The position numbers were made by a program, and so were the translations under genes. A DNA stretch of 64,000 nucleotides, taken from contig CALXOF010000001.1 in NCBI GenBank assembly GCA_944389945.1, positions 3,016-67,015 of the forward strand. Direction: 5' to 3'. Of this stretch, positions 1 to 64,000 are shown piece after piece. The DNA comes from an uncultured Kiritimatiellota bacterium (GTDB taxonomy: Bacteria > Verrucomicrobiota > Kiritimatiellia > RFP12 > DVOR01). Within the stretch, counting starts at the first letter, position 1, and the number at the start of each line of letters is the position of its first letter. Below the pieces are notes generated by a model. That model was given only the letters and a program-made list of their open reading frames with translations, was not told where the DNA came from and ran no database searches.

Positions 1-1
1 C

Positions 2-1054
2 CGCGAGGATGATGCCAAGAACGCCGAAGCGCAAATTGCAGAGGTCAAGAAGGTCCTTGCTAAGGGCAACGATGTTCTTGCTCGTTCCGTAGGCCAGACA
101 TCCTCGAAATCTAATTTCCAAGAGTTCGTTAGTGAGAGCACTAAATCGGAATCTGGTTTCCAAGAGGTCATTCGTACGCGCGTTGATGAGCTTAATCGGC
201 GTCAGAAGACTCCCACTGCCCAGCGCGTGCGTGGGCAGACCGCTCAGAATCTGCAGGAGGAGATGAACTACTCCTTTGAACGTTATATCAAAGATAAGAA
301 GTTGCCTGATAAACCGAACATCCCGCGTTTGGCTCGCCAGTTCGCCACCATTTATCACGTTTGTGACACCCTTGTGGATAACGGCACCATTCTGATTACC
401 GATGTCCAGCGTACGCGCTTTGACGGTGGCGCCGCCGAGGAAGAGGAAGAGACCACCACCCGCCGTCGTCGTTCCTCCCGCCGCAATGAGCCCGCGGAAG
501 CGACCACGTCCACCTATCCCTTGCCGGTCATCCAGGCCGCCGCGGAAGCGGATGGTGAGGGAACGGCGAAGACTGCGAAACCGGTCGACGTTGCCAAGGT
601 CGCCAAGGCCCTCAAGGACGACGGCGTGGTCTGTGAGAGCTACGCCATCACCTTCCGTGCGCCCTACGCCACCATCGCCAAGACCCTCAACGACTTCGCC
701 GCCGACGACCTCTTCATCGTCGTCACCGACCTCTCCATCACCAGCCAGAGCCTGGTCGAGACCAAGGCCGAAGAGCTCGTTCGCAAGCGCCGCACCATCC
801 GTGACTCCGCGCTCAATCGCGCCCGGGCCTCTGCCGAGAATGCCGCGCGCGCCGAGGAGCTCGCCAAGCGCGGACTCTTCGAGGGTGTCGCCGTCGACCA
901 GCGCCTCGTCTCCGACCCCGAGACCGCTGATCCTCTCCAGATTGTCCTCCGTTTCGACGTCTACACCGTCGAAGCTCCCAAGGCTGACGAAGCACCCGAC
1001 GCTCCCACGGCCCCTGAAGCCGGCGCGGCCGCACCCGAGAAGGAAGGGAACTGA
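2..1054 (+). CDS. Hypothetical protein, 5'-partial (open from window start); acidic/Arg-rich linker 'EEEEETTTRRRRSSRR', Ala/Pro-rich tail
   Basis: Frame of ORF 227..1054 stays open back to nt 2. Coding-like codon usage. Stop TGA at 1052-1054 is 2 nt before the next ATG, indicating translational coupling. Confidence 0.5.
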   Translation, partial: REDDAKNAEAQIAEVKKVLAKGNDVLARSVGQTSSKSNFQEFVSESTKSESGFQEVIRTRVDELNRRQKTPTAQRVRGQTAQNLQEEMNYSFERYIKDKKLPDKPNIPRLARQFATIYHVCDTLVDNGTILITDVQRTRFDGGAAEEEEETTTRRRRSSRRNEPAEATTSTYPLPVIQAAAEADGEGTAKTAKPVDVAKVAKALKDDGVVCESYAITFRAPYATIAKTLNDFAADDLFIVVTDLSITSQSLVETKAEELVRKRRTIRDSALNRARASAENAARAEELAKRGLFEGVAVDQRLVSDPETADPLQIVLRFDVYTVEAPKADEAPDAPTAPEAGAAAPEKEGN

Positions 1055-1056
1055 CC

Positions 1057-2325
1057 ATGGCCAAAGATCTTCCACCCATCCTGCGTCAATACGACCGCCT
1101 CATCGCTGTCGGCGTCTTGGCTGCCGTCGCAATCTCCTTGATTTACCTTGTTGTCTTCGGCATCAAGGCCAGGGACGATGAGGAGAAATTCAAGACCAGC
1201 GTCGCCGCGCCGGACAGCGAGGTGAAGCCCCTCGAGGACTTCTCCGCCCTCTCTGCGGCAATCGCCGCCGTTGGCAAGCCCGATCGTGCCTCCACCCTCA
1301 AGGTGCGCGCCTCCGCCGCGGAGCCCGACCTCTTCACCCCCGAGCGCCGCGTCTTCTGCATCAAGTGCGCCAGCCCCATCACCTTCGAGGGCGAGGACCG
1401 CGACGAGGCGCAGAAGTGCTCCATCTGCGGTGCCGATCAGCCCGTCAAGGAGAAGATCGACTACACCACCGTCGACAGCGACGAAGACGGCCTGCCCGAT
1501 GTCTGGGAGACCGCCAACAAGCTCGACCCCAACGACCCCGCCGACGCCGATGCCGACAACGACAGCGACGGCTTCACCAACATCCAGGAATACCAGGCCA
1601 AGACCGACCCCAACGACCCCAAGAGCCACCCCTCCTACGATGGCTTCCTCCGCGTGGGCGAAATCACCGGCACCAAGGTCCCCCTGCGCATCATCAACGC
1701 CATGCGCCTCCCCGATGAGACGGGCGCCGACGGCAAGCCGAACCAGGCCTACCGCGTGACCTTCGTCTCCGTCGCCGAAGACGGCACCCCCGGCACCGCG
1801 AACATCGTCGCCAAGACCGGCAAGCCCGTCTACAAGAGCAAGGGCGTCATCGAGACCAGTTCCGCAATCGGCAAGAGCGGTTTCTCTATCGTCAGCTACA
1901 ACCGTGTGGACAAGAAGCCCATCAAGGTTGGTCCGCATGGCACCACGCAGCTGATTGAGGTCTCCACCGCCGTTGTCAAGCGCGACTCCGATGGCAAGAC
2001 CGCCACCCTCACCCACTGGGATAGGAACAACCCTGATTGGCCCGGCGAGCCCCTCCTCGAGCAGAAGGTCGAGCTTTCCTGCGAGCTCTCCGGCGTTGAG
2101 CCCGCCACCCTCATCGAAGGCGGCACCTACCGCGTCAAGAGCGACACCTACGTCGTCAAGAAGATCAATCCCGACGCCAAGACCGTCACCCTGGTGCATC
2201 GCGCGGATAAGCGCGAGGTCGTCGTCGGCGAGTCTGGGCCGGTCGCGGCCGCCGCCAAGCCTGCGGCCGCCAAGCCCACCCCGGCCCCGGCCGCGGCTCA
2301 GCCTTCGGGAGGTCAGAAGAAATGA
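1057..2325 (+). CDS. Membrane-anchored protein with Cys4 zinc-ribbon (CIKC...CSIC) and thrombospondin-type-3/dockerin-like Ca-binding repeats (DSDEDGLPDVWE, DNDSDGFTNIQE)
   Basis: N-terminal TM helix 'LIAVGVLAAVAISLIYLVVFGI'. CxxC...CxxC motif. Repeated DxDxDGxxDxxE motifs. Ala/Pro-rich C-terminus. Coupled to the upstream gene. Confidence 0.6.
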   Translation: MAKDLPPILRQYDRLIAVGVLAAVAISLIYLVVFGIKARDDEEKFKTSVAAPDSEVKPLEDFSALSAAIAAVGKPDRASTLKVRASAAEPDLFTPERRVFCIKCASPITFEGEDRDEAQKCSICGADQPVKEKIDYTTVDSDEDGLPDVWETANKLDPNDPADADADNDSDGFTNIQEYQAKTDPNDPKSHPSYDGFLRVGEITGTKVPLRIINAMRLPDETGADGKPNQAYRVTFVSVAEDGTPGTANIVAKTGKPVYKSKGVIETSSAIGKSGFSIVSYNRVDKKPIKVGPHGTTQLIEVSTAVVKRDSDGKTATLTHWDRNNPDWPGEPLLEQKVELSCELSGVEPATLIEGGTYRVKSDTYVVKKINPDAKTVTLVHRADKREVVVGESGPVAAAAKPAAAKPTPAPAAAQPSGGQKK

Positions 2326-2475
2326 CCTCAACCCTTGATTTTGCGGGCTTCCAGCCCGTTGTCGTAGCCCCACGCGCAACCTTTGCCGCCAAGGGCAAAA
2401 CCGCAAAAAGCAATTTTTTCGCCACCGCCGGGTTACCCGGCTTGGCGAAAAAATAAGCCCGATGCGGTTTTTGAG

Positions 2476-2504
2476 TTGAAATAATCGTTGCGATGGGCTA
2501 TACT
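2476..2504 (+). promoter_or_regulatory. Sigma70-like promoter for the secretin gene (TTGAAA-17 nt-TATACT)
   Basis: TTGAAA at 2476-2481 and TATACT at 2499-2504 with a 17-nt spacer. GGAG Shine-Dalgarno at about 2541. ATG at 2558. Confidence 0.35.
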
Positions 2505-2557
2505 GACATCACGATTTGGATTTGGGCGAGGCCCAATAAAAGCGGAGAACACGTGCT

Positions 2558-5500
2558 ATGACACACTTTGTGCGCTATGCAATGGTCGGCGTGATGGTCG
2601 CCGGGGCGTCTTACTGCGCCCACGCGCAAGAAGATGACCTCGATGCGCTCTTGAGCGATTTGCTCGCCGAAGAGTCCGCCGTCGAGCAGGAGGAGCCTCA
2701 GGCCGAGCCGGCCCCTGAGGTCCCCGCCGAGCCCGAGGTCGCCGAACTTCCCGAGGCTCCCGCGCCAGAGGTCTTGGACGACGTGCCCGCGCCCGTTGTG
2801 GAAGCGGCCGACGAAGTGGCTGGGGAGGCGTTGGATGCCGCCCTCGACACGCTCGTCGATGAAGCCGAGACCCCCGCCGAGCCCGAAGTGCCCGCCCCTG
2901 TCGAGGAAGTCGCCGAGGTGGCCGAGGAGCCCGCGCCTGAGGTGCCCGCCCCCGCCCCCGTTGAGGAGGCCGTCGCTGAGGTGGTCGAGGAGCCCGCGCC
3001 CGAAGTCCCCGCCGAGGAAGTCGCCGAGATCCCCGCTGAGGTGCCTGCGCCTGAAGTTCCTGCCGAGGAAGTCGCTGAGGTTCCCGCTGAGGAGCCTGCG
3101 CCTGCCGCCCAAGCCGACGAAGCGGCTGGTGCTTTGCTGGCAGGTGTCGATGCCGAAGCCCCCGCCGTTGAGCTCTCCGAAGAGGACAAGGCTTTCAACG
3201 AACTCGAGGCGCTCATGCGCCTCAAGAATCTGGGCCTCGACAACCACGCCAAGGCTTGCCTCAACCGAGCCCGTGAAATCATGAGCACGCCGCCCGAGCC
3301 CGGCAAGGCCATGGATCACTACAAGGCCGCCATCAAGATGTACACCGACGCCAAGGAGTACTTCCGCGAGCTCGAGGCCAACCTCCCCCTCAAGGATGAG
3401 TGCGACCGCGGCATCCGCGAGGCTCGCTACCGTCAGGCCTTCTCCCTCTTCGCCAACGACAAGGATTACGGCGCCGCCCTCAACCTCGCCCAGCAGGTGC
3501 AGCGCGAAGGTCACCCCAAGGCCGCCGCCCTCATCGCCGCCATCAACGCTGAGGTCAATCGTCCGCCGGAAATCCGTCCCACCCCCGTTCTCCCCGAGTT
3601 CGCTCAAGAGGATTACCAGCAGGCCCGCCTCGACGTGATGGAGCGTTACAAGCGCGCCACCGTCTACTACCACCTCGCCAAGTACAAAGAGGCCATCGAC
3701 CAGCTCGACCTCATCCTCCGCGATGACCCCAACAACGAGGATGCCATCAGCCTCCGCGAGCGCATCGCCAAGCGCAAAGATAGCCGCGACCGTCAGCTCC
3801 AGGCCTCCACCCACGCCGAGATGATCGACCAGGTCTCCTTCAACTGGACCCCTGTCGGCGCTCTCGCCCGTGACTCCGAGGAGCTCTACGCGCCCACCGT
3901 CTCCACCGGTACCGCCGCCCCCGTCGACGAGCAGGGCCAGCGCGACGAGCAGGCCGTCATCGCCAAGCTCCAGTACATCCGCCTCCCCGAGTTCTCCATT
4001 CGCCCGCCGAGCACCCTCGCCGACGCCGTGCAGATGTTCGCCGAGATGTCCCGCACCTATGACCGTCCCGAGCTTCCTCCGGAAGAGCGCGGCCTCTCCT
4101 TCGTGCTGAACATGAACTCCGGCGCCCCCACTCCCGCCGCCGACGTCGAGGCCGATCCCTTCGCCACCACCGACACTTCCGCCTCCAGCGGCCTGCCGCC
4201 CATCCAGAACATCAGCCTCACCTGGGTCACCCTCAAAGAGGCGCTCGACATGGTCTGCATGGTCACCAACACCAAGTACATCGTCCGCGGCAAGAACGTC
4301 ATCGTCGTTCCCAACACCTTCGTTGAAGGTGAGATGGAGACCCGCACCTACAACGTCATGGGCGACCTGATGGACAAGGTCAGCGGCGTCCAGGCCGACC
4401 TCCAGGCCTCCTCCGACTTCGGTTCCTCCTCCGGCGACGACTGGGGTAGCATGGACACTGCCTCCCTCTCCTCCGGCGGCGGCTCCGCCACCCCCGATCA
4501 GCTGAAGAGCTTCTTCCAGGAGCTCGGCGTGCCCTTCGAGGGCGATGCGCGCATCGTTTACCTCCCCACCATCGGTAAGCTCCGCGTCACCAACACCGCC
4601 CAGAACCTCGCCATCTTCGAAGGCATCCTCGAAGAGCTCAACGTCACCCCCTATCAGATCGAGGTTGAGGCTCGCTTCGTCGAAGTCAGCCAGGAAGACC
4701 TCAACTCCCTCGGCTTCGAGTGGCAGCTCAATAGCGACATCGTCGGCACCATCGGTTCCGGCATCGACTGGGCTGACAGCGCCATCACCGGCAACCCCTC
4801 CGGCGGTTCTGGTGCGGGCGGCATCGGCGCCACCGGTGACCACGTCTTCCGTCCCGGCTCCATCAGCGGTACCGGCGATGGCAACGTTGCCATCCACGGA
4901 GGCTCCTTCAACAACGGCATGCGCTTCCTCGGTGACTCCTCCACCTACGCCAACCGCATCAACTTGAGCGGCGCCACCCTCGCCCCCAACGACGAGTTCC
5001 TCGGCTTCTCCGCCGTCTTCGGCCAGATGGATGTCTCCCTCATCCTCCATATGCTCGCCCAGCGCACCGACACCGACATGCTCTCCAGCCCGAAGGTGCT
5101 CGCCCGCCCGAACGAAGAGGCCCTCATCCGCGTCGTGACCGAGTGGATTTACCCCACCGAGTTCGACGTCACCGAGCTCGACAACGACGACAACAACGAC
5201 AACAACAACAACTGGGGCATCGGCAACGGCGGCACCACCGTCCAGGCCCCGCCCGTCAAGTTCGCCGTTGAGCCTCAGTCCTTCGAGAAGCAGGATGTCG
5301 GTGTCTCCCTCCAGGTCATCCCGCAGGTCTCCCAGGAAGGCCAGATGATCAACCTCACCGTCGCCCCCAAGGTCGTGGAATATCTCGGCGACTTCGAGTA
5401 CGGCATGCAGGTCCCCTACGTGCAGTACGGCATGACCGGTGGCGTCGTCACCTCCGCCGAGGTCGAGTACTACCAGGTCTCCATGCCTCAGCCCATGTTC

Positions 5501-5809
5501 CACTTCCGCGAGATCAACACCTCCCTCTCCGTCTACAACGGCTCCACCGTGGTCATGGGCGGTTTGATCACCGAGAACCGCAACTCCTTCGAGGATAAGA
5601 TTCCGATTCTGGGTGACCTGCCCTTCATCGGCTTCCTCTTCCGCTCCACCGGTGAGTACAGCGAGAAGCGCAACCTCCTCGTCTTCCTCACCGCCCGCCT
5701 CGTCGATCCCGCCGGCCGTCCCCTCAAGACCGCCACCGATGGTCGCATGGGTGCCGGCGCCATGAACACCAGCGCCTCCGACACCATGTCCTCCACCGTC
5801 CAGCCCTAA
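2558..5809 (+). CDS. Giant secretin (GspD/PilQ family) with N-terminal acidic PEVPA-type repeat region and TPR-like segment
   Basis: Signal peptide 'MVGVMVAGASYCAHA'. Approx. 2690-3120 encodes tandem (E/A)P(A/E)PEVPA repeats. TPR-like 'YYHLAKYKEAIDQLDLIL'. C-terminal secretin domain motifs 'VVMGGLITE...IPILGDLPFIGFLFRS...NLLVFLTARLV'. Confidence 0.85.
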   Translation: MTHFVRYAMVGVMVAGASYCAHAQEDDLDALLSDLLAEESAVEQEEPQAEPAPEVPAEPEVAELPEAPAPEVLDDVPAPVVEAADEVAGEALDAALDTLVDEAETPAEPEVPAPVEEVAEVAEEPAPEVPAPAPVEEAVAEVVEEPAPEVPAEEVAEIPAEVPAPEVPAEEVAEVPAEEPAPAAQADEAAGALLAGVDAEAPAVELSEEDKAFNELEALMRLKNLGLDNHAKACLNRAREIMSTPPEPGKAMDHYKAAIKMYTDAKEYFRELEANLPLKDECDRGIREARYRQAFSLFANDKDYGAALNLAQQVQREGHPKAAALIAAINAEVNRPPEIRPTPVLPEFAQEDYQQARLDVMERYKRATVYYHLAKYKEAIDQLDLILRDDPNNEDAISLRERIAKRKDSRDRQLQASTHAEMIDQVSFNWTPVGALARDSEELYAPTVSTGTAAPVDEQGQRDEQAVIAKLQYIRLPEFSIRPPSTLADAVQMFAEMSRTYDRPELPPEERGLSFVLNMNSGAPTPAADVEADPFATTDTSASSGLPPIQNISLTWVTLKEALDMVCMVTNTKYIVRGKNVIVVPNTFVEGEMETRTYNVMGDLMDKVSGVQADLQASSDFGSSSGDDWGSMDTASLSSGGGSATPDQLKSFFQELGVPFEGDARIVYLPTIGKLRVTNTAQNLAIFEGILEELNVTPYQIEVEARFVEVSQEDLNSLGFEWQLNSDIVGTIGSGIDWADSAITGNPSGGSGAGGIGATGDHVFRPGSISGTGDGNVAIHGGSFNNGMRFLGDSSTYANRINLSGATLAPNDEFLGFSAVFGQMDVSLILHMLAQRTDTDMLSSPKVLARPNEEALIRVVTEWIYPTEFDVTELDNDDNNDNNNNWGIGNGGTTVQAPPVKFAVEPQSFEKQDVGVSLQVIPQVSQEGQMINLTVAPKVVEYLGDFEYGMQVPYVQYGMTGGVVTSAEVEYYQVSMPQPMFHFREINTSLSVYNGSTVVMGGLITENRNSFEDKIPILGDLPFIGFLFRSTGEYSEKRNLLVFLTARLVDPAGRPLKTATDGRMGAGAMNTSASDTMSSTVQP

Positions 5810-5826
5810 ACGCGGCGAAACACACC

Positions 5827-5857
5827 AAAAAGCCCCGGCACCGCCGGGGCTTTTTTG
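5827..5857 (+). terminator. Rho-independent terminator after secretin
   Basis: Hairpin agccccggc-acc-gccggggct followed by TTTTTTG. Confidence 0.7.
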
Positions 5858-5902
5858 TTCTTCCCCACCGACTTTTCCTCCACCGCCAAAAGGGTCTCGG
5901 CG

Positions 5903-6009
5903 AAACCCTTAAGGGTCCGCCCTGAGACCCTATAGTGGTCCGAGGTCAACCACTATAGTGGTCGGGGTCGAGACCCTATAGTGGTCCAGGTCGAAACCCT
6001 TAAGGGTTC
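5903..6009. repeat. MITE-like palindrome array (copy 1): aacccttaagggt ends flanking 3 x gacc(c/a)ctatagtggtc
   Basis: Perfect 16-bp palindrome GACCACTATAGTGGTC and variants at a 24-25 bp period. Terminal 13-bp palindrome AACCCTTAAGGGT. Same element at 21688, 35648 and (variant) 51724. Confidence 0.8.
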
Positions 6010-6099
6010 TCTAGGGACGGCTCAAGCCTCCCCTTGGCAGTCCTGCGTGTGGTCAGTAGTGTCCGGGGAAATCGGCAAGCCTCCTTTTTCGCAAAAACG

Positions 6100-6370
6100 C
6101 CGGTGCGCGCGAAGCCAGATGGGCTAACGCCGGTCGCTTTGCGGGCTAAACGCCCGCTGATCGCTCCTTCCCGCCCATCGTCTTCGCGCTTGAAGGAGAG
6201 AAGGAGGGGTGTGGGGCAAAGCCCCTCCCCGACAAAACCAAACTTCCAAGCCTCCAAGCTTCTAAACTTCCTCATTTCCTTTTGGCGCAGGAAAGTGGGG
6301 CGCGGGAGGGCGCACGACTGTGCGCCCGGCGTTAGCGCCCCACCTTTCCTGCAAGATTTGCTTCTTTGCG
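6100..6370. repeat. Left arm of about 250-bp inverted repeat flanking the lipoprotein gene
   Basis: The stretch gccggtcgctttgcgggctaaacgcccgctgatcgctccttcccgcccatcgtcttcgcgcttgaagg...gcgcccggcgttagcgccccacctttcctgcaagatttgc reappears reverse-complemented at about 7205-7420. A related copy lies at about 12095-12215. Confidence 0.6.
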
Positions 6371-6408
6371 GTTCTTTCATTTTTCCGGATTGTATTGGCG
6401 GGGGCTTA

Positions 6409-6438
6409 CTTGACAGGGATGGGGAGGTGTGCTAGAGT
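6409..6438 (+). promoter_or_regulatory. Sigma70-like promoter (TTGACA-18 nt-TAGAGT) for lipoprotein gene
   Basis: TTGACA at 6409-6414 and TAGAGT at 6433-6438. AAGGAG ribosome-binding site at about 6511. Confidence 0.35.
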
Positions 6439-6525
6439 ATAGCCGTTTTGGACGTAAGTCCCGGGGTGGCATTCCCCTTTCCGTGCCGCGCCGTGTCTGT
6501 AGGAAAGGGAAGGAGAAACCAACCA

Positions 6526-7142
6526 TGAAACTCACTCCGTTCGCCTGCGCGGCGTTGGGCCTCATTGCCCTCACCGGTTGCACGTCTTATTACACCGAGC
6601 GCGGCGCTCAGCCGCTCGTCAACCCCGGCGCGTTGGCCGGCCCCGAATACCACACCGATTGGCAGGTCGCCGACAAGAAGGTCTCCGCCGAAGGCTCCGC
6701 CAAGGTCATCTTCTGGGTCTTCACCAGCGGCGAGCCCAAGTACGCCGAGGTCCCCGGCTTCACCGCCGGCATCTTCCCCATCGACCGCGCCATCTACAAG
6801 GCCAAGGCCGCCGCCACCTATGAGGCCTGCGCCGCCAACAAGGCCGACGCGCTCCTCGGCGTGACCTACTCCTACAAAATCACCGACTACTTCTTCACCT
6901 CCGTCGTCGAGTGCCAGGTGCAGGGCTTCCCGGCCACCATCACCGGTGTCAAGATTCAGGAAGACCGCCCCGTCCTCATCGACAAGACCAAGGAGCTCAT
7001 CCGCGTCAAGCCCTATGAGTCCATTCAGGATCTCTCCGGCACTCCGCGTATCGGCGTCTACGATTACCGTGGTGCCAAGACTTCCGTCGGTGGCGCCGCC
7101 GCCACGTCCGACTATCCCTGGCCGCTCTCCCTCTTCATGTGA
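6526..7142 (+). CDS. Lipoprotein of unknown function
   Basis: Start chosen at ATG 6526 ('MKLTPFACAALGLIALTGC', lipobox LTGC) with an AAGGAG Shine-Dalgarno, rather than the track start at 6429. Confidence 0.65.
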
Positions 7143-7163
7143 GCCCCAGGCGATTGCCCAAAA

Positions 7164-7194
7164 GGCCCTCGGCTCCCCGCCGAGGACCTTTTTT
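7164..7194 (+). terminator. Rho-independent terminator after lipoprotein gene
   Basis: ggccctcggc-tcccc-gccgaggacc stem (one mismatch) followed by TTTTTTG. Confidence 0.55.
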
Positions 7195-7204
7195 GTGTCG
7201 GGCC

Positions 7205-7420
7205 AAGCCTTTTTCCGGAGACTGCGCTCAATACTGTCCAGGGAAAATAGGCCGCAAAGACGCGACTCTTGTAGGAAAGAAGGGGCGCCAACGCCGGGCG
7301 CATATCCGTGCGCACTCCCGCGCCCCACTTTCCTGCGCCGAAGATACTTGAGAGACGGCCCAAGCGCGAAGACGATGGACGGGAGGGAGCGGTCAGCGGA
7401 CGTTTAGCCACAAAGCGACC
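7205..7420. repeat. Right (inverted) arm of the repeat flanking the lipoprotein gene
   Basis: Reverse complement of the 6115-6360 segment. Confidence 0.6.
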
Positions 7421-7755
7421 GCTGAAGCCTCTATTGTTCAGTTAGGGCACGTTGCAGACGTGCCGGGGGTGCAAAGAGAACGAAGGGGCGTGCCCCTGCC
7501 ACCCCTGCCGGGCTGTGGGGCAGCGCCCCACAGCCTTCTAATCAGCCAATCAGCCAATTTCTTTATGTGCCTTCGTGTCTTTTGTGATTTAAAATATTCT
7601 GGCAGTCCTGCCGGCGGTAGCCGGCCCCAAATCTGCCAAAATCTGCGAAATCTGCGGTTCCCCTTTGCACCGTGTTCTCTGTGTTCCTCTGTGAACCACT
7701 CTGTGAGTCTCTGTGATCTAAAACCAACGGCGGGAAGTTTGGTAAAATAGGAGGG

Positions 7756-10700
7756 ATGTATCTAAAGGCGCTGGAGATTCAGGGCTTCAAAAGCTTCGCG
7801 GACAAGACGCGGCTCACGTTCGAGCCGGGGATGATTGCCATTGTGGGGCCGAATGGCTGCGGCAAGAGCAACGTCTCGGACGCGATTCGGTGGGTGCTCG
7901 GCGAGCAACGCCCCAGTGCCCTGCGTTGCGCCAAGATGCAGGACATCATCTTCAACGGCACAGACGCGCGCAAGCCTTTGGGTATGGCCGAGGTGACGCT
8001 CGTCTTTGCCGAATGCGAACAGGCCCTGGGGACGGAGTTTGACGAGGTCTCCATCACGCGGCGCGCCTATCGCGACGGCGCGAACGCCTACTTCCTGAAT
8101 AAGACCCCTTGCCGCCTGAAGGACATTCAGCGTCTCTTCATGGGCACGGGCGTGGGTACCACGAGCTACTCTGTCTTGGCCCAAGGCCAAATTGATGCCA
8201 TCCTCTCCTCGCGTCCCGAGGATCGCCGCGCCGTCTTCGAAGAGGCCGCCGGCGTGACCAAGTTCCGCGCCGACCGCCGCGAGGCCCTCCGTAAAATCGG
8301 CCAGACCGAAGAGAACCTCACCCGCCTCACCGATATCCTGCGCGAACTGCGCCGTCAGGCCAACCAACTGCAACGTCAGGCCGAGAAAGCCGAACAGGCT
8401 CGCACCCTCCGCACGGAGCTGCGCGGCATCGACCTGGCCTTGGCCAAGCGTCAGGCCGGCGCCCTCGAGGCGGCTATCGCCGCCCAAGGTATGGCCCTGG
8501 CCGAGGCCGCAAACAAGATTCTTTCCATCCAAGCCGAGGCTGAGGCCGGTGAGCGCGCCATTGCCTCCGCCAACGCCCGTATCCAGGCCGGCGAGGACGC
8601 CATCGCCAAGCTCTCCGAGGAGGCCGCTGCCTCCGCCGCACGCCACACCCGCGCCCAGGAAATCATCCAGACCAACCTCGCGCGTATCGCCGAATATCGC
8701 GCCTGGGCCGAAGGTCAGGCCGTTGAACTCGAGGCCGCCCGTAAACGCTTGGAAGAGGGCGAGCGCGAGCAGGACGAAGGTCCCGACCCCGACGACTTTG
8801 AGGACGAGCGCGAGACCCTTCAGAACCTCTTGGACGACGCCCAGGACGCCTTCGACGCGCGCAAGGCCGCTCTCGACGCCGCCCGTGCCGAACTCCAAGA
8901 GGCCCGCGACGCCTTGGCCGACTGCGACCGCCGTCAGCTGGCTTGGCAACAGGCCCTGGCCAAGGCCGATGCCGGGCGCGAGGCACGTCTCCTCAAACGC
9001 GAACGTCTGGCTGCCGAGGTCGCCGAAGCCGAGCGCCTCCGCGACGAACGTACCGCCGCCCGTGATGCCGCCGCCGCCGAGGCCGAGTCCAACCGTCAGA
9101 CCGCTGACGAGGCCCGCGAGGACGTCATCACCATCGACGAAGACCGCTCCTTCGCGGCGGACGACATCGCCCAGGCCCAGGCCCGTCAGGCCAAGAGCCG
9201 ACAGGAGCGCGCCGCCATCGAGGCCCGCCGCGACCTGCTCTCCCGTCCCGCTCCCGGCGAACGTCCCGACGCGGGCCGCCGTCTCTTGGACCCCGAGAAT
9301 CCCTTCGGCCTCTCGGCCGGTGATGTGTTGGGGCCGTTGGCCGAAGCTGTGGACCCGCCGGTGGAGTTGCGCCGCGCCGTGGAGGCCGTGTTGGCGCCTT
9401 GGGCACATGCTTGGGTGGTGCGCACGCCGGAGACGGCCCGCAGGATTTTGGACACGGTGGCCGAGCGTTGGCCCGAGGAATCCATCCAGGTGCTCGTGGC
9501 GCAGGAAGGCGCCGCACCGGCGGGGTCGCTTGCCGCGCAGGTGCCCGTCAAGCCCGGTTTCGAGGGGCTTGCCGCGCGCCTCTTGGGTGGATGGTCCGTG
9601 GGGGATTCCGCCGAGGGCGCGTGTGTCTCTCTGGATGGGACGCTCTATTATAAAGAAGGCGGTGGTCTGCGGTCGGTCGGCGATGGCGCAGACCCCTTGG
9701 CGCGCCGCCTGGCGTGCGAGGAACTCGACGCCCAGGCCGATGAACTCTTGCGCGCCGAGCAGGCCGAGGAGCACACTATCGCCGATGCCCAGGCCCGTAT
9801 GGAGGCCTTGGGGTCGCGGTTGCGCGAGACCCAGCGGACCCTCGAGAAGGCCCAGCGCGCCGCCAACCAGGCCGAGGGCGCCCTTGTCGCCGCCGAGCGC
9901 GACGCCTCCGCCGCCGAGGCTCGCCGCGCCGAATTGGCCGCACGCTTGGCCGAAGCCGAGGCCGACCTGGGCCGTGAGGACGCCGGTTGCGAGGAGGCGC
10001 GTCAGGGATTGGCCGGCCTGGCCGACGAACGCGAGCGTCTGACCGCCGCCGCCGGCGAGGCCACCGCCCGTATGCCCGCCCTCGAGGGCGAGGTCGACGC
10101 CGCTAGCACGCGTCTGAGCGAGGCGCGCTTCCGCATGGCCGGCTTCGTCCAGCGCCGCGAGCACGCCCTGGCCCAACGGCGCGACCGCGAGGCCCGTCTC
10201 AAGGAGTTGCGCGAGACCATTGCCCAGCGCGAGGCCTCCGGGGCCTCCTGCCAGGCGAACATCGAGCGTCTGGAGGGCGACAACGCCCGCATCGTCGCCT
10301 CCCTCGACGGCATGGAACAGGAGACCCTCGCCCTGCAAGCCCAGATCGAGAAGGCCCGCGCCGACCGTCTGGAACTCAACGCCCTGCGCGAGCGCCTCGA
10401 GGCCGCCAGCGCCGGCGCGCGCCGTACCCTACAGGAGGCCCAAGAGGCCAAGGCCAAGGCCGAGGTCGCCATGGCCGAGGGCCGTACCCGCCACCAAGCC
10501 CTCATGGAGCGCCTCCTGCGCGACTACGGCGTCCAGCCCGGCACGCTCAACGACGAACCCTGCGCCGAGTGGCCCGAGGGCGAGGCCCCCGAAGATGCCG
10601 CGCTCGAGTCCCGCCTGGCCGAGCTCCGCGCCGCACTCGACCGTATCGGCCCCGTCAACCTCCTGGCCATCGACGAATACAAGCAGCTGGAGGAGCGCCA

Positions 10701-11250
10701 CGCCTTCTACCAGGCGCAGGCCGACGACCTCTCCCGTTCGCGCGACGAGCTTCTGGGCCTCATCAAGACCATCAACGAGACCTCCGGCAAGATGTTCCGC
10801 GACACCTTCGCGCGGGCCGACGCCAACTTCCGCGAGATGTTCACCCGCCTCTTCAACGGCGGCGAGGCCCGTCTCGCCCTCCTCGAGAACGACGAAGACC
10901 CCCTCGAGTGCGGCATCGACATCATCGCCCGTCCCCCCGGCAAGAAGCCGCAGACCATCAGCCTGCTCTCCGGCGGCGAGCGTACCATGACCGCCGTCGC
11001 CCTCCTCTTCGCCATCTTCCTCATCAAGCCCGCACCCTTCTGCCTCCTCGACGAGCTCGATGCCGCCCTCGACGACAGCAACATCGGCCGCTTCGTCGAC
11101 GCACTCAAGGACTTCCTCGTCCACTCGCAGTTCCTCATCATCACCCACAACCAGCACACCATCGCCGGCTCGGACATCGTGTACGGCGTGACGATGCCCG
11201 AAAAGGGCGTCTCGCGCACCCTCTCGATGCGTTTTGACCGACGCGCCTAG
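7756..11250 (+). CDS. smc: Chromosome partition protein SMC
   Basis: N-terminal Walker A 'IVGPNGCGKSN'. Long coiled coils. Hinge region. C-terminal signature 'LSGGERTMTAVALLFAIFLIKPAPFCLLDELDAALD'. Confidence 0.95.
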   Translation: MYLKALEIQGFKSFADKTRLTFEPGMIAIVGPNGCGKSNVSDAIRWVLGEQRPSALRCAKMQDIIFNGTDARKPLGMAEVTLVFAECEQALGTEFDEVSITRRAYRDGANAYFLNKTPCRLKDIQRLFMGTGVGTTSYSVLAQGQIDAILSSRPEDRRAVFEEAAGVTKFRADRREALRKIGQTEENLTRLTDILRELRRQANQLQRQAEKAEQARTLRTELRGIDLALAKRQAGALEAAIAAQGMALAEAANKILSIQAEAEAGERAIASANARIQAGEDAIAKLSEEAAASAARHTRAQEIIQTNLARIAEYRAWAEGQAVELEAARKRLEEGEREQDEGPDPDDFEDERETLQNLLDDAQDAFDARKAALDAARAELQEARDALADCDRRQLAWQQALAKADAGREARLLKRERLAAEVAEAERLRDERTAARDAAAAEAESNRQTADEAREDVITIDEDRSFAADDIAQAQARQAKSRQERAAIEARRDLLSRPAPGERPDAGRRLLDPENPFGLSAGDVLGPLAEAVDPPVELRRAVEAVLAPWAHAWVVRTPETARRILDTVAERWPEESIQVLVAQEGAAPAGSLAAQVPVKPGFEGLAARLLGGWSVGDSAEGACVSLDGTLYYKEGGGLRSVGDGADPLARRLACEELDAQADELLRAEQAEEHTIADAQARMEALGSRLRETQRTLEKAQRAANQAEGALVAAERDASAAEARRAELAARLAEAEADLGREDAGCEEARQGLAGLADERERLTAAAGEATARMPALEGEVDAASTRLSEARFRMAGFVQRREHALAQRRDREARLKELRETIAQREASGASCQANIERLEGDNARIVASLDGMEQETLALQAQIEKARADRLELNALRERLEAASAGARRTLQEAQEAKAKAEVAMAEGRTRHQALMERLLRDYGVQPGTLNDEPCAEWPEGEAPEDAALESRLAELRAALDRIGPVNLLAIDEYKQLEERHAFYQAQADDLSRSRDELLGLIKTINETSGKMFRDTFARADANFREMFTRLFNGGEARLALLENDEDPLECGIDIIARPPGKKPQTISLLSGGERTMTAVALLFAIFLIKPAPFCLLDELDAALDDSNIGRFVDALKDFLVHSQFLIITHNQHTIAGSDIVYGVTMPEKGVSRTLSMRFDRRA

Positions 11251-11259
11251 GAGCCCGCC

Positions 11260-11901
11260 ATGCCTGCCCTCATCATCGAGTTCGACCCCCTCTTCCTCGG
11301 CGGCTTCGCTCTCCCCGCAGAAGTCCTCTCCGAGCGCCTCCTCAAATACGGCCTCCCCGACGACGACCCCTTCCGCTTTGTCCGTCGCCTCTACGGCAAG
11401 CCCAGCGGCGACGCCCTCCGCGCCCTCCTGCCCGCTAGCGTCGATGTCGCGCACGTGGAGCGCCGTCTCGCCGCCACCTACGCCGCCCTCCTCCAGCAAA
11501 ACGCCCAACAGGCCGTCCGCGGCGTTCGCGCCTTCCTCCGCCCCTTCGCCAAGCAAGGCGTCCGCCTCGCCCTCGTCACCCGCCTCCGCCAGCCCATCGT
11601 TGATGAACTGGTCGAAGGCGTCCCCGGCGGTGCGCTTGCCGTGCTCGACCCCCAGCCCCTGGCCGTCGGCCTCATGCCCGAGACCCTCCAGGCCGCCATC
11701 GTCGCGCTCGGCCTGCCCGTGCGCCAATGCTTCGGCCTGATGGCCTGCGGCGCCAGTGTCCGCGCCGCGCTCCGCGTGGGCCTCCGCGCCGCCGCCGTGC
11801 CCGACCCCATGGTCGCCTTCGAAGGCTGCGCCGGCGCCGATTTCGTCTGCGACACCTTCTCCCGCTCCCTCGTCTCCAAGCTCCGCGCTAAGCTCAGCTG
11901 A
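11260..11901 (+). CDS. Hypothetical protein co-transcribed with smc
   Basis: Start is 10 nt after the smc stop. Coding-like. N-terminus 'ALIIEFDPLF' superficially resembles HAD motif I but lacks the DxD. Confidence 0.5.
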   Translation: MPALIIEFDPLFLGGFALPAEVLSERLLKYGLPDDDPFRFVRRLYGKPSGDALRALLPASVDVAHVERRLAATYAALLQQNAQQAVRGVRAFLRPFAKQGVRLALVTRLRQPIVDELVEGVPGGALAVLDPQPLAVGLMPETLQAAIVALGLPVRQCFGLMACGASVRAALRVGLRAAAVPDPMVAFEGCAGADFVCDTFSRSLVSKLRAKLS

Positions 11902-12232
11902 TTGGCTGATTAGCTGATTGGTGGGGCGGCGGTGCCGCCCCGGGAGGGAACCGCAGATTTCACAGATTTTGAGCAGATTAAGGGCGTGCTAGCGCACGCA
12001 GGACGCTCATTGGAAGCTTAGAGGCTGACCGTGGAAGGTTTGGCGCGTTGCGCCTGCACGGGCTTTCTTGATGGGGCTCCGCCCCGCGCCCTGTAGTTTC
12101 TTTGTCGCCCCGCAGGGGCGCTCCTGAATCTCCTGTGCCGCCTTTGCATCGTGGTAGAACGACAGCGCCCCCTCTTTCCTGCAAGAGTTGCGTCTTTACG
12201 GGTCCCCATTTTCCAGGGCACGACCGGGCGAC

Positions 12233-12259
12233 TTGACTCGGGGGGGGGTAAGCTATACT
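12233..12259 (+). promoter_or_regulatory. Promoter-like TTGACT-15 nt-TATACT with G9 homopolymer in the spacer
   Basis: TTGACT at 12233-12238. The G run spans 12240-12248. TATACT at 12254-12259. The ATG of the downstream gene is at 12285. Confidence 0.4.
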
Positions 12260-12284
12260 AGTCTTTTCTGTGTTATGAAAGGAC

Positions 12285-13175
12285 TTGATGATGGCCCACT
12301 CCGGTAACATTCTCTTTTTGGGTGGCGATGACGCCCAACGCAAGGCAATTCAGGCCGCGCTGAAACAGGCGTGCATGGGGCATGCGCTCTGGGACTTCTC
12401 TGAAGATGTCGAGAGGGGCAAGCAGACGCTCTCTTTTATTAATGGGACGCGTGTCTGCACCTTTGCATTTCGCCCACTTCCCGAAGACGTCCTTGCTTGC
12501 CGCAAGGCGGCTGCAGGGGTGGGCGTGACCTTTTTGGTTTGCATGGTGGAGGCCTCCGGTGAACCGTCCCAGTCCGTCTCACAGGCGTTGGAGGCGTTGC
12601 GGCAAGACCCGGCCTCCCCGACCGTCTATCCGCTTCTTTTGCTCGGAGCGAACCCCACGCAGATGGAGCGCGCGCTTCTGAAGTGGGGTGGGATGGGGCT
12701 TTCTCTTGGGGGCTCGCCGGATGCGCCTTATGGCATGAATGCTCTCTTGGCTCGTTGTCTGCCGTGGATGGCGATGGGCGAGGCACAGGGTGAGCTCACT
12801 GTTGCGGAGGTCGAGACGTTCTGGGGCGACTATTGCCGCTATGGCACCCTCAAGGCCCTCAATCGCTTGACGTTGCGCCTCAAGGACGAAGGCATTCTCG
12901 CGCCGCTTGACTATGCCTGGTTCCTTCCGCAAGGGACGCGCACCGTGCTCTCAGAGGACGTCCGCGCCGACCTCACAAAGTTGGTGTCGCTCTTGCCAAA
13001 GAGCGGTTGTAGCGCCCTCACCGTGGCCGCTCGCAAGCAATACATCGCGCGAATCGACCGCTTGGAACTCAACACCTTCCAAGTGCGGGAGTGGCGCACC
13101 GCTTTCACGATAGCGCTAAAGGCCGCAAAGTTCGAGAAGGAAAAGCCCGCCCTGCCCGCGCGGGGGGAGGGGTAA
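12285..13175 (+). CDS. Hypothetical protein (lower-GC gene)
   Basis: 296-aa ORF with no recognisable motifs. Local GC is clearly below the window average. Confidence 0.5.
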   Translation: MMMAHSGNILFLGGDDAQRKAIQAALKQACMGHALWDFSEDVERGKQTLSFINGTRVCTFAFRPLPEDVLACRKAAAGVGVTFLVCMVEASGEPSQSVSQALEALRQDPASPTVYPLLLLGANPTQMERALLKWGGMGLSLGGSPDAPYGMNALLARCLPWMAMGEAQGELTVAEVETFWGDYCRYGTLKALNRLTLRLKDEGILAPLDYAWFLPQGTRTVLSEDVRADLTKLVSLLPKSGCSALTVAARKQYIARIDRLELNTFQVREWRTAFTIALKAAKFEKEKPALPARGEG

Positions 13176-13253
13176 TCCGCTTCGACAACCGCTCCTTCGA
13201 GTGCCAAAGAAGACGCCGTTGCGGGGAGTTTTCTCTTTTCGTTTGAGGGGCGC

Positions 13254-13655
13254 ATGAGCCCTCGCGCTTGGTTTGGTGCCAGTCTCTTGCTGGGCCTTTT
13301 AGGCGTTCCTGTCATTGCAATTTTGGCAGTGACTTCCGAGGAAGAAAGGTTCGTGCTTTTGATCACTTTTGGCATACCTCTGGGAATTGCGTGGATATGG
13401 GGGATATGCGCCACATCGGTGAGGCGCTTGCACGACATGGGTGCTCCGGGTGCCTTGATTTTGCCGGAGGCGGTTGCGCTGGTGGCAAGCCTCATTAAAG
13501 TGTGTGTGATGCTGTGCGCCGCGGATGATACGGTTGTCGCAGTGGAAAGCGGGTGGTCGCGCATGATCAGCTTTGTCATCGCGGTCGTTGGTTTTATTGT
13601 GATGATGATGCCGGGAGACCCAAAGGAAAATAAATACGGCGCCCCGTCGGTGTGA
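13254..13655 (+). CDS. DUF805-family inner-membrane protein
   Basis: Multiple TM helices. Hallmark 'RRLHDMG' and C-terminal '...KENKYGAPS' (DUF805 ends in N-YG). Confidence 0.65.
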   Translation: MSPRAWFGASLLLGLLGVPVIAILAVTSEEERFVLLITFGIPLGIAWIWGICATSVRRLHDMGAPGALILPEAVALVASLIKVCVMLCAADDTVVAVESGWSRMISFVIAVVGFIVMMMPGDPKENKYGAPSV

Positions 13656-13885
13656 GCCTCGTGATTCTCCAAGTATTCTGGCAGTCCTGCGTGCGCTAGC
13701 ACGCCCTTAATCTGCTCAGAATCTGAGGAATCTGTGGTTTCTCCATTCTGGCAGTCTGTCCGTCGCGCTTACTGCGCGTTCCGTAGCCGTGGAAGGTTTG
13801 CGGCTTCGCCGCTGCACGCTTCGTTTTCCGTTCTCCGGGGCGCGTCAGCGCCCCTTATGTTATACTGTATGCAAGGAGCTGAGCC

Positions 13886-15463
13886 ATGGAAGAAGAGAAA
13901 ATTGCACAGGGAACCTATAACTTCCGCAATATGCGGGAGGATGGCTATCGCTATGTGGACAAGACAGCAGTGCTCTATCCGCTTGTCACGCGCGGGCGAG
14001 ATTCCTTCTTTTTCATCTCCCGTCCGCGGCGCTTCGGCAAGTCGCTGATGCTCTCCACCTTGGAGTGCCTCTTCCGCGGCGAGCGCGACCTCTTCAAGGG
14101 CCTCGCCATCGACAAGATGGACTATGACTGGAAATCTTATCCTATCCTCCACTTCAATTTCGCGGGGCTCAAGGTAGAGACGCTCGAGACCTTCAAGATT
14201 GACTTTCGCAGTTACGTCAAGGAGACGTTGACCAAGGCCGGATGTACATGGAATGAAGCGGACTTCCCCGGCGCCAACTTCAGCCGAGCCATTAACACGC
14301 TGGCGGAAGCCTCGGAACAGAAGTCGGTGGTTATCCTCATCGACGAGTACGACGCGCCCGTTGGCCACGCACTGAACGATATCAAAAAGACCGAAGCCAT
14401 TCGGCAAGAACTGTCGGATTTCTACATCCAAATCAAGAACAATGTCGGCGCCATCCGCTTCATGCTGATGACCGGCGTCACGCGGTTCACTCAGCTCTCC
14501 GTCTTCTCGGCCCTCAACAATCTCACCGACCTCACGATGGACGAGCGCTATGCCACGCTTCTCGGCTACACCGATGAGGAGTTGGAGGCCAACTTCAGTA
14601 AGACGCTGCACCGCCATGCCGAGGTCATGGGGCTCTCCTATGAAGATTACCGCGAAAAACTCCGCTGGTGGTTCAACGGCTACCGTTTCTCTCCGGATTG
14701 TGAGGATAAAGTTTACAATCCCTATGCCATTGGGCAAACCCTTGGCGCATTGAAGCGTCGCTTCGTCGGCACCTGGATCCGTTCCGGCACGACCTCCACC
14801 GTCGTCAACTATTTCGCGAATAACCAACTCGCCGAACAGGATTACGAAAACGTTGAGGATATCTCCGAGGAGGATTTGGACGTTTGCGGGCTGAAGAACA
14901 TCCTTCCCATCGCCATGCTCTACCAAAGCGGCTACCTCACCATCAAAGATTTCCAAGACGGTGTCTTCACCCTCGGCATCCCGGACGAAGAGGTCCGCCG
15001 CGCCTTCAACTCGCAACTCGTTCAGAAATTCGCCGAGAAAGATGGGGATCAGTACCGTAACGCCACCTGCCGGGCCTTGAAACAGGCCGACTTCGATACC
15101 TTCTTCGGCAACCTCTCCGACCTCTACGCCCATCTCACTTACGGCTCCAAAGAAAAACGCGTGCAGGAATTCTCCTTCCAGCGTATCCTCTACGTTCTGC
15201 TGACTTCCAGCGGCTTCTTCCGTGTCACCGCCGAAGACCGGCAGTCCCACGGCCGCGCAGACTTGGTCGCCGAGACCCCCGAACGCGTCTTTGTCTTCGA
15301 GTTGAAAGTCGATGGCACGCCCCAAGAGGCCCTTGCCCAAATCAAAGAAAAAGGCTACGCCGAGCCCTATCGCCACTCCGGCAAGGAAGTCCACCTCATC
15401 GGCCTTTCCTTCGACGGCCAAACCCGCCGCCTCACCGGCACCGTCGCCGAGCCGTTGGCCTGA
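13886..15463 (+). CDS. AAA-ATPase-like (PF09820) / PD-(D/E)xK nuclease (PF08011) family protein
   Basis: 'YVDKTAVLYPLV...FFISRPRRFGKSLMLSTLECLF' N-terminal hallmark. About 525 aa. Preceded by TATACT -10 and an AAGGAG Shine-Dalgarno. Confidence 0.8.
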   Translation: MEEEKIAQGTYNFRNMREDGYRYVDKTAVLYPLVTRGRDSFFFISRPRRFGKSLMLSTLECLFRGERDLFKGLAIDKMDYDWKSYPILHFNFAGLKVETLETFKIDFRSYVKETLTKAGCTWNEADFPGANFSRAINTLAEASEQKSVVILIDEYDAPVGHALNDIKKTEAIRQELSDFYIQIKNNVGAIRFMLMTGVTRFTQLSVFSALNNLTDLTMDERYATLLGYTDEELEANFSKTLHRHAEVMGLSYEDYREKLRWWFNGYRFSPDCEDKVYNPYAIGQTLGALKRRFVGTWIRSGTTSTVVNYFANNQLAEQDYENVEDISEEDLDVCGLKNILPIAMLYQSGYLTIKDFQDGVFTLGIPDEEVRRAFNSQLVQKFAEKDGDQYRNATCRALKQADFDTFFGNLSDLYAHLTYGSKEKRVQEFSFQRILYVLLTSSGFFRVTAEDRQSHGRADLVAETPERVFVFELKVDGTPQEALAQIKEKGYAEPYRHSGKEVHLIGLSFDGQTRRLTGTVAEPLA

Positions 15464-16025
15464 GGCTCCCTGTTTCCACGAAGCCACGGGCGTTCTGCTG
15501 GAGCGCCCGGCTGAATAGAAAGCTCGTCGCAGATCGGGTTAGGCTCAATAGCCCGATAAATAATGCTACATTCAGTTGTCAAAGATCGGTCAGCGCGTGG
15601 ACGCTTGGTGATTGCACCACGCACCCTTGCTAAAGACCTGTCATTCATCTCCCCTAAATCACAAGCAATCCCATCCAACTCCTCAGGATACGCCATCTCC
15701 CAGACCTGTCATTTGGAATAACGAGGGGTGTATGGCGTGAAACAAAGGGGAGCGGTCGCAATCTGCGGCGAAGTTGTAGCGCATCTAATGAAGCCAGAGG
15801 CATTTCGTGCCTCACGGTGTCTTTACGGTCTCTATTTTCCTCGGACACTATTGGTCGCGCGCTTGCCGCGCGTTCCGTTCTCCGTTTTCCGTTCTCCGCA
15901 GGGGGCGGTGGGGCGCGCCCCACCGCCCCCTGCTGTAGGCAGAGGAAAAAAGATGGTGAAATGGAAGACACGGAGGGGTGGAGTGTGGCATAATGGTGAA
16001 GTAAACAAGAAAAAGGAGGCACGCA

Positions 16026-16924
16026 TGAAGAGTGTACTGGCGATGGTGGCCGCGGTGACCGCGGCAGTGGCGTTTGGACAGAGCGGCGAGGTACAGGCGC
16101 AACGTCAGGCGCGGAGCGTGCATCTGCAGCATCAGGGCTACGCGGAGCCGGCGAAGGTCTTCTATTTGGAGGCGACGGCGGACCGTTTCTGGCCGGGTTC
16201 CTATCTCTGCCTCTTGGGTTTTGACGGCGGCTACGCCGGCGTGCAGGAACTGGTCGATGGCCGGCACATCGCCATCTTCTCGGTCTGGGAGCCGAGCAAT
16301 TCCTTTGACTTCAAGGCGCACCCCGACGCGGTACACGAGGAGAAGCGCACCAAGGTGCTTTACGGCGGCGAGGGCGTGGAAGTCAGCCGCTTCGGCGGCG
16401 AGGGCACGGGCGGCAGGTCGATGACGCTCTGGCCCTGGAAGCTCGGCCAGCCCATCCCCATCGCGGTCTCTTGCGCGCCGGACGGCCCCTTCCGCACGGC
16501 CTACACCTGTTGGCTGTGGGACGAGGCGAAGTCCGATTGGTTCCGCATGGCCACCTTCTCCACGCTGGTCGGCGGCGACAAGGCCACCCTGCGCGGCCCC
16601 TATTCCTTCCTCGAGGACTTCCACCGCAACGTGAAGAGCAAGGCGGGCGTCCGCACGGCCCGTTTCTCGCGCCTCTGGGCGTGGGACGGCCAGAAGTGGG
16701 GCGCCAGCACCCAGGCGCGTTTCACCGCCGATGCCAACATCCTCACCACCATCGACGCCGGCCCCTCGGCGGACGGCTTCTGGCTGGCCACCGGCGGCGA
16801 CACCCGCAACGTGACCGTCCCGCTCTGGGGCACCATCCGCCCCGGCGGCGTGCCCGACGCCTCGGCCGAACGCCGCGGCAAGCTCATCAAGGCCATCCAA
16901 GCCGCCCAGCCCGCGCAGTCCTGA
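16026..16924 (+). CDS. Secreted protein of unknown function (possibly DUF3472-like)
   Basis: Start taken at ATG 16026 (signal peptide 'MKSVLAMVAAVTAAVAFGQ', AAGGAGG Shine-Dalgarno). Trp-rich mature domain. Confidence 0.55.
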
Positions 16925-16927
16925 TTC

Positions 16928-18277
16928 ATGCGCGTCGCCTTCTTCTCGGACATCCACGCGAACCTCCCCGCCCTGGAGGCCGCGCTTGACGATGCCCGCG
17001 CGCATGGCGCCACGCACCTCATCAACCTGGGTGACGTGGTGGGCTATGGCCCGGAGCCGGCTGAATGCGTCGCGCGCGTCCGCACCGTCGCCTCGGCCTC
17101 GGTGCTGGGCAACCACGACGCCGCCGCCTGCGGGCTGCTCGACCCCAAGCGCTTCAACGCCTTCGCGCGGGAGACCGCCGAGCGCGCCGCCCTGGCCCTC
17201 GATGGCGAGGCCCGCGAGTGGCTCGCCTCGTTGCCCTATGTCCTGGAGGGCGATGGCTTCGCCTGTGTCCACGGTAGCTTTGAGGCCCCCGAGCAATTCC
17301 ACTATCTGGAGACGAAGGAAGACGCAGCGCTCAGCCTGGCGGCCATGCCGGGCCAGCGCCTCTTGGTCGTCGGCCACACGCACCTGCCCTGCATCTACGC
17401 CGAGGAGGGGGGCGTCATCCGCCAGCTGACGCCGGAAGACGTCCTCCTGCGCCCCAGCGCGCGCTACGTGGTCAACCCCGGCTCCATCGGCTTCCCGCGT
17501 GGCGACCGCCTCACCGCCGACTACCTGCTCTACGACACCGTCACCGGCCTCCTCGCCTTCCGCGCCGTGACTTACGACCTCGCGCCCTACCGCCTCGCCC
17601 TGGTGCGCAACGGCTACAACCCGCTCAACTATTGGTTCCTCAGTCCCTCCGCCCGTCGCCGCCGCGCGGAACAGGCCTTCCTCAACCCCTCCCGCGCCTC
17701 GGACGCGCCCCTCAAAGGCCCCTTCCGTCCCCGCCACCGCAAAGTCCTGCCCAATACCGCCTGGACGCTCCTGGCCGTCTTGGCGCTCCTCTTGTTGGTG
17801 GGCGTGGTCGTCTTGATTGTCTATAGCCGCCCGACTTCCTCGCCCGTCGCCTCCACCGCGGCCATTTCTGCCGAGCCCGCGCCGGACATGGGCCTCCTCC
17901 CGCCACTCGTGGATTGGACCCTCTCCGGCGGCGCGATTGAAGGCCACAACTACGTCCTCACCCCCGCCCGTCCGCGCGTCACCACCAACGGTTCCCTGAC
18001 CAGCGACCTCATCGAACTCCCCAAAGGCGCCAAGCGCCTGCGCCTGGACTTCAACGTGACCGGTGTCCCCGCCGATGGCCTCCGCTACAGCGCACGCGTC
18101 CTCTTCCTCCGCGCCAACGGCACCCAGCGCAAGGACGACCTGCACGAATACAAGACCTTCCGCGAGTCCGCCTACACCATCACCGTCCCCAAAGACGCCA
18201 CCCAGTTCCGCGTCCTCTTCTCCTTCACCACCCCCGTCCGCCTCACCCTCTTGCCCCCCAGTCTCACGGTTCTCTGA
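16928..18277 (+). CDS. Metallophosphoesterase (calcineurin-like) with C-terminal TM helix and extracytoplasmic domain
   Basis: 'VAFFSDIHANLPALEA...LGDVVGYGPEP...GNHD...VVGHTH' motifs. TM 'AWTLLAVLALLLLVGVVVLIVY'. Start is 4 nt after the upstream stop. Confidence 0.75.
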   Translation: MRVAFFSDIHANLPALEAALDDARAHGATHLINLGDVVGYGPEPAECVARVRTVASASVLGNHDAAACGLLDPKRFNAFARETAERAALALDGEAREWLASLPYVLEGDGFACVHGSFEAPEQFHYLETKEDAALSLAAMPGQRLLVVGHTHLPCIYAEEGGVIRQLTPEDVLLRPSARYVVNPGSIGFPRGDRLTADYLLYDTVTGLLAFRAVTYDLAPYRLALVRNGYNPLNYWFLSPSARRRRAEQAFLNPSRASDAPLKGPFRPRHRKVLPNTAWTLLAVLALLLLVGVVVLIVYSRPTSSPVASTAAISAEPAPDMGLLPPLVDWTLSGGAIEGHNYVLTPARPRVTTNGSLTSDLIELPKGAKRLRLDFNVTGVPADGLRYSARVLFLRANGTQRKDDLHEYKTFRESAYTITVPKDATQFRVLFSFTTPVRLTLLPPSLTVL

Positions 18278-18589
18278 GGCGGCAGGAGGAACCGCAGATT
18301 CCGAAGAATACAGCGCTCACAGAGAAGACAGAGGGGCACAGAGACGGGCGACGTGCTCCCGCACGCAGGACTGCCAGAATGTTTTTCAATCACAAAGGAC
18401 ACGAAGGACACAAAGGGATTGGTTGATTGGAGGGGTGTGGGGCGCTGCCCCACACCCCGGCAGGGAGAAGTTCTCCCTGCACCCCCGGCACGTCTGCGAC
18501 GTGCCAAAATTGAATGACTGGATGGCGGTTTCGTCAGTCGCCCCGTAGGGACGCTCCTGCATCTCCTGTTGGCTTGCTTTTCCAAGAAA

Positions 18590-18665
18590 CCGACAGAGAC
18601 GCAAGGGATGGGTACGGTAGAGAGGCCCGCTGGGCCGAACGGTGAAGTGCCCAGTCCCTTGCGTC
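18590..18665. repeat. Structured about 65-nt repeat (cgcaaggg...gggcac..ggccgaacggtgaagtgccc...cccttgcg), copy 1
   Basis: Same element at 19150-19215 and 54375-54442 in the opposite orientation. Terminal inverted repeat cgcaaggg/cccttgcg and internal hairpins. Confidence 0.6.
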
Positions 18666-18699
18666 CCTTCGTGTTTTCGTGGAGAAACAGGGTGGGGAA

Positions 18700-18728
18700 A
18701 ACAAAAAACCCGTGGCCGAAGCCACGGG
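18700..18728 (-). terminator. Terminator downstream of tRNA-Tyr
   Basis: cccgtggc-ttcg-gccacggg hairpin followed by a T-run on the minus strand. Confidence 0.6.
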
Positions 18729-18734
18729 CGAAAA

Positions 18735-18819
18735 ATGGTGGTGGGTCTACGATTCGAACGTAGGAAGGCAAAGCCAGCGGATTTACAGTCCGCCCCAGTT
18801 GGCCACTTTGGTAACCCAC
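18735..18819 (-). tRNA. tRNA-Tyr (anticodon GTA), type II with long variable arm, CCA encoded
   Basis: Reverse complement GGTGGGTtaCCAAAGTGGCCAACTGGGGcGGACTGTAAATCCgctggctttgccttCCTACGTTCGAATCGTAGACCCACCACCA folds as a cloverleaf. T-loop is TTCGAAT. Anticodon loop is CT-GTA-AA. Confidence 0.85.
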
Positions 18820-19356
18820 CGGAAAACGTCGCATATGATAGCACACCCCTATCTCCCAAAGCAAGCACTTTTTTGCGCCCGGCACAAAAAAGCCAGGGGT
18901 CGAGGGAGGACGGCTCTATTCGGTCTGAATGTGCGCACAAACGACCACGCTCGTTCCATCCCAGCCCCTGGCGGGCCAAGGCGCGGAACAATACGGCGTG
19001 CGCGGGGTGGGGTGGGTGGTTGCACGCCTAGGGGAACGTTCGCGTTCGCCTTGACATCCATAAAGTAACACAAGCCCTTCCATAAAGTCAAGGGGCGGCG
19101 TTTGCCGCCCCGGAGAACGGAACGCCCCATTTCCACGAAGACACAAAGGAGCGCAAGGGCTTGGGCACTTCACCGTTCGGCCCTGCGGGCCTCTCTCCCT
19201 ATCCCCATCCCTTGCGCTTCTGTGATTTCTTAGGAAATGCCAAGGCGCGAAACGGAGGGCGGCGGTCGCGGTCAGCGGCGGAGCCGCAGAGCGACCGATG
19301 GAGCCCGAAACGGTTCGCGCCCTCATCGCGTCTTTGCAGTTTCTCCGACGACGGTT

Positions 19357-19989
19357 TTACGAGGGGGCGGAGAGTGCTTCGTAGAGATCTGCGGCCCACG
19401 CGTGTTCGGGACGGGGATATTTGGCAACGAGGCGGCCCTCCACGGTGCGGAAGAGGGGGACCCAATCGGGCTCCTCCCCCGGGGCGACATCTGTCGAGTT
19501 GTCGTAGAAATAGGCACGGTCCACGAAAGTGGCGGCCTCTCCGGCATTGGCCATCGAGCGTGCGTAACGGGTGACAATCTTGTCGATGGGGACAGCGTGG
19601 CCGCCTTGCAAATACCGCGCGGCTACGCGTTTGGCGTTGATCGTGGGCGAATCGGTGCCCACGAAGAAGAGACGAATGAAAAAACCGGCTTGGTGGGCTC
19701 GGAAGAGGAAGTCTAGCTTCTCTTGCGTGGAGAAGACGGTTTCAAAGGCAAAGTCGCGTCCTTCGCGCAGACACGCCTCGCGTCGTTCTGTGGCCAGGCG
19801 TGCGGCAGTCAATATGGATGCTTGGTCGTTCCAACCATTCAACTCTCGTTCCGCGATGTCGTCGGGGTTGATATAGTCGCACCCCACCATCCATTTGTGG
19901 CGCAGGTCGTGCAATTGATGGGTAATGGAAGTCTTGCCGGAACCGTTCGGTCCGGCGACGACGACCAAGCGGGGGCGGAGGGCGCTCAT
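19357..19989 (-). CDS. Zeta-toxin-like / COG4185-type P-loop kinase (putative toxin)
   Basis: Walker A 'VVVAGPNGSGKTS'. About 210 aa. Stop/start overlap (ATGA) with the small upstream ORF. Confidence 0.65.
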   Translation of the reverse strand: MSALRPRLVVVAGPNGSGKTSITHQLHDLRHKWMVGCDYINPDDIAERELNGWNDQASILTAARLATERREACLREGRDFAFETVFSTQEKLDFLFRAHQAGFFIRLFFVGTDSPTINAKRVAARYLQGGHAVPIDKIVTRYARSMANAGEAATFVDRAYFYDNSTDVAPGEEPDWVPLFRTVEGRLVAKYPRPEHAWAADLYEALSAPS

Positions 19990-20165
19990 GAGCGGGCACG
20001 GCCTCTTGCTACGGCGGCGAAGATGCGGCGGCGGAGCTCCGCGTCAAACCGCGCCTGAGCCTCTTGGCCTTTGCGCAAGGTTTCGGCGCCGAAGGCCTTG
20101 ATGACGGCCTCCCATTGCGCCTGGGCCTCCGGGTCGCTTGTGATGGGCTCGCGATTCGCTTTCAT
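19986..20165 (-). CDS. Small protein (59 aa), putative antitoxin partner of zeta-like ATPase
   Basis: 'MKANREPITSDPEAQAQWEAVIKAFGAETLRKGQEAQARFDAELRRRIFAAVARGRARS'. Overlaps the downstream start by 4 nt. Confidence 0.4.
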   Translation of the reverse strand: MKANREPITSDPEAQAQWEAVIKAFGAETLRKGQEAQARFDAELRRRIFAAVARGRARS

Positions 20166-20713
20166 GACAATAGTGTAGCACATTGGAAGGTTGGAAGCTT
20201 GGAGGCTTGGAAGTTTGGCTTTGTTGGTGGGGCTCCGCCCCACACCCCAGCGGAGGAAGTTTGGAAGCTTGGCTTCTCCACGAAGACACGAAGGAGCGCA
20301 AGGGCCTGGGCACAAGGGGCGGCTTGCGCCGCCCCGGAGAACGGAAAACGGAGAACAGAGAACAGAGAGCGCGCGGCAAGCGCGCGATGGGCAAGGCGCT
20401 GTACAGGGCGGCGTCAGCCGCCGTCCTATTCCTCCTACCGCATCGTCTGAGGGCGGTTTTCTTGGGAAAGCGACAAGGCGCGAAGCGGAGGGCGACGGGC
20501 GCGGTCAGCGGCGGAGCCGCAGAGCGACCGATGGAGCCCGAAGCGGTTCGCGCCCCATAGCGTCTTTGCGGTTCGGCGGGGAGCTATTCCTCGGGAGGGG
20601 AGGGGGAATAAAACACGGGTATTAAAAATAAAACTTGCCCCCCCCTTGTGTTATGTTAGCATAATGGTGTTTTCGGACACCTCGCCCGAAGGAATTCAAG
20701 GATTGATGAAATC

Positions 20714-21358
20714 ATGAAACGACTGTTGTTTGCCTCGCTCGTCGCTGTCGCGGCGACCACCCTCCAGGCTGTAAATTACAACTGGACAGCTGTCAATACC
20801 AACAATGCCGCCACCGGCCAGGTGACGCTCGAGAACGGCCTTAGCCACACCAAGGGCTTCGCCGTCAGCCTCACCATCAACGTCACCCAAGTGCCGGCGT
20901 CCATCACCGGTGACTGGTGGCCGGCGATTCTCAGCTTGGGAACCTCTACGGAGAACCGGCCGAACATCACTGCCAACATGGCGGGGGATAACGTCATCCG
21001 CCTTGACACGAAGGCCGGCGACACGGGGAGCACCGCGACCACCATCACGACAGAGTCCTCATTGACCACTGGTAAGCACACGATTGTTCTGGCCTACGAT
21101 GGTACGAATATGACGCTGACTCTGGATGGGACCCAGATTGCCACGACCGCTTACACCCTGACCTACGACCCGAACCTCGTGGCTTGGGGCCAGCAGGCCG
21201 GATATCCGAATGACACGTACCTGAACGCCAACGACCAGTTCCAGTACACGATTGAGTCGTTGCAGGTCGGTCGGGTGGAGACCATCCCCGAGCCGACGGC
21301 GCTGGCGTTGCTCGCCCTTGGCGTGGCCGGCGTGGCCCTCCGCCGCCGCGTGGCTTAA
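20714..21358 (+). CDS. PEP-CTERM sorting-domain secreted protein (LamG-like)
   Basis: Signal peptide 'MKRLLFASLVAVAATTLQA'. C-terminus 'PEPTALALLALGVAGVALRRRVA'. C8 tract in the promoter at 20656-20663. Confidence 0.85.
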   Translation: MKRLLFASLVAVAATTLQAVNYNWTAVNTNNAATGQVTLENGLSHTKGFAVSLTINVTQVPASITGDWWPAILSLGTSTENRPNITANMAGDNVIRLDTKAGDTGSTATTITTESSLTTGKHTIVLAYDGTNMTLTLDGTQIATTAYTLTYDPNLVAWGQQAGYPNDTYLNANDQFQYTIESLQVGRVETIPEPTALALLALGVAGVALRRRVA

Positions 21359-21380
21359 GCGGACTTCGGTCCTTTGCAAG

Positions 21381-21407
21381 GCGCCCCACCCGGGGCGCCT
21401 TTCTTTG
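21381..21407 (+). terminator. Rho-independent terminator after PEP-CTERM gene
   Basis: gcgcccc-accc-ggggcgc hairpin followed by TTTCTTTG. Confidence 0.55.
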
Positions 21408-21687
21408 TGCACGATGCCAGGACTCATAGGCTCCACAGGAGATTCAGGAGGTTCAGGAGATACAGGAGCGCGCACAAGTGCGCGACGGTGGAGGCACTGT
21501 ACAAGGCGGCGTAAGCCGCGAAAAGCCAAGCCTCCAAACCTCTAAACTTCCAAGCTTCCTTGGTGCGTCCTGCGTGCGGTAGCACGCCCTTAATCTGCCC
21601 AAAATCTGCGAAATCCGCGGTTTCCCCTCTGGCCGCCCTTTGCTCCGTTCTCCGGGGCGGCAAGGCCACCCTAGGGGGTGGTTTCTG

Positions 21688-21795
21688 GACCCTTAAGGGT
21701 TTCGGGTCGGACCACTATAGGGTCTCGACCCCGACCACTATAGTGGTTGACCTCGGACCACTATAGGGTCTCAGGGCGAACCCTTAAGGGTCTCT
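21688..21795. repeat. MITE-like palindrome array (copy 2, inverted relative to copy 1)
   Basis: gacccttaagggtttc ... gaccactatagggtc ... gaccactatagtggtt ... gaccactatagggtc ... aacccttaagggtc. Confidence 0.8.
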
Positions 21796-21862
21796 CAGAG
21801 AGGGGGTGAGGACAACAAAAAAGGGAGGCTGAGGGCCTCCCTTTGGGTGAGTTGGCGCGGGG

Positions 21863-22000
21863 TTATTCCGCGGGGGCGAAGTCGGACTTGCCGACGCCGC
21901 AGGTGGGGCAGACCCAGTCATCGGGGAGCTGCTCGAAGGGGATGTTGTCGTTCTCGGCGGGGTCGTAGACGTAGCCGCAGACTTGGCAAACGTATTTCAT
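21863..22000 (-). CDS. Rubredoxin
   Basis: 45 aa '[45 protein letters not shown]' with two CxxCG motifs. Not present in the ORF track because it is under 60 aa. Confidence 0.85.
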
Positions 22001-22371
22001 GATGGGTTCCTTTCGGGTTGTGACTGGGAGAATGATAGCATAATTCAGGGCCCTTTGTCCTGCCCTGAGTTTTACCGCGAAGACGATTTGCGTGGAAACC
22101 CTGCGGGCTCCATCGCTCCCGTTGGTCGCGCCGCCCTTGGGATTTCCACGCTATCGCGCCCTTGAAGGGCGATCAAAAGGGGAATTGGGAAGTTTAGAGG
22201 CTTGGAGGCTTAGAAGTTTGGTTTTGTTGGTGGGGCTCCGCCCCACACCCTGACTTCTTATCTCAAGGCGCGAAACGGAGGGCGGCGGTCGCGGTCAGCG
22301 GCGAAGCCGCAGAGCGACCGATGGAACCCGAAGCGGTTCGCGCCCACCCTCGCGTCTTTGCGGTTAAAACT

Positions 22372-23442
22372 TTACAGCCTGTCGCCGGAGAGAGGGTCGA
22401 AGAGGCAGGCGTGGGTGTAGTCGGGCAGGAGGAAGCGGCGGTCGCCGTGGCGGAGGGGGGCTTCGGCGGGGATGCGGGCAATGACGGGGGGGCAGCCGGC
22501 GGGGGTGAGGTGGGCGTAGGCCTCGGCACCCATGCGCTCAACGAGGTCGACGGTCGCGGGGAGGGCGCCCGGGGCGGGGGCGTCTTGGAGGGTGAGGGCC
22601 TCGGGGCGGATGCCGAAGAGGACGTCGCGCGGGGCGTCGGGCAGGGGCCAGCCGGGGGGCGGGAGGAGGTCGCCGGCGGGGGTGCGGAGGCGGCCGACTT
22701 CGGCGCGGGCGGGGAGGATGTTCATCGGCGGGGTGCCGATGAAGCCGGCGGAGAAGCGGTTGCGGGGGTGGTTGTAGAGGGTGATGGGGTCGTCGATCTG
22801 GCGGATGCGGCCGGCCTCCATGACGACGATGCGGTCGCCGAGGGTCATGGCCTCGGTTTGGTCGTGGGTGACGTAGAGGATGGTGGCGCCGAGGCGGAGG
22901 TGGATGCGGTGGATCTCTTGGCGCATCTCCACGCGCATCTTGGCGTCGAGGTTGGAGAGGGGTTCGTCGAAGAGGAAGACTTTGGGCTGACGGACGATGG
23001 CGCGGCCGAGGGCGACGCGTTGGCGTTGGCCGCCGGAGAGCTGTTTGGGCAGACGGTCGAGGAGCGCGGTCAGGCCGAGGGTTTCGGCGGCGGCGGCGAT
23101 GCGCGTGGCGATCTCGGCCTTGGGGGTGTGGCGGAGGCGCAGGCCAAAGGCCATGTTCTCGCGGACGGTCATGTGGGGGTAGAGCGCGTAGTTCTGAAAG
23201 ACCATCGCGATGTCGCGGTCTTTGGGAGGGAGGTCGTTGACGATGCGCCCATCGATGGCGACGGTGCCGGCGGTGATGGTCTCCAGTCCCGCGACCATCC
23301 GCAACGTGGTGCTCTTGCCGCAGCCCGAGGGCCCCACGAGCACCAGAAATTCCCCGTCACGCACGGCGAGGTCAAAGTCCTCCACGGCCACGGCCCCATT
23401 GGGGTAGACCTTGCGCAGATGTTGGAGTGTGACTGCCGACAT
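22372..23442 (-). CDS. ABC transporter ATP-binding protein, MalK/UgpC-type (sugar import)
   Basis: Walker A 'GPSGCGKST', signature 'LSGGQRQRVALGRA', Walker B 'FLFDEPLSNLD', and a C-terminal MalK-like regulatory domain. Confidence 0.9.
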   Translation of the reverse strand: MSAVTLQHLRKVYPNGAVAVEDFDLAVRDGEFLVLVGPSGCGKSTTLRMVAGLETITAGTVAIDGRIVNDLPPKDRDIAMVFQNYALYPHMTVRENMAFGLRLRHTPKAEIATRIAAAAETLGLTALLDRLPKQLSGGQRQRVALGRAIVRQPKVFLFDEPLSNLDAKMRVEMRQEIHRIHLRLGATILYVTHDQTEAMTLGDRIVVMEAGRIRQIDDPITLYNHPRNRFSAGFIGTPPMNILPARAEVGRLRTPAGDLLPPPGWPLPDAPRDVLFGIRPEALTLQDAPAPGALPATVDLVERMGAEAYAHLTPAGCPPVIARIPAEAPLRHGDRRFLLPDYTHACLFDPLSGDRL

Positions 23443-23699
23443 AACCGTGGGAGCGGGGGTGTTGAGTGGGGAGAACGGAAAACGGAGAACGGAGAACGGA
23501 GAACAGAGAACGGAGCGTGCAGGCGCGAAGCGCCAAACCTTCCACGGCTACAGAACGCTCCTGCGGGGCGACGGTCAGGCCGTGTGCATTACTGTTTGCA
23601 GCCTTTGCTTTGCCATGCTGACCGAGGAATAATTTGGCGCCCGCTTGCCGGACGCATCTGTTCTCCGTTCTCTGTTCTCTGGGGCGGCAACGCCGCCCC

Positions 23700-24290
23700 T
23701 TACGAACCGGGATGGACGAAGGGTTCGCCGGCCTTGCAGAGGGGGCACTCGGCGGGTTCCCAGGTTACGGGCTCGATGTGCAGGAGCGCGAAGGTGGGAT
23801 AGGGGAACTTGGCCTTGCCGCCGGAACGGTCGACTAGCACGAGGACGGCGGCGACTTCGGCGCCGGCGGCCTTGACGATGTCGATGGTCTCCTGGACGCG
23901 GCCGCCGCGGGTGATGACGTCTTCGGCGACGACGTAGCGCTGGCCGGGGAGGAGCTTGAAGCGGCGCATGGTGAGCGCGCCCTCGGCGTTCTTCTCGGCG
24001 AAGACGCACTGCGTGCCGAGGGCCTTGGCGACCTCGTGGCCGACCAGGATGCCGCCCAGCGCGGGGGAGATGACGCCGTCAACGGGGCCGATGTCGGCCT
24101 CGGCCTTCATGCGGCGCACGAGCTCGGAGCAGAGCGTCTGGGCGTGGTGCGGCCAACGCAGGACCTCGGCGCACTGGAAGTAACGGTTGGAGTGGAGTTT
24201 GGAGCGGAGCTCGAAGTGGCCCTCCAGCAGGGCCTTCGTCTCCTTGAAGATTGCGAGCACTTCGTCGTCGGTCATGGGAATCCCTTTCAT
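23700..24290 (-). CDS. pyrE: Orotate phosphoribosyltransferase (short type)
   Basis: PRTase motif 'VVAEDVITRGGRVQETIDIV'. About 190 aa. The true start may be Met6, at 24275. Confidence 0.7.
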   Translation of the reverse strand: MKGIPMTDDEVLAIFKETKALLEGHFELRSKLHSNRYFQCAEVLRWPHHAQTLCSELVRRMKAEADIGPVDGVISPALGGILVGHEVAKALGTQCVFAEKNAEGALTMRRFKLLPGQRYVVAEDVITRGGRVQETIDIVKAAGAEVAAVLVLVDRSGGKAKFPYPTFALLHIEPVTWEPAECPLCKAGEPFVHPGS

Positions 24291-24648
24291 TGACTGGGCC
24301 TAGTATACCATATTTGGGGCGGCGAGGCCGCCCCGGAGAACGGAAAACGGAACGCGCGGCAAGCGCGCGACGGACGAGGGTGCTGTGCAAGCGGCGTTAG
24401 CCGCCGCCCTAGTCGTCCTATTGGTCCTATACGTCCTACCACATCGCCAGAGACTGCGAGTAGGGGAACCGCAGATTTCGCAGATTAGAGCAGATTTTTG
24501 GGTCGGCTACCGCCGACAGGACTGCCAGAATGGGGAAACGCAATCTTTGCGGTCTCGGTCTCATCGCCGCCAAGGGCGGCGGGCCGGGCCTCAACCTCTG
24601 GGGCTCCTCCAAGCTTCCAAGCCTCTAAACTTCCAAACTTCCACTCTC

Positions 24649-24824
24649 ATTGAAAACTTTTGCCCTTTTTACCGCTACTTTTCAATGAAAGGGTCCTTTT
24701 GGGCAGGTAAGAACCTTGTTTCACCCTCTCCAAGCCCCTTAAAACGAGCCTTCCCCCACTAAAGTGGGGGAAGGCTCGCTCTTTCATTGAAAACTTTTGC
24801 CCTTTTTACCGCTACTTTTCAATG
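24649..24824. repeat. Low-GC pair of 40-bp direct repeats, each itself palindromic (cattgaaaa...ttttcaatg), flanking a perfect hairpin
   Basis: DR1 at 24649-24687 and DR2 at 24785-24824. Hairpin gagccttccccca-ctaaag-tgggggaaggctc at 24746-24777. Confidence 0.7.
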
Positions 24825-24890
24825 GAGGCGGGAAAAGGGCCTCTTTTTTTGGTACACTTCCTCTTGTCAGACCTAGCAGGGAGGATGTGT

Positions 24891-26183
24891 ATGGCCATCC
24901 AGCGCGACTTTTATCTTCGACAGCTCATTGACCGTCAATGGAATGGGCAAGTCAAAATCATCACCGGTATCCGGCGGTGCGGCAAATCGTTTCTGCTGAA
25001 TGTCCTCTTCCGGGATTATTTGGTCAAGAACGGTACGCCGGAGAATTGCATCCTCTCCATCGAGCTGGATCAACTCAAGAACCTGCGGTATCGCAATCCG
25101 CTGGAGTTGGCGGCCTATGCGCGGGGATGGGCGGAGGCGAACCCGGAGGCGCGCCATTTCCTCTTTGTGGATGAGATTCAGCTTTCCGAACGCGTGCCCA
25201 ATCCTGCGCTGCCCAGCGGAGCGTCCATCACCTTTTATGACGCGCTCAATGATCTGCGCTCGCTTCCCAACCTAGACGTGTACGTCACCGGCAGCAACTC
25301 CAAGTTGCTTTCCAACGACATCGCGACCGAGTTCCGTGGGCGCGGAGACCCCATTCGCCTGCATCCTCTTTCCTTCGCTGAATATTATGCGGCTATTGGC
25401 GGGGGAGATAAGCAAGTGGCCCTACACGATTACCTCACCTATGGCGGGATGCCTAAGCGGTTGGAGTTTAAGGACGACGAGGAGCGGGTGGCGTATCTCT
25501 CCAACCTCATTACCGAGATTTACCTGCGCGACATCGTGGAGCGCAACAGATTGGCGCACCCCGAGCTGCTCGAGCGTATCCTCCACCTGCTTTGCTCCAC
25601 CATCGGCTCCCTCACAAACCCCAAGCGCATCGCCGATACGCTCACTTCCGTCTCTGGCAAGGGGGGGCACCATTCGCCAACCACCGTCCAATCCTATCTC
25701 ACCGCGCTGGAGAACGCCTTTTGTTTCAGCAAGAGCCTGCGTTATGACATCAAAGGAAACACCTACCTCGCCTATCCGGCCAAATACTATTGCGAGGACC
25801 TCGGCCTGCGCAACGCAGCGCTAGGGTTCCGGCAACTCGAGGAACCCCACCTGATGGAGAACGCGGTCTACAACGAGCTTCGTCGGCAGGGATTCTCCGT
25901 GGATGTCGGCGTGGTGGAGGAGCGGCGTGACGGGAAGCGCGTCTCGCGGGAGATCGACTTCGTAGCCAATCTCGGCAACCGTCGGCTCTACGTCCAGTCC
26001 GCCTACGCCATGCCCACGGAGGAGAAGCGCTTTGCGGAGAACCGCCCCTTGGAGCTTGTCCGCGACGACTTCCCGAAGATTGTCGTCCGTAACGACTTTG
26101 TCGGTGTGCGGAACGACGAGCGTGGCATCCGCAATGTGGCTCTGACAGACTTCCTGCTTGACGCCGGGGCCTTCCTCGCGTAA
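24891..26183 (+). CDS. AAA+ ATPase, COG1373/DUF4143 family
   Basis: Start chosen at 'MAIQRDFYLRQ...'. Walker A 'GIRRCGKS', Walker B 'FLFVDEIQ'. GC is below the genome average. Confidence 0.75.
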   Translation: MAIQRDFYLRQLIDRQWNGQVKIITGIRRCGKSFLLNVLFRDYLVKNGTPENCILSIELDQLKNLRYRNPLELAAYARGWAEANPEARHFLFVDEIQLSERVPNPALPSGASITFYDALNDLRSLPNLDVYVTGSNSKLLSNDIATEFRGRGDPIRLHPLSFAEYYAAIGGGDKQVALHDYLTYGGMPKRLEFKDDEERVAYLSNLITEIYLRDIVERNRLAHPELLERILHLLCSTIGSLTNPKRIADTLTSVSGKGGHHSPTTVQSYLTALENAFCFSKSLRYDIKGNTYLAYPAKYYCEDLGLRNAALGFRQLEEPHLMENAVYNELRRQGFSVDVGVVEERRDGKRVSREIDFVANLGNRRLYVQSAYAMPTEEKRFAENRPLELVRDDFPKIVVRNDFVGVRNDERGIRNVALTDFLLDAGAFLA

Positions 26184-26204
26184 TCCCGCCGCAGCATGGC
26201 CCGC

Positions 26205-27221
26205 TCAGGGGCGTTGCGACACGAAGCGGAGGAGGGTGTCGGGGCCGAGGGGGAGGCGGTCGAGAGGGGTGAGGGTGAGGGCGCGGGAGAGGGGGCGGGG
26301 GGCGATGGCGAGGCCGCGGACGGCGGCGGGGTCGCCGAGGATCTTGGGGGCGTAAATCACGAGGAGTTCGTCGACGAGGCCGGCATCGAGGAGGGCGCCG
26401 GCGAGGGTGCCGCCGCCTTCGCAGAGGACGTCGTTGACGCCTTTGGCGCAGAGGGCGCGGAGCAGGGCGGCGAGGTCGTGGCCGGTGTAGCCTAGGTCGC
26501 GGGTGGCGAGGAGGGTGCGGTCATCGAGGTCGCGGGGCTCGATGGAGGTGTGGCGGTCGACGAGGACGCGCCATTTGCGGGGGGCATCGGGGAGGTGGGG
26601 CTGGAGGGAGGGGTGGTCGTCGCGGACGGTGCCGGCGCCGACCATGACGGCGTCGACGCGGGCGCGGAGGCGTTGCACCCAGTCGCGGGCCTCGGGGCCG
26701 GTGATCCAGCGGGCGGCGCGTGTGCCGTCGGCGATATAGCCGTCGAGGGTCAGGGCGAGTTTGAGGCGGAGGTAGGGCAGGCCGGTGACGATGGCCTTGG
26801 CGAAGGGGGCGATGAGGGCGCGGCAACGGTCGGCGATGGGGCCTTCGGCGACGTCCACGGCGATGCCGGCTTCGCGCAGGAGGTCGACGGCGCGGCCGGC
26901 GTGGCGTGGGTTGGGGTCGAGGCACCCGATGACGACGCGGCCGAGGCGTTTGGCGCGGATGAGGTCGCAGCAGGGTGGGGTGCGGCCGGTGGTGGAGCAG
27001 GGCTCGAGGGTGACGTAGAGGGTGGCGCCGGCGGGGTCTTCCGTGCAACTGTTGAGGCAGTTGACCTCGGCGTGGGGGCCGCCGGCGCGGAGGTGCGCGC
27101 CTTCGCCCAGGAGACGTCCATCGCGTACGCAGACGGCGCCGACGGCGGGGTTGGGCGCGGTGCGTCCGACCTGCGCATCGGCCAAATCGGCGGCGCGCGC
27201 CAACCAGTCCGCGTCAGTCAT
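26205..27221 (-). CDS. ribD: Bifunctional riboflavin biosynthesis protein RibD (deaminase/reductase)
   Basis: CMP/dCMP deaminase zinc motifs 'HAEVNCL' and 'PCSTTGRTPPCCD'. C-terminal reductase domain. Confidence 0.9.
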   Translation of the reverse strand: MTDADWLARAADLADAQVGRTAPNPAVGAVCVRDGRLLGEGAHLRAGGPHAEVNCLNSCTEDPAGATLYVTLEPCSTTGRTPPCCDLIRAKRLGRVVIGCLDPNPRHAGRAVDLLREAGIAVDVAEGPIADRCRALIAPFAKAIVTGLPYLRLKLALTLDGYIADGTRAARWITGPEARDWVQRLRARVDAVMVGAGTVRDDHPSLQPHLPDAPRKWRVLVDRHTSIEPRDLDDRTLLATRDLGYTGHDLAALLRALCAKGVNDVLCEGGGTLAGALLDAGLVDELLVIYAPKILGDPAAVRGLAIAPRPLSRALTLTPLDRLPLGPDTLLRFVSQRP

Positions 27222-27375
27222 ACTGATCGATGAGCGAGGAGGGGAGGGCCCCGGTGGCCTCGGAGCGGGAGGGTTGGTTCCAGGGGATGTCCGAACGCCG
27301 CGCGGCGATGTCTTGGTTCACGCAACCGCAAACCGCCAACGCCGCGAGTCCGAGCAAAAGAAGTGTCGCTTTCAT
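27214..27375 (-). CDS. Small lipoprotein (53 aa), overlaps ribD start
   Basis: 'MKATLLLLGLAALAVCGCVNQ...' lipobox. Its stop overlaps the ribD ATG (ATGACTGA). Not in the ORF track. Confidence 0.35.
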   Translation of the reverse strand: MKATLLLLGLAALAVCGCVNQDIAARRSDIPWNQPSRSEATGALPSSLIDQYD

Positions 27376-27436
27376 GGCCTTATTATAGCATAGTGGGGCG
27401 CGTCAGCGCCTACTCACGGGGCGCGTCAGCGCCTAC

Positions 27437-28318
27437 TCACGGGGCGAGCCAGACGCGGCGGGCTTTGGCGTCGATGATGAGGTCGTTCATCTTGAGGAGG
27501 CTGTCAGCGCCGAGGATGGGTTCTTCGCCGGGGCGGAGGAGGGGTTCGAGGGTGAGGGTGTGGGTGCCGAGGCGGAGGGTGTCTTTTGCGCCGCGCTGGA
27601 GGGAGACGTTGGCGGCTTCGTTGACGCCGGTGGTGGTGAGGGCGGCTTCGCCTTCGGCGGCGGGCCAGCGCTCGCTGTCCATGAAGGTGAGGGAGGCGCC
27701 GGAGTCGAGGAGGACGGGGAAGGTGGTGGACTGGGCGTCGCCCGCGCGGCTGGCGACGAGGTGGAGGGAGTTGTCGCCGAGGGTCTGGAGCACGGGGAGC
27801 TCGGTGGCGCCGGTGAGGTCGGGCACGGAGGAATACCAGGTGACGGCGCGGTCGCGCAGGGAGAGGCGGAAGGGCGCGTAGGCGAGGGCGTTCATGCCCA
27901 GGATGCCGTCGATGCGGGTGCCGGCGGACTGGGCGAGGTGGCCGAGGGGAAGCGCCATGCCGACAAAACGCTTGAGCTCGGTCTCGCCGAGCTTGAGGGA
28001 GTGGATGGGGAAGGCGAGGGGGGCGGTCTCGACGTTGGTGTCGCCGCCGAGGGCGACGGGCTGGGTGGGGAGGTCCGGGAAGGTCTTGGCGAGGAAGTCG
28101 CGGTCCAGCGTGGTGTGGCTGGCGCCGGTGTCGAGGAGGAGGACGCAGGGCTTGCCGTTGAGGGTGGCCTGGACGGTCTGCAGGTTGTTGCCCGGCAGGA
28201 CGGTGAAGGTGAGGCGGTTGATGGGGACGCCGGCGACGGTGGGGGTGAAGAGCTCCTCCTGGGCGGGGAGGGCGGCGGCGAGGGCGAAGGCGGCGGCGAA
28301 GAGGAGGGTCAGTCGCAT
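27437..28318 (-). CDS. Secreted retropepsin-like aspartyl protease (two DTG/DSG lobes)
   Basis: Signal peptide. 'LLLDTGASHTTL' and 'VLLDSGASLTFM' active-site motifs. Confidence 0.7.
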   Translation of the reverse strand: MRLTLLFAAAFALAAALPAQEELFTPTVAGVPINRLTFTVLPGNNLQTVQATLNGKPCVLLLDTGASHTTLDRDFLAKTFPDLPTQPVALGGDTNVETAPLAFPIHSLKLGETELKRFVGMALPLGHLAQSAGTRIDGILGMNALAYAPFRLSLRDRAVTWYSSVPDLTGATELPVLQTLGDNSLHLVASRAGDAQSTTFPVLLDSGASLTFMDSERWPAAEGEAALTTTGVNEAANVSLQRGAKDTLRLGTHTLTLEPLLRPGEEPILGADSLLKMNDLIIDAKARRVWLAP

Positions 28319-28319
28319 G

Positions 28320-28904
28320 TCAGTTCCCTTTCAGATGGAAGAGGGTGAGGAAGAGGATGCGGAAGTCGAAGGCGGTGGAGCGCCTTGCGACGTATTCCAA
28401 ATCATAGCGGATTTTCTCGGCGCGGTCAATGGCGTTTCGGCCATGGATCTGGGCCCAGCCGGTGATGCCGGGGCGGACGTCGTGGCGGTGGTGCTCGGCG
28501 GGGGTGTACTCGGCGAGGTATTGCATGAGGAGGGGCCGCGGGCCGACCAGGGCCATCTCGCCGCGCAGGACGTTGATCAGCTCGGGCAGTTCATCGAGGC
28601 TCGTGGCGCGGAGGATGCGGCCCACGCGGGTGACGCGCTCGGCGTCCGTGCCCGGCCCGGGGCGCATCGTGCGGAACTTCAGGATGGTGAAGGGCCGGCC
28701 GTGGAGGCCCGGGCGCACCTGCCGAAAGAGCAAGGGCCGCCCCCCCGGCAGCAACGCCAGGGCAACGGCCCCCATCAGGCACCCCCACAGGGGCGCGGTC
28801 AGCAGGACAATCAAGAGCTCCAACGCGCGCGGCATGGCCAGGCGAAGCGGTCCAGAGACAAGCAAACAGAACCAAAGGGACGCGCGTCCCCTTGGTTCCG
28901 CCAA
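28320..28904 (-). CDS. Sugar-phosphate (polyprenyl-phosphate hexose-1-phosphate) transferase, Bac_transf family
   Basis: 'GRPFTILKFRTM...LDELPELINVLRGEMALVGPRP' hallmark of WbaP/WcaJ C-terminal domain. N-terminal TM helix. Confidence 0.85.
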   Translation of the reverse strand: MAEPRGRASLWFCLLVSGPLRLAMPRALELLIVLLTAPLWGCLMGAVALALLPGGRPLLFRQVRPGLHGRPFTILKFRTMRPGPGTDAERVTRVGRILRATSLDELPELINVLRGEMALVGPRPLLMQYLAEYTPAEHHRHDVRPGITGWAQIHGRNAIDRAEKIRYDLEYVARRSTAFDFRILFLTLFHLKGN

Positions 28905-28922
28905 CAGTCCGCCGGGCGGCGC

Positions 28923-29276
28923 TTAGAGGGCGCGCAGGCGGGCAGCCTTGCCCGTGCGGGAGCGGAGGTAGTAGAGCTTGGCGCGGCGGACCTTCGCGTG
29001 GCCGGTCACCTCGATCTTTTCGATGGAGGGGGAGGCGAAGGGGAAGACCTTTTCGACGCCGACGCCGAAGGAGATGCGGCGCACGGTGAAGGTTTCGGTG
29101 ATGCCGCGGCCGTCGCGGGCGATGACGTCGCCGGCGAAGACCTGGACGCGCTCCTTGTCGCCTTCCTTAATGCGCACGGAGACGCGCACGATGTCGCCCA
29201 CCTGGAGCTCGGGGCACTTCTTCGGGTTCTTTTCCGCCGTGAGGGCGTTCACTTTTTCCAAGGCTTTCGCAATCAT
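28923..29276 (-). CDS. rplS: 50S ribosomal protein L19
   Basis: '...[54 protein letters not shown]'. Confidence 0.95.
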
Positions 29277-29287
29277 TGCCGTAGTCC

Positions 29288-29971
29288 TTATCGTTGCTTC
29301 AAATCTGGTCGATGCCGGGCCGTCCGGTCAAGCATCTGGTTTTTGCGCCAGCGGGCCGCTTGTGCGTGGTCGCCGCGCAGGAGGGCCGGGGGGACGGCCT
29401 GCCCGCGCCAGACGGGCGGGCGGGTGTACTGGGCCTGTTCCAGGAGTCCGTCTTCCTCGAAGGACTCATGCTCGGTGGCTTCCTCGCCGCCGCCGAGCAC
29501 CCCGGGCAGGAGCCGCACCACCGCGTCGGTCACGACGGCGGCGGGCAGGGCGCCGTTGGTCAGCACATAGTCGCCGATGCTGAGCTGCTCGTCGGCCAAA
29601 ATCTCGAGCACGCGCTCGTCAATCCCTTCGTAATGTCCGCAAAGGAAGACGAGGTGGCTCTCTTTGGCCAGGCGCCGGGCGGTCTCTTGCCGGAAGGGGC
29701 GGCCCTGGGGCGACATCGCGATGACGCGTGTGCCGGGGCGGCGGAGGCTTTCGACGGCCTCAAAGATCGGCTCGGGCTTCATCAGCATGCCCGCGCCCCC
29801 GCCATAGGGCTTGTCGTCCAGCGTGCCGCGGGCATCGTGCGCGAAGTCGCGCAGATCGATGGCCCGGAGCTCTGCGGCGCCCATGGCCGCGGCCCGACGC
29901 AGGATGCTCTGCCCGAAGAAGCCTTCCAGCATCCCCGGGAAGATGGTCACCACGTCGATGCGCAGCGGCAC
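29288..29971 (-). CDS. trmD: tRNA (guanine37-N1)-methyltransferase
   Basis: '[11 protein letters not shown]...[13 protein letters not shown]...[12 protein letters not shown]'. Confidence 0.95.
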
Positions 29972-29989
29972 CGTGGGCCTCCCGGCGGC

Positions 29990-30253
29990 TTAGGCCTCGA
30001 CGGGAGCGGCCGCGGCGGCCTTCTTCGCCTGCTTGACGAGGGAGGCGACGGTCTCCGAGACCTGGGCGCCCTGGCTCGTCCAATAGGCGATGCGATCGAG
30101 GTTCAGGCCGAACTTGTCCGCCGTCTTGCGGGGGTCGTACCAACCCAGGATCTCCAGGAACTTGCCGTCACGGGGGCTACGCGAATCGCAGGCCACCACG
30201 CGGAACGTGGCCACGCGGTTGCACCCGGTCTTACGCAATCTGATCTTGACCAT
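29990..30253 (-). CDS. rpsP: 30S ribosomal protein S16
   Basis: 'MVKIRLRKTGCNRVATFRVVACDSRSPRDGKFLEILGWYDP'. Confidence 0.95.
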   Translation of the reverse strand: MVKIRLRKTGCNRVATFRVVACDSRSPRDGKFLEILGWYDPRKTADKFGLNLDRIAYWTSQGAQVSETVASLVKQAKKAAAAAPVEA

Positions 30254-30480
30254 TCTTCAGTCTCCAAGCCTCACCGCGCGTCGCTACCCCGCGGATGGGC
30301 GCTGTTGTGTTGCAATCCAATCATTCGGATGAATGAGTGATAAAGTATGCCAAATTCGCCGCCCTTCGCGCAAGCAAAAAGTGATGCGTGCCCCAAAAAG
30401 TTGTGCGGCCGCCCCGGCATGGGGGCGCTGGGGGGAGTGCCGCGGGCCCGCGCGGGGCGGGCCGTGCGGCGTGCGGGGGC

Positions 30481-31236
30481 TTACTCTTCCTCGGCTTCGA
30501 GGGCCGCCTCGACCTCGTCGGAGAAGTCGGCGGTGTGATAGACGTTCTGGACGTCCTCATTGTCCTCGAGGGCGGCGATGAAGCGGTTGAGGGCCTTGGC
30601 CTGCGCCACGTCGGTGACGGGGGTGGTGGCCATGGGGATGAGCTTCACCTCGGCCTCGGAGGTCTCGATGCCGGCCTTGTTGAGCGCGTCGCAGACGGCC
30701 GCGAAGGCGTTGGGGGCGGTGAGGATCTCGAAGCCTTCGTCGTCGGCGTTCACGTCGTCGGCGCCGGCGTCGAGGGCCAACATCATCACGTCGTCCTCGT
30801 TCAGGTCGCCTTTGGGCAGGAGGATCTGGCCCTTGCGCTCGAAGTTACGCGTCACGGAGCCGGACTGGCCGAGCTCGGAGTTGTTCTTCTTGAAGATGTT
30901 GCGGATTTCGGCCGCGGCGCGGTTCTTGTTGTCGGTGAGGACCTGGACCACCAGGCCCACGGTGCCGACGTAACCTTCGTAGGTGATCTCCTCGAGGGCC
31001 TCGGCCTGGAGCTCGCCCGTGCCCTTCTTGATGGCGCGGTCGATGTTGTCCTTAGGCATGTTGATGCCCTTGGCCTTCGCGATGAGGTTGCGCAGGGAGG
31101 GGTTGGTGTTCGGGTCGCCGCCGCTTTTGGCCACCAGCATGATTTCCTTGGCCAGACGGCTGAACATCTTGCCGCGCTTGGCGTCAGCCGCGCCCTTGGC
31201 GTGCTTGATGGTGGCCCATTTACTGTGTCCGCTCAT
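30481..31236 (-). CDS. yebC: YebC/PmpR-family transcriptional regulatory protein
   Basis: Start at 'MSGHSKWATIKHAKGAADAKRGKMFSRLAKEI'. The track ORF extends spuriously upstream. Confidence 0.9.
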   Translation of the reverse strand: MSGHSKWATIKHAKGAADAKRGKMFSRLAKEIMLVAKSGGDPNTNPSLRNLIAKAKGINMPKDNIDRAIKKGTGELQAEALEEITYEGYVGTVGLVVQVLTDNKNRAAAEIRNIFKKNNSELGQSGSVTRNFERKGQILLPKGDLNEDDVMMLALDAGADDVNADDEGFEILTAPNAFAAVCDALNKAGIETSEAEVKLIPMATTPVTDVAQAKALNRFIAALEDNEDVQNVYHTADFSDEVEAALEAEEE

Positions 31237-31294
31237 GATCTCTTCCTTTCTGAAGGGTATGAAGTCGTTGCTCGTCGTTAGTCTGTCAAAAAGT

Positions 31295-32209
31295 CTACCG
31301 CACCTCACCGTAGCCGGCGGCCATGTCGTCGCCCAGCATCCGTTCGGCGGTCTCGTCCTCGCACGGCTGCACCCAGCCCTGCTCGAAACCCAAATCCTCC
31401 ACCAGCCCCGCCAGCGGCTCAAAGGCCTCCGGCGACACCCGGCGGTTCCACCCCGGCAAATCCTTGGCCTTGCCCACGGGGTTGTACTGCGCCATCAGGC
31501 TCACCGCCACCCCGGCGCCCAACGCGTTGCGCAGCCACGTCAGGCTCTCGGCCGCCTCATCCTCGCGCCCCGGCAACACGAGGATGCGCACGATCAGGCC
31601 GCGCCGCGCGATGCCTTCGTCGTCCAGCTCCAACGGCCCCAGGCGGTCCCAGAACCAACGGATGGCCTGCCGCGCCGCGTCCACATAGTCCGCCGCGCCG
31701 CTTCCCTCCGCCGCCGTCGCGGACTTCGCGTAGCGCAGATCCGCCAACGCCACATCCGCCAGCTGCGGAAAGGTCGCCAACGTCTCCGTCCGCTCATAGC
31801 TCGACGTGTTGTAGACGAAAGGCAAACGGATGCCCTCGGCCAAGAGCGGCGCCGCCGCCTCCGCGATCTGCGGCAACCACGGCGTGGGCGACACCAGGTT
31901 CCAGTTGTGGCACCCCTGCTCCGCCAACGCGCGCATCCGCGCCGTCAGCTCCGCGATCGGGATGTCCTCGCCCAGTCCGCCGCTGCTCCACTTCGCGTTC
32001 TGGCAATAGACGCACCGCATCGTGCAATGCGAAAAGAAGAGCGTCCCGCTCCCCCGCGTCCCGGAAATCGGTGGTTCCTCCCCAAAATGCGGGCCCCAGC
32101 GGAAGAGCCGCGGCAACGCGCCGCTCCCGCAATACCCCACCTGCCCGTGCGCGCGATCGACGCCGCACCGGCGGGGGCAGAGCTCACAAGATGCCAAAGA
32201 GAAATCCAT
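31295..32209 (-). CDS. Radical-SAM protein, PflX-like (homolog of pyruvate formate-lyase activating enzymes)
   Basis: 'CELCPRRC' and CX3CX2C 'CTMRCVYCQN'. Confidence 0.7.
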   Translation of the reverse strand: MDFSLASCELCPRRCGVDRAHGQVGYCGSGALPRLFRWGPHFGEEPPISGTRGSGTLFFSHCTMRCVYCQNAKWSSGGLGEDIPIAELTARMRALAEQGCHNWNLVSPTPWLPQIAEAAAPLLAEGIRLPFVYNTSSYERTETLATFPQLADVALADLRYAKSATAAEGSGAADYVDAARQAIRWFWDRLGPLELDDEGIARRGLIVRILVLPGREDEAAESLTWLRNALGAGVAVSLMAQYNPVGKAKDLPGWNRRVSPEAFEPLAGLVEDLGFEQGWVQPCEDETAERMLGDDMAAGYGEVR

Positions 32210-32769
32210 AAGCACAATAGTATAGCACATCTCCCTCCGCTTTGCTTGCGCCCGATTTTCAAGAGGAAGTTTGGAGGCTTGGAAGTTTGGAGGCTTGGAG
32301 GAGCCACAGAGGTTGAGTCCCGGGCTGCCGCCCTTGGCGGCGATGAGAGCGGACGTTGCATGGCAAGCGCAGGACTGCCAGAATAGAGAAACCGCCGATT
32401 AGATTGGAAGTTTGGAAGCTTGGAGGTTTGGAAGTTTGGCTGGGCACACCAATTGTCTTGCTGAAGACTGCCAGAATGGGAAAACCGCCGATTACGCAGA
32501 TTAAAGCAGATTAGGGGCCGGCTACCGCCGGCAGGACTGCCAGAATAGGAAACCGCAGATTTCACAGATTTTGGGCAGATTAAGGGCGTGCTGGCGCACG
32601 CAGGACGCGCAATTGGAAGTTTAGAAGTTTGGAGGCTTGGAGGCTTGGCCTTTTTGCGGCTTACGCCGCCCTGTACAGCGCCTCGTCCATCGCCCGCTTG
32701 CGGGCGGTCCTGAATCTCCTGCATCTCCTGAATCTCCTGTTGGGCCATCTGAGGAGTGCGTCCCAAAGA

Positions 32770-32797
32770 AAAAGCCCCGCGGGGCGGGGCTTTTTGG
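32770..32797 (-). terminator. Terminator after PEP-CTERM gene (gccccgcggggcggggc + T-run)
   Basis: Identical hairpins also follow the PEP-CTERM genes ending at 33907 and 34814. Confidence 0.65.
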
Positions 32798-32812
32798 GGA
32801 TTGGGCGGGGGC

Positions 32813-33544
32813 TTAGGCCACGCGGCGGCGGAGGGCCACGCCGGCCACGCCCAGGGCGAGCAACGCCAGCGCCGTCGGCTCGGGGACGGAGGGATCTGGG
32901 TCGGAAGCTTCAGAGGCCGCAATCACTTGGTCGTAGGTCATCCCGGCCACGTAGTCGATGTCCATCGTGTAGGTATCCGCATTATTGTCCCACAGGTTCA
33001 TCCGCACATCGGTGCCGGAATCGCTCGTGCCCTGCTGCCCCCAGACGATGTGGGTCAGCGACTGGGTGGTGGTGTACGTGCCGTACAGGGTGCCGTCGAG
33101 GTAGAAGCTCAGCGTGTTGTTACCGTTCCAAGAGAGGACAAACTCATGGGTCGAGTTCGAGGTGAGCGTGACTTGTTCGCCAATCACCGACGGCGCGTCG
33201 CTCGCGGCCCCAAAGCCAATCGTGCCGCTGCTTTTGTCCGCGCAGTCGGCGTTGAACCGAATCGCCTGGCTGTTACCCTGGAAGGCGGCACCAATGATCG
33301 ACGGGTATTTCTGCCCACCGTTCGTGTAGGCGTTGATTGTTCCGGCGCTGAGGACGGCGGAGAGGGTCCATGAGCCGGAGCCAAGGTTGACCTGGTTCGA
33401 GCCAGTTCCGACGGTCATGGAACCGGAACTGGTCTTTGTGCCGAGGTCAACGTGGCCGGTGATCTTGTCCCAGTTGATGTTTGCCGCTTGGGTGGCGCCG
33501 AAGGCGAGTGCGGCGAGAGCGAGGGTGAGGAGTTTGCGTGTCAT
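32813..33544 (-). CDS. PEP-CTERM sorting-domain secreted protein (LamG-like)
   Basis: Signal peptide 'MTRKLLTLALAALAFGATQA'. C-terminal 'VPEPTALALLALGVAGVALRRRVA'. G9/C9 tract in the promoter at 33625-33633. Confidence 0.85.
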   Translation of the reverse strand: MTRKLLTLALAALAFGATQAANINWDKITGHVDLGTKTSSGSMTVGTGSNQVNLGSGSWTLSAVLSAGTINAYTNGGQKYPSIIGAAFQGNSQAIRFNADCADKSSGTIGFGAASDAPSVIGEQVTLTSNSTHEFVLSWNGNNTLSFYLDGTLYGTYTTTQSLTHIVWGQQGTSDSGTDVRMNLWDNNADTYTMDIDYVAGMTYDQVIAASEASDPDPSVPEPTALALLALGVAGVALRRRVA

Positions 33545-33865
33545 CTATGTCCCAACTTTCCGGTGTGTACACCTATCTTACAGGAAGGAATCCTGAAGAC
33601 TGTTTGCATATTAGCATAACTTTAGGGGGGGGGCAAGTGTTATTTAGAGGAAGCTTGGAAGTTTGGAGGCTTGGAAGTTTGGTTCTCGGGGAGGGGCGTT
33701 GCCCCACACCCTGCTTTTCTTCTTTAGAAAAGGTTGCAAGGCGCGAAACGGAGGGCGGCGGGCGCGGTCAGCGGCGAAGCCGCAGGGCGCCCGATGGAGC
33801 CCGAAGCGGTTCGCGCCCACAGTTGCGTCTTTGCGGTTCTCATTAATGGTGAGTGGGCAAAGAAA

Positions 33866-33893
33866 AAGCCCCGCGGGAGCGGGGCTTTTTGGG
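33866..33893 (-). terminator. Terminator after PEP-CTERM gene
   Basis: aaaaagccccgcgggagcggggcttttt. Confidence 0.65.
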
Positions 33894-33906
33894 GATTGGC
33901 GGGGGC

Positions 33907-34602
33907 TTAGGCCACGCGGCGGCGGAGGGCCACGCCGGCCACGCCAAGGGCGAGCAACGCCAAGGCCGTCGGCTCGGGGACGGAAGGATCCGGGTCGGGT
34001 TCCGGCAGGACAGCGGTCATCTGGGCGACCATGCGATCAATCTCCTCTTGGGTGAGGATGCCTTCATAGGCCGCCGTCTCATTGATGGTCCAGGCATCGT
34101 TCGCGAAGGTGGAGACAATGATATTTTCGGACGTGTTCGTATCCAAGACGGAGAAGAGCTGCACACCATTCGCGTAGCCGGTGATGGTGGCTTGATTGTT
34201 CGCGTTGCGCTCAATCGTGATGGTGAGCAGGTATTTCGTACCGACCGAAAGGGTTGGGGTATTGCTTGTGGTTCCCCAGCCAGTCTCAGAACCACCCTTC
34301 TTTTCCACGCCGATATGGCCATTGAGGGCATTCCCGGAGCCATACATATAGGCATAGGCGTGTCCGGCATCCCAGAGGCCGAGATCTGCGATGGCGGCTT
34401 GTTCTGTGCTGGCAGCCGTCGCATTCGCGGTCACCACCATGGCATAGGAGAGCGTTTTGGTGGAGGTAGAACCTTCCGTGGCGAAGTATTTATCGGTGTA
34501 GATGCTGTTCTCGGCTCCGGTTTGCCACTGCATGGTGACAGCCTGGGCGGAGAGGGCGAGGCCGGCGGCGGCACAAGCCAAGGCAAAACGTACGCATTTC
34601 AT
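33907..34602 (-). CDS. PEP-CTERM sorting-domain secreted protein
   Basis: Start at Met160 of track ORF 33907..35079 ('MKCVRFALACAAAGLALSAQA'). PEP-CTERM tail. G8 tract at 34680-34687 upstream. Confidence 0.8.
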   Translation of the reverse strand: MKCVRFALACAAAGLALSAQAVTMQWQTGAENSIYTDKYFATEGSTSTKTLSYAMVVTANATAASTEQAAIADLGLWDAGHAYAYMYGSGNALNGHIGVEKKGGSETGWGTTSNTPTLSVGTKYLLTITIERNANNQATITGYANGVQLFSVLDTNTSENIIVSTFANDAWTINETAAYEGILTQEEIDRMVAQMTAVLPEPDPDPSVPEPTALALLALGVAGVALRRRVA

Positions 34603-34768
34603 GGGTGTGTCCTTCGTCCCACGGGGGGCAGGACATCTGCCCGATTCACATGGAACGCCATTAAGATAGCACAAGTGACGGGGGGGGCAAGTGTTATTTA
34701 TTGTGTCAAGGCGCAACAAGGGAAGATTGGGGGCTTGGAAGGTTGGTTTCAAGCGGAGAATGGCAAAG

Positions 34769-34797
34769 AAAAAGCCCCGCGGGGGCGGGGCTTTTTG
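34769..34797 (-). terminator. Terminator after PEP-CTERM gene
   Basis: aaaaagccccgcgggggcggggcttttt. Confidence 0.65.
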
Positions 34798-34813
34798 GGG
34801 GATGGGCGGGGGC

Positions 34814-35491
34814 TTAGGCCACGCGGCGGCGGAGGGCCACGCCGGCCACGCCGAGGGCGAGCAACGCCAGGGCGGTCGGCTCAGGGATGTTGGTCGGCAT
34901 AATCGCGGATCCCGCGTCAACCAGCTTGGTGATCTCATCCGTGGTGAGGGTGCCATCATAAGTGGCCGCATCGTTGAAGGTCCACGCGGCATTGTTGGCG
35001 AAGGTCGCCGTGAGGGCGCCATCGGTGGGCTCAAGGATGGGATTGGCGTTGCCATTGAACGTAATTGGGGTCGTCCCATTGTTGATATAGAGCGTCACGT
35101 TCCAACGGTTGTTGGTGGAATCCCAGGTGCCATTGATCACCACGATGTGCGAGCCGGACGCAAGCGAACTATTGTTGTCCGTCCAAGTCGTAGCGTTAGA
35201 AGTCGTACTGTCGAAGTGGGCGCCAAAGCCATTCGCGGCGGAATAGGCCAAGAGACCGACAGCAGTGTCATCTCGCGTGGAGGTCCCGAAGGTCACCATG
35301 CTGGAGTTCTCGAGAGACTGGCCGGAGAAGGTCGTCGTGATCTTCACGGCGAGGGCGAAGTCGGCCTTCGCGTCACTCGAGCCGAAGATTTCCTGCGAGC
35401 CAGGGACGGTCGTGCTGCTCCAGGTCATATTCGCGGCGGAGGCAACCGTCGCCAGGCCAAGGGCCGCAATCAATCCAAGACAACGTTTCAT
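34814..35491 (-). CDS. PEP-CTERM sorting-domain secreted protein (LamG-like)
   Basis: Signal peptide 'MKRCLGLIAALGLATVASA'. PEP-CTERM tail. TTGACG-N18-TATTAT promoter with a G9 spacer tract (plus-strand C9 at 35573-35581). Confidence 0.85.
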   Translation of the reverse strand: MKRCLGLIAALGLATVASAANMTWSSTTVPGSQEIFGSSDAKADFALAVKITTTFSGQSLENSSMVTFGTSTRDDTAVGLLAYSAANGFGAHFDSTTSNATTWTDNNSSLASGSHIVVINGTWDSTNNRWNVTLYINNGTTPITFNGNANPILEPTDGALTATFANNAAWTFNDAATYDGTLTTDEITKLVDAGSAIMPTNIPEPTALALLALGVAGVALRRRVA

Positions 35492-35647
35492 GTCCTGCTA
35501 TCCTTTCTGTGTCGCGGCAACCACGTCGCGATTTATCAGCAATTCCATACTGATGAAGTAAATAATAGTCTACCCCCCCCCGTTTCGTCAAGTCTTTTTT
35601 TGCCTCTTGTGGGGCTTCGCGACTCCGGCCTCAAAAGGGGTCTTGGA

Positions 35648-35754
35648 GAAACCCTTAAGGGTCCGCGGTGAGACCCTATAGTGGTCGGAGGTCAACCACT
35701 ATAGTGGTCGGGGTCGAGACCCTATAGTGGTCCGACCCGAAACCCTTAAGGGTC
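35648..35754. repeat. MITE-like palindrome array (copy 3)
   Basis: aacccttaagggtc ... gaccctatagtggtc ... gaccactatagtggtc ... gaccctatagtggtc ... aacccttaagggtc. Confidence 0.8.
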
Positions 35755-36037
35755 GGCTGACGCCGCCCCTGGAGAACGGAAAACGGAGCGTGTAGGCGCG
35801 AAGCGCCAAACCTTCCACGGCCACGGAGAACAGAGAACGCCCCTTTGGGGCGACCGGCGAAGCCATTGTACAAAGCGGCGAAGCCGCCGTCCTATAGGTC
35901 CTATATGTCCTACCGCGATGCCTATTGGCACGTCGCAGACGTGCCGGGGGTGCAGGGAGAACTTCTCCCTGCCGGGGGGTGGGGCAGCGCCCCACATTCT
36001 TCCAATCTTCCATTCTTCCAATCAGCTAATCAGCCAA

Positions 36038-36997
36038 TCAGCTTCCCGCCCTTCCTGGGGCGGGAGGAGGTGGCGGGGTGCGGTCGAAGCGGCGGGTGGC
36101 GAGGGCGAGGTAGTGGCGCCAGGTGGGGCGAATGGTGACGCGGGGGAGGAGGTCGCGTTCCGTACGGCGGCGGTGGAAGGGCATGGGGTCGCGTCGGGGG
36201 AGGGGAAGGACGGCGTGGCGGAGGGCGCAGAGGGTGACGCAGAGGAGGAAGGGGAGTCCGCGGGTGAGCCAGAGGCGGGGTCCCCAGAGGCTGCAGGCGG
36301 TGGAGAGGAGGTTGGAGAGGTAGCGGCGCCAGACGCGGCGGCCGGGGAGTGCGCGGGCGGTGGTGCCTTCGGCGTGGGGGACGGGCGGGGGGGGGACGTA
36401 CCAGCATTCCCAGCCGGCGAGCCAGAGGCGGTGGCAGAGGTCGATGTCTTCGCCGTAGCAGAAGTAGGAGGGGCGGAAGAGTCCGCCGGCGGTCTCGATG
36501 GCGGCGCGGCGGAGGAGGAGGCAGGCGCCTTTGCCGGCGAGGACGGGGTGGGGGCGCTCGGCGTGTGGGCCGGGGGGGCGGCGGTAGCCTTGGTGCCAGA
36601 GGATGCCGAGCGGGGTGAGGTATTCGCCGCAGGTGTCGAGGGTGCCGTCGGGGAGGATGAGGGTGGGCTGGAGGGCGGCGAGGTGGGGGTAGGTGTCGAG
36701 GGCGGCTTGGAGGATGCGGATGGGTTCGGCGGCGGGGAGGGTGACGTCGGTGTTGAGGAGGAGGATGTGTTCGCCTTCGGCATGGGGGAGGGCGAGGTTG
36801 TTGCCGCCGGCAAAGCCGAGGTTGCGGGGGGCGCGGAGGAGGGTGACGCCGTCGGGGACGGTGAGGGGGGGCTCGCTGGCGTTGTCGACGACGAGGACTT
36901 GGGCTTCGGGCAGGTGGCGCAGGACGGCGGCCAAGCACCCTGAGAGGAGTTCGGGGTGATTCCAAGCGACAATGATGACGGTCAGCCGCGCATGCAT
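36038..36997 (-). CDS. Family-2 glycosyltransferase
   Basis: 'TVIIVAWN', 'VVDNAS', 'NLGFAGGNN', 'YGEDIDLCHRL'. Confidence 0.85.
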   Translation of the reverse strand: MHARLTVIIVAWNHPELLSGCLAAVLRHLPEAQVLVVDNASEPPLTVPDGVTLLRAPRNLGFAGGNNLALPHAEGEHILLLNTDVTLPAAEPIRILQAALDTYPHLAALQPTLILPDGTLDTCGEYLTPLGILWHQGYRRPPGPHAERPHPVLAGKGACLLLRRAAIETAGGLFRPSYFCYGEDIDLCHRLWLAGWECWYVPPPPVPHAEGTTARALPGRRVWRRYLSNLLSTACSLWGPRLWLTRGLPFLLCVTLCALRHAVLPLPRRDPMPFHRRRTERDLLPRVTIRPTWRHYLALATRRFDRTPPPPPAPGRAGS

Positions 36998-37939
36998 GGG
37001 GAGATTATAACAAAGGAGAACGGAAAACGGAGAACGGAGAACGGAACGCGCGGCAAGCGCGCGACGGGTGAGGGCGCTGGGAGGGCGTGGAAGGTTTGCC
37101 CTGCGGGGCTGACACGAAGGTGCACGAAGGACAAGGGGCGCTGACGCGCCCCGGAGAACGGAGCGTGCAGGCGCGAAGCGCCAAACCTTCCACGGCCACA
37201 GAGAACGGAGAACAGAACGCCCCTGCGGGGCGACGGGTGGAGTGGTGTGCCAGGGCTTCTCGGTCTCATCGCCGCCAAGGGCGGCGGTCCAGGCTTCAAC
37301 CTCTGTGGCTCCTCCAAGCCTCCAAGCTTCTAAACTTCCAAGCTTCCCATAGCCCCTGCACCCCCGGCACGTCTGCGACGTGCCAGAAGGACGACGAGGT
37401 AGGACATATAGGACATATAGGACCTATAGGACGGGGCTACGCCGGAGGACTCCCCAAAACCAAAGCGTGGCGTACGAAGCCCGCCATGCTCCTACAGGCC
37501 CCCGGGCCGGACGTGCGCCTTGCGCGCACGCACGGCCCGCCTTCAGCGTCGCCTTTCTTTGTGTCCTTTGTGAGACCTTGTGTCCTTTGTGATAAATCCA
37601 CACTAGCAGTCCTGCGTGCGCTAGCACGCCCTTAATCTGCAACAAATCTGTGAAATCTGCGGTTCCCCTGCGTCGTGCTCTTAGCCGTGGAAGGTTTGGC
37701 GCTTCGCGCCTGCACGGTGTCTCTTTGTGGTCCTTCGTGTTCTTTGTGATAGCCGCGCAGCGTTCGGTCTCATCGCCGCCAGGGGCGGCGGCCCGGGCTT
37801 TCACCTCTGCGGCTCCTCCAAGCCTCTAAACTTCCAAACTTTCAAGCTTCTACGGGGGCGCTTTGCGCCCCCGTAAGCGGCGCGACGGCACAAAAAAAGG
37901 CCCCCGGATGGGGGGCCTTTTGTGCCGAGTCAGCGACGC
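36998..37939. repeat. Mosaic repeat block (heptad GAGAACG tracts, gcgcgcggcaagcgcgcg hairpin, ggtctcatcgccgccaagggcggcgg module, cacg..ctagcacgcccttaatctgc module)
   Basis: All modules recur elsewhere in the window in different orders (see findings). Confidence 0.7.
37893..37920 (-). terminator. Terminator after gap
   Basis: Minus strand: ggccccccatccgggggcc followed by T7. Confidence 0.7.
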
Positions 37940-39722
<1,783 letters not shown>

Positions 39723-40148
39723 TCACGCGTCTTCCAGGAAGTGCTTGGCTTTGGCGAGGCGGGAGTAGAGGGACGCGAGGGTGTCGGGGGTGACGGAGGA
39801 GGCGGGGACGCGGATGAGGACGAAGAGGGGGTGGTCGTCGGTGGCGAAGCCTTGTTCCACGAGGGTGACGCCGGGGGGAAGCTCGGCGGCGGCGCCGAGG
39901 AGGGCGTGGGCGTCATCAAGGGTGCGGACGGGGGGAAGGTCGAGGGCGAGGGAGAGGGCGAGGGTGGCGGTTTCGCCGGGGCGGTCGGGGACGTCGGAGA
40001 GTTCCAGGAGGCCGTCTCCGAGGGCGTCGCGGCGGAAGGTCCAGAGCCAGTCGGCGGGTTCGGCGATGAGGGCGTCGGTGTGTTGGCAGGCGGCGAGCCA
40101 GGCTTGGACGTGGGTGTGGGCGGAGAGGAGGGTGTCGGCGGGGGTCAT
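39723..40148 (-). CDS. Hypothetical small protein (141 aa), translationally coupled to GHL10 gene
   Basis: ATGA overlap with the upstream gene. Coding-like. Confidence 0.45.
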   Translation of the reverse strand: MTPADTLLSAHTHVQAWLAACQHTDALIAEPADWLWTFRRDALGDGLLELSDVPDRPGETATLALSLALDLPPVRTLDDAHALLGAAAELPPGVTLVEQGFATDDHPLFVLIRVPASSVTPDTLASLYSRLAKAKHFLEDA

Positions 40149-42052
40149 GGGGCTTTCCTTGCCTTGAGGAGGGGGAGAATCTCGGTGCGGAGGGTCTCGT
40201 CGAGGTCGAAGAGGGCGAAGCCGCGGCAGCCGGCCTTGGCGGCGGCGTCGATCTGGCGGAGGGTCTCGAAGGGGGTGAGGGTGCTCTCAGCGGCGGTGAC
40301 GCCCACGCCGCTGACGACGCGGCGGGCGAGGGCGCGGTCGGCGGTCTGGGTGGTGAGCCACTCGCGGAGTTTGGCGGCGTCCTCGGTGTAGTTCATGGGG
40401 AGGGCGGCGTCGAGGAGGCCGCGGCGGAGCCAGCCGAGCCAGTCTTGGCCCACGCTGTCGATGCATGTGGGATACTTGCCGTAGACAGCGGCGGAGAGGG
40501 CGATGGCGGGTTTTTCGGCGCGGAGCCAGGTGCGGACGTCGCGCACGGCGGCTTCGATTTGGTCGGCGCGCCAGCGAAGGAAGTCCGCGCGGCGGGCGCC
40601 GCCGGGGCGGGAGACGCAGTCGGGCCAGTTGGGGGCTTTGCCGCAGGCGGCCTCGAAGCGGGCCTTGGTGCGCGGGCCGAGGCTTTGCGGCAGGCCGGGG
40701 AAGCGGATGAAGTCCAGGTGGATGCCGTCGACGTCGTAGCGCGTGGCGATTTCTTTGACGGCGGCGAGGAGGCGCGCGCGGACGGCGGGGTGGGTGGGGT
40801 CGAGCCAGCCGAGGTCCTTGCCGGCGGCGTCTTGGAGCGTCCAACCGCGGCGGCGGAAGTCGGCCACGGCCTCGGGGCTTGCGGCGCGTTCGCAGGAGAA
40901 ACAGAGGATCCAGGCGTGCACGCGGAGGCCGTGGCGGTGGCAGGCGGTGAGGGCCTCGGACAAGAGGTCGTCCTGGCCTTTGCGCGGCAGGGTCTTGGAG
41001 GGGTAGAGCGCGAAGGCGGCGCCGGCGACATTGACGTAGACATCGGTGACGCCGGCGGCGGCGAGCTCGCGTGCGGTGCGATCCCAGTCGCCGGGCCAGA
41101 GGCCGAGCGCGAAGTGGTCCCATACGCCGATGGTTTCGCCGGGGCGCGCGGAGAAGGTCTGCGCGTAGGCGCGGGCCGTGAGGGCGCGGAAGTCGCGGGC
41201 CGCCTGATAGGCGTCGGCGCCGCCCTTGCGGAGGGCCTGGCGCGCGGACTCCTGCTGCGCCTCGACGAGGGCGAGGGTGCGTTGGGCGGCGATGCGGCGC
41301 GGCGACCCCGCGGGGAGGGCGCGGACGCGGGTGCGGAGGGCGGGGAGTTCCTTGGCGGCGTCGTCCAAGACGCGGTTGGCGGCGGCGGTCCACACGCCGG
41401 GAATCTGCTCGGCGGCGATGGCCAGGAGGAGACGGCGCTTGCCGTCCTCATCGCCGTCGCCGGTGAGGATGTGGGTCATCCAGCAGTGTCCGGCAGGGGT
41501 GCGCCACCAGGCGACGCCCGCGCGGCGGCCGGCGTCGTTGATCCACCAGGCCAGGGGGGCGGCGGCGCCGGACTTGGCGGGCTTGACCTCAAAGCGGTTG
41601 GCGCTGGTCTGGACGATACGCGTCGGCGCGCCTTTGGGGCGGTTCGACAGGAAGTCCATCGCGCGGCGCGGGCCGTCGGCGCGGTAGCCCACGGTGCGCA
41701 AGCCGAAGAGGCGTGCCAGGGCGTCGGAGCCCGAGTAGCAGACCACGAAGCGCGTGCCGGCGTCCATGCCGCGCCGGACCTGCGTCAGGAGGGCGGGGGT
41801 GGGGGTGTAGCAATCCACCAGCACCGCCACGCGGTGGCCGTCGCCCCCGCGAAAGGCTGTGTCCGCCACCAGATCGGTCTCCACGCCGCATTCGCCATAC
41901 CAGCGCTGGACGTGGCCCGCGAGGGCTTTGGCGTAGGCGCGCTCGCCGGGCGCCACCGCGTCCACGGGATAGACGACAGCAATGTCCGCCGCCCACAGGC
42001 AGAGGGCCCAAAGGCAGAGGAAGAGAGAAAAGAGGAGGCGGGGCGCCCGCAA
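40145..42052 (-). CDS. Glycoside-hydrolase-like family 10 (GHL10/DUF187) secreted protein
   Basis: Signal peptide. 'GVTDVYVNV', 'HGLRVHAW', 'VDGIHLDFIRFP' motifs typical of PF02638. Confidence 0.7.
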   Translation of the reverse strand: MRAPRLLFSLFLCLWALCLWAADIAVVYPVDAVAPGERAYAKALAGHVQRWYGECGVETDLVADTAFRGGDGHRVAVLVDCYTPTPALLTQVRRGMDAGTRFVVCYSGSDALARLFGLRTVGYRADGPRRAMDFLSNRPKGAPTRIVQTSANRFEVKPAKSGAAAPLAWWINDAGRRAGVAWWRTPAGHCWMTHILTGDGDEDGKRRLLLAIAAEQIPGVWTAAANRVLDDAAKELPALRTRVRALPAGSPRRIAAQRTLALVEAQQESARQALRKGGADAYQAARDFRALTARAYAQTFSARPGETIGVWDHFALGLWPGDWDRTARELAAAGVTDVYVNVAGAAFALYPSKTLPRKGQDDLLSEALTACHRHGLRVHAWILCFSCERAASPEAVADFRRRGWTLQDAAGKDLGWLDPTHPAVRARLLAAVKEIATRYDVDGIHLDFIRFPGLPQSLGPRTKARFEAACGKAPNWPDCVSRPGGARRADFLRWRADQIEAAVRDVRTWLRAEKPAIALSAAVYGKYPTCIDSVGQDWLGWLRRGLLDAALPMNYTEDAAKLREWLTTQTADRALARRVVSGVGVTAAESTLTPFETLRQIDAAAKAGCRGFALFDLDETLRTEILPLLKARKAP

Positions 42053-42054
42053 GG

Positions 42055-42276
42055 TCAGGCCTTGTGGCGGTAGATGATGCGGCCCTTGGTGAGATCGTAG
42101 GGGGAGATCTCGAGCGTCACTTTGTCGCCGGTCGCAATCTTGATGAAGAACTTGCGCATCTTACCGGAGATATGGGCCAACACTTCGTGGCCGTTCTCCA
42201 GCCGCACCCGATACATCGTGGCCGGCAAAACCTTGACCACTACGCCGTTGACCTCAATCGCGTCGTCACTCGCCAT
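42055..42276 (-). CDS. infA: Translation initiation factor IF-1
   Basis: '[73 protein letters not shown]'. Start at Met52 of the track ORF. Confidence 0.95.
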
Positions 42277-42948
42277 AAGCATTCCTTTTGAGTTGAAACA
42301 ATGTAGGTTATTGTAGCACATTCTGAAGGAGAGCGTGAGTGGGCGCAACGGGCGAGGGCGCTGGGAGGGCGTGGAAGGTTTGCCCTGCGGGGCTGACACG
42401 AAGGTGCACGAAGAACCACGAAGGTTCACGAAGGGTGAAGGACTGCCAGAATGGGAAACCGCCGATTACGCAGATTAAAGCCGATTAGGGGCCGGCTACC
42501 GCCGACAGGACTGCCAGTGTGGATTTACCACAAAGGACACAAAGAGCCACAAAGGACACAAAGGGGACTGGATGAATGGGTGATTAGCTGATTGGAGGGG
42601 TGTGGGGCGCTGCCCCACGCCCCAGCAGGGAGAAGTTCTTCCTGCACCCCCGGCACGTCTGCGACGTGCCAGAAGGACGGACCAGCAGGAGATACAGGAG
42701 ATTCAGGAGATGCAGGAGCGCGCGTAAACGCGCGACGGACGGGGCCGTGAACCAAGCTTCTCAGTCTCCACAAACGTTCACTTTGTGTCCTTTGCGAGCC
42801 TTTGTGCCTTTGTGGGTGCCGCGCAGCGATGCATAGCGGCTTCGCCGGTCGCGCGCTTGCGCGCGTTCTGTTCTCCGTGGCCGTGGAAGGTTTGGCGCTT
42901 CGCGCCTGCACGCTCTGTTCTCCGTTCTCCGGGTCGGCAGGGCCGCCC
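42277..42948. repeat. Mosaic repeat block
   Basis: Contains gattacgcagattaaagccgattaggggccggctaccgccgacaggactgccag, tgattagctgattgg, the triple-hairpin module (ggtgtggggcgctgccccac / gcagggagaagttcttcctgc / ggcacgtctgcgacgtgcc) and GAGAACG tracts. Confidence 0.7.
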
Positions 42949-44367
42949 CTAATCCCGAAGGATGGCGCGGAGGGCGTCGGGGGGTTGGGGCCAGGGGCGG
43001 ACTTCGACGCGCATGCGGCCATATTCGGCGCGGCGGCTGGGCTCCATGCCGGGCGAGAGGATAAGGATGGGGGTCGGGGCGAGGCGGGCGTCGCCGCGGA
43101 TTTGGCAGACGAGGTCGCCGAGGTAGGACTCGGGGAGGGAACCATCCAAGAGGAAGCGTGCAGGGGTGACGCCTTCGCAGCCTTTGGGCACGTCGATGGC
43201 CTCGCGGTCGACGCGAACGCTGAGGCCGACGTCCTCGGCCGCGCGGGAGACCTCTTCGATGAGGGCCTCGTCGCCGGAGACGATGACCTGGAGTGGGCCG
43301 GGGCAGGTGGGCAGTGTGGCGGTGACGCGGGTGCCGCAGTCGGTGCCGGGAACGGGGGACTCGATGTGGAGTTTGCCGCCGTGGAGGGTGACGATTTCGC
43401 GGACGATGGAGAGGCCCAGGCCCGTGCCGGTGACTTGGTCGCCCACGCGGAAGTAGCGTTGGGAGACGCGGGGGAGGGCCTCGGGCGGGATGCCGATGCC
43501 GTTGTCGTCGACACGGAGGAGGGCCTGGCCGTCTTGCTCGGTGACGGAGACGGTGATGGCGCCGCCCTCGGGGGTGTACTTGATGGCGTTGGAGAGGATG
43601 TTGAAGCAGACGCGCTCGATTTTGTGGCGGTCGGCTTCGGCGTAAATCTCCTTCGGCGCGGGGGCGAGGGTGAGGGTCTGGCGCTTGGTCTGGGCCTGGA
43701 TGGAGAGGGAGTCGACGACCTCGCCGAAGAGTTTGGTGAGGGGGACGCAGGATTTGCGCAGGGTGAGGGTGCCGTTCTCCATCTGGCGGAGGTCGAGGAT
43801 GTCGTTGACGGTGGTGAGGAGGCGCTTGACATCGACTTGGAGACGCCCGACGTAGTCCTTCGCTTTGTCCGGGAGCGGGCCGCAGAGGCCGCGGGTCATG
43901 TTGGTGAGAGCGTAGGACATGGAGGTGAGCGGGGTGCGGAGCTCGTGGGAGACGTTGGAGACGAACTCGGTGCGGTCGCGGACGGCGGCGCGGAGGCGCT
44001 CGTTGGCTTCTTCCAGACGGTGGAGGCTCTCGACGCGGACGGAAACGTCGCGCAGGGTGACAAAGACGCGACCATCCTCTAGGCGATGGAGGATGGTCTC
44101 AGCGACGAAGGTGGAGCCGTCCAGACGCTTGGCGTAGTTCTCCAGGACGACGAAGGGGACAGCGGTGAGGCGCTCGCGCAGATAGGTGGGGAACTCGGCG
44201 GAGAGGTCGTGGTCGTTGGGGAAGTCGGTCGCGGTCAAGCCGATGAGGGCCTCGCGGTTCGGGGCGCGGAAGAGCTCGATGGCGCGGGCGTTGCAGTCGA
44301 TGACGCGGAAGTCAGCATCGGTGACGAAGGCGGCCTCGCCGATGGCGTCCAGGGGGATGTCAGTCAT
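42949..44367 (-). CDS. Sensor histidine kinase (PAS-HisKA-HATPase) with C-terminal receiver-like extension
   Basis: H-box 'SHELRTPLTSMSYAL'. 'RVDDNGIGIPPEAL', 'GTGLGLSIV'. Confidence 0.8.
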   Translation of the reverse strand: MTDIPLDAIGEAAFVTDADFRVIDCNARAIELFRAPNREALIGLTATDFPNDHDLSAEFPTYLRERLTAVPFVVLENYAKRLDGSTFVAETILHRLEDGRVFVTLRDVSVRVESLHRLEEANERLRAAVRDRTEFVSNVSHELRTPLTSMSYALTNMTRGLCGPLPDKAKDYVGRLQVDVKRLLTTVNDILDLRQMENGTLTLRKSCVPLTKLFGEVVDSLSIQAQTKRQTLTLAPAPKEIYAEADRHKIERVCFNILSNAIKYTPEGGAITVSVTEQDGQALLRVDDNGIGIPPEALPRVSQRYFRVGDQVTGTGLGLSIVREIVTLHGGKLHIESPVPGTDCGTRVTATLPTCPGPLQVIVSGDEALIEEVSRAAEDVGLSVRVDREAIDVPKGCEGVTPARFLLDGSLPESYLGDLVCQIRGDARLAPTPILILSPGMEPSRRAEYGRMRVEVRPWPQPPDALRAILRD

Positions 44368-46219
44368 TGGGGGTCTCCTTCATGGGCCAGCGGAGGAAGA
44401 GGTCGACGTCCTCCGGGGCGAGCTCGTAGAGGAGGGGGCCGCCCTGGATGAGGGCGGGTGCGGCGCCGGTGGCGGGGTCGCGGTCGCCGATGAGCAGCAC
44501 GCGGCGGAGGGCGCCGTCGGAGGAGGCGTCAAAATCGAGCGTGAGGCGGAGGAGGGGCGGGTCGAGGCCGTAGGTGCTGAGGCCGTTAAGTGCGACGGGG
44601 GCATCGCGCAGGACGCGCTTAGCCTTGAGTCCGGAGAGGCGGGCGAGCCAGGCGTTGACGATGTCCATATCGGCAAAGAGGCCGGCGGGGAGGCGCGTCT
44701 CCCAAGCGAAGGTATCGATGTCGCCGCGGGCAATTGCGCAGTGGGCGCCGTCGCGGCGGCTGACGTCAATCTGGCGGATTTGCGTGGCGGGCACGGCCAA
44801 GACGGTGCGGTCGACCAGGGCATGGCGCAGACCGGGGCTCAGCAGACGTGCGGGGAAATCCTCCGCGCGGACGCGGTAGAGACGGGATTGGTCGGCGCGC
44901 CAGATGAGGGTGTCGCCGTTGGGTGCGCCGAAGCACGCCAAGGAGATGTCGCCATCCGGGCCCTCCAACGCGATGACGCAGTTGGGCTTGCCGGTGGGAC
45001 GCTCCGAGCCGGCCTGCGCGCCCGCCAGGGCGGTGAGGTCCTTCAGGAGTGCCTTGACGCCGGCGGTGTCGGCGCGTTGGCCGGCGGGCCGGTCGAGGAA
45101 CCAGGCGTCGTTGCGGAGGGAGAGCCCGACGGCGGCATCCGGGGCGTCCGGGCGCGTGACGGAGAGGCGCGTGACCTGGGTGTTCGCGCCGAGAATCTGT
45201 AGGTCGCCGAGGTCCGGTGCGAAGGGGCCCTTCGCGCCAAAGTAGTCGGGCAGATCCGCCGAGACGGCGACGACGGCGGTGGGCTCGGCGTCGTTGGGCA
45301 GACAGAAGACGGTGCCGGGGTGGTTGGGGTCTGGGTTGGGGCGGCCGAAACGCAGGGTGATGGGGGCATCCCGGCCCTGCACGTGGACGGTGATGCGGAG
45401 CGCGTTCTCATCGTCCAATCCGCACGCGCTCAACTCCTTGTCCGAGACGGGGGGGCGTCCGTCGGGCGGGGTGGCGGTCTCGGGCAGGCAGTAGTCGTCA
45501 ATGGCGTCCGCCGCGGTCAAGGCGTTGAGGACCTCGGCGACTTTGGCGTTCGAGACCTCGAAGCGGAAAGGTTGCGAGACCTCCCACTGGCCGTTGGACT
45601 TGTGGGTGAGGCGCGTGAGGGGGGAGCCCGGGGCAAGCCACTCCAGCGCGCGGATGCGGCTTGGGGCGAGTGGCAGCAGGGTCCGCGTCCGCAGGGATTC
45701 CGGCGTACGGTCGAGCAACGCGGCCACGGCATCGGCATCGACGGTCACCAGCGCGCCGTTGACCTCGGCCAGGGTCTGTGCCAGGGGCATGCGTTGGGGG
45801 GCGCCGAAGCCGCGGGCATAGGAGGCCTCTGTGGTGCGGACGGTCAGGTGGCGCGCCACGCGGAAATCACTGTCCGCAATGGGCCCCAGATAGGCACCCG
45901 CGCGCAGGGATTGGAGTGCGTCGAGCAGGTCGGCGACGGCGGCATCGTCACACCGCACGCCGGGGTAGGGGCGTTCCATGCGCCAAGACTCGCCGTCGCG
46001 GCGAATCCGGATGGCCGTCGAGCCCTCCTCAGAGCCCTCCCACACGATTTCGGAGATGGTCTCCGTCTGGACGGGGAAGAGCGGCATGCCCTCGGGAAGG
46101 GGGGTGACCGGGCGCATTCGGCGCTCGACCACCAGGGCCACCGCCAAGGCGATGACCACCACGAGCAGAATCAAGATGTTGCGGCCGAATCTCATCCCCG
46201 CCTCCTTGTCGCCAACCAC
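44360..46219 (-). CDS. DUF4340-like membrane-anchored protein
   Basis: N-terminal TM helix. Large periplasmic domain. Position after the GldG-like gene matches the usual GldG/DUF4340 pairing. 8-nt overlap with the histidine kinase gene. Confidence 0.5.
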   Translation of the reverse strand: MVGDKEAGMRFGRNILILLVVVIALAVALVVERRMRPVTPLPEGMPLFPVQTETISEIVWEGSEEGSTAIRIRRDGESWRMERPYPGVRCDDAAVADLLDALQSLRAGAYLGPIADSDFRVARHLTVRTTEASYARGFGAPQRMPLAQTLAEVNGALVTVDADAVAALLDRTPESLRTRTLLPLAPSRIRALEWLAPGSPLTRLTHKSNGQWEVSQPFRFEVSNAKVAEVLNALTAADAIDDYCLPETATPPDGRPPVSDKELSACGLDDENALRITVHVQGRDAPITLRFGRPNPDPNHPGTVFCLPNDAEPTAVVAVSADLPDYFGAKGPFAPDLGDLQILGANTQVTRLSVTRPDAPDAAVGLSLRNDAWFLDRPAGQRADTAGVKALLKDLTALAGAQAGSERPTGKPNCVIALEGPDGDISLACFGAPNGDTLIWRADQSRLYRVRAEDFPARLLSPGLRHALVDRTVLAVPATQIRQIDVSRRDGAHCAIARGDIDTFAWETRLPAGLFADMDIVNAWLARLSGLKAKRVLRDAPVALNGLSTYGLDPPLLRLTLDFDASSDGALRRVLLIGDRDPATGAAPALIQGGPLLYELAPEDVDLFLRWPMKETPND

Positions 46220-47649
46220 AGAAGCAGACAGAGCGTTGCGGGCACGAAGAGAACGGCGATGGCGAAATCCTTCCGCCAGGCCCGCGAGTCTTGTCCCACC
46301 CGCAAGACACCGGCGCCGCTGCTCGCGCCGCTGCCGGGCAATTCAACCAGCCACCGGACGGCATTGACGGCGAGGTCGCGGTTGGCCGAGGCGTGCCCCC
46401 GGGTGAAGCGATTGGTGGCGAAGCCGGATTCGCCCACCACGACCACGCGGCCGCGATGGAAGGCCAAGTCCGCGCCCATGCCGCTGCCGCTTTCTGCGGC
46501 CATCATCACGGTGGCCACGCGGTCGGGCAGGGTCTCGGTGGGCAGAGTGTCGATGGAGACCAACGGCGTGACCGTGACGGAGCCGTGGTCCGACGAGACC
46601 GCCCGCGGGGTGGATGCCGAGGCGTCGCTGGGCTGCGAGACGGCGGCAGAGCCATGGTCCGCGGCCACCATCCGCAGGGCGCGCGGCGCGACGAAGGTGA
46701 CCTGTGCGCCACCCTCGGTCAGCTCGCGGGTGATGGGGTGGTTGTCGGCCAGCCGGTCGGCCAGCCCCGTGCCATCCGCGCCGTTGCGGGAAGGCACGCG
46801 CGGGGTCGTCTCCACACGGATGCCCCATTGCTCCAAGAGCGGCGCCAGGCCAACGTCACCCGCCGGCGGCAATGCGCACAACAGGCGTCCGCCGCGATCC
46901 AGCCACTCCTCCAGGCGTACCCGCTCGGCGGCGGAGAGGTCGTGGTGCGGCCCCATGATGAGGAGGGCCGAGACGGATTCCGGAATCTCCCCGGCCTGCT
47001 GGAGCGAGACCGGAATAATTCGGATACCCTCGCGCTCCAAGGCGCGACGGAAGCCGGAGAAGCCGTCCATGGGGTCTGTGTCGGCATAGGCCGGCCGCCC
47101 CTCGGCGGCGCCTTCGGTGAGCCACCCCACCGTCACGCCCTCGGCGCTCAGGCGCATCAGCGCGGCGGTGACGGCAGATTCTGCCTCAACGGGGTCATAG
47201 ATGCCTCCTTGCGCGGCTAGCAGGTCCCGCTCTGGGACAAAGACGCGCCGCCCGGCCTGGCGGAACAGCAGGCCGGGGCCATCGGCGCCCTGCGCCATGA
47301 GGCGCGCCGCGGTGCCGGCATCCTCGCGCGGGTCGACATATTCCAGCTCGATGGTGGCGCCGGCGACCTCGCGCGAGACTTGCGCGAACTTGCGCAACAG
47401 CTGCCCGACCGGCGCGGCGGCGGGCGATTCTGAGGGGAGCACGCATGCCACCGAGATGGTGCCGGAGGTCTCCGTCAATGTGGTACGTCCCCGTTCCGAG
47501 ACGGTGGGCTCGCCGCAATAGGCGCTCAAGTTAAGCGTCGGGCGCAGACGCGCCAGCAACGTGTCGGCCAGGATGGCGGCAAGCAAGGCGAGCGCCACAC
47601 AGATGATGGCGCCGCAAAACCACTTCCGCTGGCCTTTGGAAAGCCTCAT
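46192..47649 (-). CDS. GldG-like ABC-transporter auxiliary component (ABC_transp_aux)
   Basis: N- and C-terminal TM helices. Periplasmic domain 'GIRIIPVSL...LLIMGPHHDLSAAE'. 4-nt overlap with cdaR. Confidence 0.55.
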   Translation of the reverse strand: MRLSKGQRKWFCGAIICVALALLAAILADTLLARLRPTLNLSAYCGEPTVSERGRTTLTETSGTISVACVLPSESPAAAPVGQLLRKFAQVSREVAGATIELEYVDPREDAGTAARLMAQGADGPGLLFRQAGRRVFVPERDLLAAQGGIYDPVEAESAVTAALMRLSAEGVTVGWLTEGAAEGRPAYADTDPMDGFSGFRRALEREGIRIIPVSLQQAGEIPESVSALLIMGPHHDLSAAERVRLEEWLDRGGRLLCALPPAGDVGLAPLLEQWGIRVETTPRVPSRNGADGTGLADRLADNHPITRELTEGGAQVTFVAPRALRMVAADHGSAAVSQPSDASASTPRAVSSDHGSVTVTPLVSIDTLPTETLPDRVATVMMAAESGSGMGADLAFHRGRVVVVGESGFATNRFTRGHASANRDLAVNAVRWLVELPGSGASSGAGVLRVGQDSRAWRKDFAIAVLFVPATLCLLLWLATRRRG

Positions 47650-48641
47650 GGTTCAGACTCCTGGGGTTGGGGTTCCGGCAACAGCCGCACCAGCGGAGGC
47701 CGCACCACCACACTGTTCACGCGATTGGAGCTCGGGAAAATAATCTGTGGCTCGCAGGGCAGACCGTCCGGACACTCCGCCACCAACGCCACCACGCCGG
47801 CTGGGTCGATGGTCTCCAGCTCGCTGCTGATGCCCCGCGCCGTCACCTCCACGGTCGTGGCGTCCGGCACATAGCGTGCGCCGGAGGCCGACTGCAACAC
47901 GCGCACCGGCACCTCCGTGAAGATCCGCGCGCCGTTCTCGCGTTGAAGGATGACCTCCGCCCGCACACGCTCCGGGTGCACCGTCCAGCCGGAACGTTCG
48001 TCCGGCGGCAGCACGCGTAGCATTGCGGTCTTGTCGCTTGAGAGGTTCGCCACGTCCATCAGCTCCGTGCGTAATGGCCGGTGCGGGTCTATCTCCTCAA
48101 AGAGCGCGCTCGGGCCCGACACCAGCACCTCCTCGGGCTTGATGTAGACCTTGGCCTCGGTGAAGGCCGGGAGGCCAATCACCTCCGGCTTCGCCACGCG
48201 GAAGGTCCGCTCCTCGCGCGGCGAAAAGGTCACCGTCAGCTCCGCCTGCTCGATGGAGGCCACGCGCAAGCCGGCGGGGCATGACACATCGCTCCGTGAC
48301 AGGTGGAAGTTCAGTGTTTTGTTACCGTCTTGTGGACGCTCTGGGCGCACCCGCACGCGGGGCCGCTCGGCCCCCGGCACCGACAGTTGGCGGATGGCCT
48401 CCTCGGACCCGCGGAAGGTGATGTCCACCACCCCGGGCTCCACGCTGGGGATGGCCGTCGCGCCCTCTTCCATCTCCAGTTCCACTGGCAGGGTCAACGT
48501 CTGCGTATAGCTGGTCGATTGGCGGATGGTCAGGAAGACGACCAATGCCACTGCCAGGGCCGCCACCTTCCACGGCCAGTTGTTGCGCAGCGTCGCCCAC
48601 AGGGCACGGACATTCCATCGGAATTTAGGCACGGCGCTCAC
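47646..48641 (-). CDS. cdaR: YbbR-like CdaA regulatory protein
   Basis: N-terminal TM helix plus YbbR-type beta repeats. Immediately downstream of cdaA, overlapping it. Confidence 0.7.
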   Translation of the reverse strand: MSAVPKFRWNVRALWATLRNNWPWKVAALAVALVVFLTIRQSTSYTQTLTLPVELEMEEGATAIPSVEPGVVDITFRGSEEAIRQLSVPGAERPRVRVRPERPQDGNKTLNFHLSRSDVSCPAGLRVASIEQAELTVTFSPREERTFRVAKPEVIGLPAFTEAKVYIKPEEVLVSGPSALFEEIDPHRPLRTELMDVANLSSDKTAMLRVLPPDERSGWTVHPERVRAEVILQRENGARIFTEVPVRVLQSASGARYVPDATTVEVTARGISSELETIDPAGVVALVAECPDGLPCEPQIIFPSSNRVNSVVVRPPLVRLLPEPQPQESEP

Positions 48642-49500
48642 GCTCCTTTGTCACAAATGGCTTGAGGAACCACGGCACCGCGTGGCGCGGTCCGAAGACG
48701 GCCTTGAAGAAGTTGCCCTGCCCCTCCGGCGGCACGAACGCTGCGCGCAGCAGACGCTCCAGCTGGCGGTCGTTTAGGTTCTTCATCAGGTTCCCGTCGC
48801 GCGCCACCGAAATCTGCCCTCGCTCCTCCGAGACCACCAGAATCAGGGCATCGCACTCCGCCGAGAGCGAGAGCGCCGCCCGGTGGCGCGTCCCCATCCC
48901 CTGCAAGCGCAGTTCGTTGTCGATGGGCAGGATGCACCGCGCCGCGCGGATTCGGTTCCCGCGCAGAATCACCGCGCCGTCGTGCAACGGCAGGGGCGGC
49001 GTAAAGATACTGAAGAGCAGGTCCTCGCTGATGAGCGCGTCCAGTTGCGTCCCCGTCTCGCACCACCGGTCCAACGCCACCGCGCGCTCCACCACCAGCA
49101 ACGCCCCTAGCCGGCGGTTGGCCAGACTGCGCGTCACCCGCACCAAGAGTTCCGCCGGCGTCTCCGGCAACTTCCCTTGCAGGAGCTGCACCGAGGCGTT
49201 CTTGCCCAAAACCGACAGCATCCGGCGCAGTTCCGGCTGGAAGACCACCAGGAGCGCCAACATCAGCACAATCGTGATCCACCGCAACACCACGTTCACC
49301 ACGTCCAAATCCAGGAACGAGGTCACCAGAAAGATCGCCAGGAAGACCGAGCCCACCCCCAGCAGAATCTGCGCCGCGCGCGTCCCCTTCAGCCAGAGAA
49401 ACGCATAATAGATGCCGGTGGTCAAGAGCGCCACCTGCAACACATCCATCACCGTCGGCCACCACGCGCTAAACATGGGCCGCCTCCTCCGCGCGTTCAA
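48625..49500 (-). CDS. cdaA: Diadenylate cyclase CdaA (c-di-AMP synthase)
   Basis: Three N-terminal TM helices. DAC domain 'HDGAVILRGNRIRAARCILP...GMGTRHRAALSLSAECDALILVVSEERGQISV'. Confidence 0.9.
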   Translation of the reverse strand: MNARRRRPMFSAWWPTVMDVLQVALLTTGIYYAFLWLKGTRAAQILLGVGSVFLAIFLVTSFLDLDVVNVVLRWITIVLMLALLVVFQPELRRMLSVLGKNASVQLLQGKLPETPAELLVRVTRSLANRRLGALLVVERAVALDRWCETGTQLDALISEDLLFSIFTPPLPLHDGAVILRGNRIRAARCILPIDNELRLQGMGTRHRAALSLSAECDALILVVSEERGQISVARDGNLMKNLNDRQLERLLRAAFVPPEGQGNFFKAVFGPRHAVPWFLKPFVTKERERRA

Positions 49501-50275
49501 AGGCCCGCAGGGCCCCCACCGTCTCGGCCACGTCGTGCACGCGCACCAAATCCGCGCCCTGCGCCGCCGACCAGAGCGCTACGCCCACGCTCGCCGCGGC
49601 CGTCCCGCCCAGAAAACGTTTCCGCGAGGCCGCCACTAGCCAGGGGCGTTCCCCCGCCGCGAACCGCGCCGTCGCCCCCACCAAGCGCCACGAATCCGCG
49701 TGCGACTTCTCAAATCCCAGACCCGGGTCCAAAGCCACCTGCCGCACGTCCACCCCGGCCTCGGCCAGGTGCGCCACGGCCGCCGCGAGTTCGGATTCTA
49801 TTTCCGCCGCCGCGTCCGCGCGGTCTGCGACCTCGCCCCGCGGCGTCCACCCGCGTCCATGCATCAAGACATAACCCGCACCGGTCTCTGCCAAGAGCGT
49901 TGCCATTCCCGCGTCGGGATTCAGACCCTGCACGTCGTTCACGATGTCCGCGCCCGCCTCGATGGCCGCTCGCGCCACCGCCGTGCGCCGCGTGTCTACC
50001 GAGATCAATCCCTCCGGACACGCCCGGCGCAACATCCGGATGGCCGGCGTCACCCGCGCAATCTCTTCCTCGATGGAGACCGCCGCCGCCCCAGGCCGCG
50101 TCGATTCTCCGCCGATATCCACAATCAACGCGCCCGCCTCAAAGGCCGCCGCGCCACGCGCCGCCGCGTCCTCCGCGCTCGCCGCGCGACTCCCCGCGAA
50201 GAACGAATCCGGGGTTACATTGACAATAGCCATCACCTCCGGCCCGCGCAACCGCACGGCCCGTCCACGGCACAT
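49469..50275 (-). CDS. folP: Dihydropteroate synthase
   Basis: 'VMAIVNVTPDSFFAGS', 'VDIGGESTRPGA', 'ISVDT'. Start chosen at 'MCRGRAV...' (cat at 50273-50275). Confidence 0.9.
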   Translation of the reverse strand: MCRGRAVRLRGPEVMAIVNVTPDSFFAGSRAASAEDAAARGAAAFEAGALIVDIGGESTRPGAAAVSIEEEIARVTPAIRMLRRACPEGLISVDTRRTAVARAAIEAGADIVNDVQGLNPDAGMATLLAETGAGYVLMHGRGWTPRGEVADRADAAAEIESELAAAVAHLAEAGVDVRQVALDPGLGFEKSHADSWRLVGATARFAAGERPWLVAASRKRFLGGTAAASVGVALWSAAQGADLVRVHDVAETVGALRAFERAEEAAHV

Positions 50276-51300
50276 CCAAATCTTATCCGCCTTCCTCTGC
50301 ATTAGCAGAAGTATAGCAAATCCACCCCCGCCCACAAAACGGTTTTTTGGAAGTTTGGAAGCTTAGAAGTTTGGAGGAGCCACAGAGGTGAAAGCCCGAC
50401 CCGCCGCCCCTGGCGGCGATGAGACCGAACGCTGCGCGGCTATCACCGTGCAGGCCCAAAGGGCCAAACCTTCCACGGCTAAGAACACGAAGAACCACAA
50501 AGGTACACAAAGAGCACGACGCAGGGGGCGGGCCGTGCGTGTGCGCAAGGCGCACGTCTGGCCCGGGGGCCTGAAGGGGCATGGCGGGCTTCGCACGCCA
50601 TGCTTTGGTTTTGGGGAGTCCTCTGGCGTCAGCCCCGTCCTATAGGTCTTATACGTCCTATATGTCCTACCGCGTCGCCATTTGGTACGTTGGTGCAGGG
50701 GCGGCTTGGAAGTTTGGTCAACGGCCTTGTCCGTCGCGCGTTTACGCGCGCTCCTGCATCTCCTGCATCTCCTGCATCTCCTGCTGGGGTGTCCTTCTGG
50801 CACGTCCGCAGGGCGTGCCGCCGGTGCAGGTGCAACTTGCACCTGCCGGGGTCAAGGGGCGGCGCCCCTTGCGGGGCGTGGGGCAGCGCCCCACACCCTT
50901 CAATCAACCAATCAGCTAATCAGCCAAAATCCCCTTTGTGTCCTTAGCCGTGGAAGGTTTGTCGCTTCGCGCCTGCACGGTGTCCTTTGTGATTTCCAAT
51001 CCATTCTGGCAGTCCTGCCGGCGGTAGCCGGCCCAAAAATCTGCTCTAATCTGCGCAATCTGCGGTTCCTCACACTGGCAGTCCTTCTCCCTTCGTGCCC
51101 CTTCGTGCACCTTCGTGTCAGCCCCGCAGGGTAAACCTTCCACACCCTCCCAGCGGCTCCGTCCCTTGCGCCTTTTTGTGTCTTCGTGGAAAGAGGGAAG
51201 CGATTTTTCTTGCATACTGGCTCACGTTATGCTATCTTCTTCACCCGCAATGGAAACCCAGCCAGGTTTCCGTCACCCATTTGTTTACGAGAAAGCAAGG
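50276..51300. repeat. Mosaic repeat block
   Basis: ttggaagcttagaagtttggagg octads, ggtctcatcgccgcc module reverse-complemented, ataggac octads, degenerate triple-hairpin module, aatcagctaatcagcc heptads, gattagagcagattttt module. Confidence 0.7.
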
Positions 51301-51308
51301 ACCATAAC

Positions 51309-51572
51309 ATGCCTAACATCAAGAGCGCCGCCAAGCGTGTGAAGACCGCCGCCAAGGCCAACCTGCGCAACCGCTCCGTCAAGAGCGAGCTCCTTACCTA
51401 CCGCAAAAAGGTCGAGGCCGCCATCGCCGGTGGCGACAAGACCGCCGCCTTCGCCGCCGTCTCCGCCTACGCTTCCAAGCTGGACAAGGCCGCCAAGAAG
51501 GGCGTGATCAAGCGCAACACCGCTGACCGCAAGAAATCCCGCACCGCCCAAGCCATCGCCAAGATGGCCTAA
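51309..51572 (+). CDS. rpsT: 30S ribosomal protein S20
   Basis: 'MPNIKSAAKRVKTAAKANLRNRSVKSELLTYRKK...' with an AAGGA ribosome-binding site. The track start at 51186 is rejected. Confidence 0.95.
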   Translation: MPNIKSAAKRVKTAAKANLRNRSVKSELLTYRKKVEAAIAGGDKTAAFAAVSAYASKLDKAAKKGVIKRNTADRKKSRTAQAIAKMA

Positions 51573-51612
51573 CCCGCCCGCGCCGCCGCGCGGCGTAGGC
51601 CGGTCCATGGCT

Positions 51613-51662
51613 CAATGGGACAAGAGAAGGGGCGCCCTCAGGCGCGCCTCTTCTCTTTTTTT
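51613..51662 (+). terminator. Probable terminator after rpsT
   Basis: GC hairpin ggggcgccctcaggcgcgcc followed by tcttctcttttttt. Confidence 0.5.
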
Positions 51663-51723
51663 GTCTTTTCTCCCCTCGCGCAAGGGTCAATGCGCACCCC
51701 AAAATCCCTAAATCCCCCTTCCC

Positions 51724-51834
51724 AGACCCTATAGGGGTCGGCCCCGAGACCCTATAGTGGTCCGGGTTGAGACCCTATAGTGGTCCGGGTTGAGACCCTA
51801 TAGTGGTCCACTGCGAGACCCTATAGTGGTCCGG
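51724..51834. repeat. Palindrome array (copy 4, variant): five gaccctatagtggtc units at a regular 24-bp period, without the aacccttaagggt ends
   Basis: Units begin at about 51724, 51747, 51771, 51795 and 51819. Spacers of 9 nt are ggccccgag, cgggttgag, cgggttgag, cactgcgag. Confidence 0.8.
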
Positions 51835-52620
51835 GAAGGGGTGGCGTGCACCACCCCGGAGAACAGAGAACGGAGAACAGAGAACAGAACGCGCGGCAAG
51901 CGCGCGACGGACAAGCCGCTGGAAGGGTGTGGAGGGTTTACCCTGCGGGGCTGACACGAAGGTTCACGAAGAACCACGAAGGCACACGAAGACTGCCAGA
52001 ATAGTTGAAATCACAAAGGACACCGTGCAGGCGCGAAGCGACAAACCTTCCACGGCTAAGGACACAAAGGGGATTTTGGCTGATTAGCTGATTGGTTGAT
52101 TGAAGGGTGTGGGGCGCTGCCCCACCCCCCGGCAGGGAGAAGTTCTCCCTGCACCCCCGGCACGTCTGCGACGTGCCAGAAGGACAGCGCGGTAGGACAT
52201 ATAGGACGTATAGGACCTATAGGACGGAGCTGATGCCGGAGGACTCCCCAAAAACCAAAGCATGGCGTGCGAAGCCCGCCATGCCCCTACAGGCCCCCCG
52301 GGCCGGACGAGCGCCTTGCGCGCACGCACGGCCCGCCCCCTGCGCCGTGCTTTGTGTCCTTCGTGTCCTTTGTGATTTCCAATCCATTCTGGCAGTCCTG
52401 CCGGCGGTAGCCGGCCCCGAATCGGCTCCAATCGGCGTAATCGGCGGTTTCCTTATTCTGGCAGTCTCAGGCATCGCGGTAGGACATATAGGACCTATAG
52501 GACATATAGGACGGCGGCTGACGCCGCTTGCACAACGATTTTGCCCGTCGCGCGCTTGCCGCGCGCTCTGTTCACTGTTTTCTGTTCTCTGTTCTCTGGG
52601 GCGCGTCAGCGCCCCAATTG
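51835..52620. repeat. Mosaic repeat block
   Basis: GAGAACG tracts, gcgcgcggcaagcgcgcg hairpin, tgattagctgattgg, triple hairpin, ataggac octads, gattacgccgattggagccgattcgggg module. Confidence 0.7.
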
Positions 52621-52662
52621 TGGTATCATTAGAGGCGACTTTGAGAGAAGGAGCAGACCGCG

Positions 52663-53463
52663 ATGACTTGGGGATTTTCCTCATTTGAGACGCGCTTCCG
52701 CTGGGCGGCGGCGCTATGGGCGATTCTGATGACGGTGTGGTGCATGAGCCCGCTGCCGTGGCAGGCACGCGCCATTGGCGGTTTGGTGTGGGTGGCCATT
52801 ACGATTGGTGTTTCGTTGCGCTTCTCCTGGTGGCGTCCGCGTTTGCCGCGCGATGTGCCCATCTGCCTGGTGGCGGGGGTCGACGTTGCGCTCTTGGAGC
52901 CGCTTGTGCGCAACCTTTTGGCCGCCGGTTACCGTTTTCAGACCGTGGGCGAGGCGTTGGAATCCCCGGCGCGCAAGGCTGTGGTGCTGACCTTCGATGG
53001 CGGCACGCGCGACCACTTCACCATCTTGCTTCCCTTCTTGCGCCGGATGGGCGTGAAGGCCACCTGCTTCGTCTCCGACAGCGGCATGCGTGACGCCGAG
53101 CACCTCAAGCCTATGGAGATGCAGGAAATGGTCCGCTCCGGCCTCATCGAGCTCGGCGGCTGGCTGGATGTCGCGACGGACGATCCCGCGGCTCTGCGCC
53201 AGGCCGTCGTGCGCGGACGCCGCTGGCTGACCGGCGTCACGGGGCGTCTGCCTATGGCCTTTGCTTACGCGCCCGGTCCCCATGCCGCGGCCCTTGCCCA
53301 AGCGGCACAAGAGGCCCATTACCGTCTGGCCCTTACCGAGGGCACGGGGCGGCCGCAACCCTTCGACAAGGCTCCCTTCGCGGTGACGCGCCACCGTATT
53401 CCCGCCGGACTGCGTCCGTGGCAGGCCTATCTTCTGGCGACGCGGGGGCGTTACCGGTGGTAA
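52663..53463 (+). CDS. Polysaccharide deacetylase (CE4/NodB-homology) with N-terminal TM helices
   Basis: 'VVLTFDGGTRD' motif 1 and an Asp/His-rich catalytic region. Preceded by an extended -10 TGTGGTATCAT and a GAAGGAG Shine-Dalgarno. Confidence 0.7.
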   Translation: MTWGFSSFETRFRWAAALWAILMTVWCMSPLPWQARAIGGLVWVAITIGVSLRFSWWRPRLPRDVPICLVAGVDVALLEPLVRNLLAAGYRFQTVGEALESPARKAVVLTFDGGTRDHFTILLPFLRRMGVKATCFVSDSGMRDAEHLKPMEMQEMVRSGLIELGGWLDVATDDPAALRQAVVRGRRWLTGVTGRLPMAFAYAPGPHAAALAQAAQEAHYRLALTEGTGRPQPFDKAPFAVTRHRIPAGLRPWQAYLLATRGRYRW

Positions 53464-54356
53464 GGCGGGCGCTTAACTTCTGCGCGGCGGTCGCCGTCGC
53501 GGCGATGGTGGGGTGCGAACGCCCCACTGTGGAGCCGCCCGCGAACCCCGATGCCCCGCTAGAATCCGACGTGGTCGCCGCGGTGGACGATGTCACGCTG
53601 ACCTGGGGCGAATTGGCGCGTCTGGCCCCGGAGGGCAACACCGATGCACGCCGTCAGGCTGTCCAACTTTTCCTTTACGAATCCCTGATTGCCAAGGAGG
53701 CGCAGGCCCACGGTATTGTCTTGGACGATGCCGCGTGGCGCACCTTCTCCGCTCAGTTCGCCGAGGCGACCGGCCTCTCTCCGGAGGCCTATGCCCGAGC
53801 TCACGGCGACGCGGAAATCTTGGCGGCTTTGCGCAGGGAGGCGCTGTCGCGTCTCTTCCTGGAACGCGTTGTCTACAAAGACATCAAAGTGCCTCCCTCG
53901 GTGGAAGAGGAGAACCGCGCGCGGGCCGAGGCCGAGGCGAATGAGGTGCGCCGCAAGATGGTGAGCCTACAGACGCAGGTCGCCATGGGTGCGGACTTCG
54001 AGGCCATCGTGCGCGAGCACTCCACCGCCACCGAGCCTATTCGCGTCTCGGTGCAGGAGATGGAAGAGAGTTGGCCTCCGGAATTGATGCGGGTCGTGAC
54101 GAGTCTGCCCATCGGCGCCGTGACGGATGTCGTGGAGATGCTGGGCGGACTGCTCATGTATCAGGTGGTGGCACGCGAGGGCGACGTCTTCACCCTGCGC
54201 GTCCTCTCCATGAACCTGCCGTTGCCCAACAAACAGGTGGCCGACTACATCTTCCAACAACTCCGCGAAGAGGCCTACTGGGCGTGGTTCCAGGATGCCT
54301 TCACCCGCCATCACGTCCGTTGCCCCCTCTTCCCAGACCTCGCCCCAGCGCAGTGA
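53457..54356 (+). CDS. SurA-N/PpiD-like periplasmic chaperone, probable lipoprotein
   Basis: GTG start overlapping the upstream stop. 'RRALNFCAAVAVAAMVGC' signal. SurA-N-like helical domain followed by a PPIase-like segment 'VVTSLPIGAVTDVVEMLGGLLMYQV'. Confidence 0.5.
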   Translation: MVRRALNFCAAVAVAAMVGCERPTVEPPANPDAPLESDVVAAVDDVTLTWGELARLAPEGNTDARRQAVQLFLYESLIAKEAQAHGIVLDDAAWRTFSAQFAEATGLSPEAYARAHGDAEILAALRREALSRLFLERVVYKDIKVPPSVEEENRARAEAEANEVRRKMVSLQTQVAMGADFEAIVREHSTATEPIRVSVQEMEESWPPELMRVVTSLPIGAVTDVVEMLGGLLMYQVVAREGDVFTLRVLSMNLPLPNKQVADYIFQQLREEAYWAWFQDAFTRHHVRCPLFPDLAPAQ

Positions 54357-54563
54357 TTCTCCACGAAGACACGAAGTGACGCAAGGGCCTGGGCACTTCA
54401 CCGTTCGGCCCGTTGGGCCTCACTACCGTGCCCATCCCTTGCGTCTCTGACGTTTCTTGGAGACTCTGCTTTTAAGATAAGAAAGGCGTGCGCGAGCACG
54501 CCCGAGATCTACGTTGCCCAATCTGGCAGTTTGCAAGCCTTTTCTTACGCCTAATGGCACGCT

Positions 54564-55892
54564 TTAGTGAAGTTTGTAACGAAGTCGCAACGGAAGCTCG
54601 CGCTTGGCATCTTCGTTACCATTCTTCGCACTTTCATAAAGCCACGTTTCTGCCAATTCCCGAGATTGAGGAACGCCCCATCCCATCTTGTAGCACTCCG
54701 ATAATTCATATTGGGCCCTGGCATGGTCTTGATTTGCGGCTTTTTGGAACCACTCTGCCGCGACTTTGCGGTCGCGTTCAACGCCATCGCCGACCTTATA
54801 TCGGATTCCAAGCGTAAATTGCGCATCGGCGTTCCCGGCGTCTGCGCTCTCCCGCAAATACGTCACTTGTTCCTCTGGCGTTCCTTCATCCCATTGCCCT
54901 TTAGCAAGCAATGCACCAAGGCAACCCTGCGCGACGTAATCCCCCTGTTGGGCGAGCGCTTCCACCCATGTAAGGACGAGTGGGAACTGCTGTAGGTCAG
55001 ACGAGGACATCTCCGTCACTCTATCAATCAACGCCTGCTTGGCCGTTTCATCGCCTTGTTTGGCGGCGGAGAGGAGATAACGAGTCGCGGTCTCTTGTGA
55101 GAGAGGAAGGTCTTCCCCTTGCGCGAGCTTGATAGCGACGCGGGCTTGGGCCGCGGTATTGTCGTTTTGGGCGGCGGCGAGGAGCCAGTCGCTGGCCTCC
55201 GGGTGTTTTGCCAGGGCCTCATCGCCGGCGGCGATGCGCCTGCCGAGGAGGATACGTGCCATAAGCATATCCTTCATGTTGAGCAACCATGCCGAAGGAA
55301 GTTCTTCCGGGCTAGGTTCCCATTGCTGGCGATAGGCCATGGCGATCAGTTGCCGTTGAGCATCCAGTCGACCCCGAACGGCGGCCATGCGATACCATGC
55401 CGCGGCCTCCTTGTAGGAGCGCGGCACAGTGAGATAATTGTTCGTGTAAACCGCGTTGTAGCGCGACTGAGAGCTAGACCCATTCAGGTAGGTCGTGGCG
55501 ACCCAGATTATCAGATCGGTCGAACCGACGTCGGCGAGTCTCTGCTTGGCCGCCTCGAAAACGAGCTTCGCCGACACTTTGCTTGCCACAAGGCAATCGG
55601 AGAACGCGTCCCCATGCAAGGGGCAGTTCTCTATCTGTGCGGCGGGTGCGACGCCCAGACCGAAGTCTTTGCAGAGGGTTAGACGACAAGCCACGCTCGC
55701 TTTCACGGCGTCATTGTCGCGGCGTGCCGCCTCTTGATAATACGCGTAGGCTTGGCCCCAGTCGCCCGCTTGCAATGCCGCATTGCCCTTGTCAAAGAAC
55801 TGCTCGGCGCGATATTCGCGAAGTTTCAGATAACCGACGGGGGCCGCAATCAGCGCCACCACTTCAATACCGAACAAGATTTTCGAAAGCAT
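54564..55892 (-). CDS. Membrane-anchored Sel1-like repeat (SLR/TPR) protein
   Basis: N-terminal TM helix 'ILFGIEVVALIAAPVGY'. Multiple Sel1 repeats ('AQFTLGIRYKVGDGVERDRKVAAEWFQKAANQDHARAQYELSECYKMGWGVPQS'). Confidence 0.75.
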   Translation of the reverse strand: MLSKILFGIEVVALIAAPVGYLKLREYRAEQFFDKGNAALQAGDWGQAYAYYQEAARRDNDAVKASVACRLTLCKDFGLGVAPAAQIENCPLHGDAFSDCLVASKVSAKLVFEAAKQRLADVGSTDLIIWVATTYLNGSSSQSRYNAVYTNNYLTVPRSYKEAAAWYRMAAVRGRLDAQRQLIAMAYRQQWEPSPEELPSAWLLNMKDMLMARILLGRRIAAGDEALAKHPEASDWLLAAAQNDNTAAQARVAIKLAQGEDLPLSQETATRYLLSAAKQGDETAKQALIDRVTEMSSSDLQQFPLVLTWVEALAQQGDYVAQGCLGALLAKGQWDEGTPEEQVTYLRESADAGNADAQFTLGIRYKVGDGVERDRKVAAEWFQKAANQDHARAQYELSECYKMGWGVPQSRELAETWLYESAKNGNEDAKRELPLRLRYKLH

Positions 55893-55902
55893 GGCCGCCT
55901 CC

Positions 55903-57120
55903 TTACGCGAGGACCCAAACCACGGCCCAAGCCGCGACGGCGGCCACGCCGCCCAACGTGGAGAGCGTCGCCCAGACGCGTTTGGAACGGCGTTCGTCCA
56001 GGATGGACTGCTTGGTCTTAAGCAGTTTCGTGATGGCTTCCTGTTTCCATCCCGCGGCCCGTGAGGTCGGCGCGGTCAAGGCCTTGAGCGCTTCGACGGT
56101 CTTATCGATGGCAGGAAGGATCTGCGGCTTACGTACCTCCGCGATGGTGGGTCGCAGGGTCTTGCACAAGGTTTCAGCGAAATTACACTCGTCGTCTGTG
56201 GTGGCGATGCCATCGTCGCTCTCACCCGAAGCTTCCAAGAACCAATGCAAACGCAAGGTTTCGGTTGCTGCACGGCAGGCACGCAAAGTCTCCTTAAGCA
56301 CATTAAAATCACTTTGTCGAAGCTCTTGGCAGAAAAGTCGGACCCGTGAGACAAAGGCTTTACGCGTCTGCCGACAGGCCGCGATGGCCTGTTGTACCAC
56401 CGGCGTATCCACCAAGCACCGGAGCATCAGATTATCCATGCCGATGGTCGTGTCGGCCGTGCCAAGGGCCGAGACCGCAAGCACGTCCAGATTCGGATAG
56501 TTCCCCGCAATCAAGGGTAGGTGCTGCGCCACGAAGGCGCGCGGGTCCAGCTCCACCGTGTCGGGGCTGAGATAGCGGTCAATCTGCGTGAGGAGCAGGG
56601 TCACCTTCGGGTGCGTGTGGAGACGGAAGAGGAAGTCCAGGCACGCGTTCGTCACCCACACCGCGTCCAAGTTACTCGGGGTTGTCTCCAGATTCTCCGC
56701 GTCCGCCAGATTGAAGAGCACGAAGACTTGGTCGGACTGCGTCAGGTGGCCCAAGAAGGCATCCAATTCCTCTTGGTTCGCGGCAATACGCTCCGAGAAG
56801 GAGACGGGATCCTGGTTGTCCACCTCATCCAAGAAGGCCAAGCGATAAATCTCGCCCGGATAGTCCAGGATGTCGCAGGTGCGCTGGGGCTTGCCGCCAT
56901 AGCACGCACTCCAGGCCAGGCGCCGCAAACTCGTGGTCTGGTGCGGCAACGACTCCCCTTCCAGTTGCTCCGGGAGCAACGTCAGGAAGCGGAAGGCCTC
57001 ACGCGTCTCCGGTCGCAACGACCATCCCGTCCGCTCATGCGCCTTGAAGGTCTTGACCAACGCCATCGTCAGCACCGACTTACCGGAGCCCTCAACGCCC
57101 AAAAAGGTAATGTTTCCCAT
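55903..57120 (-). CDS. Tail-anchored Ras-like small GTPase (TRAFAC class) of unknown function
   Basis: G1 'GVEGSGKS', G3 'DYPGE', G4-like 'LLTQID', G5 'VSALG'. About 180-aa helical region, then a C-terminal TM helix 'TLGGVAAVAAWAVVWVLA'. 10-nt gap to the Sel1 gene. Confidence 0.6.
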   Translation of the reverse strand: MGNITFLGVEGSGKSVLTMALVKTFKAHERTGWSLRPETREAFRFLTLLPEQLEGESLPHQTTSLRRLAWSACYGGKPQRTCDILDYPGEIYRLAFLDEVDNQDPVSFSERIAANQEELDAFLGHLTQSDQVFVLFNLADAENLETTPSNLDAVWVTNACLDFLFRLHTHPKVTLLLTQIDRYLSPDTVELDPRAFVAQHLPLIAGNYPNLDVLAVSALGTADTTIGMDNLMLRCLVDTPVVQQAIAACRQTRKAFVSRVRLFCQELRQSDFNVLKETLRACRAATETLRLHWFLEASGESDDGIATTDDECNFAETLCKTLRPTIAEVRKPQILPAIDKTVEALKALTAPTSRAAGWKQEAITKLLKTKQSILDERRSKRVWATLSTLGGVAAVAAWAVVWVLA

Positions 57121-57456
57121 GGTTCTCCAACGCTTTCTGCTTTGGGCCGACGCACTGCACGCGCCCGCCTCAATACGGTACGTATGCTAGCACATTAAGT
57201 GAAGCTCTGGCAAACCGTGGGAGGCTGGTGAGTAGAGGGGAGAACGGAAAACGGAAAACGGAGCGTGCAGGCGCAAGGCGCCAAACCTTCCACGGCTACG
57301 GAGCGCCCCTGCAGGGCGACGGGTGAGAGCGTTCTATGGAGCGGCTCTTTGCCAGTCGCGCGCTTGCCGCGCGTTCCGTTCTCTGTTCTCCGTTCTCCGT
57401 TCTCCGGGGCGGCGCAAGCCGCCCTATTTGCCTAGGGGGCGGGGATTTGATAGACT
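57121..57456. repeat. Divergent promoter region built of repeat modules (GAGAACG tracts, gtgcaggcgc(a/g)aggcgccaaaccttccacggc module)
   Basis: Lies between the GTPase gene (minus strand) and gspF (plus strand). Confidence 0.6.
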
Positions 57457-58707
57457 GTGGGCATTATGGCGACGTTCAGTTACGTGGCGCTGAATAAACA
57501 AAAGGCGAAGGTGTCGGGGGCGATAGAGGCCGCCGACCGGCGGGGTGCACTCGCGTCGCTGAAGGGGCAGGGGTTGATGCCGCTCTCCATCACGGAGGAA
57601 CAGGGCGCGAAGAAGGCGTCGCAGACGCAGGCTTCGTTTTGGAAGCTTTCGTCGGGCCCGGCGAAGAAGATGAAGCCGGGCGAAGTGTTGCTCTTTACCT
57701 CCGAGCTGGCAGACCTGATTGAGGCCGGCATGACGTTGGGGGCGGCGCTGAACTCCTTGGCGAACCAGGGCGACCCGAACAGCGGCATCTGCGTGGTTGC
57801 GGCTGATTTGCGCGACCGGATTATGCGCGGCGAGGCCTTCTCGGACGCGGTGGGGGCGCACCCGGATACCTTCCCGGCGATTTATGGCAACATGGTGCGC
57901 GCGGGCGAGGCCTCGGGCGCGATGGTGGAGGTGTTGCGGCGTCTGGGCGAGCACTACGAGCGCAACCAGTCGATGCGGAGCAAGATTATCTCGGCGCTGA
58001 CCTATCCGTGCATTGTGTTGGGTATGGGCGTGCTGGCGGTGATCTTTGCGATGGTCAAGATCGTGCCGCAGTTCACGGAGCTTTTCTCGAGCATGGGCAA
58101 GGAGCTGCCTTTGCCGACGCGGATGCTGATGGGGATGAGCGAGGGGCTCATCAAGTATGGCGTCTTCATCGGCATCGGGCTGGTCTTTGGCGTCGTCGCC
58201 CTGCGGAAGTGGTGCAAGGGCGCGGGGCGCGCGCGGTGGGACCGCTTCAAGCTTCGGATGCCGTTGGTGAAGGGCTTGGTGGCGAGCGGGGCGTACGCGT
58301 CGCTGGCCTATACGTTGCAGACGCTCTTGGCCAACGGCGTGAACGTGCTTCAGGCGCTGCGCATCTCCGAGGAGACCTGCGGCAACGCCGTGATCGAGGC
58401 CGAGTTGCGCAAGGCTCGCGAACGCGTGACCGACGGCACCACCATCTCCGGTCCGCTGGCGCAGAGCGGCGTCTTCCCGCGCTTGATGACCGACATGATG
58501 GCCCTGGGCGAGCAGACGGGCAACCTGCCCGGCGCCCTTGGCCGCATCGGCAAGCGTTATGAGGCCGAGCTTAATCGCAACATCAAGATTTTCACCACCG
58601 CCTTGGAGCCCATCTTGATTCTCTTGGTGGCGCTGGTGGTGGGTTTCGTGGCCATCGCCATCCTCTCGGCGGTCTTCTCCGCCACCTCGGCGATGGGCCA
58701 GGCCTAA
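57457..58707 (+). CDS. GspF/PilC-family inner-membrane platform protein (T2SS/T4P)
   Basis: Two T2SSF domains. 'FSYVALNKQKAKVSG...' N-terminus typical of GspF. Three TM segments. Start may be Met4, at 57466. Confidence 0.85.
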   Translation: MGIMATFSYVALNKQKAKVSGAIEAADRRGALASLKGQGLMPLSITEEQGAKKASQTQASFWKLSSGPAKKMKPGEVLLFTSELADLIEAGMTLGAALNSLANQGDPNSGICVVAADLRDRIMRGEAFSDAVGAHPDTFPAIYGNMVRAGEASGAMVEVLRRLGEHYERNQSMRSKIISALTYPCIVLGMGVLAVIFAMVKIVPQFTELFSSMGKELPLPTRMLMGMSEGLIKYGVFIGIGLVFGVVALRKWCKGAGRARWDRFKLRMPLVKGLVASGAYASLAYTLQTLLANGVNVLQALRISEETCGNAVIEAELRKARERVTDGTTISGPLAQSGVFPRLMTDMMALGEQTGNLPGALGRIGKRYEAELNRNIKIFTTALEPILILLVALVVGFVAIAILSAVFSATSAMGQA

Positions 58708-58728
58708 CTTGAAGGAAAGGGACAGAAC

Positions 58729-59118
58729 ATGAAGGTCAAGAACCGCAAACTCCGCCGCGCAGGCTTCACCCTGGTGGAACTCCTGCTCGTGATCACCATT
58801 CTGGGCATCCTCGGCACCGTGGTGGTGATGAACTTCGGTGATGTGGGTGGCGATGCCCGCAAGGAAACCACACGCCAGTCCATCCTGGCCATCGACCAGG
58901 CCGTGACCGTCTACAACACCAAGGTCGGCCATATGCCCAAGGACATCAGCGATCTCACTAAGCCTATCAACGATAGCAAACAAGGGTTGCTGAAGTCCAA
59001 AGATGTCAACGATGCCTGGGGCAATCCCTTCGAGTTCAAGATGGAAGACGGTTCGTACACCATCCGTTCCGCCGGCCCTGACGGCCAGATGAACACCGAA
59101 GACGACATCACGAATTGA
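58729..59118 (+). CDS. GspG-like major pseudopilin with class-III (prepilin) signal
   Basis: 'RRAGFTLVELLLVITILGILGTVVV' cleavage/methylation motif. 'DAWGNPFEFK...YTIRSAGPDGQMNTEDD' GspG-type C-terminus. Confidence 0.8.
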   Translation: MKVKNRKLRRAGFTLVELLLVITILGILGTVVVMNFGDVGGDARKETTRQSILAIDQAVTVYNTKVGHMPKDISDLTKPINDSKQGLLKSKDVNDAWGNPFEFKMEDGSYTIRSAGPDGQMNTEDDITN

Positions 59119-59127
59119 GGACCGGCC

Positions 59128-59559
59128 ATGAAGCGAATCTTTGCCTTGTTTTGCCTTGTCGCAGTGGGTGCCTCCATCGGGTGCGATGGAGAGTCGTCCT
59201 CTGCGGACAAGGACGCCCAATTCAAAGAGGACGTCCACACTATCGCGGACTTTATTCGGGCCAATGAGGAAAGAAGCGATGAGATGGCCTCGCAAGCTCG
59301 CGTGGAGACAACGGGTAAAGCCATTGAAGCCCTCGACCAGGCCGTTCTTATCTATCAAATCAAAGTCGGGCGCTTGCCTATGAGTCTTCGTGATCTCACC
59401 AAGGGCATCAACGACGACGACGAGGGCCTGCTGAAGTCCAACGACGTCATCGACGCTTGGGGCAATCCCTTCGAGTACAAGGTGGACGGTAAGAAGTACA
59501 CCATCCGCTCCGCCGGCCCCGACGGCCAGATGAACACCGAAGACGACATCACGAACTGA
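59128..59559 (+). CDS. GspG-like globular domain fused to a lipoprotein signal peptide (paralog 2)
   Basis: 'MKRIFALFCLVAVGASIGC' lipobox replaces the prepilin helix. C-terminal 90 aa are about 70% identical to the upstream pseudopilin ('DAWGNPFEYKVDGKKYTIRSAGPDGQMNTEDDITN'). Confidence 0.7.
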   Translation: MKRIFALFCLVAVGASIGCDGESSSADKDAQFKEDVHTIADFIRANEERSDEMASQARVETTGKAIEALDQAVLIYQIKVGRLPMSLRDLTKGINDDDEGLLKSNDVIDAWGNPFEYKVDGKKYTIRSAGPDGQMNTEDDITN

Positions 59560-59568
59560 GGACTAGCA

Positions 59569-59913
59569 ATGAAGCGGATTTTGGGCTTGCTTTGCCTTCT
59601 TACCGTGGGCGCCTCCATCGGGTGCAATGGCGATGATTTGGACACGGCCGTCCGTAAGGAGACCACGCGCCAGACTATCGCCGCCATCGATTTCGCCATC
59701 TCTACCTATAAAGCCAAGAACAACAAGGTGCCCACGAGCCTGACTGATTTGGCCGTAGGTGTCGCCGGAGAGCAACCGCTTGTGAGTGCGGAGATGTTCA
59801 ACGATGCCTGGGGTAATCCCTTGGAGCTCTCGGTCAATGCGGCGATGAAGTACACCATTCGCTCCGCCGGCCCCGATGGCAAGATGAACACCGAGGACGA
59901 CATCACGAACTGA
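59569..59913 (+). CDS. GspG-like globular domain fused to a lipoprotein signal peptide (paralog 3)
   Basis: 'MKRILGLLCLLTVGASIGC'. 'NDAWGNPLELSVNAAMKYTIRSAGPDGKMNTEDDITN'. Confidence 0.7.
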   Translation: MKRILGLLCLLTVGASIGCNGDDLDTAVRKETTRQTIAAIDFAISTYKAKNNKVPTSLTDLAVGVAGEQPLVSAEMFNDAWGNPLELSVNAAMKYTIRSAGPDGKMNTEDDITN

Positions 59914-59919
59914 GGCATC

Positions 59920-61593
59920 ATGACGCTGGACGACACCATCGAAATCGCCATCGAGGGCGAGACGCAAGAGCGCGTCGTGGACTATGGCACGCCGTTGGGG
60001 GACCTTCTGCCGAAGGAGGTGGGGGGCCTGCCCGTGCTGGCGGCCTTGGCGAACAATGACGTGGTGCCGTTGGACGCGCCGGCCATCGTGGACCTGCGGG
60101 TGCGTCCGCTGACGTTGGCCGACGAGGAGGGGTGGCAGGTCTATCGCAGGACGCTCTGCTTCCTCTTGGCCGCGGTGTTGCACGCGGAGTTTCCGGGGAC
60201 CGATTGTCGGGTGCGGCAGAGTTTCGGCCACAATGCGCTCTTCTGGACGTGGGACGTGCCGCACGCGGAGCGCGAGGCGAAGGTGGCGGCGTTGCGCGGG
60301 CGCCTGGCGGCGCTCGTGGCGCGCGACGCGCCCATCAACCATCGCGTGGTGGGCTACGAACAGATGCTCCAGGGGTTCCGCGAGCATGGGCAGGAAGATA
60401 AGGCGATGCTGTTGGAGCACCGCAATCCGCCCTATCTGGGGATGGCTGTCTGCGAGGAGTTTTACGACCTGCCGCAGGGGGTGCTGGCTACGCACTCGGG
60501 CGTCATCCGGCTCTTCGACATTGTGCCGCTGCGGGATGGGTTCGTGCTGGAGTTCCCGGGCTTCAAGACGCCCATGGAGCTCGACCCGATGCCGCCCTAC
60601 GACTTCCTCTTTGAGGTTTATGCCGAGCATCTGCGTTGGGGGGAGATTATCGGCATCCGCAATGCGGGTGAGCTGAACGCCGCCATCGCCGATGGGTCGG
60701 TGGCGGACGTCATCAACACGGTGGAGGCCCTGCACGAGAAGCGTCTCTCCGGTTTCGCCGACCGTATCGCGGCGCGGGTGCCGCGTCCGCACGTGGTGTT
60801 GGTGGCCGGACCGAGCTCGTCGGGCAAGACGACCTTTGCTATGCGTCTCTGCACCCACCTGCGCGTCTTGGGGTTGCGGCCGACGTTGCTCTCCACGGAC
60901 AACTACTTCGTGGGGGACAAGCGCAACCCGCGCGACGAGCATGGGAATCTGGACTACGAGTGCCTGCAGGCGGTGGACGTGCCGCGCCTGAACGCCGACC
61001 TGTTGAAGTTGATCAAGGGCGAGACCATCCCGTTGCGCAAGTTCAACTTCCGCGAACACGAGGGCTACGACTCCGACGAGACGGTGTCGCTCGACCCGCA
61101 GCTGGGCGTGCTCGTCATCGAGGGCATCCATGCGTTGAACCCGGATCTGACTCCGCAGATTCCGCGCGAGGAGAAGTTCCTCATCTATGTCAATGTCCTT
61201 ACCCAGGTCTCCATCGACAGCCACAACCGCGTCTCGACCCTCGACAACCGCTTGCTCCGCCGCATGGTGCGCGATGGACAGTTCCGCGGGCGCAGTCCCC
61301 TGGAGACGCTCCGTCTGTGGCCCAGCGTGCGCGCCGGCGAGGAGAAGTGGGTCTTCCCCTTCCAGCATTACGCCGACGCCGTCTTCAACACCGCATTGGA
61401 CTACGAAATCCCCGTGCTGAAGACCCTCGCGCGCCCCTTGCTCAACCAAATCAAGCCCCATCACCCGGAGTACGTCGTGGCCCGGCGCCTCTCCTGCTTC
61501 TTGCAGAACTTCGCCTCCATGCCGATGGCCGACGTCCCCACCAACTCCATTTTGCGCGAATATCTCGGCGCCTCGCGCCTGCGCTATAAGTAA
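59920..61593 (+). CDS. Uridine-kinase/phosphoribulokinase-family nucleoside kinase with N-terminal TGS-like domain
   Basis: P-loop 'VLVAGPSSSGKTTFAMRL'. 'LLSTDNYF', 'VLVIEGIHALNP', 'YVNVLTQVSID'. About 270-aa N-terminal extension. Confidence 0.7.
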   Translation: MTLDDTIEIAIEGETQERVVDYGTPLGDLLPKEVGGLPVLAALANNDVVPLDAPAIVDLRVRPLTLADEEGWQVYRRTLCFLLAAVLHAEFPGTDCRVRQSFGHNALFWTWDVPHAEREAKVAALRGRLAALVARDAPINHRVVGYEQMLQGFREHGQEDKAMLLEHRNPPYLGMAVCEEFYDLPQGVLATHSGVIRLFDIVPLRDGFVLEFPGFKTPMELDPMPPYDFLFEVYAEHLRWGEIIGIRNAGELNAAIADGSVADVINTVEALHEKRLSGFADRIAARVPRPHVVLVAGPSSSGKTTFAMRLCTHLRVLGLRPTLLSTDNYFVGDKRNPRDEHGNLDYECLQAVDVPRLNADLLKLIKGETIPLRKFNFREHEGYDSDETVSLDPQLGVLVIEGIHALNPDLTPQIPREEKFLIYVNVLTQVSIDSHNRVSTLDNRLLRRMVRDGQFRGRSPLETLRLWPSVRAGEEKWVFPFQHYADAVFNTALDYEIPVLKTLARPLLNQIKPHHPEYVVARRLSCFLQNFASMPMADVPTNSILREYLGASRLRYK

Positions 61594-61605
61594 AGGAATC
61601 TCCAC

Positions 61606-62634
61606 ATGGCAGACCCTATCATCGGACGTTTGGTAGCCGGCGAGGAATCGCAGGTCCGCCGCGCCTATGAGCGGTTCGAGGCCCAGCCCGTCACCGAGCA
61701 GCGCCTCACCGAAAACAAGTGCCCCTATGGCGAGCAGGAGACCACCCTCGCGGGCGAGGCCAGCGCTGAGGGCGTCGGCACCTTCGAGCGCAAGCACCGC
61801 CCCATTCTCACCTTCGGCCCCTCGCACATCCGCGGCTGGTGGATTCATCGCAACGACCTCCGCGAGCAGCTCGATGTCAAGGTCTCCGTCCGCAACGTGT
61901 GGACCAGCGCCCGCAACATTGTCCTGCGCGCGGGCTCCCCGCACAACTACCTGCGCATGGTCGAGCACATCGTCGCCCTGCGCCTGGGCCTGGGCGTTGA
62001 CAACGTGCGCCTCTCCATCGCCGGCGGCGATCCGCCCCTCTTCGACCGCTCCAGCCTCGACCTGGTGGAGGCCATCGACCGCGCCAAGATTGTCCCCACC
62101 GGTGCGCCCGCCCGCTACGTCACCGTCCGCGAGCCCGTCACCATCGGCGGCACGCGTGGCGACTTCGTCACGCTCCTCCCCGCCGAGCCCGGTGACCGCC
62201 GTCTACGTCTGGACGTCGCCATCTCCTGGGACACCGTCATCGGCGACCAGCGCCTGCAAGTCGACCTCACGCCCGAGACCTTCACCCGCGGCGCCGGCGC
62301 CCGCACCAACGCCACCCAGACGCAGTACATCCTCTCCAAAACCATCGGCCGCCTCTTCGCCGAGACGCGCAACATGGGCTACACCCCCGCCAATATCCTA
62401 ATTCACGGCAAGAAGGGCTTCATCACCCCGCCGCGTCCGGAGTTCGACCTTGGCGAGGGCCGCAGCTGCGAGCCCGTCTGGCACCGCACCATGCTCGACC
62501 TCGTTGCCGCCATCGCACTCGTCGACCGCGGACGCTTCGTCGGCACCGTCAAGTCCTACCGCGCCGGCCACACCCTTGACGTTCGCCTCATGACCCTCCT
62601 CTACATGCTTGACCTGTTGGAGCCCCTCCCATGA
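61606..62634 (+). CDS. lpxC: UDP-3-O-acyl-N-acetylglucosamine deacetylase
   Basis: 'YLRMVEHIVALRLGLGVDNVRLSIAGGDPPLFDRSSLDLVEAIDRA' aligns to E. coli LpxC '[41 protein letters not shown]'. 'KSYRAGHTLDVRLMTLL' aligns to 'YKSGHALNNKLLQAVL'. Confidence 0.75.
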   Translation: MADPIIGRLVAGEESQVRRAYERFEAQPVTEQRLTENKCPYGEQETTLAGEASAEGVGTFERKHRPILTFGPSHIRGWWIHRNDLREQLDVKVSVRNVWTSARNIVLRAGSPHNYLRMVEHIVALRLGLGVDNVRLSIAGGDPPLFDRSSLDLVEAIDRAKIVPTGAPARYVTVREPVTIGGTRGDFVTLLPAEPGDRRLRLDVAISWDTVIGDQRLQVDLTPETFTRGAGARTNATQTQYILSKTIGRLFAETRNMGYTPANILIHGKKGFITPPRPEFDLGEGRSCEPVWHRTMLDLVAAIALVDRGRFVGTVKSYRAGHTLDVRLMTLLYMLDLLEPLP

Positions 62635-63704
62635 AAACCGTCCTCTTCTGGGGCCGCTTTGGGCCCGAATACTCCCGCAACCGCGTCTACATCTCCCTCT
62701 TCAAGGAGTTGGGGTGGGATGTCCGCCTCTTCATGGTCAAATACTGCTGCGCCTTCGGCGACGTCGAGTGGCGCCTGCGCGGCGACAAATCCGTCAAGCC
62801 CGACCTCGTCTGGGTTCCCGTCTGCCGCCAGCGCGACGCCGCCGCCGCCACCCGTTGGGCCCACAAGCGCGGCATCCCCGTCGTCTTCGATCCCATGATT
62901 TCCTACTGGGACAAGAAGGTGCTCGAGCAGGGCAAGTGGCGCGCCGAGGAAGGCCGCGCCAAGCGCCTCCTCGCCTGGGAGACCAAGCTTTTCAACGGCG
63001 TCGACCGCCTCCTCTGCGACACCTCCTGCCACGCCGACTTCTTCCACGCCCACATGGGCGTCCCCCGCGAGAAGCTCCGCGTCCTCTTCACCGGCACCGA
63101 CGAGACCGTCTTCAAGCCCGCCGACCGCCCCGAGGACGACCCGCCGCACGACCCCAAGGCGCCCCTTCGCATCCTCTATCACGGCGCCTATCTCCCCCTT
63201 CACGGCACGGAATACATTGTCGAGGCCGCCCGCCGCACCCAGAACCTCAACATCCACTGGGACTTCCTCGGCTGGGGCGCCTACAAGGCCGCCACCGAGG
63301 AAAAGGCCAAGGGCATCTCCAACATCACCTTCCTTGAGCGCGTCCCCTACGTCGAGGTCCCCCGCGTCATCCGCACCGCGGATATCGTCCTGGGCGTCTT
63401 CGGCACCACCGAGAAGGCCTCGCGCGTCATCGGCAACAAGGTCTACGAAGCCATGGCCTGCTGCCGTCCCGTCATCAACGAGTTCTGCACCGGCTATCCG
63501 CCCGAGGCCAAGGACTGCCCCGCCATCACCTTCGTGCCCCCCGGTGACCCCCAGGCCATCGTCGACGCCGTTCTCCCTTGGATTGACCGCCGCGAAGAAC
63601 TCTTCGCCCTGCGCAAGACCGCCCGCGACTTCTTCGAGCAGTGCCTCTCCATGGCCGTCATCAAGCAGCAGCTCGCCGACATCCTCGCCGACCTCGGCCT
63701 CTGA
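62631..63704 (+). CDS. Family-1 (GT4-type) glycosyltransferase
   Basis: C-terminal 'KVYEAMACCRPVINEF' (E-x7-E region of glycos_transf_1). ATGA overlap with lpxC. Confidence 0.75.
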   Translation: MKTVLFWGRFGPEYSRNRVYISLFKELGWDVRLFMVKYCCAFGDVEWRLRGDKSVKPDLVWVPVCRQRDAAAATRWAHKRGIPVVFDPMISYWDKKVLEQGKWRAEEGRAKRLLAWETKLFNGVDRLLCDTSCHADFFHAHMGVPREKLRVLFTGTDETVFKPADRPEDDPPHDPKAPLRILYHGAYLPLHGTEYIVEAARRTQNLNIHWDFLGWGAYKAATEEKAKGISNITFLERVPYVEVPRVIRTADIVLGVFGTTEKASRVIGNKVYEAMACCRPVINEFCTGYPPEAKDCPAITFVPPGDPQAIVDAVLPWIDRREELFALRKTARDFFEQCLSMAVIKQQLADILADLGL

Positions 63705-63745
63705 CCCGCCACGGTTTGCTATACTGGCGGCGAAGGAGACTTAGC

Positions 63746-64000
63746 ATGAGCCATATCGCGCAAGATATCGCCGACTTTGCCAAGTTGCGGACCAACGACT
63801 GCATCTACGTGGACAAAACCGCGATTTTGCACGAGTTGATTTGCGACCCGGGGCGGAGCCTGTACTTTATCTCGCGCCCCCGCCGTTTTGGCAAGTCCCT
63901 CATGCTCTCCACGCTGGCGTGTATCTTCCGCGGCGAGCGCGAGCGCTTCAAGGGCCTTGCCATCGACAAGTTGGACTACGACTGGACGCCTTACCCCGTC
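63746..64000 (+). CDS. AAA-ATPase-like/PD-(D/E)xK family protein, paralog of 13886..15463 (3'-partial)
   Basis: 'YVDKTAILHELI...YFISRPRRFGKSLMLSTLACIFRGERERFKGLAIDKLDYDW' is about 75% identical to the first copy. Preceded by TATACT and an AAGGAG Shine-Dalgarno. Confidence 0.8.
   Translation, partial: MSHIAQDIADFAKLRTNDCIYVDKTAILHELICDPGRSLYFISRPRRFGKSLMLSTLACIFRGERERFKGLAIDKLDYDWTPYPV

Follow-up and report, generated by a model that had tools for sequence, protein, structure and literature searches.

Shared sorting-signal modules as probable recombination sites in an array of PEP-CTERM genes for lectin-like proteins

In the 64-kb stretch of DNA analysed here, which we refer to as the window, four PEP-CTERM genes end in nearly the same nucleotides and differ greatly in the bodies that precede this ending. 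The best overall explanation, to which we assign a probability of roughly 0.75, is that gene conversion and crossover within shared modules shuffle these genes as cassettes, and that promoter slippage probably switches each of them. Four such genes had been proposed at these positions in the original prediction, and the ORFs proved to be real (Table 1, g1–g4).

Table 1 Positions in the window of the four PEP-CTERM genes, their terminal modules and the block exchanged between strains
Feature	Position	Strand	Description
g1, body type C	32813–33544	−	243 aa, predicted secreted ConA/LamG-like PEP-CTERM protein; ORF call
g2, body type B	33907–34602	−	231 aa, lectin-like PEP-CTERM protein
g3, body type A	34814–35491	−	225-aa PEP-CTERM protein; g2 homologue
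g4	20714–21358	+	214-aa LamG PEP-CTERM protein; 11.4 kb from the array, opposite strand
g1 3′ module	32764–32908	−	DPDPS linker, tail 32813–32887, 3′UTR and terminator 32764–32812
g2 3′ module	33859–34002	−	Linker, tail 33907–33981, 3′UTR, terminator
g3 3′ module	34765–34888	−	Tail 34814–34888, 3′UTR, terminator; includes conversion tract 34799–34883
g4 tail and own terminator	21284–21406	+	Tail 21284–21358
g1 promoter-like module	33608–33645	−	AAATAACAC-TTG-C9 (33625–33633)-N11-TAATAT; 5′ edge of exchanged block
g2 promoter-like module	34663–34699	−	AAATAACAC-TTG-C8 (34680–34687)-N11-TATCTT
g3 promoter-like site	35562–35591	−	TTGACG, 18-nt spacer with G9 (35573–35581), TATTAT; 10/12 scan match
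g4 promoter-like site	20635–20662	+	TTG-C8 (20638–20645)-N11-TAGCAT
Block replaced, window versus L079	32897–33633	−	g1 promoter spacer, 5′UTR, signal peptide, body

Assignment of the four products to the PEP-CTERM family is well supported by profile searches. PF07589 scores 29.1–29.2 bits in g1–g4 (29.1 in g1; cut-off 20.7) and TIGR02595 scores 20.5–23.3 bits (cut-off 16), and in all four genes the match covers the final 22–24 residues at the extreme C terminus. The sorting signal runs in the same order in each, (V/I)PEP-TALALLALGVAGVAL-RRR-VA before the stop, that is, a Pro-Glu-Pro motif, a hydrophobic helix and a basic cluster, and the hydrophobic segment is helical in the AF2 model. By inspection, the N termini are candidate signal peptides in which a K/R n-region leads into a hydrophobic core and AQA, ASA or LQA precedes (A/V)N-x-x-W; residues 1–19 have low pLDDT in the g1 and g2 models. 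No exosortase (EpsH/Xrt) was found among the genes called between window positions 1 and ~57,600.

The bodies of g1–g4 share about 21–33% amino acid identity in pairwise comparison, and the earlier claim that they are less than 35% identical holds (measured range 21–32.5%). Laminin_G_3 from Pfam matches g4 at 33.0 bits, above its cut-off of 27.6, and reaches 20.0 bits in g1, under the cut-off; g2 and g3 have no match, and some g1 alleles have a precomputed PF13385 match. Foldseek searches with the AF2 models of g1 (pLDDT 79.5) and g2 (pLDDT 84.3) returned the CBM40 of NanA (4c1w, E = 2.8e-8), BoNT Hc and trans-sialidase lectin domains, as well as neurexin LNS and the N-terminal domain of thrombospondin, at probability 1.0 and TM-scores between 0.3 and 0.46. 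Type A (g3) aligns with type B (g2) in hhalign at E = 2.5e-36. At fold level, these models and alignments predict that the g1–g3 bodies are jelly-roll beta-sandwiches of the ConA-like/LamG fold and remote homologs of one fold. The LamG-like label first given to the genes thus stands for the fold (g1 and g2 by their models, g3 through hhalign) but fails at the Pfam cut-off except in g4.

The final 75 nt of g1, g2, g3 and g4 encode a 24-aa tail, (V/I)PEPTALALLALGVAGVALRRRVA, and its stop, and are 93–96% identical among the four genes. Three positions differ between g1 and g2, five between g3 and either of these, and three to five between g4 and the others; the original prediction had put the differences at 1–3 nt in 75, so that near-identity survives and the exact figure is revised to 3–5 nt. 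Differences become fewer toward the stop, with 2–3 nt in the last 60 and 0–1 in the last 39. The plus-strand gene that had been said to carry the same tail near 21283–21358 does so, and a search with the 51-nt tail core at up to three mismatches found four sites in the window where shuffles expect none. After the stop, g1–g3 have a further ~50 nt in common, GCCCCCGCC(C)A(A)TCCCC(C)AAAAAGCCCCGC-loop-GCGGGGCTTTTTCTTTG, a segment that includes a terminator hairpin (folding energy −20 to −27 kcal/mol; z-scores of roughly −4.3 to −4.8), and codons for a DPDPS linker 5′ of the tail are common to g1 and g2. The claim that every gene is followed by the same terminator is correct for g1–g3, but g4 has a different and unrelated one.

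Purifying selection on the sorting peptide combined with strong codon bias might suffice to produce such tails without recombination, given that 10 species share an unchanged peptide and that codon usage is biased in this genome of 64% G+C. We consider this extremely unlikely. When the identical peptide was recoded with the window's own codon usage over 69 nt, the predicted identity was 0.806, or 13.4 differences, against the 3–5 per 75 nt observed; the probability of five or fewer differences in 69 nt was 0.001 and that of three or fewer was below 5e-5, and many codons common to the tail copies are non-preferred ones (CCG, ACG, GCG, TTG and GTG). Codon bias alone, the objection raised alongside the original prediction, is excluded by this simulation. 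Across 10 related MAG species there are 82 occurrences of the same 18-aa tail peptide, at a nucleotide identity of just 78–87%, and these species spell it with different codons throughout. The g2 tail differs at 8 of 54 nt from that of its type B ortholog in another species (84% amino acid identity), versus 2–3 of 54 from the tails of the non-orthologous genes beside it. The sharing of the non-coding 3′UTR, and the mosaic sites and junctions described below, also speak against selection and codon bias as a sufficient cause.

We compared 16 arrays, about 11 of them distinct, all from short-read metagenome contigs; the strains belong to one species, with flanking genes that are 95–100% identical (97–100% for the radical-SAM and downstream genes, 95–99% for GT2). 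The slot between the genes for a GT2 glycosyltransferase and a radical-SAM protein holds two or three cassettes; six body types occur there, and no fewer than nine arrangements were seen (A-B-C, A-C-B, B-D-C, B-D-F, A-D-F, B-C, A-F, A-D and E-C); the upstream end of a further arrangement, ?-D-C, is unread. The array of the window has its like on 11 contigs, and A-D-F and D-C each appear three times. The most polymorphic cassette is g1, with type C alleles ranging from 96 to 55% identity; those of type A (g3) range from 99 to 65% and those of type B extend down to 77%, and the exact g2 protein is found on 21 contigs. The g4 locus is likewise variable between strains.

Bodies of different types are 17–33% identical, and within a type the synonymous difference reaches 0.54 with dN/dS of 0.2–0.6, the variation covering whole bodies and including synonymous sites. 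Synonymous difference in the tail and signal peptide is mostly 0.05–0.3, up to 0.43 in type A tails, and does not follow body divergence. The bodies are old, and the body types predate the species, given that type B has the ortholog in another species mentioned above, the tail of which differs at 8 of 54 nt. One may postulate instead that the genes arose by recent tandem duplication, positive selection having driven the bodies apart very fast and the tails being too young to have changed, which would accord with the tandem layout and with bodies that are remote homologs of one fold. This scenario is very unlikely, however: the low identity between types is paired with within-type dN/dS of just 0.2–0.6, the existence of that ortholog in another species does not fit it, and across strains the same body type carries different tails and different types carry an identical tail-plus-UTR. 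Positive selection on the bodies, considered in its own right, found no support in the whole-body dN/dS.

Alignments between strains place the boundaries of cassette exchange in the shared modules. Between the window and strain contig L079, a block at g1 (Table 1) has 17–38 mismatches per 100 nt inside and about none outside, and its edges fall in the poly-C/−35 module (last mismatch at 33633) and in the 3′ module (32897). Cassette 1 is of type B in one of L094 and L095 and of type A in the other, and from inside the cassette-1 tail the two show no mismatches over 2.6 kb, bar two short intergenic clusters; L085 and L094 become identical again from the cassette-3 tail. These three pairs represent independent cassette replacements with a 3′ junction in the tail. 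Exchange confined to a single tail is seen in the g3 of L079, whose body is that of the window and whose nine differences all fall within the 85 nt of tail and 3′UTR at 34799–34883. Four of the nine turn the tail into the haplotype of neighbouring g2, which is the identifiable donor of the tract, and the sole other difference across the surrounding ~2.1 kb (33787–35900) is a poly-C indel at 34688. In L083, a GGTATC haplotype (Val to Ile) is common to a type A and a type B cassette; all remaining type B cassettes lack it, and ATC is found in just one further cassette, which is of type A and lies in L091. By the four-gamete test, 30 of 91 pairs of tail sites are incompatible, with an Rmin of 4 in 72 nt.

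The interpretation of the tail as a site of both gene conversion and crossover is supported because three swap junctions lie within it and the L079 tract is confined to it and the adjoining 3′UTR. Both readings offered in the original prediction are thereby strengthened, gene conversion by the L079 tract, the haplotype shared in L083 and the Rmin of 4, and a recombination handle by the three swaps; an absence of recombination signal is excluded by the four-gamete test and the L094/L095 junction. Exchange seems to take place to a large extent between strains, in addition to exchange inside genomes. The excess of tail similarity within genomes was modest: the initial eight strains gave p = 0.008, but with more strains and near-duplicates removed it was no longer significant (p = 0.11), and within-genome and between-strain exchange therefore cannot be apportioned.

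A direct constraint on the nucleotides of the tail, as an mRNA or DNA element acting in stability, in translation pausing for membrane insertion, or as a regulator or sRNA site, could account for the last 39 nt being invariant in g1–g3 and almost so throughout the species, and a strong terminator adjoins the tail. We regard this as unlikely, although it could coexist with recombination: other species recode the same peptide throughout, a scan of positions 20000–37500 found no Rfam match at E up to 0.1, and neither the cassette junctions nor the donor-matched conversion tract would be explained. A different concern is that the shuffling is largely an artefact of assemblers jumping between co-existing strains at repeated modules. 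The modules, at 125–230 nt, are close to read length, so that chimeric joins are possible; there are N gaps in the L084 and L085 arrays, and contigs frequently terminate inside or close to the array (L071, L084, L091). Pure artefact is argued against by the recurrence of arrangements in independent samples, and further by the finding of the exact g2 protein on so many contigs, by allele series that hold for each type at the protein level whatever the context, and by a conversion tract that lies within a single gene. Artefact on this scale is improbable, and module-based exchange is the preferred reading.

Several other mechanisms of diversification were considered. Silent copies of the cassette, which the original prediction had raised, did not emerge: the tail core lies in four full genes only in the window, every copy closes a complete gene that has a promoter of its own, no promoterless or truncated donor cassettes are present, and tblastn with bodies A–F recovered only g1–g3 within the 64 kb. 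Antigenic variation from silent cassettes of the pilE/pilS or vlsE type is rejected for the 64 kb examined, where there are no donor cassettes. A diversity-generating retroelement was set aside, as no RT domain appears in the gene calls for positions 1 to ~57,600 and the variation is whole-body and synonymous, and so was an invertase mechanism, with no recombinase among the genes called over that same span.

The second shared region lies upstream. A G/C homopolymer (C8–9 or G9) sits between −35-like and −10-like hexamers in all four PEP-CTERM genes of the window, and a G/C run of at least 7 nt lies no more than 260 nt upstream of 26 among 61 same-tail genes from the 10 species, in almost every case in the same promoter-like context. 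The conserved 5′ module is a second recombination handle, bounding the cassettes opposite the tail. At the g2 promoter, L079 has C9 versus the C8 of the window and is otherwise identical, and L096 and L097 differ by three substitutions in 5.7 kb, yet three promoter tracts and one UTR tract differ between them. Tract lengths across strains, which must be read with the error-proneness of long G runs in Illumina assemblies in mind, are G6, 9, 10, 15 and 19 in type A and C8 to C12 in the other types. Homopolymer length variation between near-identical strains suggests phase variation. A G9 spacer tract is also found upstream of an unrelated gene (12291–13175), and the tract could therefore partly be an ordinary promoter feature of the lineage. 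Phase variation of GT2 through its coding C9 (36387–36395) was rejected: in other strains this tract is interrupted, in-frame and constant in length.

Taken together, a mechanism can be proposed in which each gene would form a cassette with its own expression signals that encodes a small secreted protein, lectin-like and presumably surface-anchored. Its order would be a sigma-70-like promoter with a G/C homopolymer, a 5′UTR of ~60–80 nt, a Sec signal peptide, a ~180-aa ConA/LamG-like body, a short linker, the PEP-CTERM signal and an intrinsic terminator. Selection would keep the tail peptide constant, presumably since one exosortase must recognise all copies, and homologous recombination would account for the near-identity of the tails at the nucleotide level. 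The 3′ module would serve as a short repeat in every cassette, made up of 75–95 nt of coding sequence and ~50 nt of 3′UTR and terminator, and the 5′ module as another, consisting of the −35 and poly-C and, in some body types, also the whole 5′UTR and signal peptide. Neighbouring tails would exchange short gene-conversion tracts, and crossovers in the modules, between cassettes and between strains, would replace, reorder, add or delete unrelated bodies. The outcome within this one species is a hypervariable array in the GT2/radical-SAM slot, with six body types and many deeply diverged alleles. Slippage in the homopolymers probably alters the −35/−10 spacing, such that cassettes may switch independently, and if spacing-dependent switching holds, the array would be a contingency locus for surface lectins.

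Surface protein families with conserved ends that combine conversion with repeat-driven switching are textbook knowledge for a handful of pathogens. The Hop/Hom paralogs of Helicobacter pylori (babA/babB, homA/homB) share conserved 5′ and 3′ ends that frame a variable middle; they undergo inter-locus gene conversion and concerted evolution, alleles are replaced between strains, and repeats drive phase variation. The array resembles them in its conserved ends, variable middle and conversion between loci, but they are beta-barrel outer-membrane proteins at dispersed loci, and their conserved 3′ end is the barrel domain rather than a 24-aa sorting signal and terminator. In Mycoplasma hyorhinis vlp, Neisseria opa/opc/porA and Bordetella fim, genes have their own promoters with a homopolymer between or beside the −35 and −10 (poly-A in vlp; poly-C or poly-G in opc, porA and fim), and the families combine conserved signal peptides with variable mature regions. 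Like the array, these are multigene surface families with promoter homopolymers; they belong to pathogens in which switching was shown experimentally, whereas here only length polymorphism between near-identical strains is seen, and their products are not known to be exosortase substrates. The streptococcal emm/mrp/enn genes are tandem, with a conserved signal peptide and LPXTG end, hypervariable bodies and recombinant chimeras. Tandem genes and a conserved signal peptide (putative in the array) and C-terminal sorting signal around variable bodies are common to both systems, but the streptococcal one is a Gram-positive sortase system of coiled-coil proteins with no known promoter repeat switch. 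The array would be a known kind of contingency locus for surface proteins, new in the searched literature for PEP-CTERM/exosortase substrates and for uncultured Lentisphaerota/Kiritimatiellota-like bacteria. That literature contained no paper joining PEP-CTERM with gene conversion, and the top-ranked papers on concerted evolution, phase variation or homopolymers leave PEP-CTERM unmentioned. It does include a paper on homB allelic diversity (PMC2795765) and one on the Bordetella homopolymer (PMC1891110).

Haft et al. (2006, PMC1569441) reported at the protein level that PEP-CTERM regions are much more alike within species than between, and explained this by recent paralogous expansion of a modular domain. 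The genes studied here agree with the PEP-CTERM/exosortase system described there in the C-terminal PEP motif, transmembrane helix and Arg cluster, in the candidate N-terminal signal peptide, and in being single-gene transcription units with many paralogs per genome. They differ in that old bodies are here joined to tails that appear homogenised and used as crossover points at the nucleotide level, and in that their promoters look sigma-70-like with homopolymers, in contrast to the sigma-54 motifs of the proteobacterial ones. Our results offer a mechanistic reading of those species-clustered tails. It is possible, at somewhat less than even odds, that the exosortase signal doubles as a portable recombination site that, with the promoter module, reassorts and independently switches surface lectins clade-wide. 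If so, species-specific tails would reflect ongoing concerted evolution and not recent family expansion, and no earlier contingency-locus system would have been described for exosortase substrates or for this poorly known lineage. PEP-CTERM genes are enriched near invertible phase-variable promoters in human gut commensals (PMC11892184), and phase-variable PEP-CTERM proteins are therefore not unprecedented; the mechanism there is site-specific inversion, whereas homopolymer slippage and homologous cassette exchange are proposed here, with no invertase in the gene calls. Metagenome assemblies and strain tracking would be unreliable in the region of the array. Strong frequency-dependent selection probably acts on the lectin-like proteins, exerted by host glycans, phage or immunity. 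The clade belongs to the PVC bacteria, and its nearest named relatives come from gut samples.

The tail that encodes a PEP-CTERM sorting signal had been reported at the end of three tandem genes (g1–g3) and one plus-strand gene (g4), and it is present in all four, which are small and score above the cut-offs of PEP-CTERM models. The last 75 nt encode (V/I)PEPTALALLALGVAGVALRRRVA*, and the copies lie 3–5 nt apart over this length, with 0–1 differences in the last 39 nt; the observation of a near-identical tail is therefore confirmed, with a small correction to the 1–3 nt given in the original prediction. Downstream of the stop codon, g1–g3 have in common a non-coding stretch of ~50 nt that contains the expected terminator hairpin (A5-GCCCCGC-loop-GCGGGGC-T5, −20 to −27 kcal/mol, z < −4), and the g4 terminator differs from it. 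The bodies are 21–32.5% identical, in keeping with the predicted divergence (below 35% identity). The label "LamG-like" holds for the fold of g1 and g2, whose AlphaFold models (pLDDT 79.5 and 84.3) are, as predicted structures, ConA/LamG-type jelly rolls that match sialidase CBM40, botulinum toxin Hc, trans-sialidase lectin, neurexin LNS and thrombospondin-N domains; the Laminin_G_3 cut-off is reached by g4 alone. By sequence comparison, the homology of g3 to g2 is clear.

Coordinates of the genes and associated features in the window
Feature	Position	Strand	Remark
g1	32813-33544	-	PEP-CTERM tail at end
g2	33907-34602	-	PEP-CTERM tail at end
g3	34814-35491	-	PEP-CTERM tail at end
g4	20714-21358	+	PEP-CTERM tail at end
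GT2 gene	36038-36997	-	one flank of array
Radical-SAM gene	31295-32230		other flank of array
C9 run	36387-36395		inside GT2 gene
Promoter-like site	12213-12275		G9 at 12240-12248
ORF after G9 site	12291-13175		294 aa
Zeta-toxin/AAA_33 gene	19357-19989	-	just before g4

The original prediction would fall if codon bias alone accounted for the similarity of the tails. A null built on the codon usage of the window (13,142 codons from called genes) gives an expected identity of 80.6% (13.4 differences per 69 nt) for a pair of independently encoded tail peptides, and the probability of five or fewer differences is 0.001 (three or fewer, < 5e-5). The codons common to the copies are often non-preferred ones (CCG, ACG, GCG, TTG, GTG). 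A search of related MAGs with a fully degenerate back-translation of TALALLALGVAGVALRRR recovered 82 copies in 10 species (labels Kiritimatiellaeota, Lentisphaeraceae and Ca. Spyradenecus), within whose genomes the identical peptide is encoded with 78–87% nucleotide identity and third positions are 50–70% identical; the values for the four window copies are 95.4% and 88.9%. The null and the lower identity elsewhere together rule out codon bias as the sole cause. The g2 tail differs at 2–3 of 54 nt from its non-orthologous neighbours, at 8 of 54 from its ortholog in another species, and at 4–10 of 54 from copies elsewhere in CALXMT, the representative genome of the same species.

Using the flanking radical-SAM protein and various g1–g3 alleles, we gathered 16 arrays including that of the window (ENA ERZ28613892 scaffold_22), the rest from other samples. 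As the radical-SAM and downstream genes are 97–100% and the GT2 gene 95–99% identical to the window, all compared strains belong to one species. Between these two flanks lie 2–3 cassettes per strain, each a gene with promoter and terminator, drawn from six body types: A (g3-like), B (g2-like), C (g1-like), D, E and F, with 17–33% identity between types and 59–100% within one. The arrangements are A-B-C (window, L079), A-C-B (L083), B-D-C (L085), B-D-F (L094), A-D-F (L095, L096, L097), B-C (L090), A-F (L091), A-D (L092), E-C (L082) and, with the upstream end not read, ?-D-C (L071, L084, L087); L093 has a single, truncated type A cassette. The comparison sequences are all short-read metagenome contigs with repeats as long as the reads, but the same arrangements turn up in more than one sample, which speaks for real arrays. 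The GT2 gene beside the L093 array is split into ORFs of 167 and 240 aa (1908-3138), with 271 extra nt in at least two blocks relative to another strain's.

Protein-database alleles form series from 96 to 55% (g1), 100 to 77% (g2) and 99 to 65% (g3) identity, with obvious mosaics. Within types, synonymous difference of the bodies reaches 0.54 with dN/dS of 0.2–0.6, so these are old allelic lineages and not recent bursts. In the proposed comparison of tail with body, synonymous difference in signal peptide and tail is mostly 0.05–0.3 (type A tails up to 0.43) and does not track body divergence.

Cassette junctions fall within modules. Window and L079 have no mismatches in the g2 and g3 bodies and a 17–38% divergent block from 32897 to 33633, bounded on one side by the beginning of the conserved 3′ module (linker, tail, 3′UTR and terminator) and on the other by the poly-C/−35 element of the g1 promoter. 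L094 and L095 are identical over 2.6 kb, from a point within the cassette 1 tail through D and F to radical-SAM, bar two short intergenic clusters, and cassette 1 itself is unalignable (type B in one, A in the other); in cassette 3 of L085 and L094 (C and F), identity restarts in the tail. These junctions agree with the suggested role of the tail as a recombination handle. Gene conversion of the tail is likewise borne out: L079 g3 equals window g3 except for nine differences, all within 34799-34883, and four of the five coding changes convert the tail to the adjacent g2 sequence (ACGGCCTTG...CTT). In L083, type A and type B tails both carry a derived GGTATC haplotype (Val to Ile) that is absent from all other type B cassettes, and ATC occurs elsewhere only in the L091 type A cassette. 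Across the 72-nt tail, 30 of 91 informative-site pairs show all four gametes (Rmin = 4), and there is almost no linkage between tail haplotype and body type, with 4.95 differences per 72 nt for the same type in different strains, 5.43 for different types in the same strain and 5.91 when both differ. A permutation test for extra within-genome similarity gave p = 0.008 in the first eight strains and only p = 0.11 once strains were added and near-duplicates removed; we therefore claim recombination in the tail, by local conversion and between-strain exchange, and not a dominance of intragenomic homogenisation. The window holds no silent cassettes, which the original prediction had suggested looking for. 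Haft et al. (2006, PMC1569441) noted that PEP-CTERM regions are far more similar within species than between and attributed this to a modular domain whose paralogs had expanded recently; our data instead point to concerted evolution of old paralogs.

Types B–F have in common a promoter-like module, AAATAACAC-TTG-C(8-12)-N11-TAnnnT; C and D also have a near-identical 5′UTR and signal peptide (MTRKLLTL...), and B and E the signal peptide MKCxRF.... The type A site reads TTGACG-AAAC-G(n)-TAGAC-TATTAT. Five promoter-spacer homopolymers of at least 8 nt occur in the window, four before g1–g4 and one before an unrelated ORF, and a sixth homopolymer lies within the GT2 coding sequence. Tract lengths vary across strains (type A, G6, 9, 10, 15 and 19; type B, C8, 9 and 12; types C, D and F, C8–10). 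L096 and L097 have three substitutions in 5.7 kb, but four tracts differ in length, three of them in promoters and one in a UTR; the g2 promoter tract is C8 in the window against C9 in L079, the sole difference there. Of 61 genes that end in this tail in the 10 species, 26 are preceded within 260 nt by a G/C run of 7–12 nt, which almost always occupies the promoter-like position described here and differs in length between orthologs. This anatomy is that of repeat-mediated phase variation, making the tracts a candidate switching layer.

The unrelated ORF follows a promoter-like site, TTGACT-C-G9-TAAGC-TATACT, that is built like those of the PEP-CTERM genes, and has neither a Pfam match nor a PEP-CTERM tail, so the homopolymer spacer is not exclusive to this family. 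The C9 run in GT2 encodes Pro-Pro-Pro; in other strains it is interrupted and stays in frame, so nothing points to frameshift switching through it. Strains differ by one or two units in the (CA)n run of type C/D 5′UTRs (GTGCACACACACCGG; 33560-33575), and the type F 5′UTR has a C5/C6 run that is also variable.

The arrays combine modular anatomy, excess nucleotide identity, junctions inside modules, a conversion tract and tract-length polymorphism. We propose that a single exosortase would constrain the tail peptide (gene calls up to position ~57,600 of the window include none) and that RecA-type homologous recombination would use the 3′ and 5′ modules to reassort bodies. Tract slippage probably alters −35/−10 spacing and would so switch individual cassettes, and the products may act as surface lectins, with diversifying or frequency-dependent selection on them. 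In behaviour the array resembles H. pylori Hop/Hom paralogs, Neisseria opa, Mycoplasma vlp, Bordetella fim and streptococcal emm-like genes, and it is a real and well-supported case in which a known evolutionary mechanism operates in a protein family and a lineage that are new for it, with a candidate phase-variation layer added to cassette exchange. Inverton-controlled phase-variable PEP-CTERM genes have been described in gut commensals (PMC11892184). Our literature search found no work combining PEP-CTERM with gene conversion, and the papers examined that join PEP-CTERM and phase variation do not describe the present mechanism.

The g4 locus is strain-variable too (window; L022; L079 20749-20936): the L079 allele has 234 aa and the tail PEPTVLALL, and at the syntenic position in CALXMT the body is of another type. 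The zeta-toxin/AAA_33 gene and a small upstream ORF (region 19357-20183) may be a toxin-antitoxin pair. Most intergenic regions contain TRF-flagged DNA that is a mosaic of many different short tandem repeats (e.g., 5914-6271, 20183-20368, 21436-21769, 23470-23681, 32265-32739, 35670-36043, 37015-37591, 39049-39701 and 50346-52598), with units of 7–10 nt in 3–6 copies (CCAAACTT, CAGGAGATT, GGAGAAC, TAGGACATA, CACAAAGGA, TGGCTGAT, CTCTGTT) and a 23-mer (GAGACCCTATAGTGGTC...) in 2–5 copies. These units recur from region to region and in related MAGs; short tandem repeats also border cassettes, with indels there between strains. Positions 1–5809 hold an Akkermansia-like type IV pilus cluster (PilM, Amuc_1100 and Amuc_1102 homologs; 1083-aa secretin).

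What the first reader, a model, noticed from the sequence alone, without database searches (positions are those of the whole stretch)
33600..33660. G9 tract (minus-strand C9) forming -35/spacer of PEP-CTERM gene 32813..33544
On the gene strand the sequence reads acacTTGCCCCCCCCCtaaagttatgcTAATATgc, i.e. TTGCCC-17 nt-TAATAT with six of the C run inside the spacer. A change of one unit in tract length would move the spacer between 16, 17 and 18 nt.
Basis: partly seen in the sequence, partly recalled or inferred. Interest (0 to 1): 0.6.

Follow-up and report, generated by a model that had tools for sequence, protein, structure and literature searches.

The report
Slippery C-run inside surface-protein gene promoter
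A run of nine C's sits between the two recognition boxes of the promoter of a secreted surface-protein gene in an uncultured gut bacterium, and comparison with other strains indicates that such runs, present before every gene of this family, gain and lose single bases, which probably turns expression of individual surface proteins up or down at random.

Summary
On the minus strand, 33636-33608 reads TTGCCC, a 17-nt spacer (six C plus taaagttatgc), then TAATAT, with a TG extended -10. The ATG of a 243-aa PEP-CTERM, LamG-like gene lies 64 nt downstream.

The tract is not isolated. Five of the six G/C runs of 8 or more in the 64 kb lie in -35/-10 spacers, and all four PEP-CTERM genes in the window have one. 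In 14 other strains of the species, all 35 genes of this variable island carry a G/C run of 7-13, 77-82 nt before the ATG. Related gut PVC MAGs show the same design.

Lengths differ between strains:
- Two contig pairs are identical except for one C in a promoter tract (4197 bp and 901 bp).
- Orthologues of this gene (95% or more identical) carry C8 or C9.
- This exact promoter allele is C9 in all 8 near-clonal samples.

Best reading: a slipped-strand, spacer-length contingency promoter, closest to the Bordetella fim C-stretch and Mycoplasma vlp poly(A). It is a new member of a known kind, in an unstudied lineage and gene family. The transcription start and any effect on expression are untested.

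The parts
33625..33633 (-). C9 homopolymer (G9 on + strand). Three C complete the -35-like hexamer and six C lie in the spacer. This is the tract of the finding (promoter P3).
   Evidence: C9 in the window and in 7 further metagenome assemblies carrying the same allele.
33631..33636 (-). -35-like hexamer TTGCCC. TTG is invariant in all alleles.
   Evidence: Conservation across 17 unique alleles.
33614..33630 (-). 17-nt spacer (CCCCCC + taaagttatgc). It includes the TRTGn extended -10 motif (tATGc, TG at 33616-33615).
33608..33613 (-). -10-like hexamer TAATAT. Inferred transcription start near 33601.
   Evidence: The start site is inferred from sigma-70 geometry and was not measured.
33640..33645 (-). 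Conserved A-rich block AAATAA just upstream of the -35, in the UP-element position.
   Evidence: at least 90% conserved across the alleles.
33649..33682 (-). Octamer tandem array (GGAAGCTT/AACTTCCAAGC type) directly upstream of the promoter. It belongs to a dispersed intergenic repeat family.
32813..33544 (-). 243-aa gene: signal peptide, ConA-like/LamG beta-sandwich, C-terminal PEP-CTERM sorting signal. It is followed by a hairpin plus T-run (about 32790-32765).
   Evidence: Pfam PEP-CTERM 29.1 bits against a cutoff of 20.7, Laminin_G_3 sub-threshold. TIGR02595 21.6 against 16. AF2 pLDDT 83 with lectin/LamG-fold matches. The terminator was read.
34663..34690 (-). Sister promoter P4: TTGCCC, 16 nt (C8 at 34680-34687), TATCTT, upstream of the 231-aa PEP-CTERM gene 33907-34602. 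C8 or C9 in different samples.
35562..35591 (-). Sister promoter P5 (type B): TTGACG, 18 nt (G9 on the gene strand, 35573-35581), TATTAT, upstream of the 225-aa PEP-CTERM gene 34814-35491.
   Evidence: (10/12 match). A related allele is G9, G10 or G13 in other strains.
20635..20662 (+). Sister promoter P2: TTGCCC, 16 nt (C8 at 20638-20645), TAGCAT, upstream of the 214-aa LamG/PEP-CTERM gene 20714-21358. C8 in 8 samples and C9 in 1.
   Evidence: Pfam Laminin_G_3 33 bits against a cutoff of 27.6.
12233..12259 (+). Fifth tract-bearing promoter-like site P1: TTGACT, 15 nt (G9 at 12240-12248), TATACT, upstream of a 294-aa gene of unknown family (12291-13175) followed by a DUF805 gene. G9 in all 6 samples.
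   Evidence: No Pfam, NCBIfam or PADLOC hit.

Best explanation
The C9 run is the slippage-prone part of the spacer of a sigma-70-type, extended -10 promoter. The promoter reads AAATAA, TTGCCC, 17 nt, TGc-TAATAT, and it drives a monocistronic gene for a secreted ConA/LamG-like protein sorted by a PEP-CTERM signal.

Proposed mechanism: replication slippage adds or removes single C:G pairs. This changes the distance and the rotational phase between the TTG and the TGnTAnnnT elements (C8 gives 16 nt, C9 gives 17, C10 gives 18). Promoter strength then changes heritably but reversibly.

Every paralogue in the strain-variable island, and the unlinked paralogue at 20714, has its own promoter, tract and terminator. 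The population can therefore express different combinations and levels of these surface proteins. In the window sequence this gene has the optimal 17-nt spacing, so it is predicted to be the best-expressed member. The others are at 16, 16, 18 and 15 nt.

Shown: the anatomy; conservation of promoter determinants; presence of a tract before every family member; length polymorphism, including changes on otherwise identical sequence.

Inferred: that RNA polymerase uses this promoter; that tract length alters transcription; that switching is fast and reversible.
For: (1) Geometry.

(2) Promoter determinants. Seventeen distinct alleles give the consensus AAATAAcACTTG-Cn-gtnanTTaTGcTAntnT. TTG, TRTG and TA...T are conserved while other spacer positions vary.

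(3) Separate transcription units. Hairpin plus T-run terminators follow the upstream paralogues (and by eye).

(4) Association with the gene family.
- All 4 PEP-CTERM genes of the window have a tract.
- All 35 island genes in 14 other strains have a G/C run of 7-13, 77-82 nt from the ATG.
- About 10 of about 20 homologous loci in other gut PVC MAGs have G8-G11 or C8-C9 tracts in TTGAC...TAnnnT spacers of 16-18 nt.

(5) The run is C on the gene strand in type A promoters and G in type B. This argues for selection on the homopolymer itself rather than on a strand-specific binding sequence.

(6) Mutability.
- L001 and L004 are identical over 4197 bp except for one C in P4.
- L033 and L040 are identical over 901 bp except for one C in P2.
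- Type A totals are C8 x21, C9 x24 and C12 x1, and 5 of the 6 alleles seen in 2 or more samples are polymorphic.
- Type B tracts are G9, G10 or G13.
- The 4.86-kb housekeeping flank has no indels in 9 of 10 strains despite 0.6-2.2% SNPs.

(7) Orthologues of this gene at 95-98% amino-acid identity carry C8 (L139, L154) or C9 (L152, L153).

(8) Precedent: in Bordetella fimX, C7 against C8 gives about a 4-fold difference in transcript (PMC1891110).
Against: - This exact allele is C9 in all 8 samples, so slippage at this tract itself is unobserved.
- The hexamers match the consensus only 8/12, and the generic scanner misses the site.
- Extended -10 promoters depend less on the -35 element and on spacing, so +/-1 nt may tune expression rather than switch it.
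- Sigma-70 rules are untested in this lineage.
- The length calls come from short-read metagenome consensus assemblies, where 8-9-nt G/C runs are error-prone.
- The total number of G/C runs of 8 or more in the window is what composition predicts.
- About half of the homologous loci in other MAGs lack a long tract.
Confidence: 0.65

Rival explanations
1. Fixed promoter architecture. The poly-C/G block is a constant structural or recognition element of this promoter class, for example a rigid spacer or the site of an unknown regulator or sigma factor controlling PEP-CTERM genes. The occasional +/-1 differences would then be neutral noise with no regulatory role.
For: - The core AAATAAcACTTG-Cn is very conserved, including across species (L009, L012).
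- Lengths cluster tightly at 8-9.
- P3, P5 and P1 are invariant in the clonal sample set.
Against: - The run occurs as C in type A promoters and as G in type B, and at different offsets from the -35 and -10. That is hard to reconcile with one sequence-specific binder.
- Lengths of 10, 11, 12 and 13 exist.
- Homologous promoters with only C4 exist (L011, L021), so a long run is not required for the promoter class.
- No sigma-54 -24/-12 element or ECF-type motif is present (by inspection).
Confidence: 0.17
2. Hitch-hiking relic. The tract was present in an ancestral promoter and was copied along with the gene during duplication and cassette recombination. It is mutable but is not selected for anything.
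For: - Type A promoters are clearly homologous to one another.
- Left and right flanks of the tract recombine between alleles.
Against: - An unselected 8-9-nt run should decay by substitution, yet 34 of 35 island promoters keep an uninterrupted run of 8 or more. Neighbouring spacer positions are highly diverged. The single exception is TTGT-C7 in L154.
- Unrelated type B promoters, and promoters in other genera, carry runs too.
Confidence: 0.1
3. The apparent length polymorphism is an artefact of short-read sequencing or assembly at G/C homopolymers, and the tracts are really constant.
For: - All comparison sequences are metagenome assemblies.
- L040 is a 902-bp contig, probably of low coverage.
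Against: - Variation is concentrated in particular tracts: P4 is 5 against 7, and the 'gagag' allele is 4 against 5. P3 (8/8), P5 and P1 are uniform in the same assemblies. Random error would scatter across all tracts.
- Lengths of 12 and 13 occur.
- The adjacent non-coding A7 run is invariant.
Confidence: 0.08

Closest known systems
Bordetella pertussis/bronchiseptica fimbrial promoters (fim2, fim3, fimX, fimN 'C-stretch')
   Same: A family of paralogous surface-structure genes. Each has a conserved promoter containing a poly-C run upstream of the -10. Run length differs between strains and sets the transcript level: fimX C7 against C8 gives about a 4-fold difference (PMC1891110).
   Different: - In Bordetella the stretch separates a BvgA activator site ('fim box') from the -10, and runs are longer (10-19). 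Here the run directly abuts a TTG -35 and there is a TRTGn extended -10.
- No activator is known here.
- The products are exosortase-sorted LamG-like proteins, not fimbrial subunits.
- The host is a PVC-group gut commensal.
Mycoplasma hyorhinis vlp lipoprotein family (poly(A) tract between -35 and -10)
   Same: Several tandem, individually transcribed surface-protein genes with near-identical promoters. Each carries a homopolymer in the spacer, which gives combinatorial on/off expression (established knowledge; Rosengarten and Wise 1991 is listed in PMC11868660).
   Different: - The vlp tract is poly(A) of about 17-20 nt in an AT-rich genome. Here it is poly-C/G of 8-13 nt in a 64% GC genome.
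- The vlp products are lipoproteins with size-variable repeats. Here they are PEP-CTERM proteins whose diversity comes from allelic cassettes.
Neisseria meningitidis opc (poly-C) and porA (poly-G) promoter spacers
   Same: A G/C homopolymer lies inside the -35/-10 spacer of an outer-surface protein gene. Expression is graded with tract length (established knowledge, not re-read here).
   Different: - These are single genes rather than a gene family with a shared promoter design.
- The tracts are 9-15 nt.
- The hosts are pathogens with many other contingency loci.
Akkermansia muciniphila homopolymeric tracts (the other PVC gut bacterium discussed in this respect)
   Same: A PVC-group gut bacterium with PEP-CTERM proteins, in which repeat slippage was proposed as a phase-variation mechanism (PMC3048395).
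   Different: There the runs of more than 8 bp are inside 17 coding genes, for example capsule genes. No link to promoters or to PEP-CTERM genes was made.

Membership tests
Homopolymeric-tract promoter-spacer phase variation (contingency locus) | Uninterrupted mononucleotide run long enough to slip (about 7-8 nt or more) | tested here: met
   C9 at 33625-33633.
Homopolymeric-tract promoter-spacer phase variation (contingency locus) | The run lies between the -35 and -10 elements of the promoter actually used | tested here: inconclusive
   The consensus geometry and the conservation of TTG, TRTGn and TAnnnT across 17 alleles fit. There is no transcription start data, and the generic scan scores the site 8/12, below its threshold.
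Homopolymeric-tract promoter-spacer phase variation (contingency locus) | Run length polymorphic among closely related strains or within populations | tested here: met
   - Met for the family: one-C changes are the sole difference over 4197 bp and over 901 bp.
- Met for orthologues of this gene: C8 or C9 at 95-98% amino-acid identity.
- NOT observed for this exact allele: C9 in 8 of 8 near-clonal samples.
- Within-sample heterogeneity could not be examined.
Homopolymeric-tract promoter-spacer phase variation (contingency locus) | Transcription level depends on run length; switching is reversible and frequent | not testable with these tools
   Needs reporter fusions, metatranscriptomes or read-level data.
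Homopolymeric-tract promoter-spacer phase variation (contingency locus) | The controlled gene encodes a surface or secreted product exposed to selection | tested here: met
   - Signal-peptide-like N-terminus (by inspection).
- PEP-CTERM domain above the curated cutoffs.
- Lectin-like fold.
- The island is allelically hypervariable between strains that differ by only 0.6-2.2% in the flanks.
Sigma-70 extended -10 promoter | TGn immediately upstream of a TAnnnT hexamer, with or without a TTG -35 at 16-18 nt | tested here: met
   tATGcTAATAT, with TTGCCC 17 nt upstream. TRTG is conserved in all type A alleles. This is a sequence criterion only; function was not tested.
PEP-CTERM / exosortase substrate | [quoted passage not shown] | tested here: met
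   VPEPTALALLALGVAGVALRRRVA. PF07589 scores 29.1 bits against a cutoff of 20.7. TIGR02595 scores 21.6 against 16. The protein is not a member of any named PEP-CTERM subfamily; all of those scores are below their cutoffs.
PEP-CTERM / exosortase substrate | An exosortase (EpsH/Xrt) gene is present in the same genome | not tested
   None was found among the window's genes scanned with Pfam. The rest of the genome was not available.

The most novel reading that the evidence does not exclude
Gut Lentisphaerota/'Kiritimatiellaeota' bacteria may run a clade-wide combinatorial contingency system.
- Each member of a large family of exosortase-sorted, lectin-like surface proteins has its own promoter with a G/C slippage tract.
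- The conserved promoter core (AAATAACACTTG-Cn) also serves as the recombination joint that shuffles gene cassettes within a strain-variable island.

If so, these would be the first contingency promoters described in the PVC superphylum, and the first link between PEP-CTERM cargo and stochastic phase variation.
Probability: 0.45. Interest if true: 0.7.

Novelty: new member of a known kind. Interest (0 to 1): 0.58.

Why it matters
PEP-CTERM/exosortase cargo proteins are widespread but functionally obscure. Nothing is known about how uncultured gut Lentisphaerota/Kiritimatiellota vary their surface.

If tract length sets expression, three things follow:
- These commensals use the same bet-hedging logic as mucosal pathogens (Bordetella, Neisseria, Mycoplasma). 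That points to strong fluctuating selection, from phage, host immunity or glycan niches, on LamG-like surface lectins.
- There would be a simple sequence signature (TTG, then G/C of 8 or more, then TGnTAnnnT about 80 nt before the ATG) for finding such genes in MAGs.
- The hypothesis can be tested directly with existing metagenome reads and metatranscriptomes.

There is also a practical warning. Consensus MAG assemblies hide this kind of heterogeneity.

Tried and rejected
- Metagenome-contig scan with AATAAMACTTGCCCCCCC. The 88 hits are almost all organellar or SSU rRNA (...C8-GTATTACCGCGGCTGCTGGCAC), and none is from this organism. The scan was wasted, so all strain data came from exact-protein look-ups.
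- Over-representation of runs of 8 or more. Rejected: 10 words against 10.1 expected. Only the placement is non-random.
- Known RNA element in the intergenic regions or 5' UTR. The Rfam E-value scan of 32000-36200 gave nothing near the gathering scores. Folds of four 5' UTRs are not better than shuffles (z from -0.1 to -1.9).
- Sigma-54 promoter, which is typical for some PEP-CTERM regulons. There is no GG at -24 relative to TTGC (inspection).
- Function of the fifth tract-controlled gene (12291-13175). No Pfam, NCBIfam or PADLOC match.
- Literature. No paper links PEP-CTERM genes, Lentisphaerae or Kiritimatiellae with promoter homopolymer phase variation.
- More samples carrying the exact P3 allele. 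The look-up tool collapses places with identical neighbours (12 were not shown), so only 8 could be read.

Full report
OBSERVATION

The minus strand of 33660-33601 reads ttccaagcttcctctaaataacacTTGCCCCCCCCCtaaagttatgcTAATATgcaaaca.
- The run is exactly nine C (G9 on +, 33625-33633).
- TTGCCC is 33636-33631. The spacer is 33630-33614, 17 nt, six of them C. TAATAT is 33613-33608.
This gives an extended -10 (tATGcTAATAT).
- The ATG of the 243-aa ORF 32813-33544 lies 64 nt beyond the hexamer.

The description is correct in every detail. As a bare consensus match it is modest (4/6 + 4/6), and the generic scanner, which needs 9/12, does not list it.

IS IT MORE THAN CHANCE?

The number of long G/C runs is not unusual. 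The window is 64% GC, and 10 G8 words are found against 10.1 expected in dinucleotide-preserving shuffles.

The placement is what stands out. There are only six G/C runs of 8 or more.
- One (36387-36395) is inside a GT2 glycosyltransferase gene.
- The other five are intergenic. Each lies between a TTG(A/C) and a TAnnnT with a 15-18-nt spacer, 39-81 nt before a start codon.
- Four of the five precede the only four PEP-CTERM genes in the window: 20714-21358 (+), 32813-33544, 33907-34602 and 34814-35491 (all -).
- The fifth precedes a 294-aa gene of unknown family (12291-13175).

There are two promoter designs.
- Type A: AAATAAmACTTG-C8/9-N11-TAnnnT (P2, P3, P4).
- Type B: CTTGAC-N1-4-G9-N5-TATnnT (P1, P5).

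ORGANISM AND GENE

The window is chromosomal. It carries S16, TrmD, L19, IF-1, S20, GAPDH, LpxC, SMC and type II secretion genes.

The closest public genomes are human and animal gut MAGs labelled 'uncultured Kiritimatiellaeota', Lentisphaeraceae or Candidatus Spyradenecus, all in the PVC group.

The 243-aa product has these features:
- A signal-peptide-like N-terminus.
- A confidently predicted beta-sandwich (pLDDT 83). Its best structural matches are the lectin/LamG-type domains of trans-sialidases, clostridial neurotoxin Hc, thrombospondin-N and PL7 lyases. This agrees with a sub-threshold Laminin_G_3 hit, and with an above-threshold hit in paralogue P2.
- The sorting signal VPEPTALALLALGVAGVALRRRVA, with PF07589 at 29.1 against 20.7 bits and TIGR02595 at 21.6 against 16.

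Hairpin plus T-run terminators follow each paralogue (by eye). Each gene is therefore its own transcription unit and needs a promoter in its 210-360-nt upstream gap.

COMPARATIVE EVIDENCE, SAME SPECIES

Exact-protein look-ups recovered many metagenome contigs. Anchoring on ribosomal protein S16 gave ten strains that differ by 0.6-2.2% in a 4.86-kb housekeeping flank, with no indels in nine of them.

Between the conserved GT2 and radical-SAM genes these strains carry two or three PEP-CTERM genes of very different alleles (221-244 aa). This is a hypervariable island.

Every one of the 35 island genes examined has a G/C run of 7-13, 77-82 nt before its ATG. Only one run is interrupted (TTGT-C7, L154).

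Seventeen distinct type A alleles give the consensus AAATAAcACTTG-Cn-gtnanTTaTGcTAntnT.
- The constrained positions are the ones RNA polymerase reads in a sigma-70 extended -10 promoter: an A-rich UP-like block, TTG, TRTGn and TA...T.
- The other spacer positions drift.
- This is the main argument that the promoter assignment is real.

TRACT LENGTH VARIES

| Tract or allele | Lengths seen (samples) |
|---|---|
| P4 | C8 (5), C9 (7) |
| 'gagagttatgcTAGTAT' | C8 (4), C9 (5) |
| 'gttatttatgcTAATGT' | C8 (2), C12 (1) |
| 'gttacttatgtTAGTAT' | C8 (1), C9 (1) |
| P2 | C8 (8), C9 (1) |
| Type B 'tagatTATCAT' | G9, G10, G13 |

Two comparisons are especially telling.
- L001 and L004 come from different samples and are identical over 4197 bp except for one extra C in P4.
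- L033 and L040 are identical over 901 bp except for one extra C in P2.

The tract of the finding is C9 in all eight samples that carry its exact allele. Those samples are near-clonal (0-9 differences in 4-7 kb), so that invariance is weak evidence.

Orthologues of the same gene in other strains carry C8 (98% and 95% amino-acid identity) or C9 (96% and 95%) on slightly different promoter alleles. It remains open for this allele.

COMPARATIVE EVIDENCE, OTHER SPECIES

Twenty-five loci were found with the C-terminal signal in species-representative genomes.
- About ten of the roughly twenty from gut PVC MAGs have G8-G11 or C8-C9 tracts in TTGAC...TAnnnT promoters with 16-18-nt spacers. One example is TTGACA-gcaa-G10-tcg-TATAAT, 17 nt, in L017.
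- The Planctomycetota, Accumulibacter and gammaproteobacterial hits have none.
- Some homologous promoters keep TTGCCCC with only four C (L011, L021), so a long run is not obligatory for the promoter class.

The homopolymer appears as C or as G on the gene strand, and at different offsets. This argues for selection on a homopolymer as such, that is on mutability, rather than on a protein-binding sequence.

MECHANISM

I propose slipped-strand mispairing at the run during replication. One-base gains or losses move the spacer between 16, 17 and 18 nt (and up to 20-21 in the C12 and G13 alleles). This changes the alignment of the -35 and -10 contacts, and so changes transcription initiation in a heritable but reversible way.

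With separate tracts on each paralogue, a population would express varying combinations and doses of LamG-like surface proteins.

In the window the spacers are 17 nt (P3), 16 (P4), 16 (P2), 18 (P5) and 15 (P1). By E. coli rules this gene would be the best expressed.

Because the promoters have a TRTGn extended -10, the -35 contact may matter less. The effect may be graded ('volume control') rather than on/off. In Bordetella fimX, C7 against C8 gives about 4-fold (PMC1891110).

The anatomy, the conservation and the polymorphism are shown. Promoter use, the dependence of expression on length, and the switching rate are inferred.

RIVALS
- (a) A fixed architectural or regulator-binding element with neutral +/-1 noise.
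- (b) A relic copied along with duplicated promoters.
- (c) An assembly artefact.

Their support and the counter-evidence are given in the rival section. None explains together the strand-independent use of homopolymers, the persistence of uninterrupted runs amid diverged spacers, and the concentration of indels in the tracts.

COMPARISON WITH KNOWN SYSTEMS

The system works like the classical promoter-spacer contingency loci.
- Bordetella fim 'C-stretch' is the closest. It is a paralogous surface-gene family with a shared promoter design and poly-C.
- Mycoplasma hyorhinis vlp is a tandem family with poly(A) spacers and combinatorial expression.
- Neisseria opc and porA are the other relatives.

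Membership is only partly testable here. Tract length, position by sequence criteria, polymorphism and a surface product are met. The transcription start, length-dependent expression and reversibility are not testable with these tools.

I found no report of such promoters in Lentisphaerota, Kiritimatiellota or other PVC bacteria, or upstream of PEP-CTERM genes. The Akkermansia genome paper mentions only coding-region tracts (PMC3048395).

VERDICT

It is a new member of a known kind. Interest is moderate to good: the mechanism is textbook, but its consistent coupling to exosortase cargo in an uncultured gut lineage is new and can be tested directly from existing read data.

Noticed in passing
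window, many intergenic sites, e.g. 20183-20218, 23470-23515, 32265-32439, 33649-33682, 37015-37591, 39049-39701, 50346-52598: Intergenic DNA is a mosaic of many different short tandem arrays. Units are 7-10 nt in 3-6 copies, for example TTGGAAGC, GGAGAAC, TAGGACATA, CACAAAGGA, CAGGAGATT, CTCTGTT and TGGCTGAT. There is also a 23-nt unit GAGACCCTATAGTGGTC.. at 5914, 21696, 35670 and 51724. AACTTCCAAGC (1 mismatch or fewer) occurs 18 times against 1.1 expected. One octamer array abuts the type A promoters.
   Followed up: partly
window 36387-36395 (inside GT2 gene 36038-36997, minus): A G9 (C9 on the gene strand) run lies inside a glycosyltransferase coding sequence. All other strains read CCCCACCCC, a synonymous CCA for CCC. 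The uninterrupted run is therefore private to the window sequence and creates a potential frameshift hotspot.
   Followed up: partly
L137 10570-10600, L140 10793, L141 10826, L144 11152 (same species; gene absent from the window): A GT8 glycosyltransferase gene starts ATGGATA-C9-AAGCAAC. In L144 it reads C8-AGCAAC, which is 2 nt shorter. This shifts the frame to a stop after about 30 codons, and the gene is not called. It is a candidate coding-tract on/off switch in the same species.
   Followed up: partly
window 32813-35491 versus L136-L145, L152-L155: The island between the GT2 and radical-SAM genes holds 2 or 3 PEP-CTERM genes, with alleles of 30-98% identity, in strains whose flanks differ by 2% or less. 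The same downstream promoter half occurs with different upstream halves. This suggests that cassette recombination has a joint in the conserved AAATAACACTTG-Cn core.
   Followed up: partly
window 12233-12259 and 12291-13175 (+): A fifth G9 promoter-spacer tract (TTGACT, 15 nt, TATACT) precedes a 294-aa protein with no Pfam, NCBIfam or PADLOC match, followed by a DUF805 gene. It is G9 in all 6 samples.
   Followed up: partly
window 19357-20183 (minus): A zeta-toxin/AAA_33 gene and a 65-aa partner, a putative toxin-antitoxin pair, lie directly upstream of the P2 promoter.
   Followed up: no
Metagenome-contig hits L048-L135: The 18-mer AATAACACTTGCCCCCCC is part of organellar or small-subunit rRNA genes, followed by GTATTACCGCGGCTGCTGGCAC. 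The C-run there is 7-9 long in different contigs. This is unrelated to the finding, but it is a trap for pattern searches.
   Followed up: no

Follow-up and report, generated by a model that had tools for sequence, protein, structure and literature searches.

Four PEP-CTERM Genes and Their Upstream Regions

The homopolymeric tract that is the subject of this analysis (tract B) is located upstream of gene B, one of exactly four genes for PEP-CTERM proteins that are encoded in the window, by which we mean the whole stretch of 64,000 nt that was analyzed (64% GC). The tract is an uninterrupted mononucleotide run, C8 here and C9 in other assemblies, set against a minimum of about 7–8 nt for such runs; in an interrupted version, it would read CCCCTCCCC. 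The sequence cTTGACAcaataaataacacTTGCCCCCCCCgtcacttgtgcTATCTT, which an earlier note had quoted from the gene strand upstream of gene B, was found as an exact match in the window, and the distance of "about 90 nt" that the note gave between tract and ATG (34602) is roughly right, since 77 nt lie in between and the far end of the tract is 85 nt off. Genes A, B, and C are arranged in tandem as independent transcription units with intrinsic terminators between them, so that each of these genes needs a promoter of its own (Table 1).

Table 1. Features of the gene B locus and of the paralogous loci in the window (promoter elements and terminators are predictions).
Feature	Position	Strand	Description or basis
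Gene A	34814..35491	-	225-aa PEP-CTERM protein; G9 on gene strand
Gene B	33907..34602	-	231-aa PEP-CTERM protein; C8
Gene C	32813..33544	-	243-aa PEP-CTERM protein; C9
Gene D	20714..21358	+	214-aa PEP-CTERM protein with Laminin_G_3 domain; C8
Tract B, C8 on gene strand (G8 on + strand)	34680..34687	-	Read from sequence
Predicted -35 hexamer of gene B, TTGCCC	34685..34690	-	4/6 match to TTGACA; TTG invariant in 15/15 distinct module copies
A-rich AAATAA, UP-element-like, adjoining the -35 on its upstream side	34694..34699	-	(A)AATAA-NNN-TTG in 15/15 module copies
Predicted extended -10 of gene B, TGc-TATCTT	34663..34671	-	TGn-TAnnnT exactly 8 nt past the tract in every module copy
Predicted 5'-UTR stem-loop of gene B, GGGCAG-atgtc-CTGCCC	34626..34642	-	RNA folds of homologous leaders
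Intrinsic terminator of upstream gene A	34774..34786	-	Sequence prediction
Intrinsic terminator of gene B	33868..33880	-	Sequence prediction
Predicted gene C promoter, TTG-C9 (tract 33625-33633)-taaagtta-TGc-TAATAT, spacer 17	33608..33636	-	Paralogy
Predicted gene D promoter, TTG-C8 (tract 20638-20645)-ttgtgtta-TGt-TAGCAT, spacer 16	20635..20662	+	Paralogy
Predicted gene A promoter, second class, TTGACG-aaac-G9 (35573-35581)-tagac-TATTAT, spacer 18	35562..35591	-	10/12 matches

Read on the gene strand, the region upstream of gene B is laid out as AAATAA, TTG-C8, 8 nt, and TGc-TATCTT, followed by 60 nt up to the ATG. The first three C residues of the tract form the end of the predicted -35 hexamer and the remaining ones belong to the spacer. 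In this first class of promoters, a tract of n yields a spacer of n+8 nt, hence 16 nt (C8) or 17 nt (C9). The AAATAA motif may act as an UP-like element upstream of the -35 region. Since the terminator of gene A is located 85 nt upstream, a local promoter is required for gene B, and tract B is predicted to lie inside the sole plausible promoter between this terminator and the gene B ATG. A sigma-70 scan left the promoters of genes B, C, and D unflagged (8/12 matches each vs. a threshold of 9), and the promoter call for these genes is thus based on comparative conservation and not on the scan; the placement of the tract between -35 and -10 is predicted from the sequence, in which each of the gene B hexamers has only 4/6 matches, and from a comparative footprint of 15 promoters. 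Promoters of canonical form are present at other sites in the window, e.g., in front of the GAPDH gene (TTGACT-17-TATTCT at 39012-39040), which makes a sigma-70 reading reasonable for this organism. An ECF-sigma-type promoter (AAC...CGT) was rejected because only gene B has CGTC past the tract, whereas gene C, gene D, and the orthologs lack it, and a G-quadruplex was rejected because a single run cannot form one intramolecularly.

The promoters of genes B, C, and D represent one homologous module, (A)AATAA-NNN-TTG-C(8/9)-N8-TGn-TAnnnT, with the ATG 51–63 nt further on. The earlier note had described such a module as common to the neighboring paralogs. This applies to gene C, where aacacTTGCCCCCCC is an exact match (33627-33641, C9), and to gene D, where it occurs with one mismatch (20630-20644, C8), but not to gene A, which has a different promoter; the exact module is found in only two of the three other paralogs. 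Read as a promoter module that paralogs have in common and whose tract may vary in length, the description holds as far as sequence comparison reaches. Gene A and an unrelated ORF (12291..13175) represent a second promoter class with poly-G inside the spacer.

G8 by itself is no more frequent in the window than expected from shuffling (10 overlapping matches vs. 10.1). There are six G/C runs of at least 8 nt, five of which are intergenic and lie 50–85 nt upstream of a start codon. Such a run is present upstream of all four PEP-CTERM genes, and all four share the same register relative to -35/-10-like hexamers. In shuffled 150-nt upstream regions, a run of at least 8 nt has a probability of 0.002–0.015 per PEP-CTERM gene, and the joint probability that all four regions contain one is ~1e-9. 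A fifth promoter-embedded run, TTGACT-c-G9-taagc-TATACT (12233-12259, with the G9 at 12240-12248), has a spacer of only 15 nt and is located upstream of ORF 12291..13175 (+ strand), which encodes a 294-aa protein without signal peptide and without a Pfam/NCBIfam match; the ORF is followed by a DUF805 gene.

The tail of the gene B product, VPEPTALALLALGVAGVALRRRVA, has the three parts of a PEP-CTERM tail, namely a PEP motif, a hydrophobic helix, and a basic cluster at the extreme C-terminus, and the protein scores above the cut-offs of PF07589 (29.2 bits vs. 20.7) and TIGR02595 (23.3 vs. 16). Its N-terminus, MKCVRFALACAAAGLALSAQA followed by VT, looks like a Sec signal. The four proteins of the window show only 31–35% mutual identity, yet they carry an identical 23-residue tail, PEPTALALLALGVAGVALRRRVA. 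Paralog D matches PF13385 (Laminin_G_3; 33 bits vs. a cut-off of 27.6) as well as PF07589. For gene B, a lectin/LamG fold stays below threshold by sequence profile; its AlphaFold model (43 homologs, pLDDT 83.7) presents a ConA-like jelly roll whose best Foldseek matches (E down to 5e-8, TM ~0.45) are lectin modules, namely the CBM40 domain of the sialidase NanA, the lectin module of S. sanguinis PilC, BoNT Hc, and galectins. A ConA-like/LamG beta-sandwich is thus indicated by profile for paralog D and by the structure model for gene B. Taken together, the shared PEP-CTERM tail, the LamG profile, and the jelly-roll model suggest that the gene products are probably small, secreted, exosortase-anchored, lectin-like surface proteins. 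Such proteins are a typical cargo of contingency loci.

The 3' ends of the paralogs, which comprise the PEP-CTERM tail codons and the terminator, are 94–97% identical at the DNA level (32764-32904, 33856-33980, 34762-34889, and 21282-21360), compared to 31–35% for the rest of the proteins. This suggests that sorting tail and terminator are under concerted evolution or gene conversion. The downstream regions of genes C and D have a further 347 nt in common (82% identity).

Folding of 15 homologous leaders yielded a stem of 4–7 bp with a mostly 5-nt loop (often aTTCC) in most of them, ~10–25 nt past the -10. The stems differ between paralogs with the pairing kept (GGGCAG/CTGCCC, CAGGA/TCCTG, CGGGA/TCCCG, and GGGA/TCCC). 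Besides the stem-loop of gene B, such structures are located at 33572-33590 and 20672-20692 in the window and in the related loci L009, L011, L017, L023, L062, L063, L079, and L089. A search of the leader and intergenic DNA against Rfam gave nothing at gathering score, and RsmY was rejected as leader RNA (weak 21.7 bits vs. 57, on the opposite strand). The stem-loop may constitute a stabilizing hairpin or a regulator binding site.

The intergenic regions are unusually long and hold short dispersed repeat families (arrays of ccaaacttccaagcttcc, as well as caggagattcaggagatgcagg, ttaatctgcccaaaatctgtgaaatc, and gaccactatagggtctc), for example, at 32400-32760, 33640-33720, 35640-36060, and 21400-21700, with blastn copies near 5.9, 18.4, 37.3, 39.3, 42.5, and 52.1–52.5 kb. 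With ~88–95% identity across the window, these look like REP/MITE-type repeats.

Distribution and Length Variation of the Tracts

The nearest genomes are uncultured Kiritimatiellaeota MAGs (BRZ_* series), and more distant relatives are Candidatus Spyradenecus (Lentisphaeraceae; gut/faecal samples) and a human-gut Kiritimatiellae MAG. In the window, the related MAGs, and independent metagenomes, which cover Kiritimatiellota and Lentisphaerota, 15 distinct module promoters were identified, in each of which TTG-C(8/9)-N8-TGn-TAnnnT lies behind the AAATAA element, 44–65 nt before the ATG of a small PEP-CTERM protein. Thirty loci resulted from scanning genomes with the protein family, and a G/C run of 8–11 nt was present 65–105 nt upstream of the PEP-CTERM ATG in 9 of the ~23 Kiritimatiellota/Lentisphaeraceae loci and in none of the loci from other phyla. 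When metagenome contigs were scanned blindly with the DNA module pattern alone, 29 matches were obtained. Four of these had the full geometry (contig GC 0.43–0.69) and were each followed by a PEP-CTERM protein of 201–226 aa; the other 25 were discarded as unrelated, since they were chance matches with C7 or belonged to different promoters of low-GC organisms.

In the first class, the run is a poly-C that begins in the -35, and in the second class it is a poly-G within the spacer; it is always located between -35 and -10. Promoters from other loci are TTGACA-gcaa-G10-tcg-TATAAT (L019; consensus hexamers, 17-bp spacer), TTGCGC-ggatt-G9-tgg-TACTAT (L028; spacer 17), and TTGACG-G10-aagtgTGc-TACCTT (L014). 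Since poly-C and poly-G occur at varying offsets from the -35, it would be a property of the duplex (length, slipperiness) that matters and not a sequence-specific binding site. In L023, a promoter of the first module type, the run is interrupted (TTGCCCCTCCCC) and the spacer has 17 bp, which looks like a "locked" version of the module.

Look-alike promoters were also encountered in human-gut metagenome contigs of an unrelated organism with 33–37% GC (L065, L066, L082, and L084). These read ATAAGTC-TTG-C9/C10-AAATACATGATATACT; the run differs by 1 bp between contigs, and there is no ORF start within 200 nt. A second look-alike group (L069, L070, L072, L090, and L092) reads TTG-C8/C9-GGCAAACATGTGATAGAAT.

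By exact-protein look-ups, the same genes were retrieved from many independent metagenome assemblies. Tract B is not invariant: it has 8 nt in the window and in L001 and 9 nt in seven further assemblies (L002–L008), whose encoded protein is identical. Tract C has 9 nt in six assemblies, L002 and L064 have 8 nt in their allelic promoters, and tract D has 8 nt in eight assemblies and 9 nt in L046, where this is the sole difference in 902 bp. An indel census of 18 near-identical metagenome-assembly loci (72,092 aligned nt) revealed only six indels, all of 1 bp, five of them in tract B (34680) and one in tract D (20637), and no indel outside these two tracts. Compared to L003, L004, L005, L006, and L008, the tract B indel is the sole indel, and L003 differs from the window over 10,024 nt by one substitution and this 1-bp indel. 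Tract B is thus polymorphic in length among otherwise near-identical genomes.

In total, seven promoter lineages, including orthologs from other strains or species, are dimorphic for 8/9 with identical or near-identical flanks and spacers of 16 or 17 bp, and the dimorphism has recurred independently. These 8/9 differences are differences between assembly consensuses from different samples, so that they might reflect fixed differences between strains or, with lower probability, errors in the homopolymer consensus. The tracts of adjacent genes vary independently of each other, as the combinations B8C9, B9C9, and B9C8 were all observed. Within the first promoter class, 8 and 9 are the only two lengths. 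The G9 of gene A showed no length change in 9 assemblies of the strain, nor did the G9 of ORF 12291..13175 in 6 assemblies; not every 9-nt run in the organism is visibly unstable. The gene A G9 is also present in most orthologs, and a more distant ortholog in L095 (position 1108) has G13 with a spacer of ~21.

The PEP-CTERM array differs between strains in content and state. Gene A is missing from L063 and L064, L096 contains an additional 201-aa paralog with its own C9 module, and in L062 an AAA-ATPase/PDDEXK_9 gene is located between genes A and B. A further run was noticed within a GT2 glycosyltransferase gene (36038..36997, - strand), where position 36391 of the window is C on the gene strand, which leads to a C9/G9 run at 36387-36395. 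L001, L003, and L004, the assemblies with coverage here, have A instead and read CCCCACCCC, a substitution without frameshift, which is the sole substitution vs. L001 in 12.7 kb. In the same proline-rich part of the GT2 gene, related strains have runs of C7, C8, or C12 (L054–L058).

Proposed Mechanism and Alternative Explanations

We consider it quite likely that a sigma-70-type promoter has its mutable part in the C8 run and that slipped-strand changes of the spacer length lead to phase or "volume" variation of surface-protein genes that are switched independently of each other. Slipped-strand mispairing in replication would add one C to the tract or remove one from it. As the run fills part of the -35 and the spacer, this would toggle the -35/-10 spacing, and the UP/-10 spacing with it, giving a -35/-10 distance of 16 bp for C8, the allele of the window, and of 17 bp, the usual optimum, for C9. 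Transcription, which would start from this predicted promoter, would thereby be turned down or up for the downstream PEP-CTERM lectin-like protein. The change would be reversible, with C9 (17 bp) as the presumed "on" or stronger state, so that the C8 allele of gene B in the window would be the weaker one. Extended -10 promoters rely less on the -35 and on spacing, and a 1-bp change may therefore have a modest effect only. That expression depends on tract length is suggested by the 16- vs. 17-bp spacing and by the precedent of the Bordetella fimX promoter, where one extra C (C7 vs. C8) changes the transcript about fourfold (PMC1891110). Because each paralog has its own tract promoter and its own terminator, the genes would switch independently, and this could result in mixed surface-protein combinations within a population, as expected of contingency loci.

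With less confidence, we lean slightly toward a wider view, in which gut-associated Kiritimatiellota/Lentisphaerota would have a clade-wide "cassette" system. Here, a shared mutable-run promoter, a leader hairpin, a signal peptide, and a homogenized PEP-CTERM tail with terminator would frame hypervariable lectin-like domains, and many such genes would switch independently and give rise to combinatorial surface coats.

It could also be that the run is a static element, either a rigid poly(dG).poly(dC) spacer or the site of a dedicated PEP-CTERM regulator, and that the 8/9 difference is neutral polymorphism or assembly noise. The run is uninterrupted across species with contigs of 53% to 69% GC, only two lengths occur, and the G9 runs of gene A and ORF 12291..13175 are invariant, all of which would fit such an element, as would the extended -10, which could lower the importance of spacing. 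However, the existence of poly-C and poly-G versions with differing -35 offsets speaks against a strand- or position-specific site, indels are confined to the runs across 72 kb and recur independently in 7 lineages, and the same promoter with its 17-bp spacing is retained in L023 despite an interrupted run. Moreover, a regulator could coexist with slippage, as is the case for BvgA at the Bordetella fim promoters. A purely static role thus appears unlikely.

Still less probable, to an extent that we give it little weight, is that the run belongs to the transcribed 5' leader and acts via RNA or reiterative transcription, with the true promoter further upstream. Gene B does have a consensus TTGACA (34704-34709) at a distance of 14 nt upstream of its TTG, and the conserved leader hairpin would make RNA-level control possible in principle. 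This TTGACA, which the earlier note had capitalized, is, however, not the -35, a role that is predicted for the TTG of TTGCCC: it is 35 nt away from TATCTT, has no -10 partner at 16–19 nt, where CCCCCC is found, and is not conserved in paralogs C and D or in the orthologs. In addition, TTG and TGnTAnnnT flank the run at fixed distances, which is promoter geometry, and the runs of the second class lie between near-consensus hexamers, as in L019 (TTGACA-17-TATAAT). Finally, that such runs are merely to be expected in a G-rich genome, for which the G8 count of the window at shuffle expectation could be cited, is effectively refuted by their placement, their conservation, the indel evidence, and the joint probability given above.

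Comparison With Known Systems and Significance

Spacer-length variation as proposed here has several counterparts. In Neisseria meningitidis, promoter-spacer tracts of porA (poly-G), opc (poly-C), and fetA (poly-C) grade expression with 17 bp as the best spacing, which is experimentally proven. The homopolymer between -35 and -10 and the outer-membrane protein targets are alike, whereas the Neisseria genes are single genes without a family-wide promoter cassette, organism and protein class are different, and the effect proposed for gene B is predicted from sequence. The vlp genes of Mycoplasma hyorhinis encode a lipoprotein family and have a poly-A tract in the promoter spacer. Here, too, tandem divergent surface-protein genes each possess their own mutable spacer tract, which leads to combinatorial mosaics; in contrast, the Mycoplasma genome is AT-rich and its tract is poly-A, the products are lipoproteins, and size variation via coding repeats is involved as well. 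The "C-stretch" of fim2, fim3, and fimX in Bordetella pertussis resembles the module in that a promoter poly-C is located just upstream of the -10 of several paralogous surface-structure genes and undergoes independent 1-bp slippage (PMC1891110, citing Willems et al.). The fim promoters differ in that they need the BvgA activator and a "fim box," have runs of 7–19 C, and drive fimbrial subunits, whereas in the module described here the run is 8–9 nt long, abuts the TTG of the -35, and is combined with an extended -10, the cargo is probably exosortase-sorted and lectin-like, and the phylum is unrelated (PVC group).

Two further systems are related by cargo or by lineage. PEP-CTERM genes of gut bacteria have been linked to invertible promoters (inverton group 138; PMC11892184), which likewise represents apparently heritable, reversible on/off control of PEP-CTERM cargo in gut bacteria, but by site-specific promoter inversion and not by homopolymer slippage. 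Poly-G tracts of Chlamydia pmpG (PMC6740158) are slipped-strand homopolymers in expanded surface-adhesin families within the PVC superphylum; they differ in being located within the coding sequence and acting by frameshift. In the literature, we found no report that ties PEP-CTERM/exosortase genes, Kiritimatiellota, or Lentisphaerota to promoter homopolymer switching; an Akkermansia genome paper contains both topics and draws no connection between them. The class of mechanism is therefore well established, and what is most likely new is the bacterial group and the gene family.

Although PVC-group and environmental bacteria carry PEP-CTERM proteins in abundance, to our knowledge almost nothing has been established about their roles. 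If the cassette system holds true, it would provide the first regulatory logic for these large and functionally obscure families and would be the first promoter-tract contingency system in Kiritimatiellota/Lentisphaerota, extending simple-sequence contingency loci to uncultured gut members of both groups. If the family sits behind independently mutable promoters, its proteins are likely to be exposed and subject to fluctuating selection, for instance, by host antibody, phage, or changing glycans. Tract length would then be a natural on/off marker in metagenomes and a handle on function, and the tract lengths found in MAGs would have to be read as population states and not as fixed sequence.

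What the first reader, a model, noticed from the sequence alone, without database searches (positions are those of the whole stretch)
35560..35600. G9 tract in an 18-nt spacer of a TTGACG/TATTAT promoter for PEP-CTERM gene 34814..35491
On the gene strand: cTTGACGaaacGGGGGGGGGtagacTATTATttact. Here the homopolymer is poly-G on the coding strand, the opposite polarity to the other three paralogs, so the tracts were not simply copied with the gene. All four PEP-CTERM paralogs in the window carry an 8-9 nt homopolymer in their promoters. Together with the conserved 3' cassette (next finding) this suggests a family of independently switchable surface proteins.
Basis: partly seen in the sequence, partly recalled or inferred. 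Interest (0 to 1): 0.65.

Follow-up and report, generated by a model that had tools for sequence, protein, structure and literature searches.

The report
Slippage-prone G9 tract in surface-protein promoter
A run of nine G's sits between the two halves of the promoter of a predicted surface lectin-like protein in an uncultured gut bacterium, and comparison across many metagenomes shows such runs are conserved, change length between near-identical strains, and so most likely act as mutational dimmer switches for a family of surface proteins, a well-known trick not previously described in this bacterial lineage.

Summary
On the minus strand, 35591..35562 reads TTGACG-aaacG9tagac-TATTAT, an 18-nt spacer lying 71 nt upstream of a PEP-CTERM, ConA/LamG-like gene (34814..35491). 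It is the best sigma-70-like site in the region.

The window has six G/C runs of 8 nt or more, which is no excess over composition. Their placement is what stands out. Five lie in promoter spacers, and all four PEP-CTERM genes carry one (P about 1e-7 to 1e-9).

There are two conserved promoter designs:
- C-type: TTG-C8/9-N11-TGnTAnnnT (genes A, B, C).
- G-type: TTGACN-G9-13-TAnnnT (gene D, ORF E).

Both designs recur upstream of homologues in related gut Kiritimatiellae/Lentisphaeraceae ('Ca. Spyradenecus') MAGs.

Tract lengths differ between otherwise near-identical metagenome contigs:
- Gene C: C8 or C9.
- Genes A and B: 8 or 9.
- A G-type paralogue: G10, G11 or G12.
- The D tract itself: G9 in 17 of 20 contigs, plus one G7, one G13 and one A+G9.

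All five indels among contigs at least 99.4% identical to the window fall in these tracts. Coding C7/C8 runs never vary.

The best reading is slipped-strand phase or graded variation of promoter strength, as in porA, opc, fim and vlp. This makes it a new member of a known kind. Expression effects and within-population switching are inferred, not shown.

The parts
35573..35581 (-). G9 homopolymer (C9 on the + strand), the mutable element of the gene D promoter spacer
   Evidence: Across 20 independent contigs with D-orthologue promoters it is G9 x17, G7 x1 (L009), G13 x1 (L060) and A+G9 x1 (L061).
35586..35591 (-). -35-like hexamer TTGACG
35562..35567 (-). -10-like hexamer TATTAT, 18 nt from the -35
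   Evidence: 10 of 12 consensus matches, no TG extension.
35595..35601 (-). A7 run just upstream of the -35, an A-rich UP-element-like stretch. A-rich DNA precedes the -35 in all tract-bearing promoters of the family.
   Evidence: The functional role is inferred.
35492..35555 (-). Predicted 5' leader with the AAGGA ribosome-binding site at 35505..35501. It is conserved 100% among D orthologues whose proteins are only 76% identical.
   Evidence: Its fold is no better than shuffles (z -0.5) and there is no Rfam family above threshold.
34814..35491 (-). Gene D: a 225-aa secreted PEP-CTERM protein with a ConA/LamG-like beta-sandwich
   Evidence: PF07589 29.1 bits (cut-off 20.7). TIGR02595 20.5 bits (cut-off 16). 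AF2 model pLDDT 84. Foldseek hits to lectin/LNS/CBM40 folds.
34774..34786 (-). Intrinsic-terminator-like hairpin plus T run after gene D. This makes D a separate transcription unit.
34680..34687 (-). C8 tract of the gene C promoter (aacacTTG-C8-gtcacttgTGcTATCTT). It is C9 in 7-8 other contigs.
   Evidence: L001 and L003 differ over 6.1 kb only by this indel.
33907..34602 (-). Gene C: 231-aa PEP-CTERM paralogue
33625..33633 (-). C9 tract of the gene B promoter (TTG-C9-taaagttaTGcTAATAT, 17-nt spacer). It is C8 in L004.
32813..33544 (-). Gene B: 243-aa PEP-CTERM / Laminin_G_3-like paralogue
20638..20645 (+). C8 tract of the gene A promoter (aaaacTTG-C8-ttgtgttaTGtTAGCAT). It is C9 in L053.
20714..21358 (+). 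Gene A: 214-aa PEP-CTERM / Laminin_G_3 paralogue
   Evidence: PF13385 33 bits, PF07589 29.2 bits.
12240..12248 (+). G9 tract in a G-type promoter (TTGACT-c-G9-taagc-TATACT, 15-nt spacer) upstream of a 294-aa hypothetical gene plus a DUF805 gene. It has the same design as D but the genes are not PEP-CTERM.

Best explanation
The G9 run is a slippage-prone spacer element of the sigma-70-type promoter of gene D. Gene D encodes a secreted, exosortase-sorted (PEP-CTERM) lectin-like protein.

Proposed mechanism:
- Replication slippage adds or removes G's.
- This changes the distance and helical phase between the -35 (TTGACG) and the -10 (TATTAT). G7 gives a 16-nt spacer, G8 gives 17, G9 gives 18 and G13 gives 21-22.
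- The spacing change raises, lowers or silences transcription heritably but reversibly.

D is one member of a paralogous family in gut Kiritimatiellae/Lentisphaeraceae. Many members carry their own tract, promoter and terminator, so a population can express different combinations of these surface proteins. That is a contingency-locus repertoire.

Shown here:
- The tract position in a promoter-like site.
- Conservation of the tract across species in two promoter designs.
- Length polymorphism between near-identical strains, confined to these tracts.
- The predicted surface-lectin nature of the products.

Inferred, not shown:
- That the hexamers are the real promoter.
- That length changes alter expression.
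- That switching occurs at high frequency within a population.

In this window G9 gives an 18-nt spacer, one above the canonical optimum. That suggests a reduced or intermediate state rather than full ON.
For: Anatomy: TTGACG-18-TATTAT is the top promoter-like site in the region, with a Shine-Dalgarno and ATG downstream and a terminator after the gene.

Placement: 5 of 6 long G/C runs in 64 kb lie in promoter spacers, and 4 of 4 PEP-CTERM genes have one.

Cross-species conservation: 8 of 20 homologue loci from related MAGs carry a G9-G11 or C8 run at 66-104 nt upstream of the ATG, between TTGAC-like and TAnnnT hexamers. L018 is a perfect TTGACA-17-TATAAT with G10. These runs are 8 of the 11 long runs in about 64 kb of those loci. 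None of 9 outgroup loci has one.

Length polymorphism with identical flanks:
- Gene C: C8 x3 and C9 x7-8.
- Gene B: C9 x8 and C8 x1.
- Gene A: C8 x8 and C9 x1.
- P0033 paralogue: G10, G10, G11, G11, G11 and G12 in six samples.
- Other C-type promoters: 8 versus 9.
- D: G9 x17, plus G7, G13 and A+G9.

Indel concentration: among contigs at least 99.4% identical to the window, all 5 indel events fall in the tracts. L001 and L003 differ over 6.1 kb only by C8 versus C9.

Artefact control: coding C7/C8 runs in the same contigs never vary (8 of 8, 4 of 4 and 4 of 4).

Spacer lengths implied by the observed alleles cluster at 15-19 nt, around the 17-nt optimum.

A 'locked' variant exists: L023 has CTTG-CCCCTCCCC-N11-TATATT, which keeps the 17-nt spacing with an interrupted run.

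The products look like variable surface proteins. They have a signal peptide, a PEP-CTERM tail and a ConA-like fold. They are mosaic, with 100% conserved 5' regions and a centre only 68-86% identical.
Against: The D tract itself is G9 in 17 of 20 contigs. Its three variants all occur in diverged backgrounds, so recent switching at D is not demonstrated.

The C8/C9 alleles give 16- versus 17-nt spacers, and both are usually functional. The C-type promoters also have a TGn extended -10, which lessens dependence on the -35. The effect may therefore be graded or small rather than ON/OFF.

No read-level data are available. Assembly consensus hides within-sample heterogeneity and can miscall long G runs.

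No transcription start site or expression data exist for this uncultured lineage, and its promoter rules are assumed to be E. coli-like.

About half of the homologues in related genomes lack a tract.

The overall number of long runs in the window is not above the compositional expectation.
Confidence: 0.7

Rival explanations
1. The tract is a static promoter or regulatory element, such as a rigid G/C spacer or the binding site of a regulator. On this view it was inherited with the promoter family, and its length differences are neutral drift with no regulatory consequence.
For: D is G9 in 17 of 20 contigs. C8 and C9 both give workable 16- and 17-nt spacers. C-type promoters carry an extended -10 TGn. 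The promoter plus leader is extraordinarily conserved, 100% over 300 nt among orthologues with 76% protein identity. That argues for a sequence-specific function.
Against: The run is conserved as a run while its flanks, polarity and exact position differ between the two promoter designs and between species. A protein site would conserve sequence, not homopolymer character. Tract length is the only indel-variable feature in near-identical contigs. It ranges from 7 to 13, which covers spacers of 16 to 21-22 nt, and those cannot all be equivalent for a -35/-10 promoter.
Confidence: 0.13
2. Slippage-based switching occurs, but it works by changing the distance between an upstream activator or UP-element site (the A-rich block, or the 8-mer CCAARCYT arrays) and the core promoter. 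This is the arrangement at Bordetella fim genes. On this view the tract does not act by -35/-10 spacing.
For: A-rich blocks lie immediately upstream of every tract-bearing promoter. In the C-type promoters the '-35' is just TTG fused to the run and there is an extended -10. Tandem 8-mer arrays lie directly upstream of the gene B and C promoters.
Against: The G-type promoters have good canonical -35 hexamers (TTGACG, TTGACT, TTGACA) at 15-19 nt from the -10. No activator is identified.
Confidence: 0.1
3. The length differences are sequencing or assembly artefacts at homopolymers, and the co-location with promoters is chance.
For: All data are short-read metagenome assemblies. Long G runs (10-13 nt) are error-prone. 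The total count of long runs in the window is at the compositional expectation.
Against: Positional enrichment has P of about 1e-7 or lower in the window, and it is replicated in independent genomes. The same allele is recovered in many independent assemblies from several projects. Coding C7/C8 runs in the same contigs show zero variation. The C8 and C9 alleles of gene C are each seen repeatedly.
Confidence: 0.03
4. The promoter is switched by site-specific inversion (an inverton), as reported near PEP-CTERM genes in gut community members, and the tract is incidental.
For: A weak inverted repeat flanks the promoter (35474-35488 and 35633-35647, 15 nt, 80% complementary, 8-nt perfect core). Invertons are enriched near PEP-CTERM genes in a defined gut community (PMC11892184).
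Against: The repeat is at chance level for a 700-nt region, and one arm lies inside the coding sequence. All 20 independent contigs have the promoter in the same orientation. No recombinase gene lies next to the locus.
Confidence: 0.02

Closest known systems
Neisseria meningitidis porA (poly-G) and opc (poly-C) promoter-spacer tracts (from my own knowledge of the literature; not retrieved here)
   Same: A G or C homopolymer of about 9-14 nt lies between the -35 and -10 hexamers of an outer-surface protein gene. Changes of one nucleotide by slipped-strand mispairing move the spacing around the 17-bp optimum and give high, intermediate or no expression.
   Different: Those are Proteobacterial pathogens with porin or adhesin products, and they are experimentally proven. 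Here the organism is an uncultured PVC-group gut bacterium, the product is a PEP-CTERM lectin-like protein, and only comparative evidence is available.
Bordetella pertussis fim2/fim3/fimX poly-C promoter tracts (own knowledge)
   Same: Several paralogous surface-structure genes each carry their own C run in the promoter. They switch independently and produce combinatorial serotypes. This is the best analogue for the family-level picture here.
   Different: In Bordetella the tract sets the distance between the BvgA activator site and the -10, and the runs are longer (about 13-15 C). No activator is known here.
Mycoplasma hyorhinis vlp lipoprotein family (poly-A in the promoter spacer; own knowledge)
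   Same: It is a multigene family with a highly conserved promoter, leader and signal-peptide region. Each gene has a homopolymer between the -35 and -10 and switches ON and OFF on its own. The mature part of the protein is variable. The mosaic seen here, with conserved 5' and 3' ends and a variable centre, is similar.
   Different: The vlp tract is poly-A rather than G/C. The products are lipoproteins with size-variable repeats rather than PEP-CTERM ConA-like domains. The phylum is unrelated.
Inverton-controlled PEP-CTERM genes in gut bacteria (PMC11892184) and homopolymers noted in the Akkermansia muciniphila genome (PMC3048395)
   Same: The first is phase variation aimed at the same class of gene products in gut bacteria. 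The second is an explicit suggestion of homopolymer slippage in a gut Verrucomicrobium.
   Different: The invertons act by site-specific inversion, not slippage. The inverton criteria are not met here. The Akkermansia tracts discussed are inside coding regions (capsule genes), not in promoter spacers of PEP-CTERM genes.

Membership tests
Slipped-strand (SSM) phase-variable promoter / contingency locus | A simple-sequence repeat (homopolymer of about 7 nt or more) located within the promoter, between the -35 and -10 or between an activator site and the -10 | tested here: met
   G9 lies at 35573..35581 inside the 18-nt spacer of TTGACG/TATTAT. The same arrangement holds for genes A, B, C and E and for 8 related-species loci.
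Slipped-strand (SSM) phase-variable promoter / contingency locus | Repeat length polymorphic among otherwise near-identical genomes (family level) | tested here: met
   Gene C is 8 or 9, genes A and B are 8 or 9, and the P0033 paralogue is 10, 11 or 12, all with identical flanks. All 5 indels in contigs at least 99.4% identical to the window fall in the tracts. Coding C7/C8 controls are invariant.
Slipped-strand (SSM) phase-variable promoter / contingency locus | Repeat length polymorphic at this particular tract (gene D) | tested here: inconclusive
   G9 in 17 of 20 contigs. G7 (L009), G13 (L060) and A+G9 (L061) occur only in more diverged backgrounds.
Slipped-strand (SSM) phase-variable promoter / contingency locus | Length change alters transcription (ON/OFF or graded) | not testable with these tools
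   This needs reporter fusions or in vitro transcription. Only the implied spacer lengths (16, 18, 19 and 21-22 nt) can be calculated.
Slipped-strand (SSM) phase-variable promoter / contingency locus | High-frequency, reversible switching within a clonal population | not testable with these tools
   Only assembly consensus sequences are available, with no reads.
Slipped-strand (SSM) phase-variable promoter / contingency locus | The controlled gene encodes a surface-exposed or host-interaction product | tested here: met
   This is a prediction only. The N-terminus is signal-peptide-like (MKRCLGLIAALGLATVASA, read). There is a PEP-CTERM tail and a ConA/LamG-like fold with lectin-type structural neighbours.
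PEP-CTERM / exosortase-sorted proteins | C-terminal PEP motif, hydrophobic helix and basic cluster matching the curated models | tested here: met
   PF07589 29.1 bits against a cut-off of 20.7. TIGR02595 20.5 bits against a cut-off of 16. The tail reads IPEPTALALLALGVAGVALRRRVA.
PEP-CTERM / exosortase-sorted proteins | An exosortase (EpsH/Xrt) encoded in the same genome | not tested
   None was found among the 20 larger window ORFs scanned. The rest of the genome is not available.
Invertible promoter (inverton) | Near-perfect inverted repeats flanking the promoter, both orientations observed, and a recombinase nearby | tested here: not met
   There is only a chance-level 15-nt repeat at 80% complementarity, with one arm in the coding sequence. 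A single orientation is seen in 20 contigs. No recombinase is adjacent.

The most novel reading that the evidence does not exclude
These gut Kiritimatiellae/Lentisphaeraceae run a full antigenic or adhesive variation system built from PEP-CTERM lectin-like proteins. It would comprise dozens of paralogues, each with its own slippage switch in one of two promoter chassis. Near-invariant 5' (promoter, leader, signal peptide) and 3' (PEP-CTERM tail, terminator) cassettes would act as recombination anchors that shuffle the variable lectin cores between paralogues and strains. That would be a vlp/opa-like repertoire in a commensal PVC lineage. It would be the first contingency-locus system tied to exosortase cargo, and a slippage-based counterpart to the inverton control seen in other gut bacteria.
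Probability: 0.35. Interest if true: 0.7.

Novelty: new member of a known kind. Interest (0 to 1): 0.55.

Why it matters
Phase variation in gut commensals is known mainly from invertible promoters in Bacteroides and relatives. Homopolymer 'contingency loci' are textbook features of a few pathogens.

If this reading is right, a conserved family-wide set of promoter-spacer G/C tracts exists on exosortase-sorted lectin-like proteins in an uncultured PVC-group gut lineage. That would have several consequences:
- It would extend the slippage mechanism to a new phylum-level group and to a new cargo class, PEP-CTERM proteins, whose biology is poorly understood.
- It would flag these proteins as the organism's variable interface with host, phage or glycans.
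- It would give a simple sequence signature for finding such switches in metagenomes: TTG-C8/9-N11-TGnTAnnnT, or TTGACN-G9-13-TAnnnT.
- It is a practical warning that tract-length differences in MAGs of this group are biology, not noise.

Tried and rejected
1. JGI metagenome scan with CTTGACGAAAC-N5-20-AGAYTATYAT. It returned 28 hits, all unrelated sequences without a G run.

2. Exact-protein look-ups of ORF E with TTG or ATG starts. Neither is on record, because the called gene starts at 12291. It was recovered through its neighbour, which gave only two contigs, both G9.

3. Rfam search of 31-38 kb at a permissive E-value. It gave only sub-threshold chance hits, so the D leader contains no known riboswitch or sRNA.

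4. Fold of the D leader. Two small hairpins, z = -0.5, not better than shuffles. I dropped the idea of a structured regulatory leader.

5. Inverton hypothesis. Rejected; see the rival explanations.

6. 'Excess of homopolymers' as an argument. Rejected, because the count of 6 matches the Markov expectation of 6.9. Only position is significant.

7. The GT2 coding C9 run (36387..36395) as a frameshift switch. Rejected as a conserved feature, because six other contigs read CCCCACCCC.

8. Literature searches for PEP-CTERM plus phase variation, Kiritimatiell* plus phase variation, Spyradenecus, and homopolymer promoter-spacer metagenome terms. None found a description of this system.

It did not return the source genome itself, so a genome-wide tract census was not possible.

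Full report
**1. Observation**

Read on the minus strand, 35600..35560 is c-TTGACG-aaac-GGGGGGGGG-tagac-TATTAT-ttact.
- The -35-like hexamer is 35591..35586.
- The G9 run is 35581..35573.
- The -10-like hexamer is 35567..35562.
- The spacer is 18 nt.
- An AAGGA ribosome-binding site (35505..35501) and the ATG (35491) of a 225-aa ORF (34814..35491) follow.

A blind consensus scan of 32.5-36.1 kb returns this site as the best match. It scores 10 of 12 with spacer 18, and it is one of 3 sites against 0.9 expected in shuffles. The scan also finds terminator-like hairpins after gene D (34786..34774) and after the next gene (33880..33868). The described feature is therefore real and at the stated coordinates.

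**2. Is it more than chance?**

The window is 64% G+C and contains six G/C runs of 8 nt or more. A first-order Markov model predicts about 6.9. There is therefore no excess of homopolymers as such, and that argument should be dropped.

The placement is what is non-random. A motif search finds four PEP-CTERM genes:
- Gene A: 20714..21358, + strand.
- Gene B: 32813..33544, - strand.
- Gene C: 33907..34602, - strand.
- Gene D: 34814..35491, - strand.

Each has one of the six runs 66-81 nt upstream of its ATG. The probability that all four 81-nt upstream intervals are hit is about 9e-10 for random placement in the window. It is about 1e-7 to 1e-6 even if the runs are confined to 8-14 kb of intergenic DNA.

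The fifth run (12240..12248) lies in a very similar promoter-like site, TTGACT-c-G9-taagc-TATACT. It sits upstream of a 294-aa hypothetical gene followed by a DUF805 gene.

The sixth run (36387..36395) lies inside a GT2 glycosyltransferase gene. It exists only in this window. Six other contigs read CCCCACCCC there.

**3. Two promoter designs**

Genes A, B and C share a 'C-type' design: A-rich block, TTG, C8 or C9, 11 nt ending in TGn, then TAnnnT. Counting TTGCCC as the -35, C8 gives a 16-nt spacer and C9 gives 17 nt.

Gene D and ORF E share a 'G-type' design: a canonical TTGACN, 1-4 nt, G9, 5 nt, then TATnnT.

The inference of independent origin does not hold, however. A scan of species-representative genomes with the paralogue alignment places the family in gut MAGs. 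These are labelled Candidatus Spyradenecus, Lentisphaeraceae or 'uncultured Kiritimatiellaeota' (PVC group).

D's best homologues there are L010 and L011 (45-46% identity). They carry TTGACT-tgat-G9/G10 followed by TAATAT. L018 is a perfect TTGACA-17-TATAAT with G10 in the spacer. L017 and L024 carry G11 and G10. L013, L015 and L029 carry the C-type design with C8.

In total, 8 of 20 lineage loci have a run of 8 nt or more at 66 to 104 nt upstream of the ATG. These are 8 of the 11 long runs in about 64 kb of those loci. None of the 9 outgroup loci (Proteobacteria, Planctomycetota and others) has one.

Both designs are therefore old. They are inherited with gene subfamilies, and the run is maintained as a run while its flanks diverge.

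**4. Do the tracts change length?**

Exact-protein look-ups recovered many independent metagenome contigs carrying the same genes.

Unique-contig tallies:

| Promoter | Tract lengths observed |
|---|---|
| Gene C | C8 in 3 contigs (including the window), C9 in 7-8 |
| Gene B | C9 in 8, C8 in 1 |
| Gene A | C8 in 8, C9 in 1 |
| Two further C-type promoters in related strains | C8 versus C9 with identical flanks |
| D-subfamily paralogue P0033 (TTGAC-Gn-aaaggtga-TACCTT) | G10, G10, G11, G11, G11, G12 |
| D-orthologue promoter | G9 in 17 of 20, G7 in L009, G13 in L060, A+G9 in L061 |

The six P0033 contigs come from six samples and encode the identical protein with identical flanks. Their tract lengths give spacers of 17, 18 or 19 nt. 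The D-orthologue alleles give spacers of 18, 16, 21-22 and 19 nt respectively.

Among contigs at least 99.4% identical to the window, every indel event (5 of 5) lies in one of these tracts. L001 and L003 differ over 6.1 kb only by C8 versus C9 upstream of gene C.

As a control for assembly error, coding C7 and C8 runs in the same contigs never vary. The counts are 8 of 8, 4 of 4 and 4 of 4. They include a C8 in the very contigs whose promoter tract is G10, G11 or G12.

A 'locked' relative exists. L023 has CTTG-CCCCTCCCC-N11-TATATT, which keeps the 17-nt spacing with an interrupted run.

Longer tracts vary more than shorter ones, as expected for slippage. The D tract is the most stable. Its variants occur only in diverged backgrounds.

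**5. What is controlled?**

All four window proteins match PEP-CTERM above the curated threshold (PF07589 about 29 bits against 20.7; TIGR02595 20.5 against 16). Genes A and B match Laminin_G_3.

An AlphaFold model of D built on 30 homologues has mean pLDDT 84. It is a beta-sandwich followed by the C-terminal helix. Its nearest solved folds are lectin-type modules: the PilC pilin lectin module, CBM40, the botulinum Hc-N domain, neurexin LNS, calreticulin and legume lectins.

The N-terminus reads as a Sec signal peptide. The products are therefore predicted to be exported, exosortase-sorted, ConA-like proteins that probably bind glycans.

D orthologues are mosaic. The 300 nt upstream and the first roughly 150 nt of coding sequence are about 100% identical in contigs whose central coding region is only 68-86% identical. 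Conversely, L009 has an identical coding sequence but a diverged promoter.

The 3' tail plus terminator is shared at about 90-97% between paralogues. The order and identity of the paralogues downstream of D differ between strains. This pattern fits recombining, diversifying surface proteins.

The surrounding window is ordinary chromosome. It encodes SMC, GAPDH, YebC, LpxC, DHPS, CdaA and T2SS components. No exosortase is present in the window.

**6. Mechanism**

The best-supported reading is classical slipped-strand phase or graded variation of promoter strength. Replication slippage changes the run by one or more nucleotides. This alters the spacing and phasing between the -35 and -10, and hence RNA polymerase binding.

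The allele-implied spacers (15-19 nt, with outliers at 21-22) straddle the canonical 17-nt optimum. The window's G9 gives 18 nt, probably a reduced or intermediate state. G8 would be optimal.

Each gene has its own tract, promoter and terminator, so the states can combine independently.

Steps shown:
- Position of the tract.
- Conservation across species.
- Strain-level length polymorphism confined to the tracts.
- The predicted nature of the products.

Steps inferred:
- Use of these hexamers as the promoter.
- Dependence of expression on tract length.
- The frequency and reversibility of switching.

Caveats:
- The C-type promoters carry TGn extended -10 motifs, and they toggle only between 16 and 17 nt. 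Their effect may be a modest 'volume control'.
- Alternatively, the tract may set the distance to an upstream A-rich or repeat element, as at Bordetella fim genes.

**7. Rivals**

- A static element with neutral length drift is possible but fits poorly. The run is conserved as a homopolymer in two polarities, and the length range is 7-13.
- A sequencing artefact is largely excluded by the coding-run controls and by repeated recovery of each allele.
- An inverton is excluded. There is only a chance-level inverted repeat, a single orientation in 20 contigs, and no recombinase nearby.
- No known RNA family lies in the D leader, and its fold is no better than shuffles.

**8. Comparison with known systems and novelty**

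The mechanism is that of Neisseria porA and opc, Bordetella fim2 and fim3, Haemophilus hif and Mycoplasma vlp. These comparisons rest on my own knowledge of those systems. The fim and vlp families are the closest analogues for a multigene, independently switched repertoire.

Literature searches found no description for Kiritimatiellae, Lentisphaerae or Spyradenecus, and none for slippage control of PEP-CTERM genes. The nearest reports are these:
- Invertons enriched near PEP-CTERM genes in a defined gut community (PMC11892184).
- A remark that Akkermansia muciniphila has long homopolymers inside some genes (PMC3048395).

I therefore class this as a new member of a known kind, with moderate interest. 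The wider possibility is a recombining, slippage-switched repertoire of exosortase cargo. That would be more notable, but it needs read-level and expression data.

Noticed in passing
window 36387..36395 (inside the GT2 gene 36038..36997, - strand): There is a C9 run on the coding strand (VPPPP). It exists only in this window. Six other contigs read CCCCACCCC, with a Thr codon ACC in place of Pro CCC. A single substitution has created a frameshift-prone run in a glycosyltransferase. It is not a conserved tract.
   Followed up: yes
window 12240..12248, with ORFs 12291..13175(+) and 13254..13655(+): A G9 run sits in a G-type promoter-like site (TTGACT-c-G9-taagc-TATACT, 15-nt spacer). It lies upstream of a 294-aa protein with no family match plus a DUF805 protein. 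Tract-bearing promoters are therefore not restricted to PEP-CTERM genes. The run is G9 in all 3 contigs seen.
   Followed up: partly
window-wide intergenic regions, e.g. 5914..6000, 20183..20218, 23470..23515, 32265..32301, 33649..33682, 35670..35746, 37400..37432, 51724..51833: Intergenic DNA is a patchwork of short tandem arrays with periods of 7, 8, 9, 10 and 23 nt and 3-6 copies each. The same units recur all over the window: GGAGAAC, CCAAACTT/TTGGAAGC, TAGGACATA, CACAAAGGA and GAGACCCTATAGTGGTC... Copy number differs between strains (8-nt indels at 36027 and 32641-32648, 18-nt indel at 35897). Their origin and function are unknown.
   Followed up: partly
window 33640..33690, 34700..34760; L059-L065 upstream of the C-type promoters: The 8-mer array (CCAARCYT)n sits immediately upstream of the A-rich block and TTG-Cn of the C-type promoters of genes B and C and of their orthologues. 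It is a possible upstream regulatory or recombination element.
   Followed up: no
window 34700..35791 compared with L009, L059-L063: D orthologues are mosaic. The promoter, leader and first roughly 150 nt of coding sequence are about 100% identical while the central coding region is 68-86% identical. L009 shows the reverse, with identical coding sequence and a diverged promoter. This implies frequent recombination with breakpoints inside the gene.
   Followed up: partly
window 34762..34887, 33856..33980, 32764..32904, 21284..21400: The last roughly 75 nt of coding sequence (the PEP-CTERM tail) plus the terminator are about 90-97% identical at the DNA level among paralogues whose remaining sequence is only 31-35% identical in protein. 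This suggests a gene-converted 3' cassette.
   Followed up: partly
L004, L006, L060-L062 compared with window 32800..35500: The array downstream of D differs between strains. The window has D-C(231 aa)-B(243 aa). Others have D-230 aa-B, D-221 aa, D-201 aa-231 aa, or D-243 aa-231 aa. This shows paralogue replacement or reordering within the cluster.
   Followed up: no
L023 (Ca. Spyradenecus sp. MAG), about 60 nt upstream of the gene at 1498: A C-type promoter has an interrupted run, CTTG-CCCCTCCCC-N11-TATATT. It keeps a 17-nt spacer but should no longer slip. It looks like a 'locked' version of the switch.
   Followed up: no
L097-L102 (P0033 paralogue next to dTDP-sugar biosynthesis genes): This is the clearest hypervariable tract found. 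It is G10, G11 or G12 in six samples with identical protein and flanks, while a C8 run elsewhere in four of the same contigs (L097-L099, L101) is invariant.
   Followed up: yes
window 19357..19989(-) and the small ORF upstream of it: A Zeta-toxin/AAA_33 family gene with a 65-aa partner ORF lies directly upstream of PEP-CTERM gene A. It is probably a toxin-antitoxin pair.
   Followed up: no
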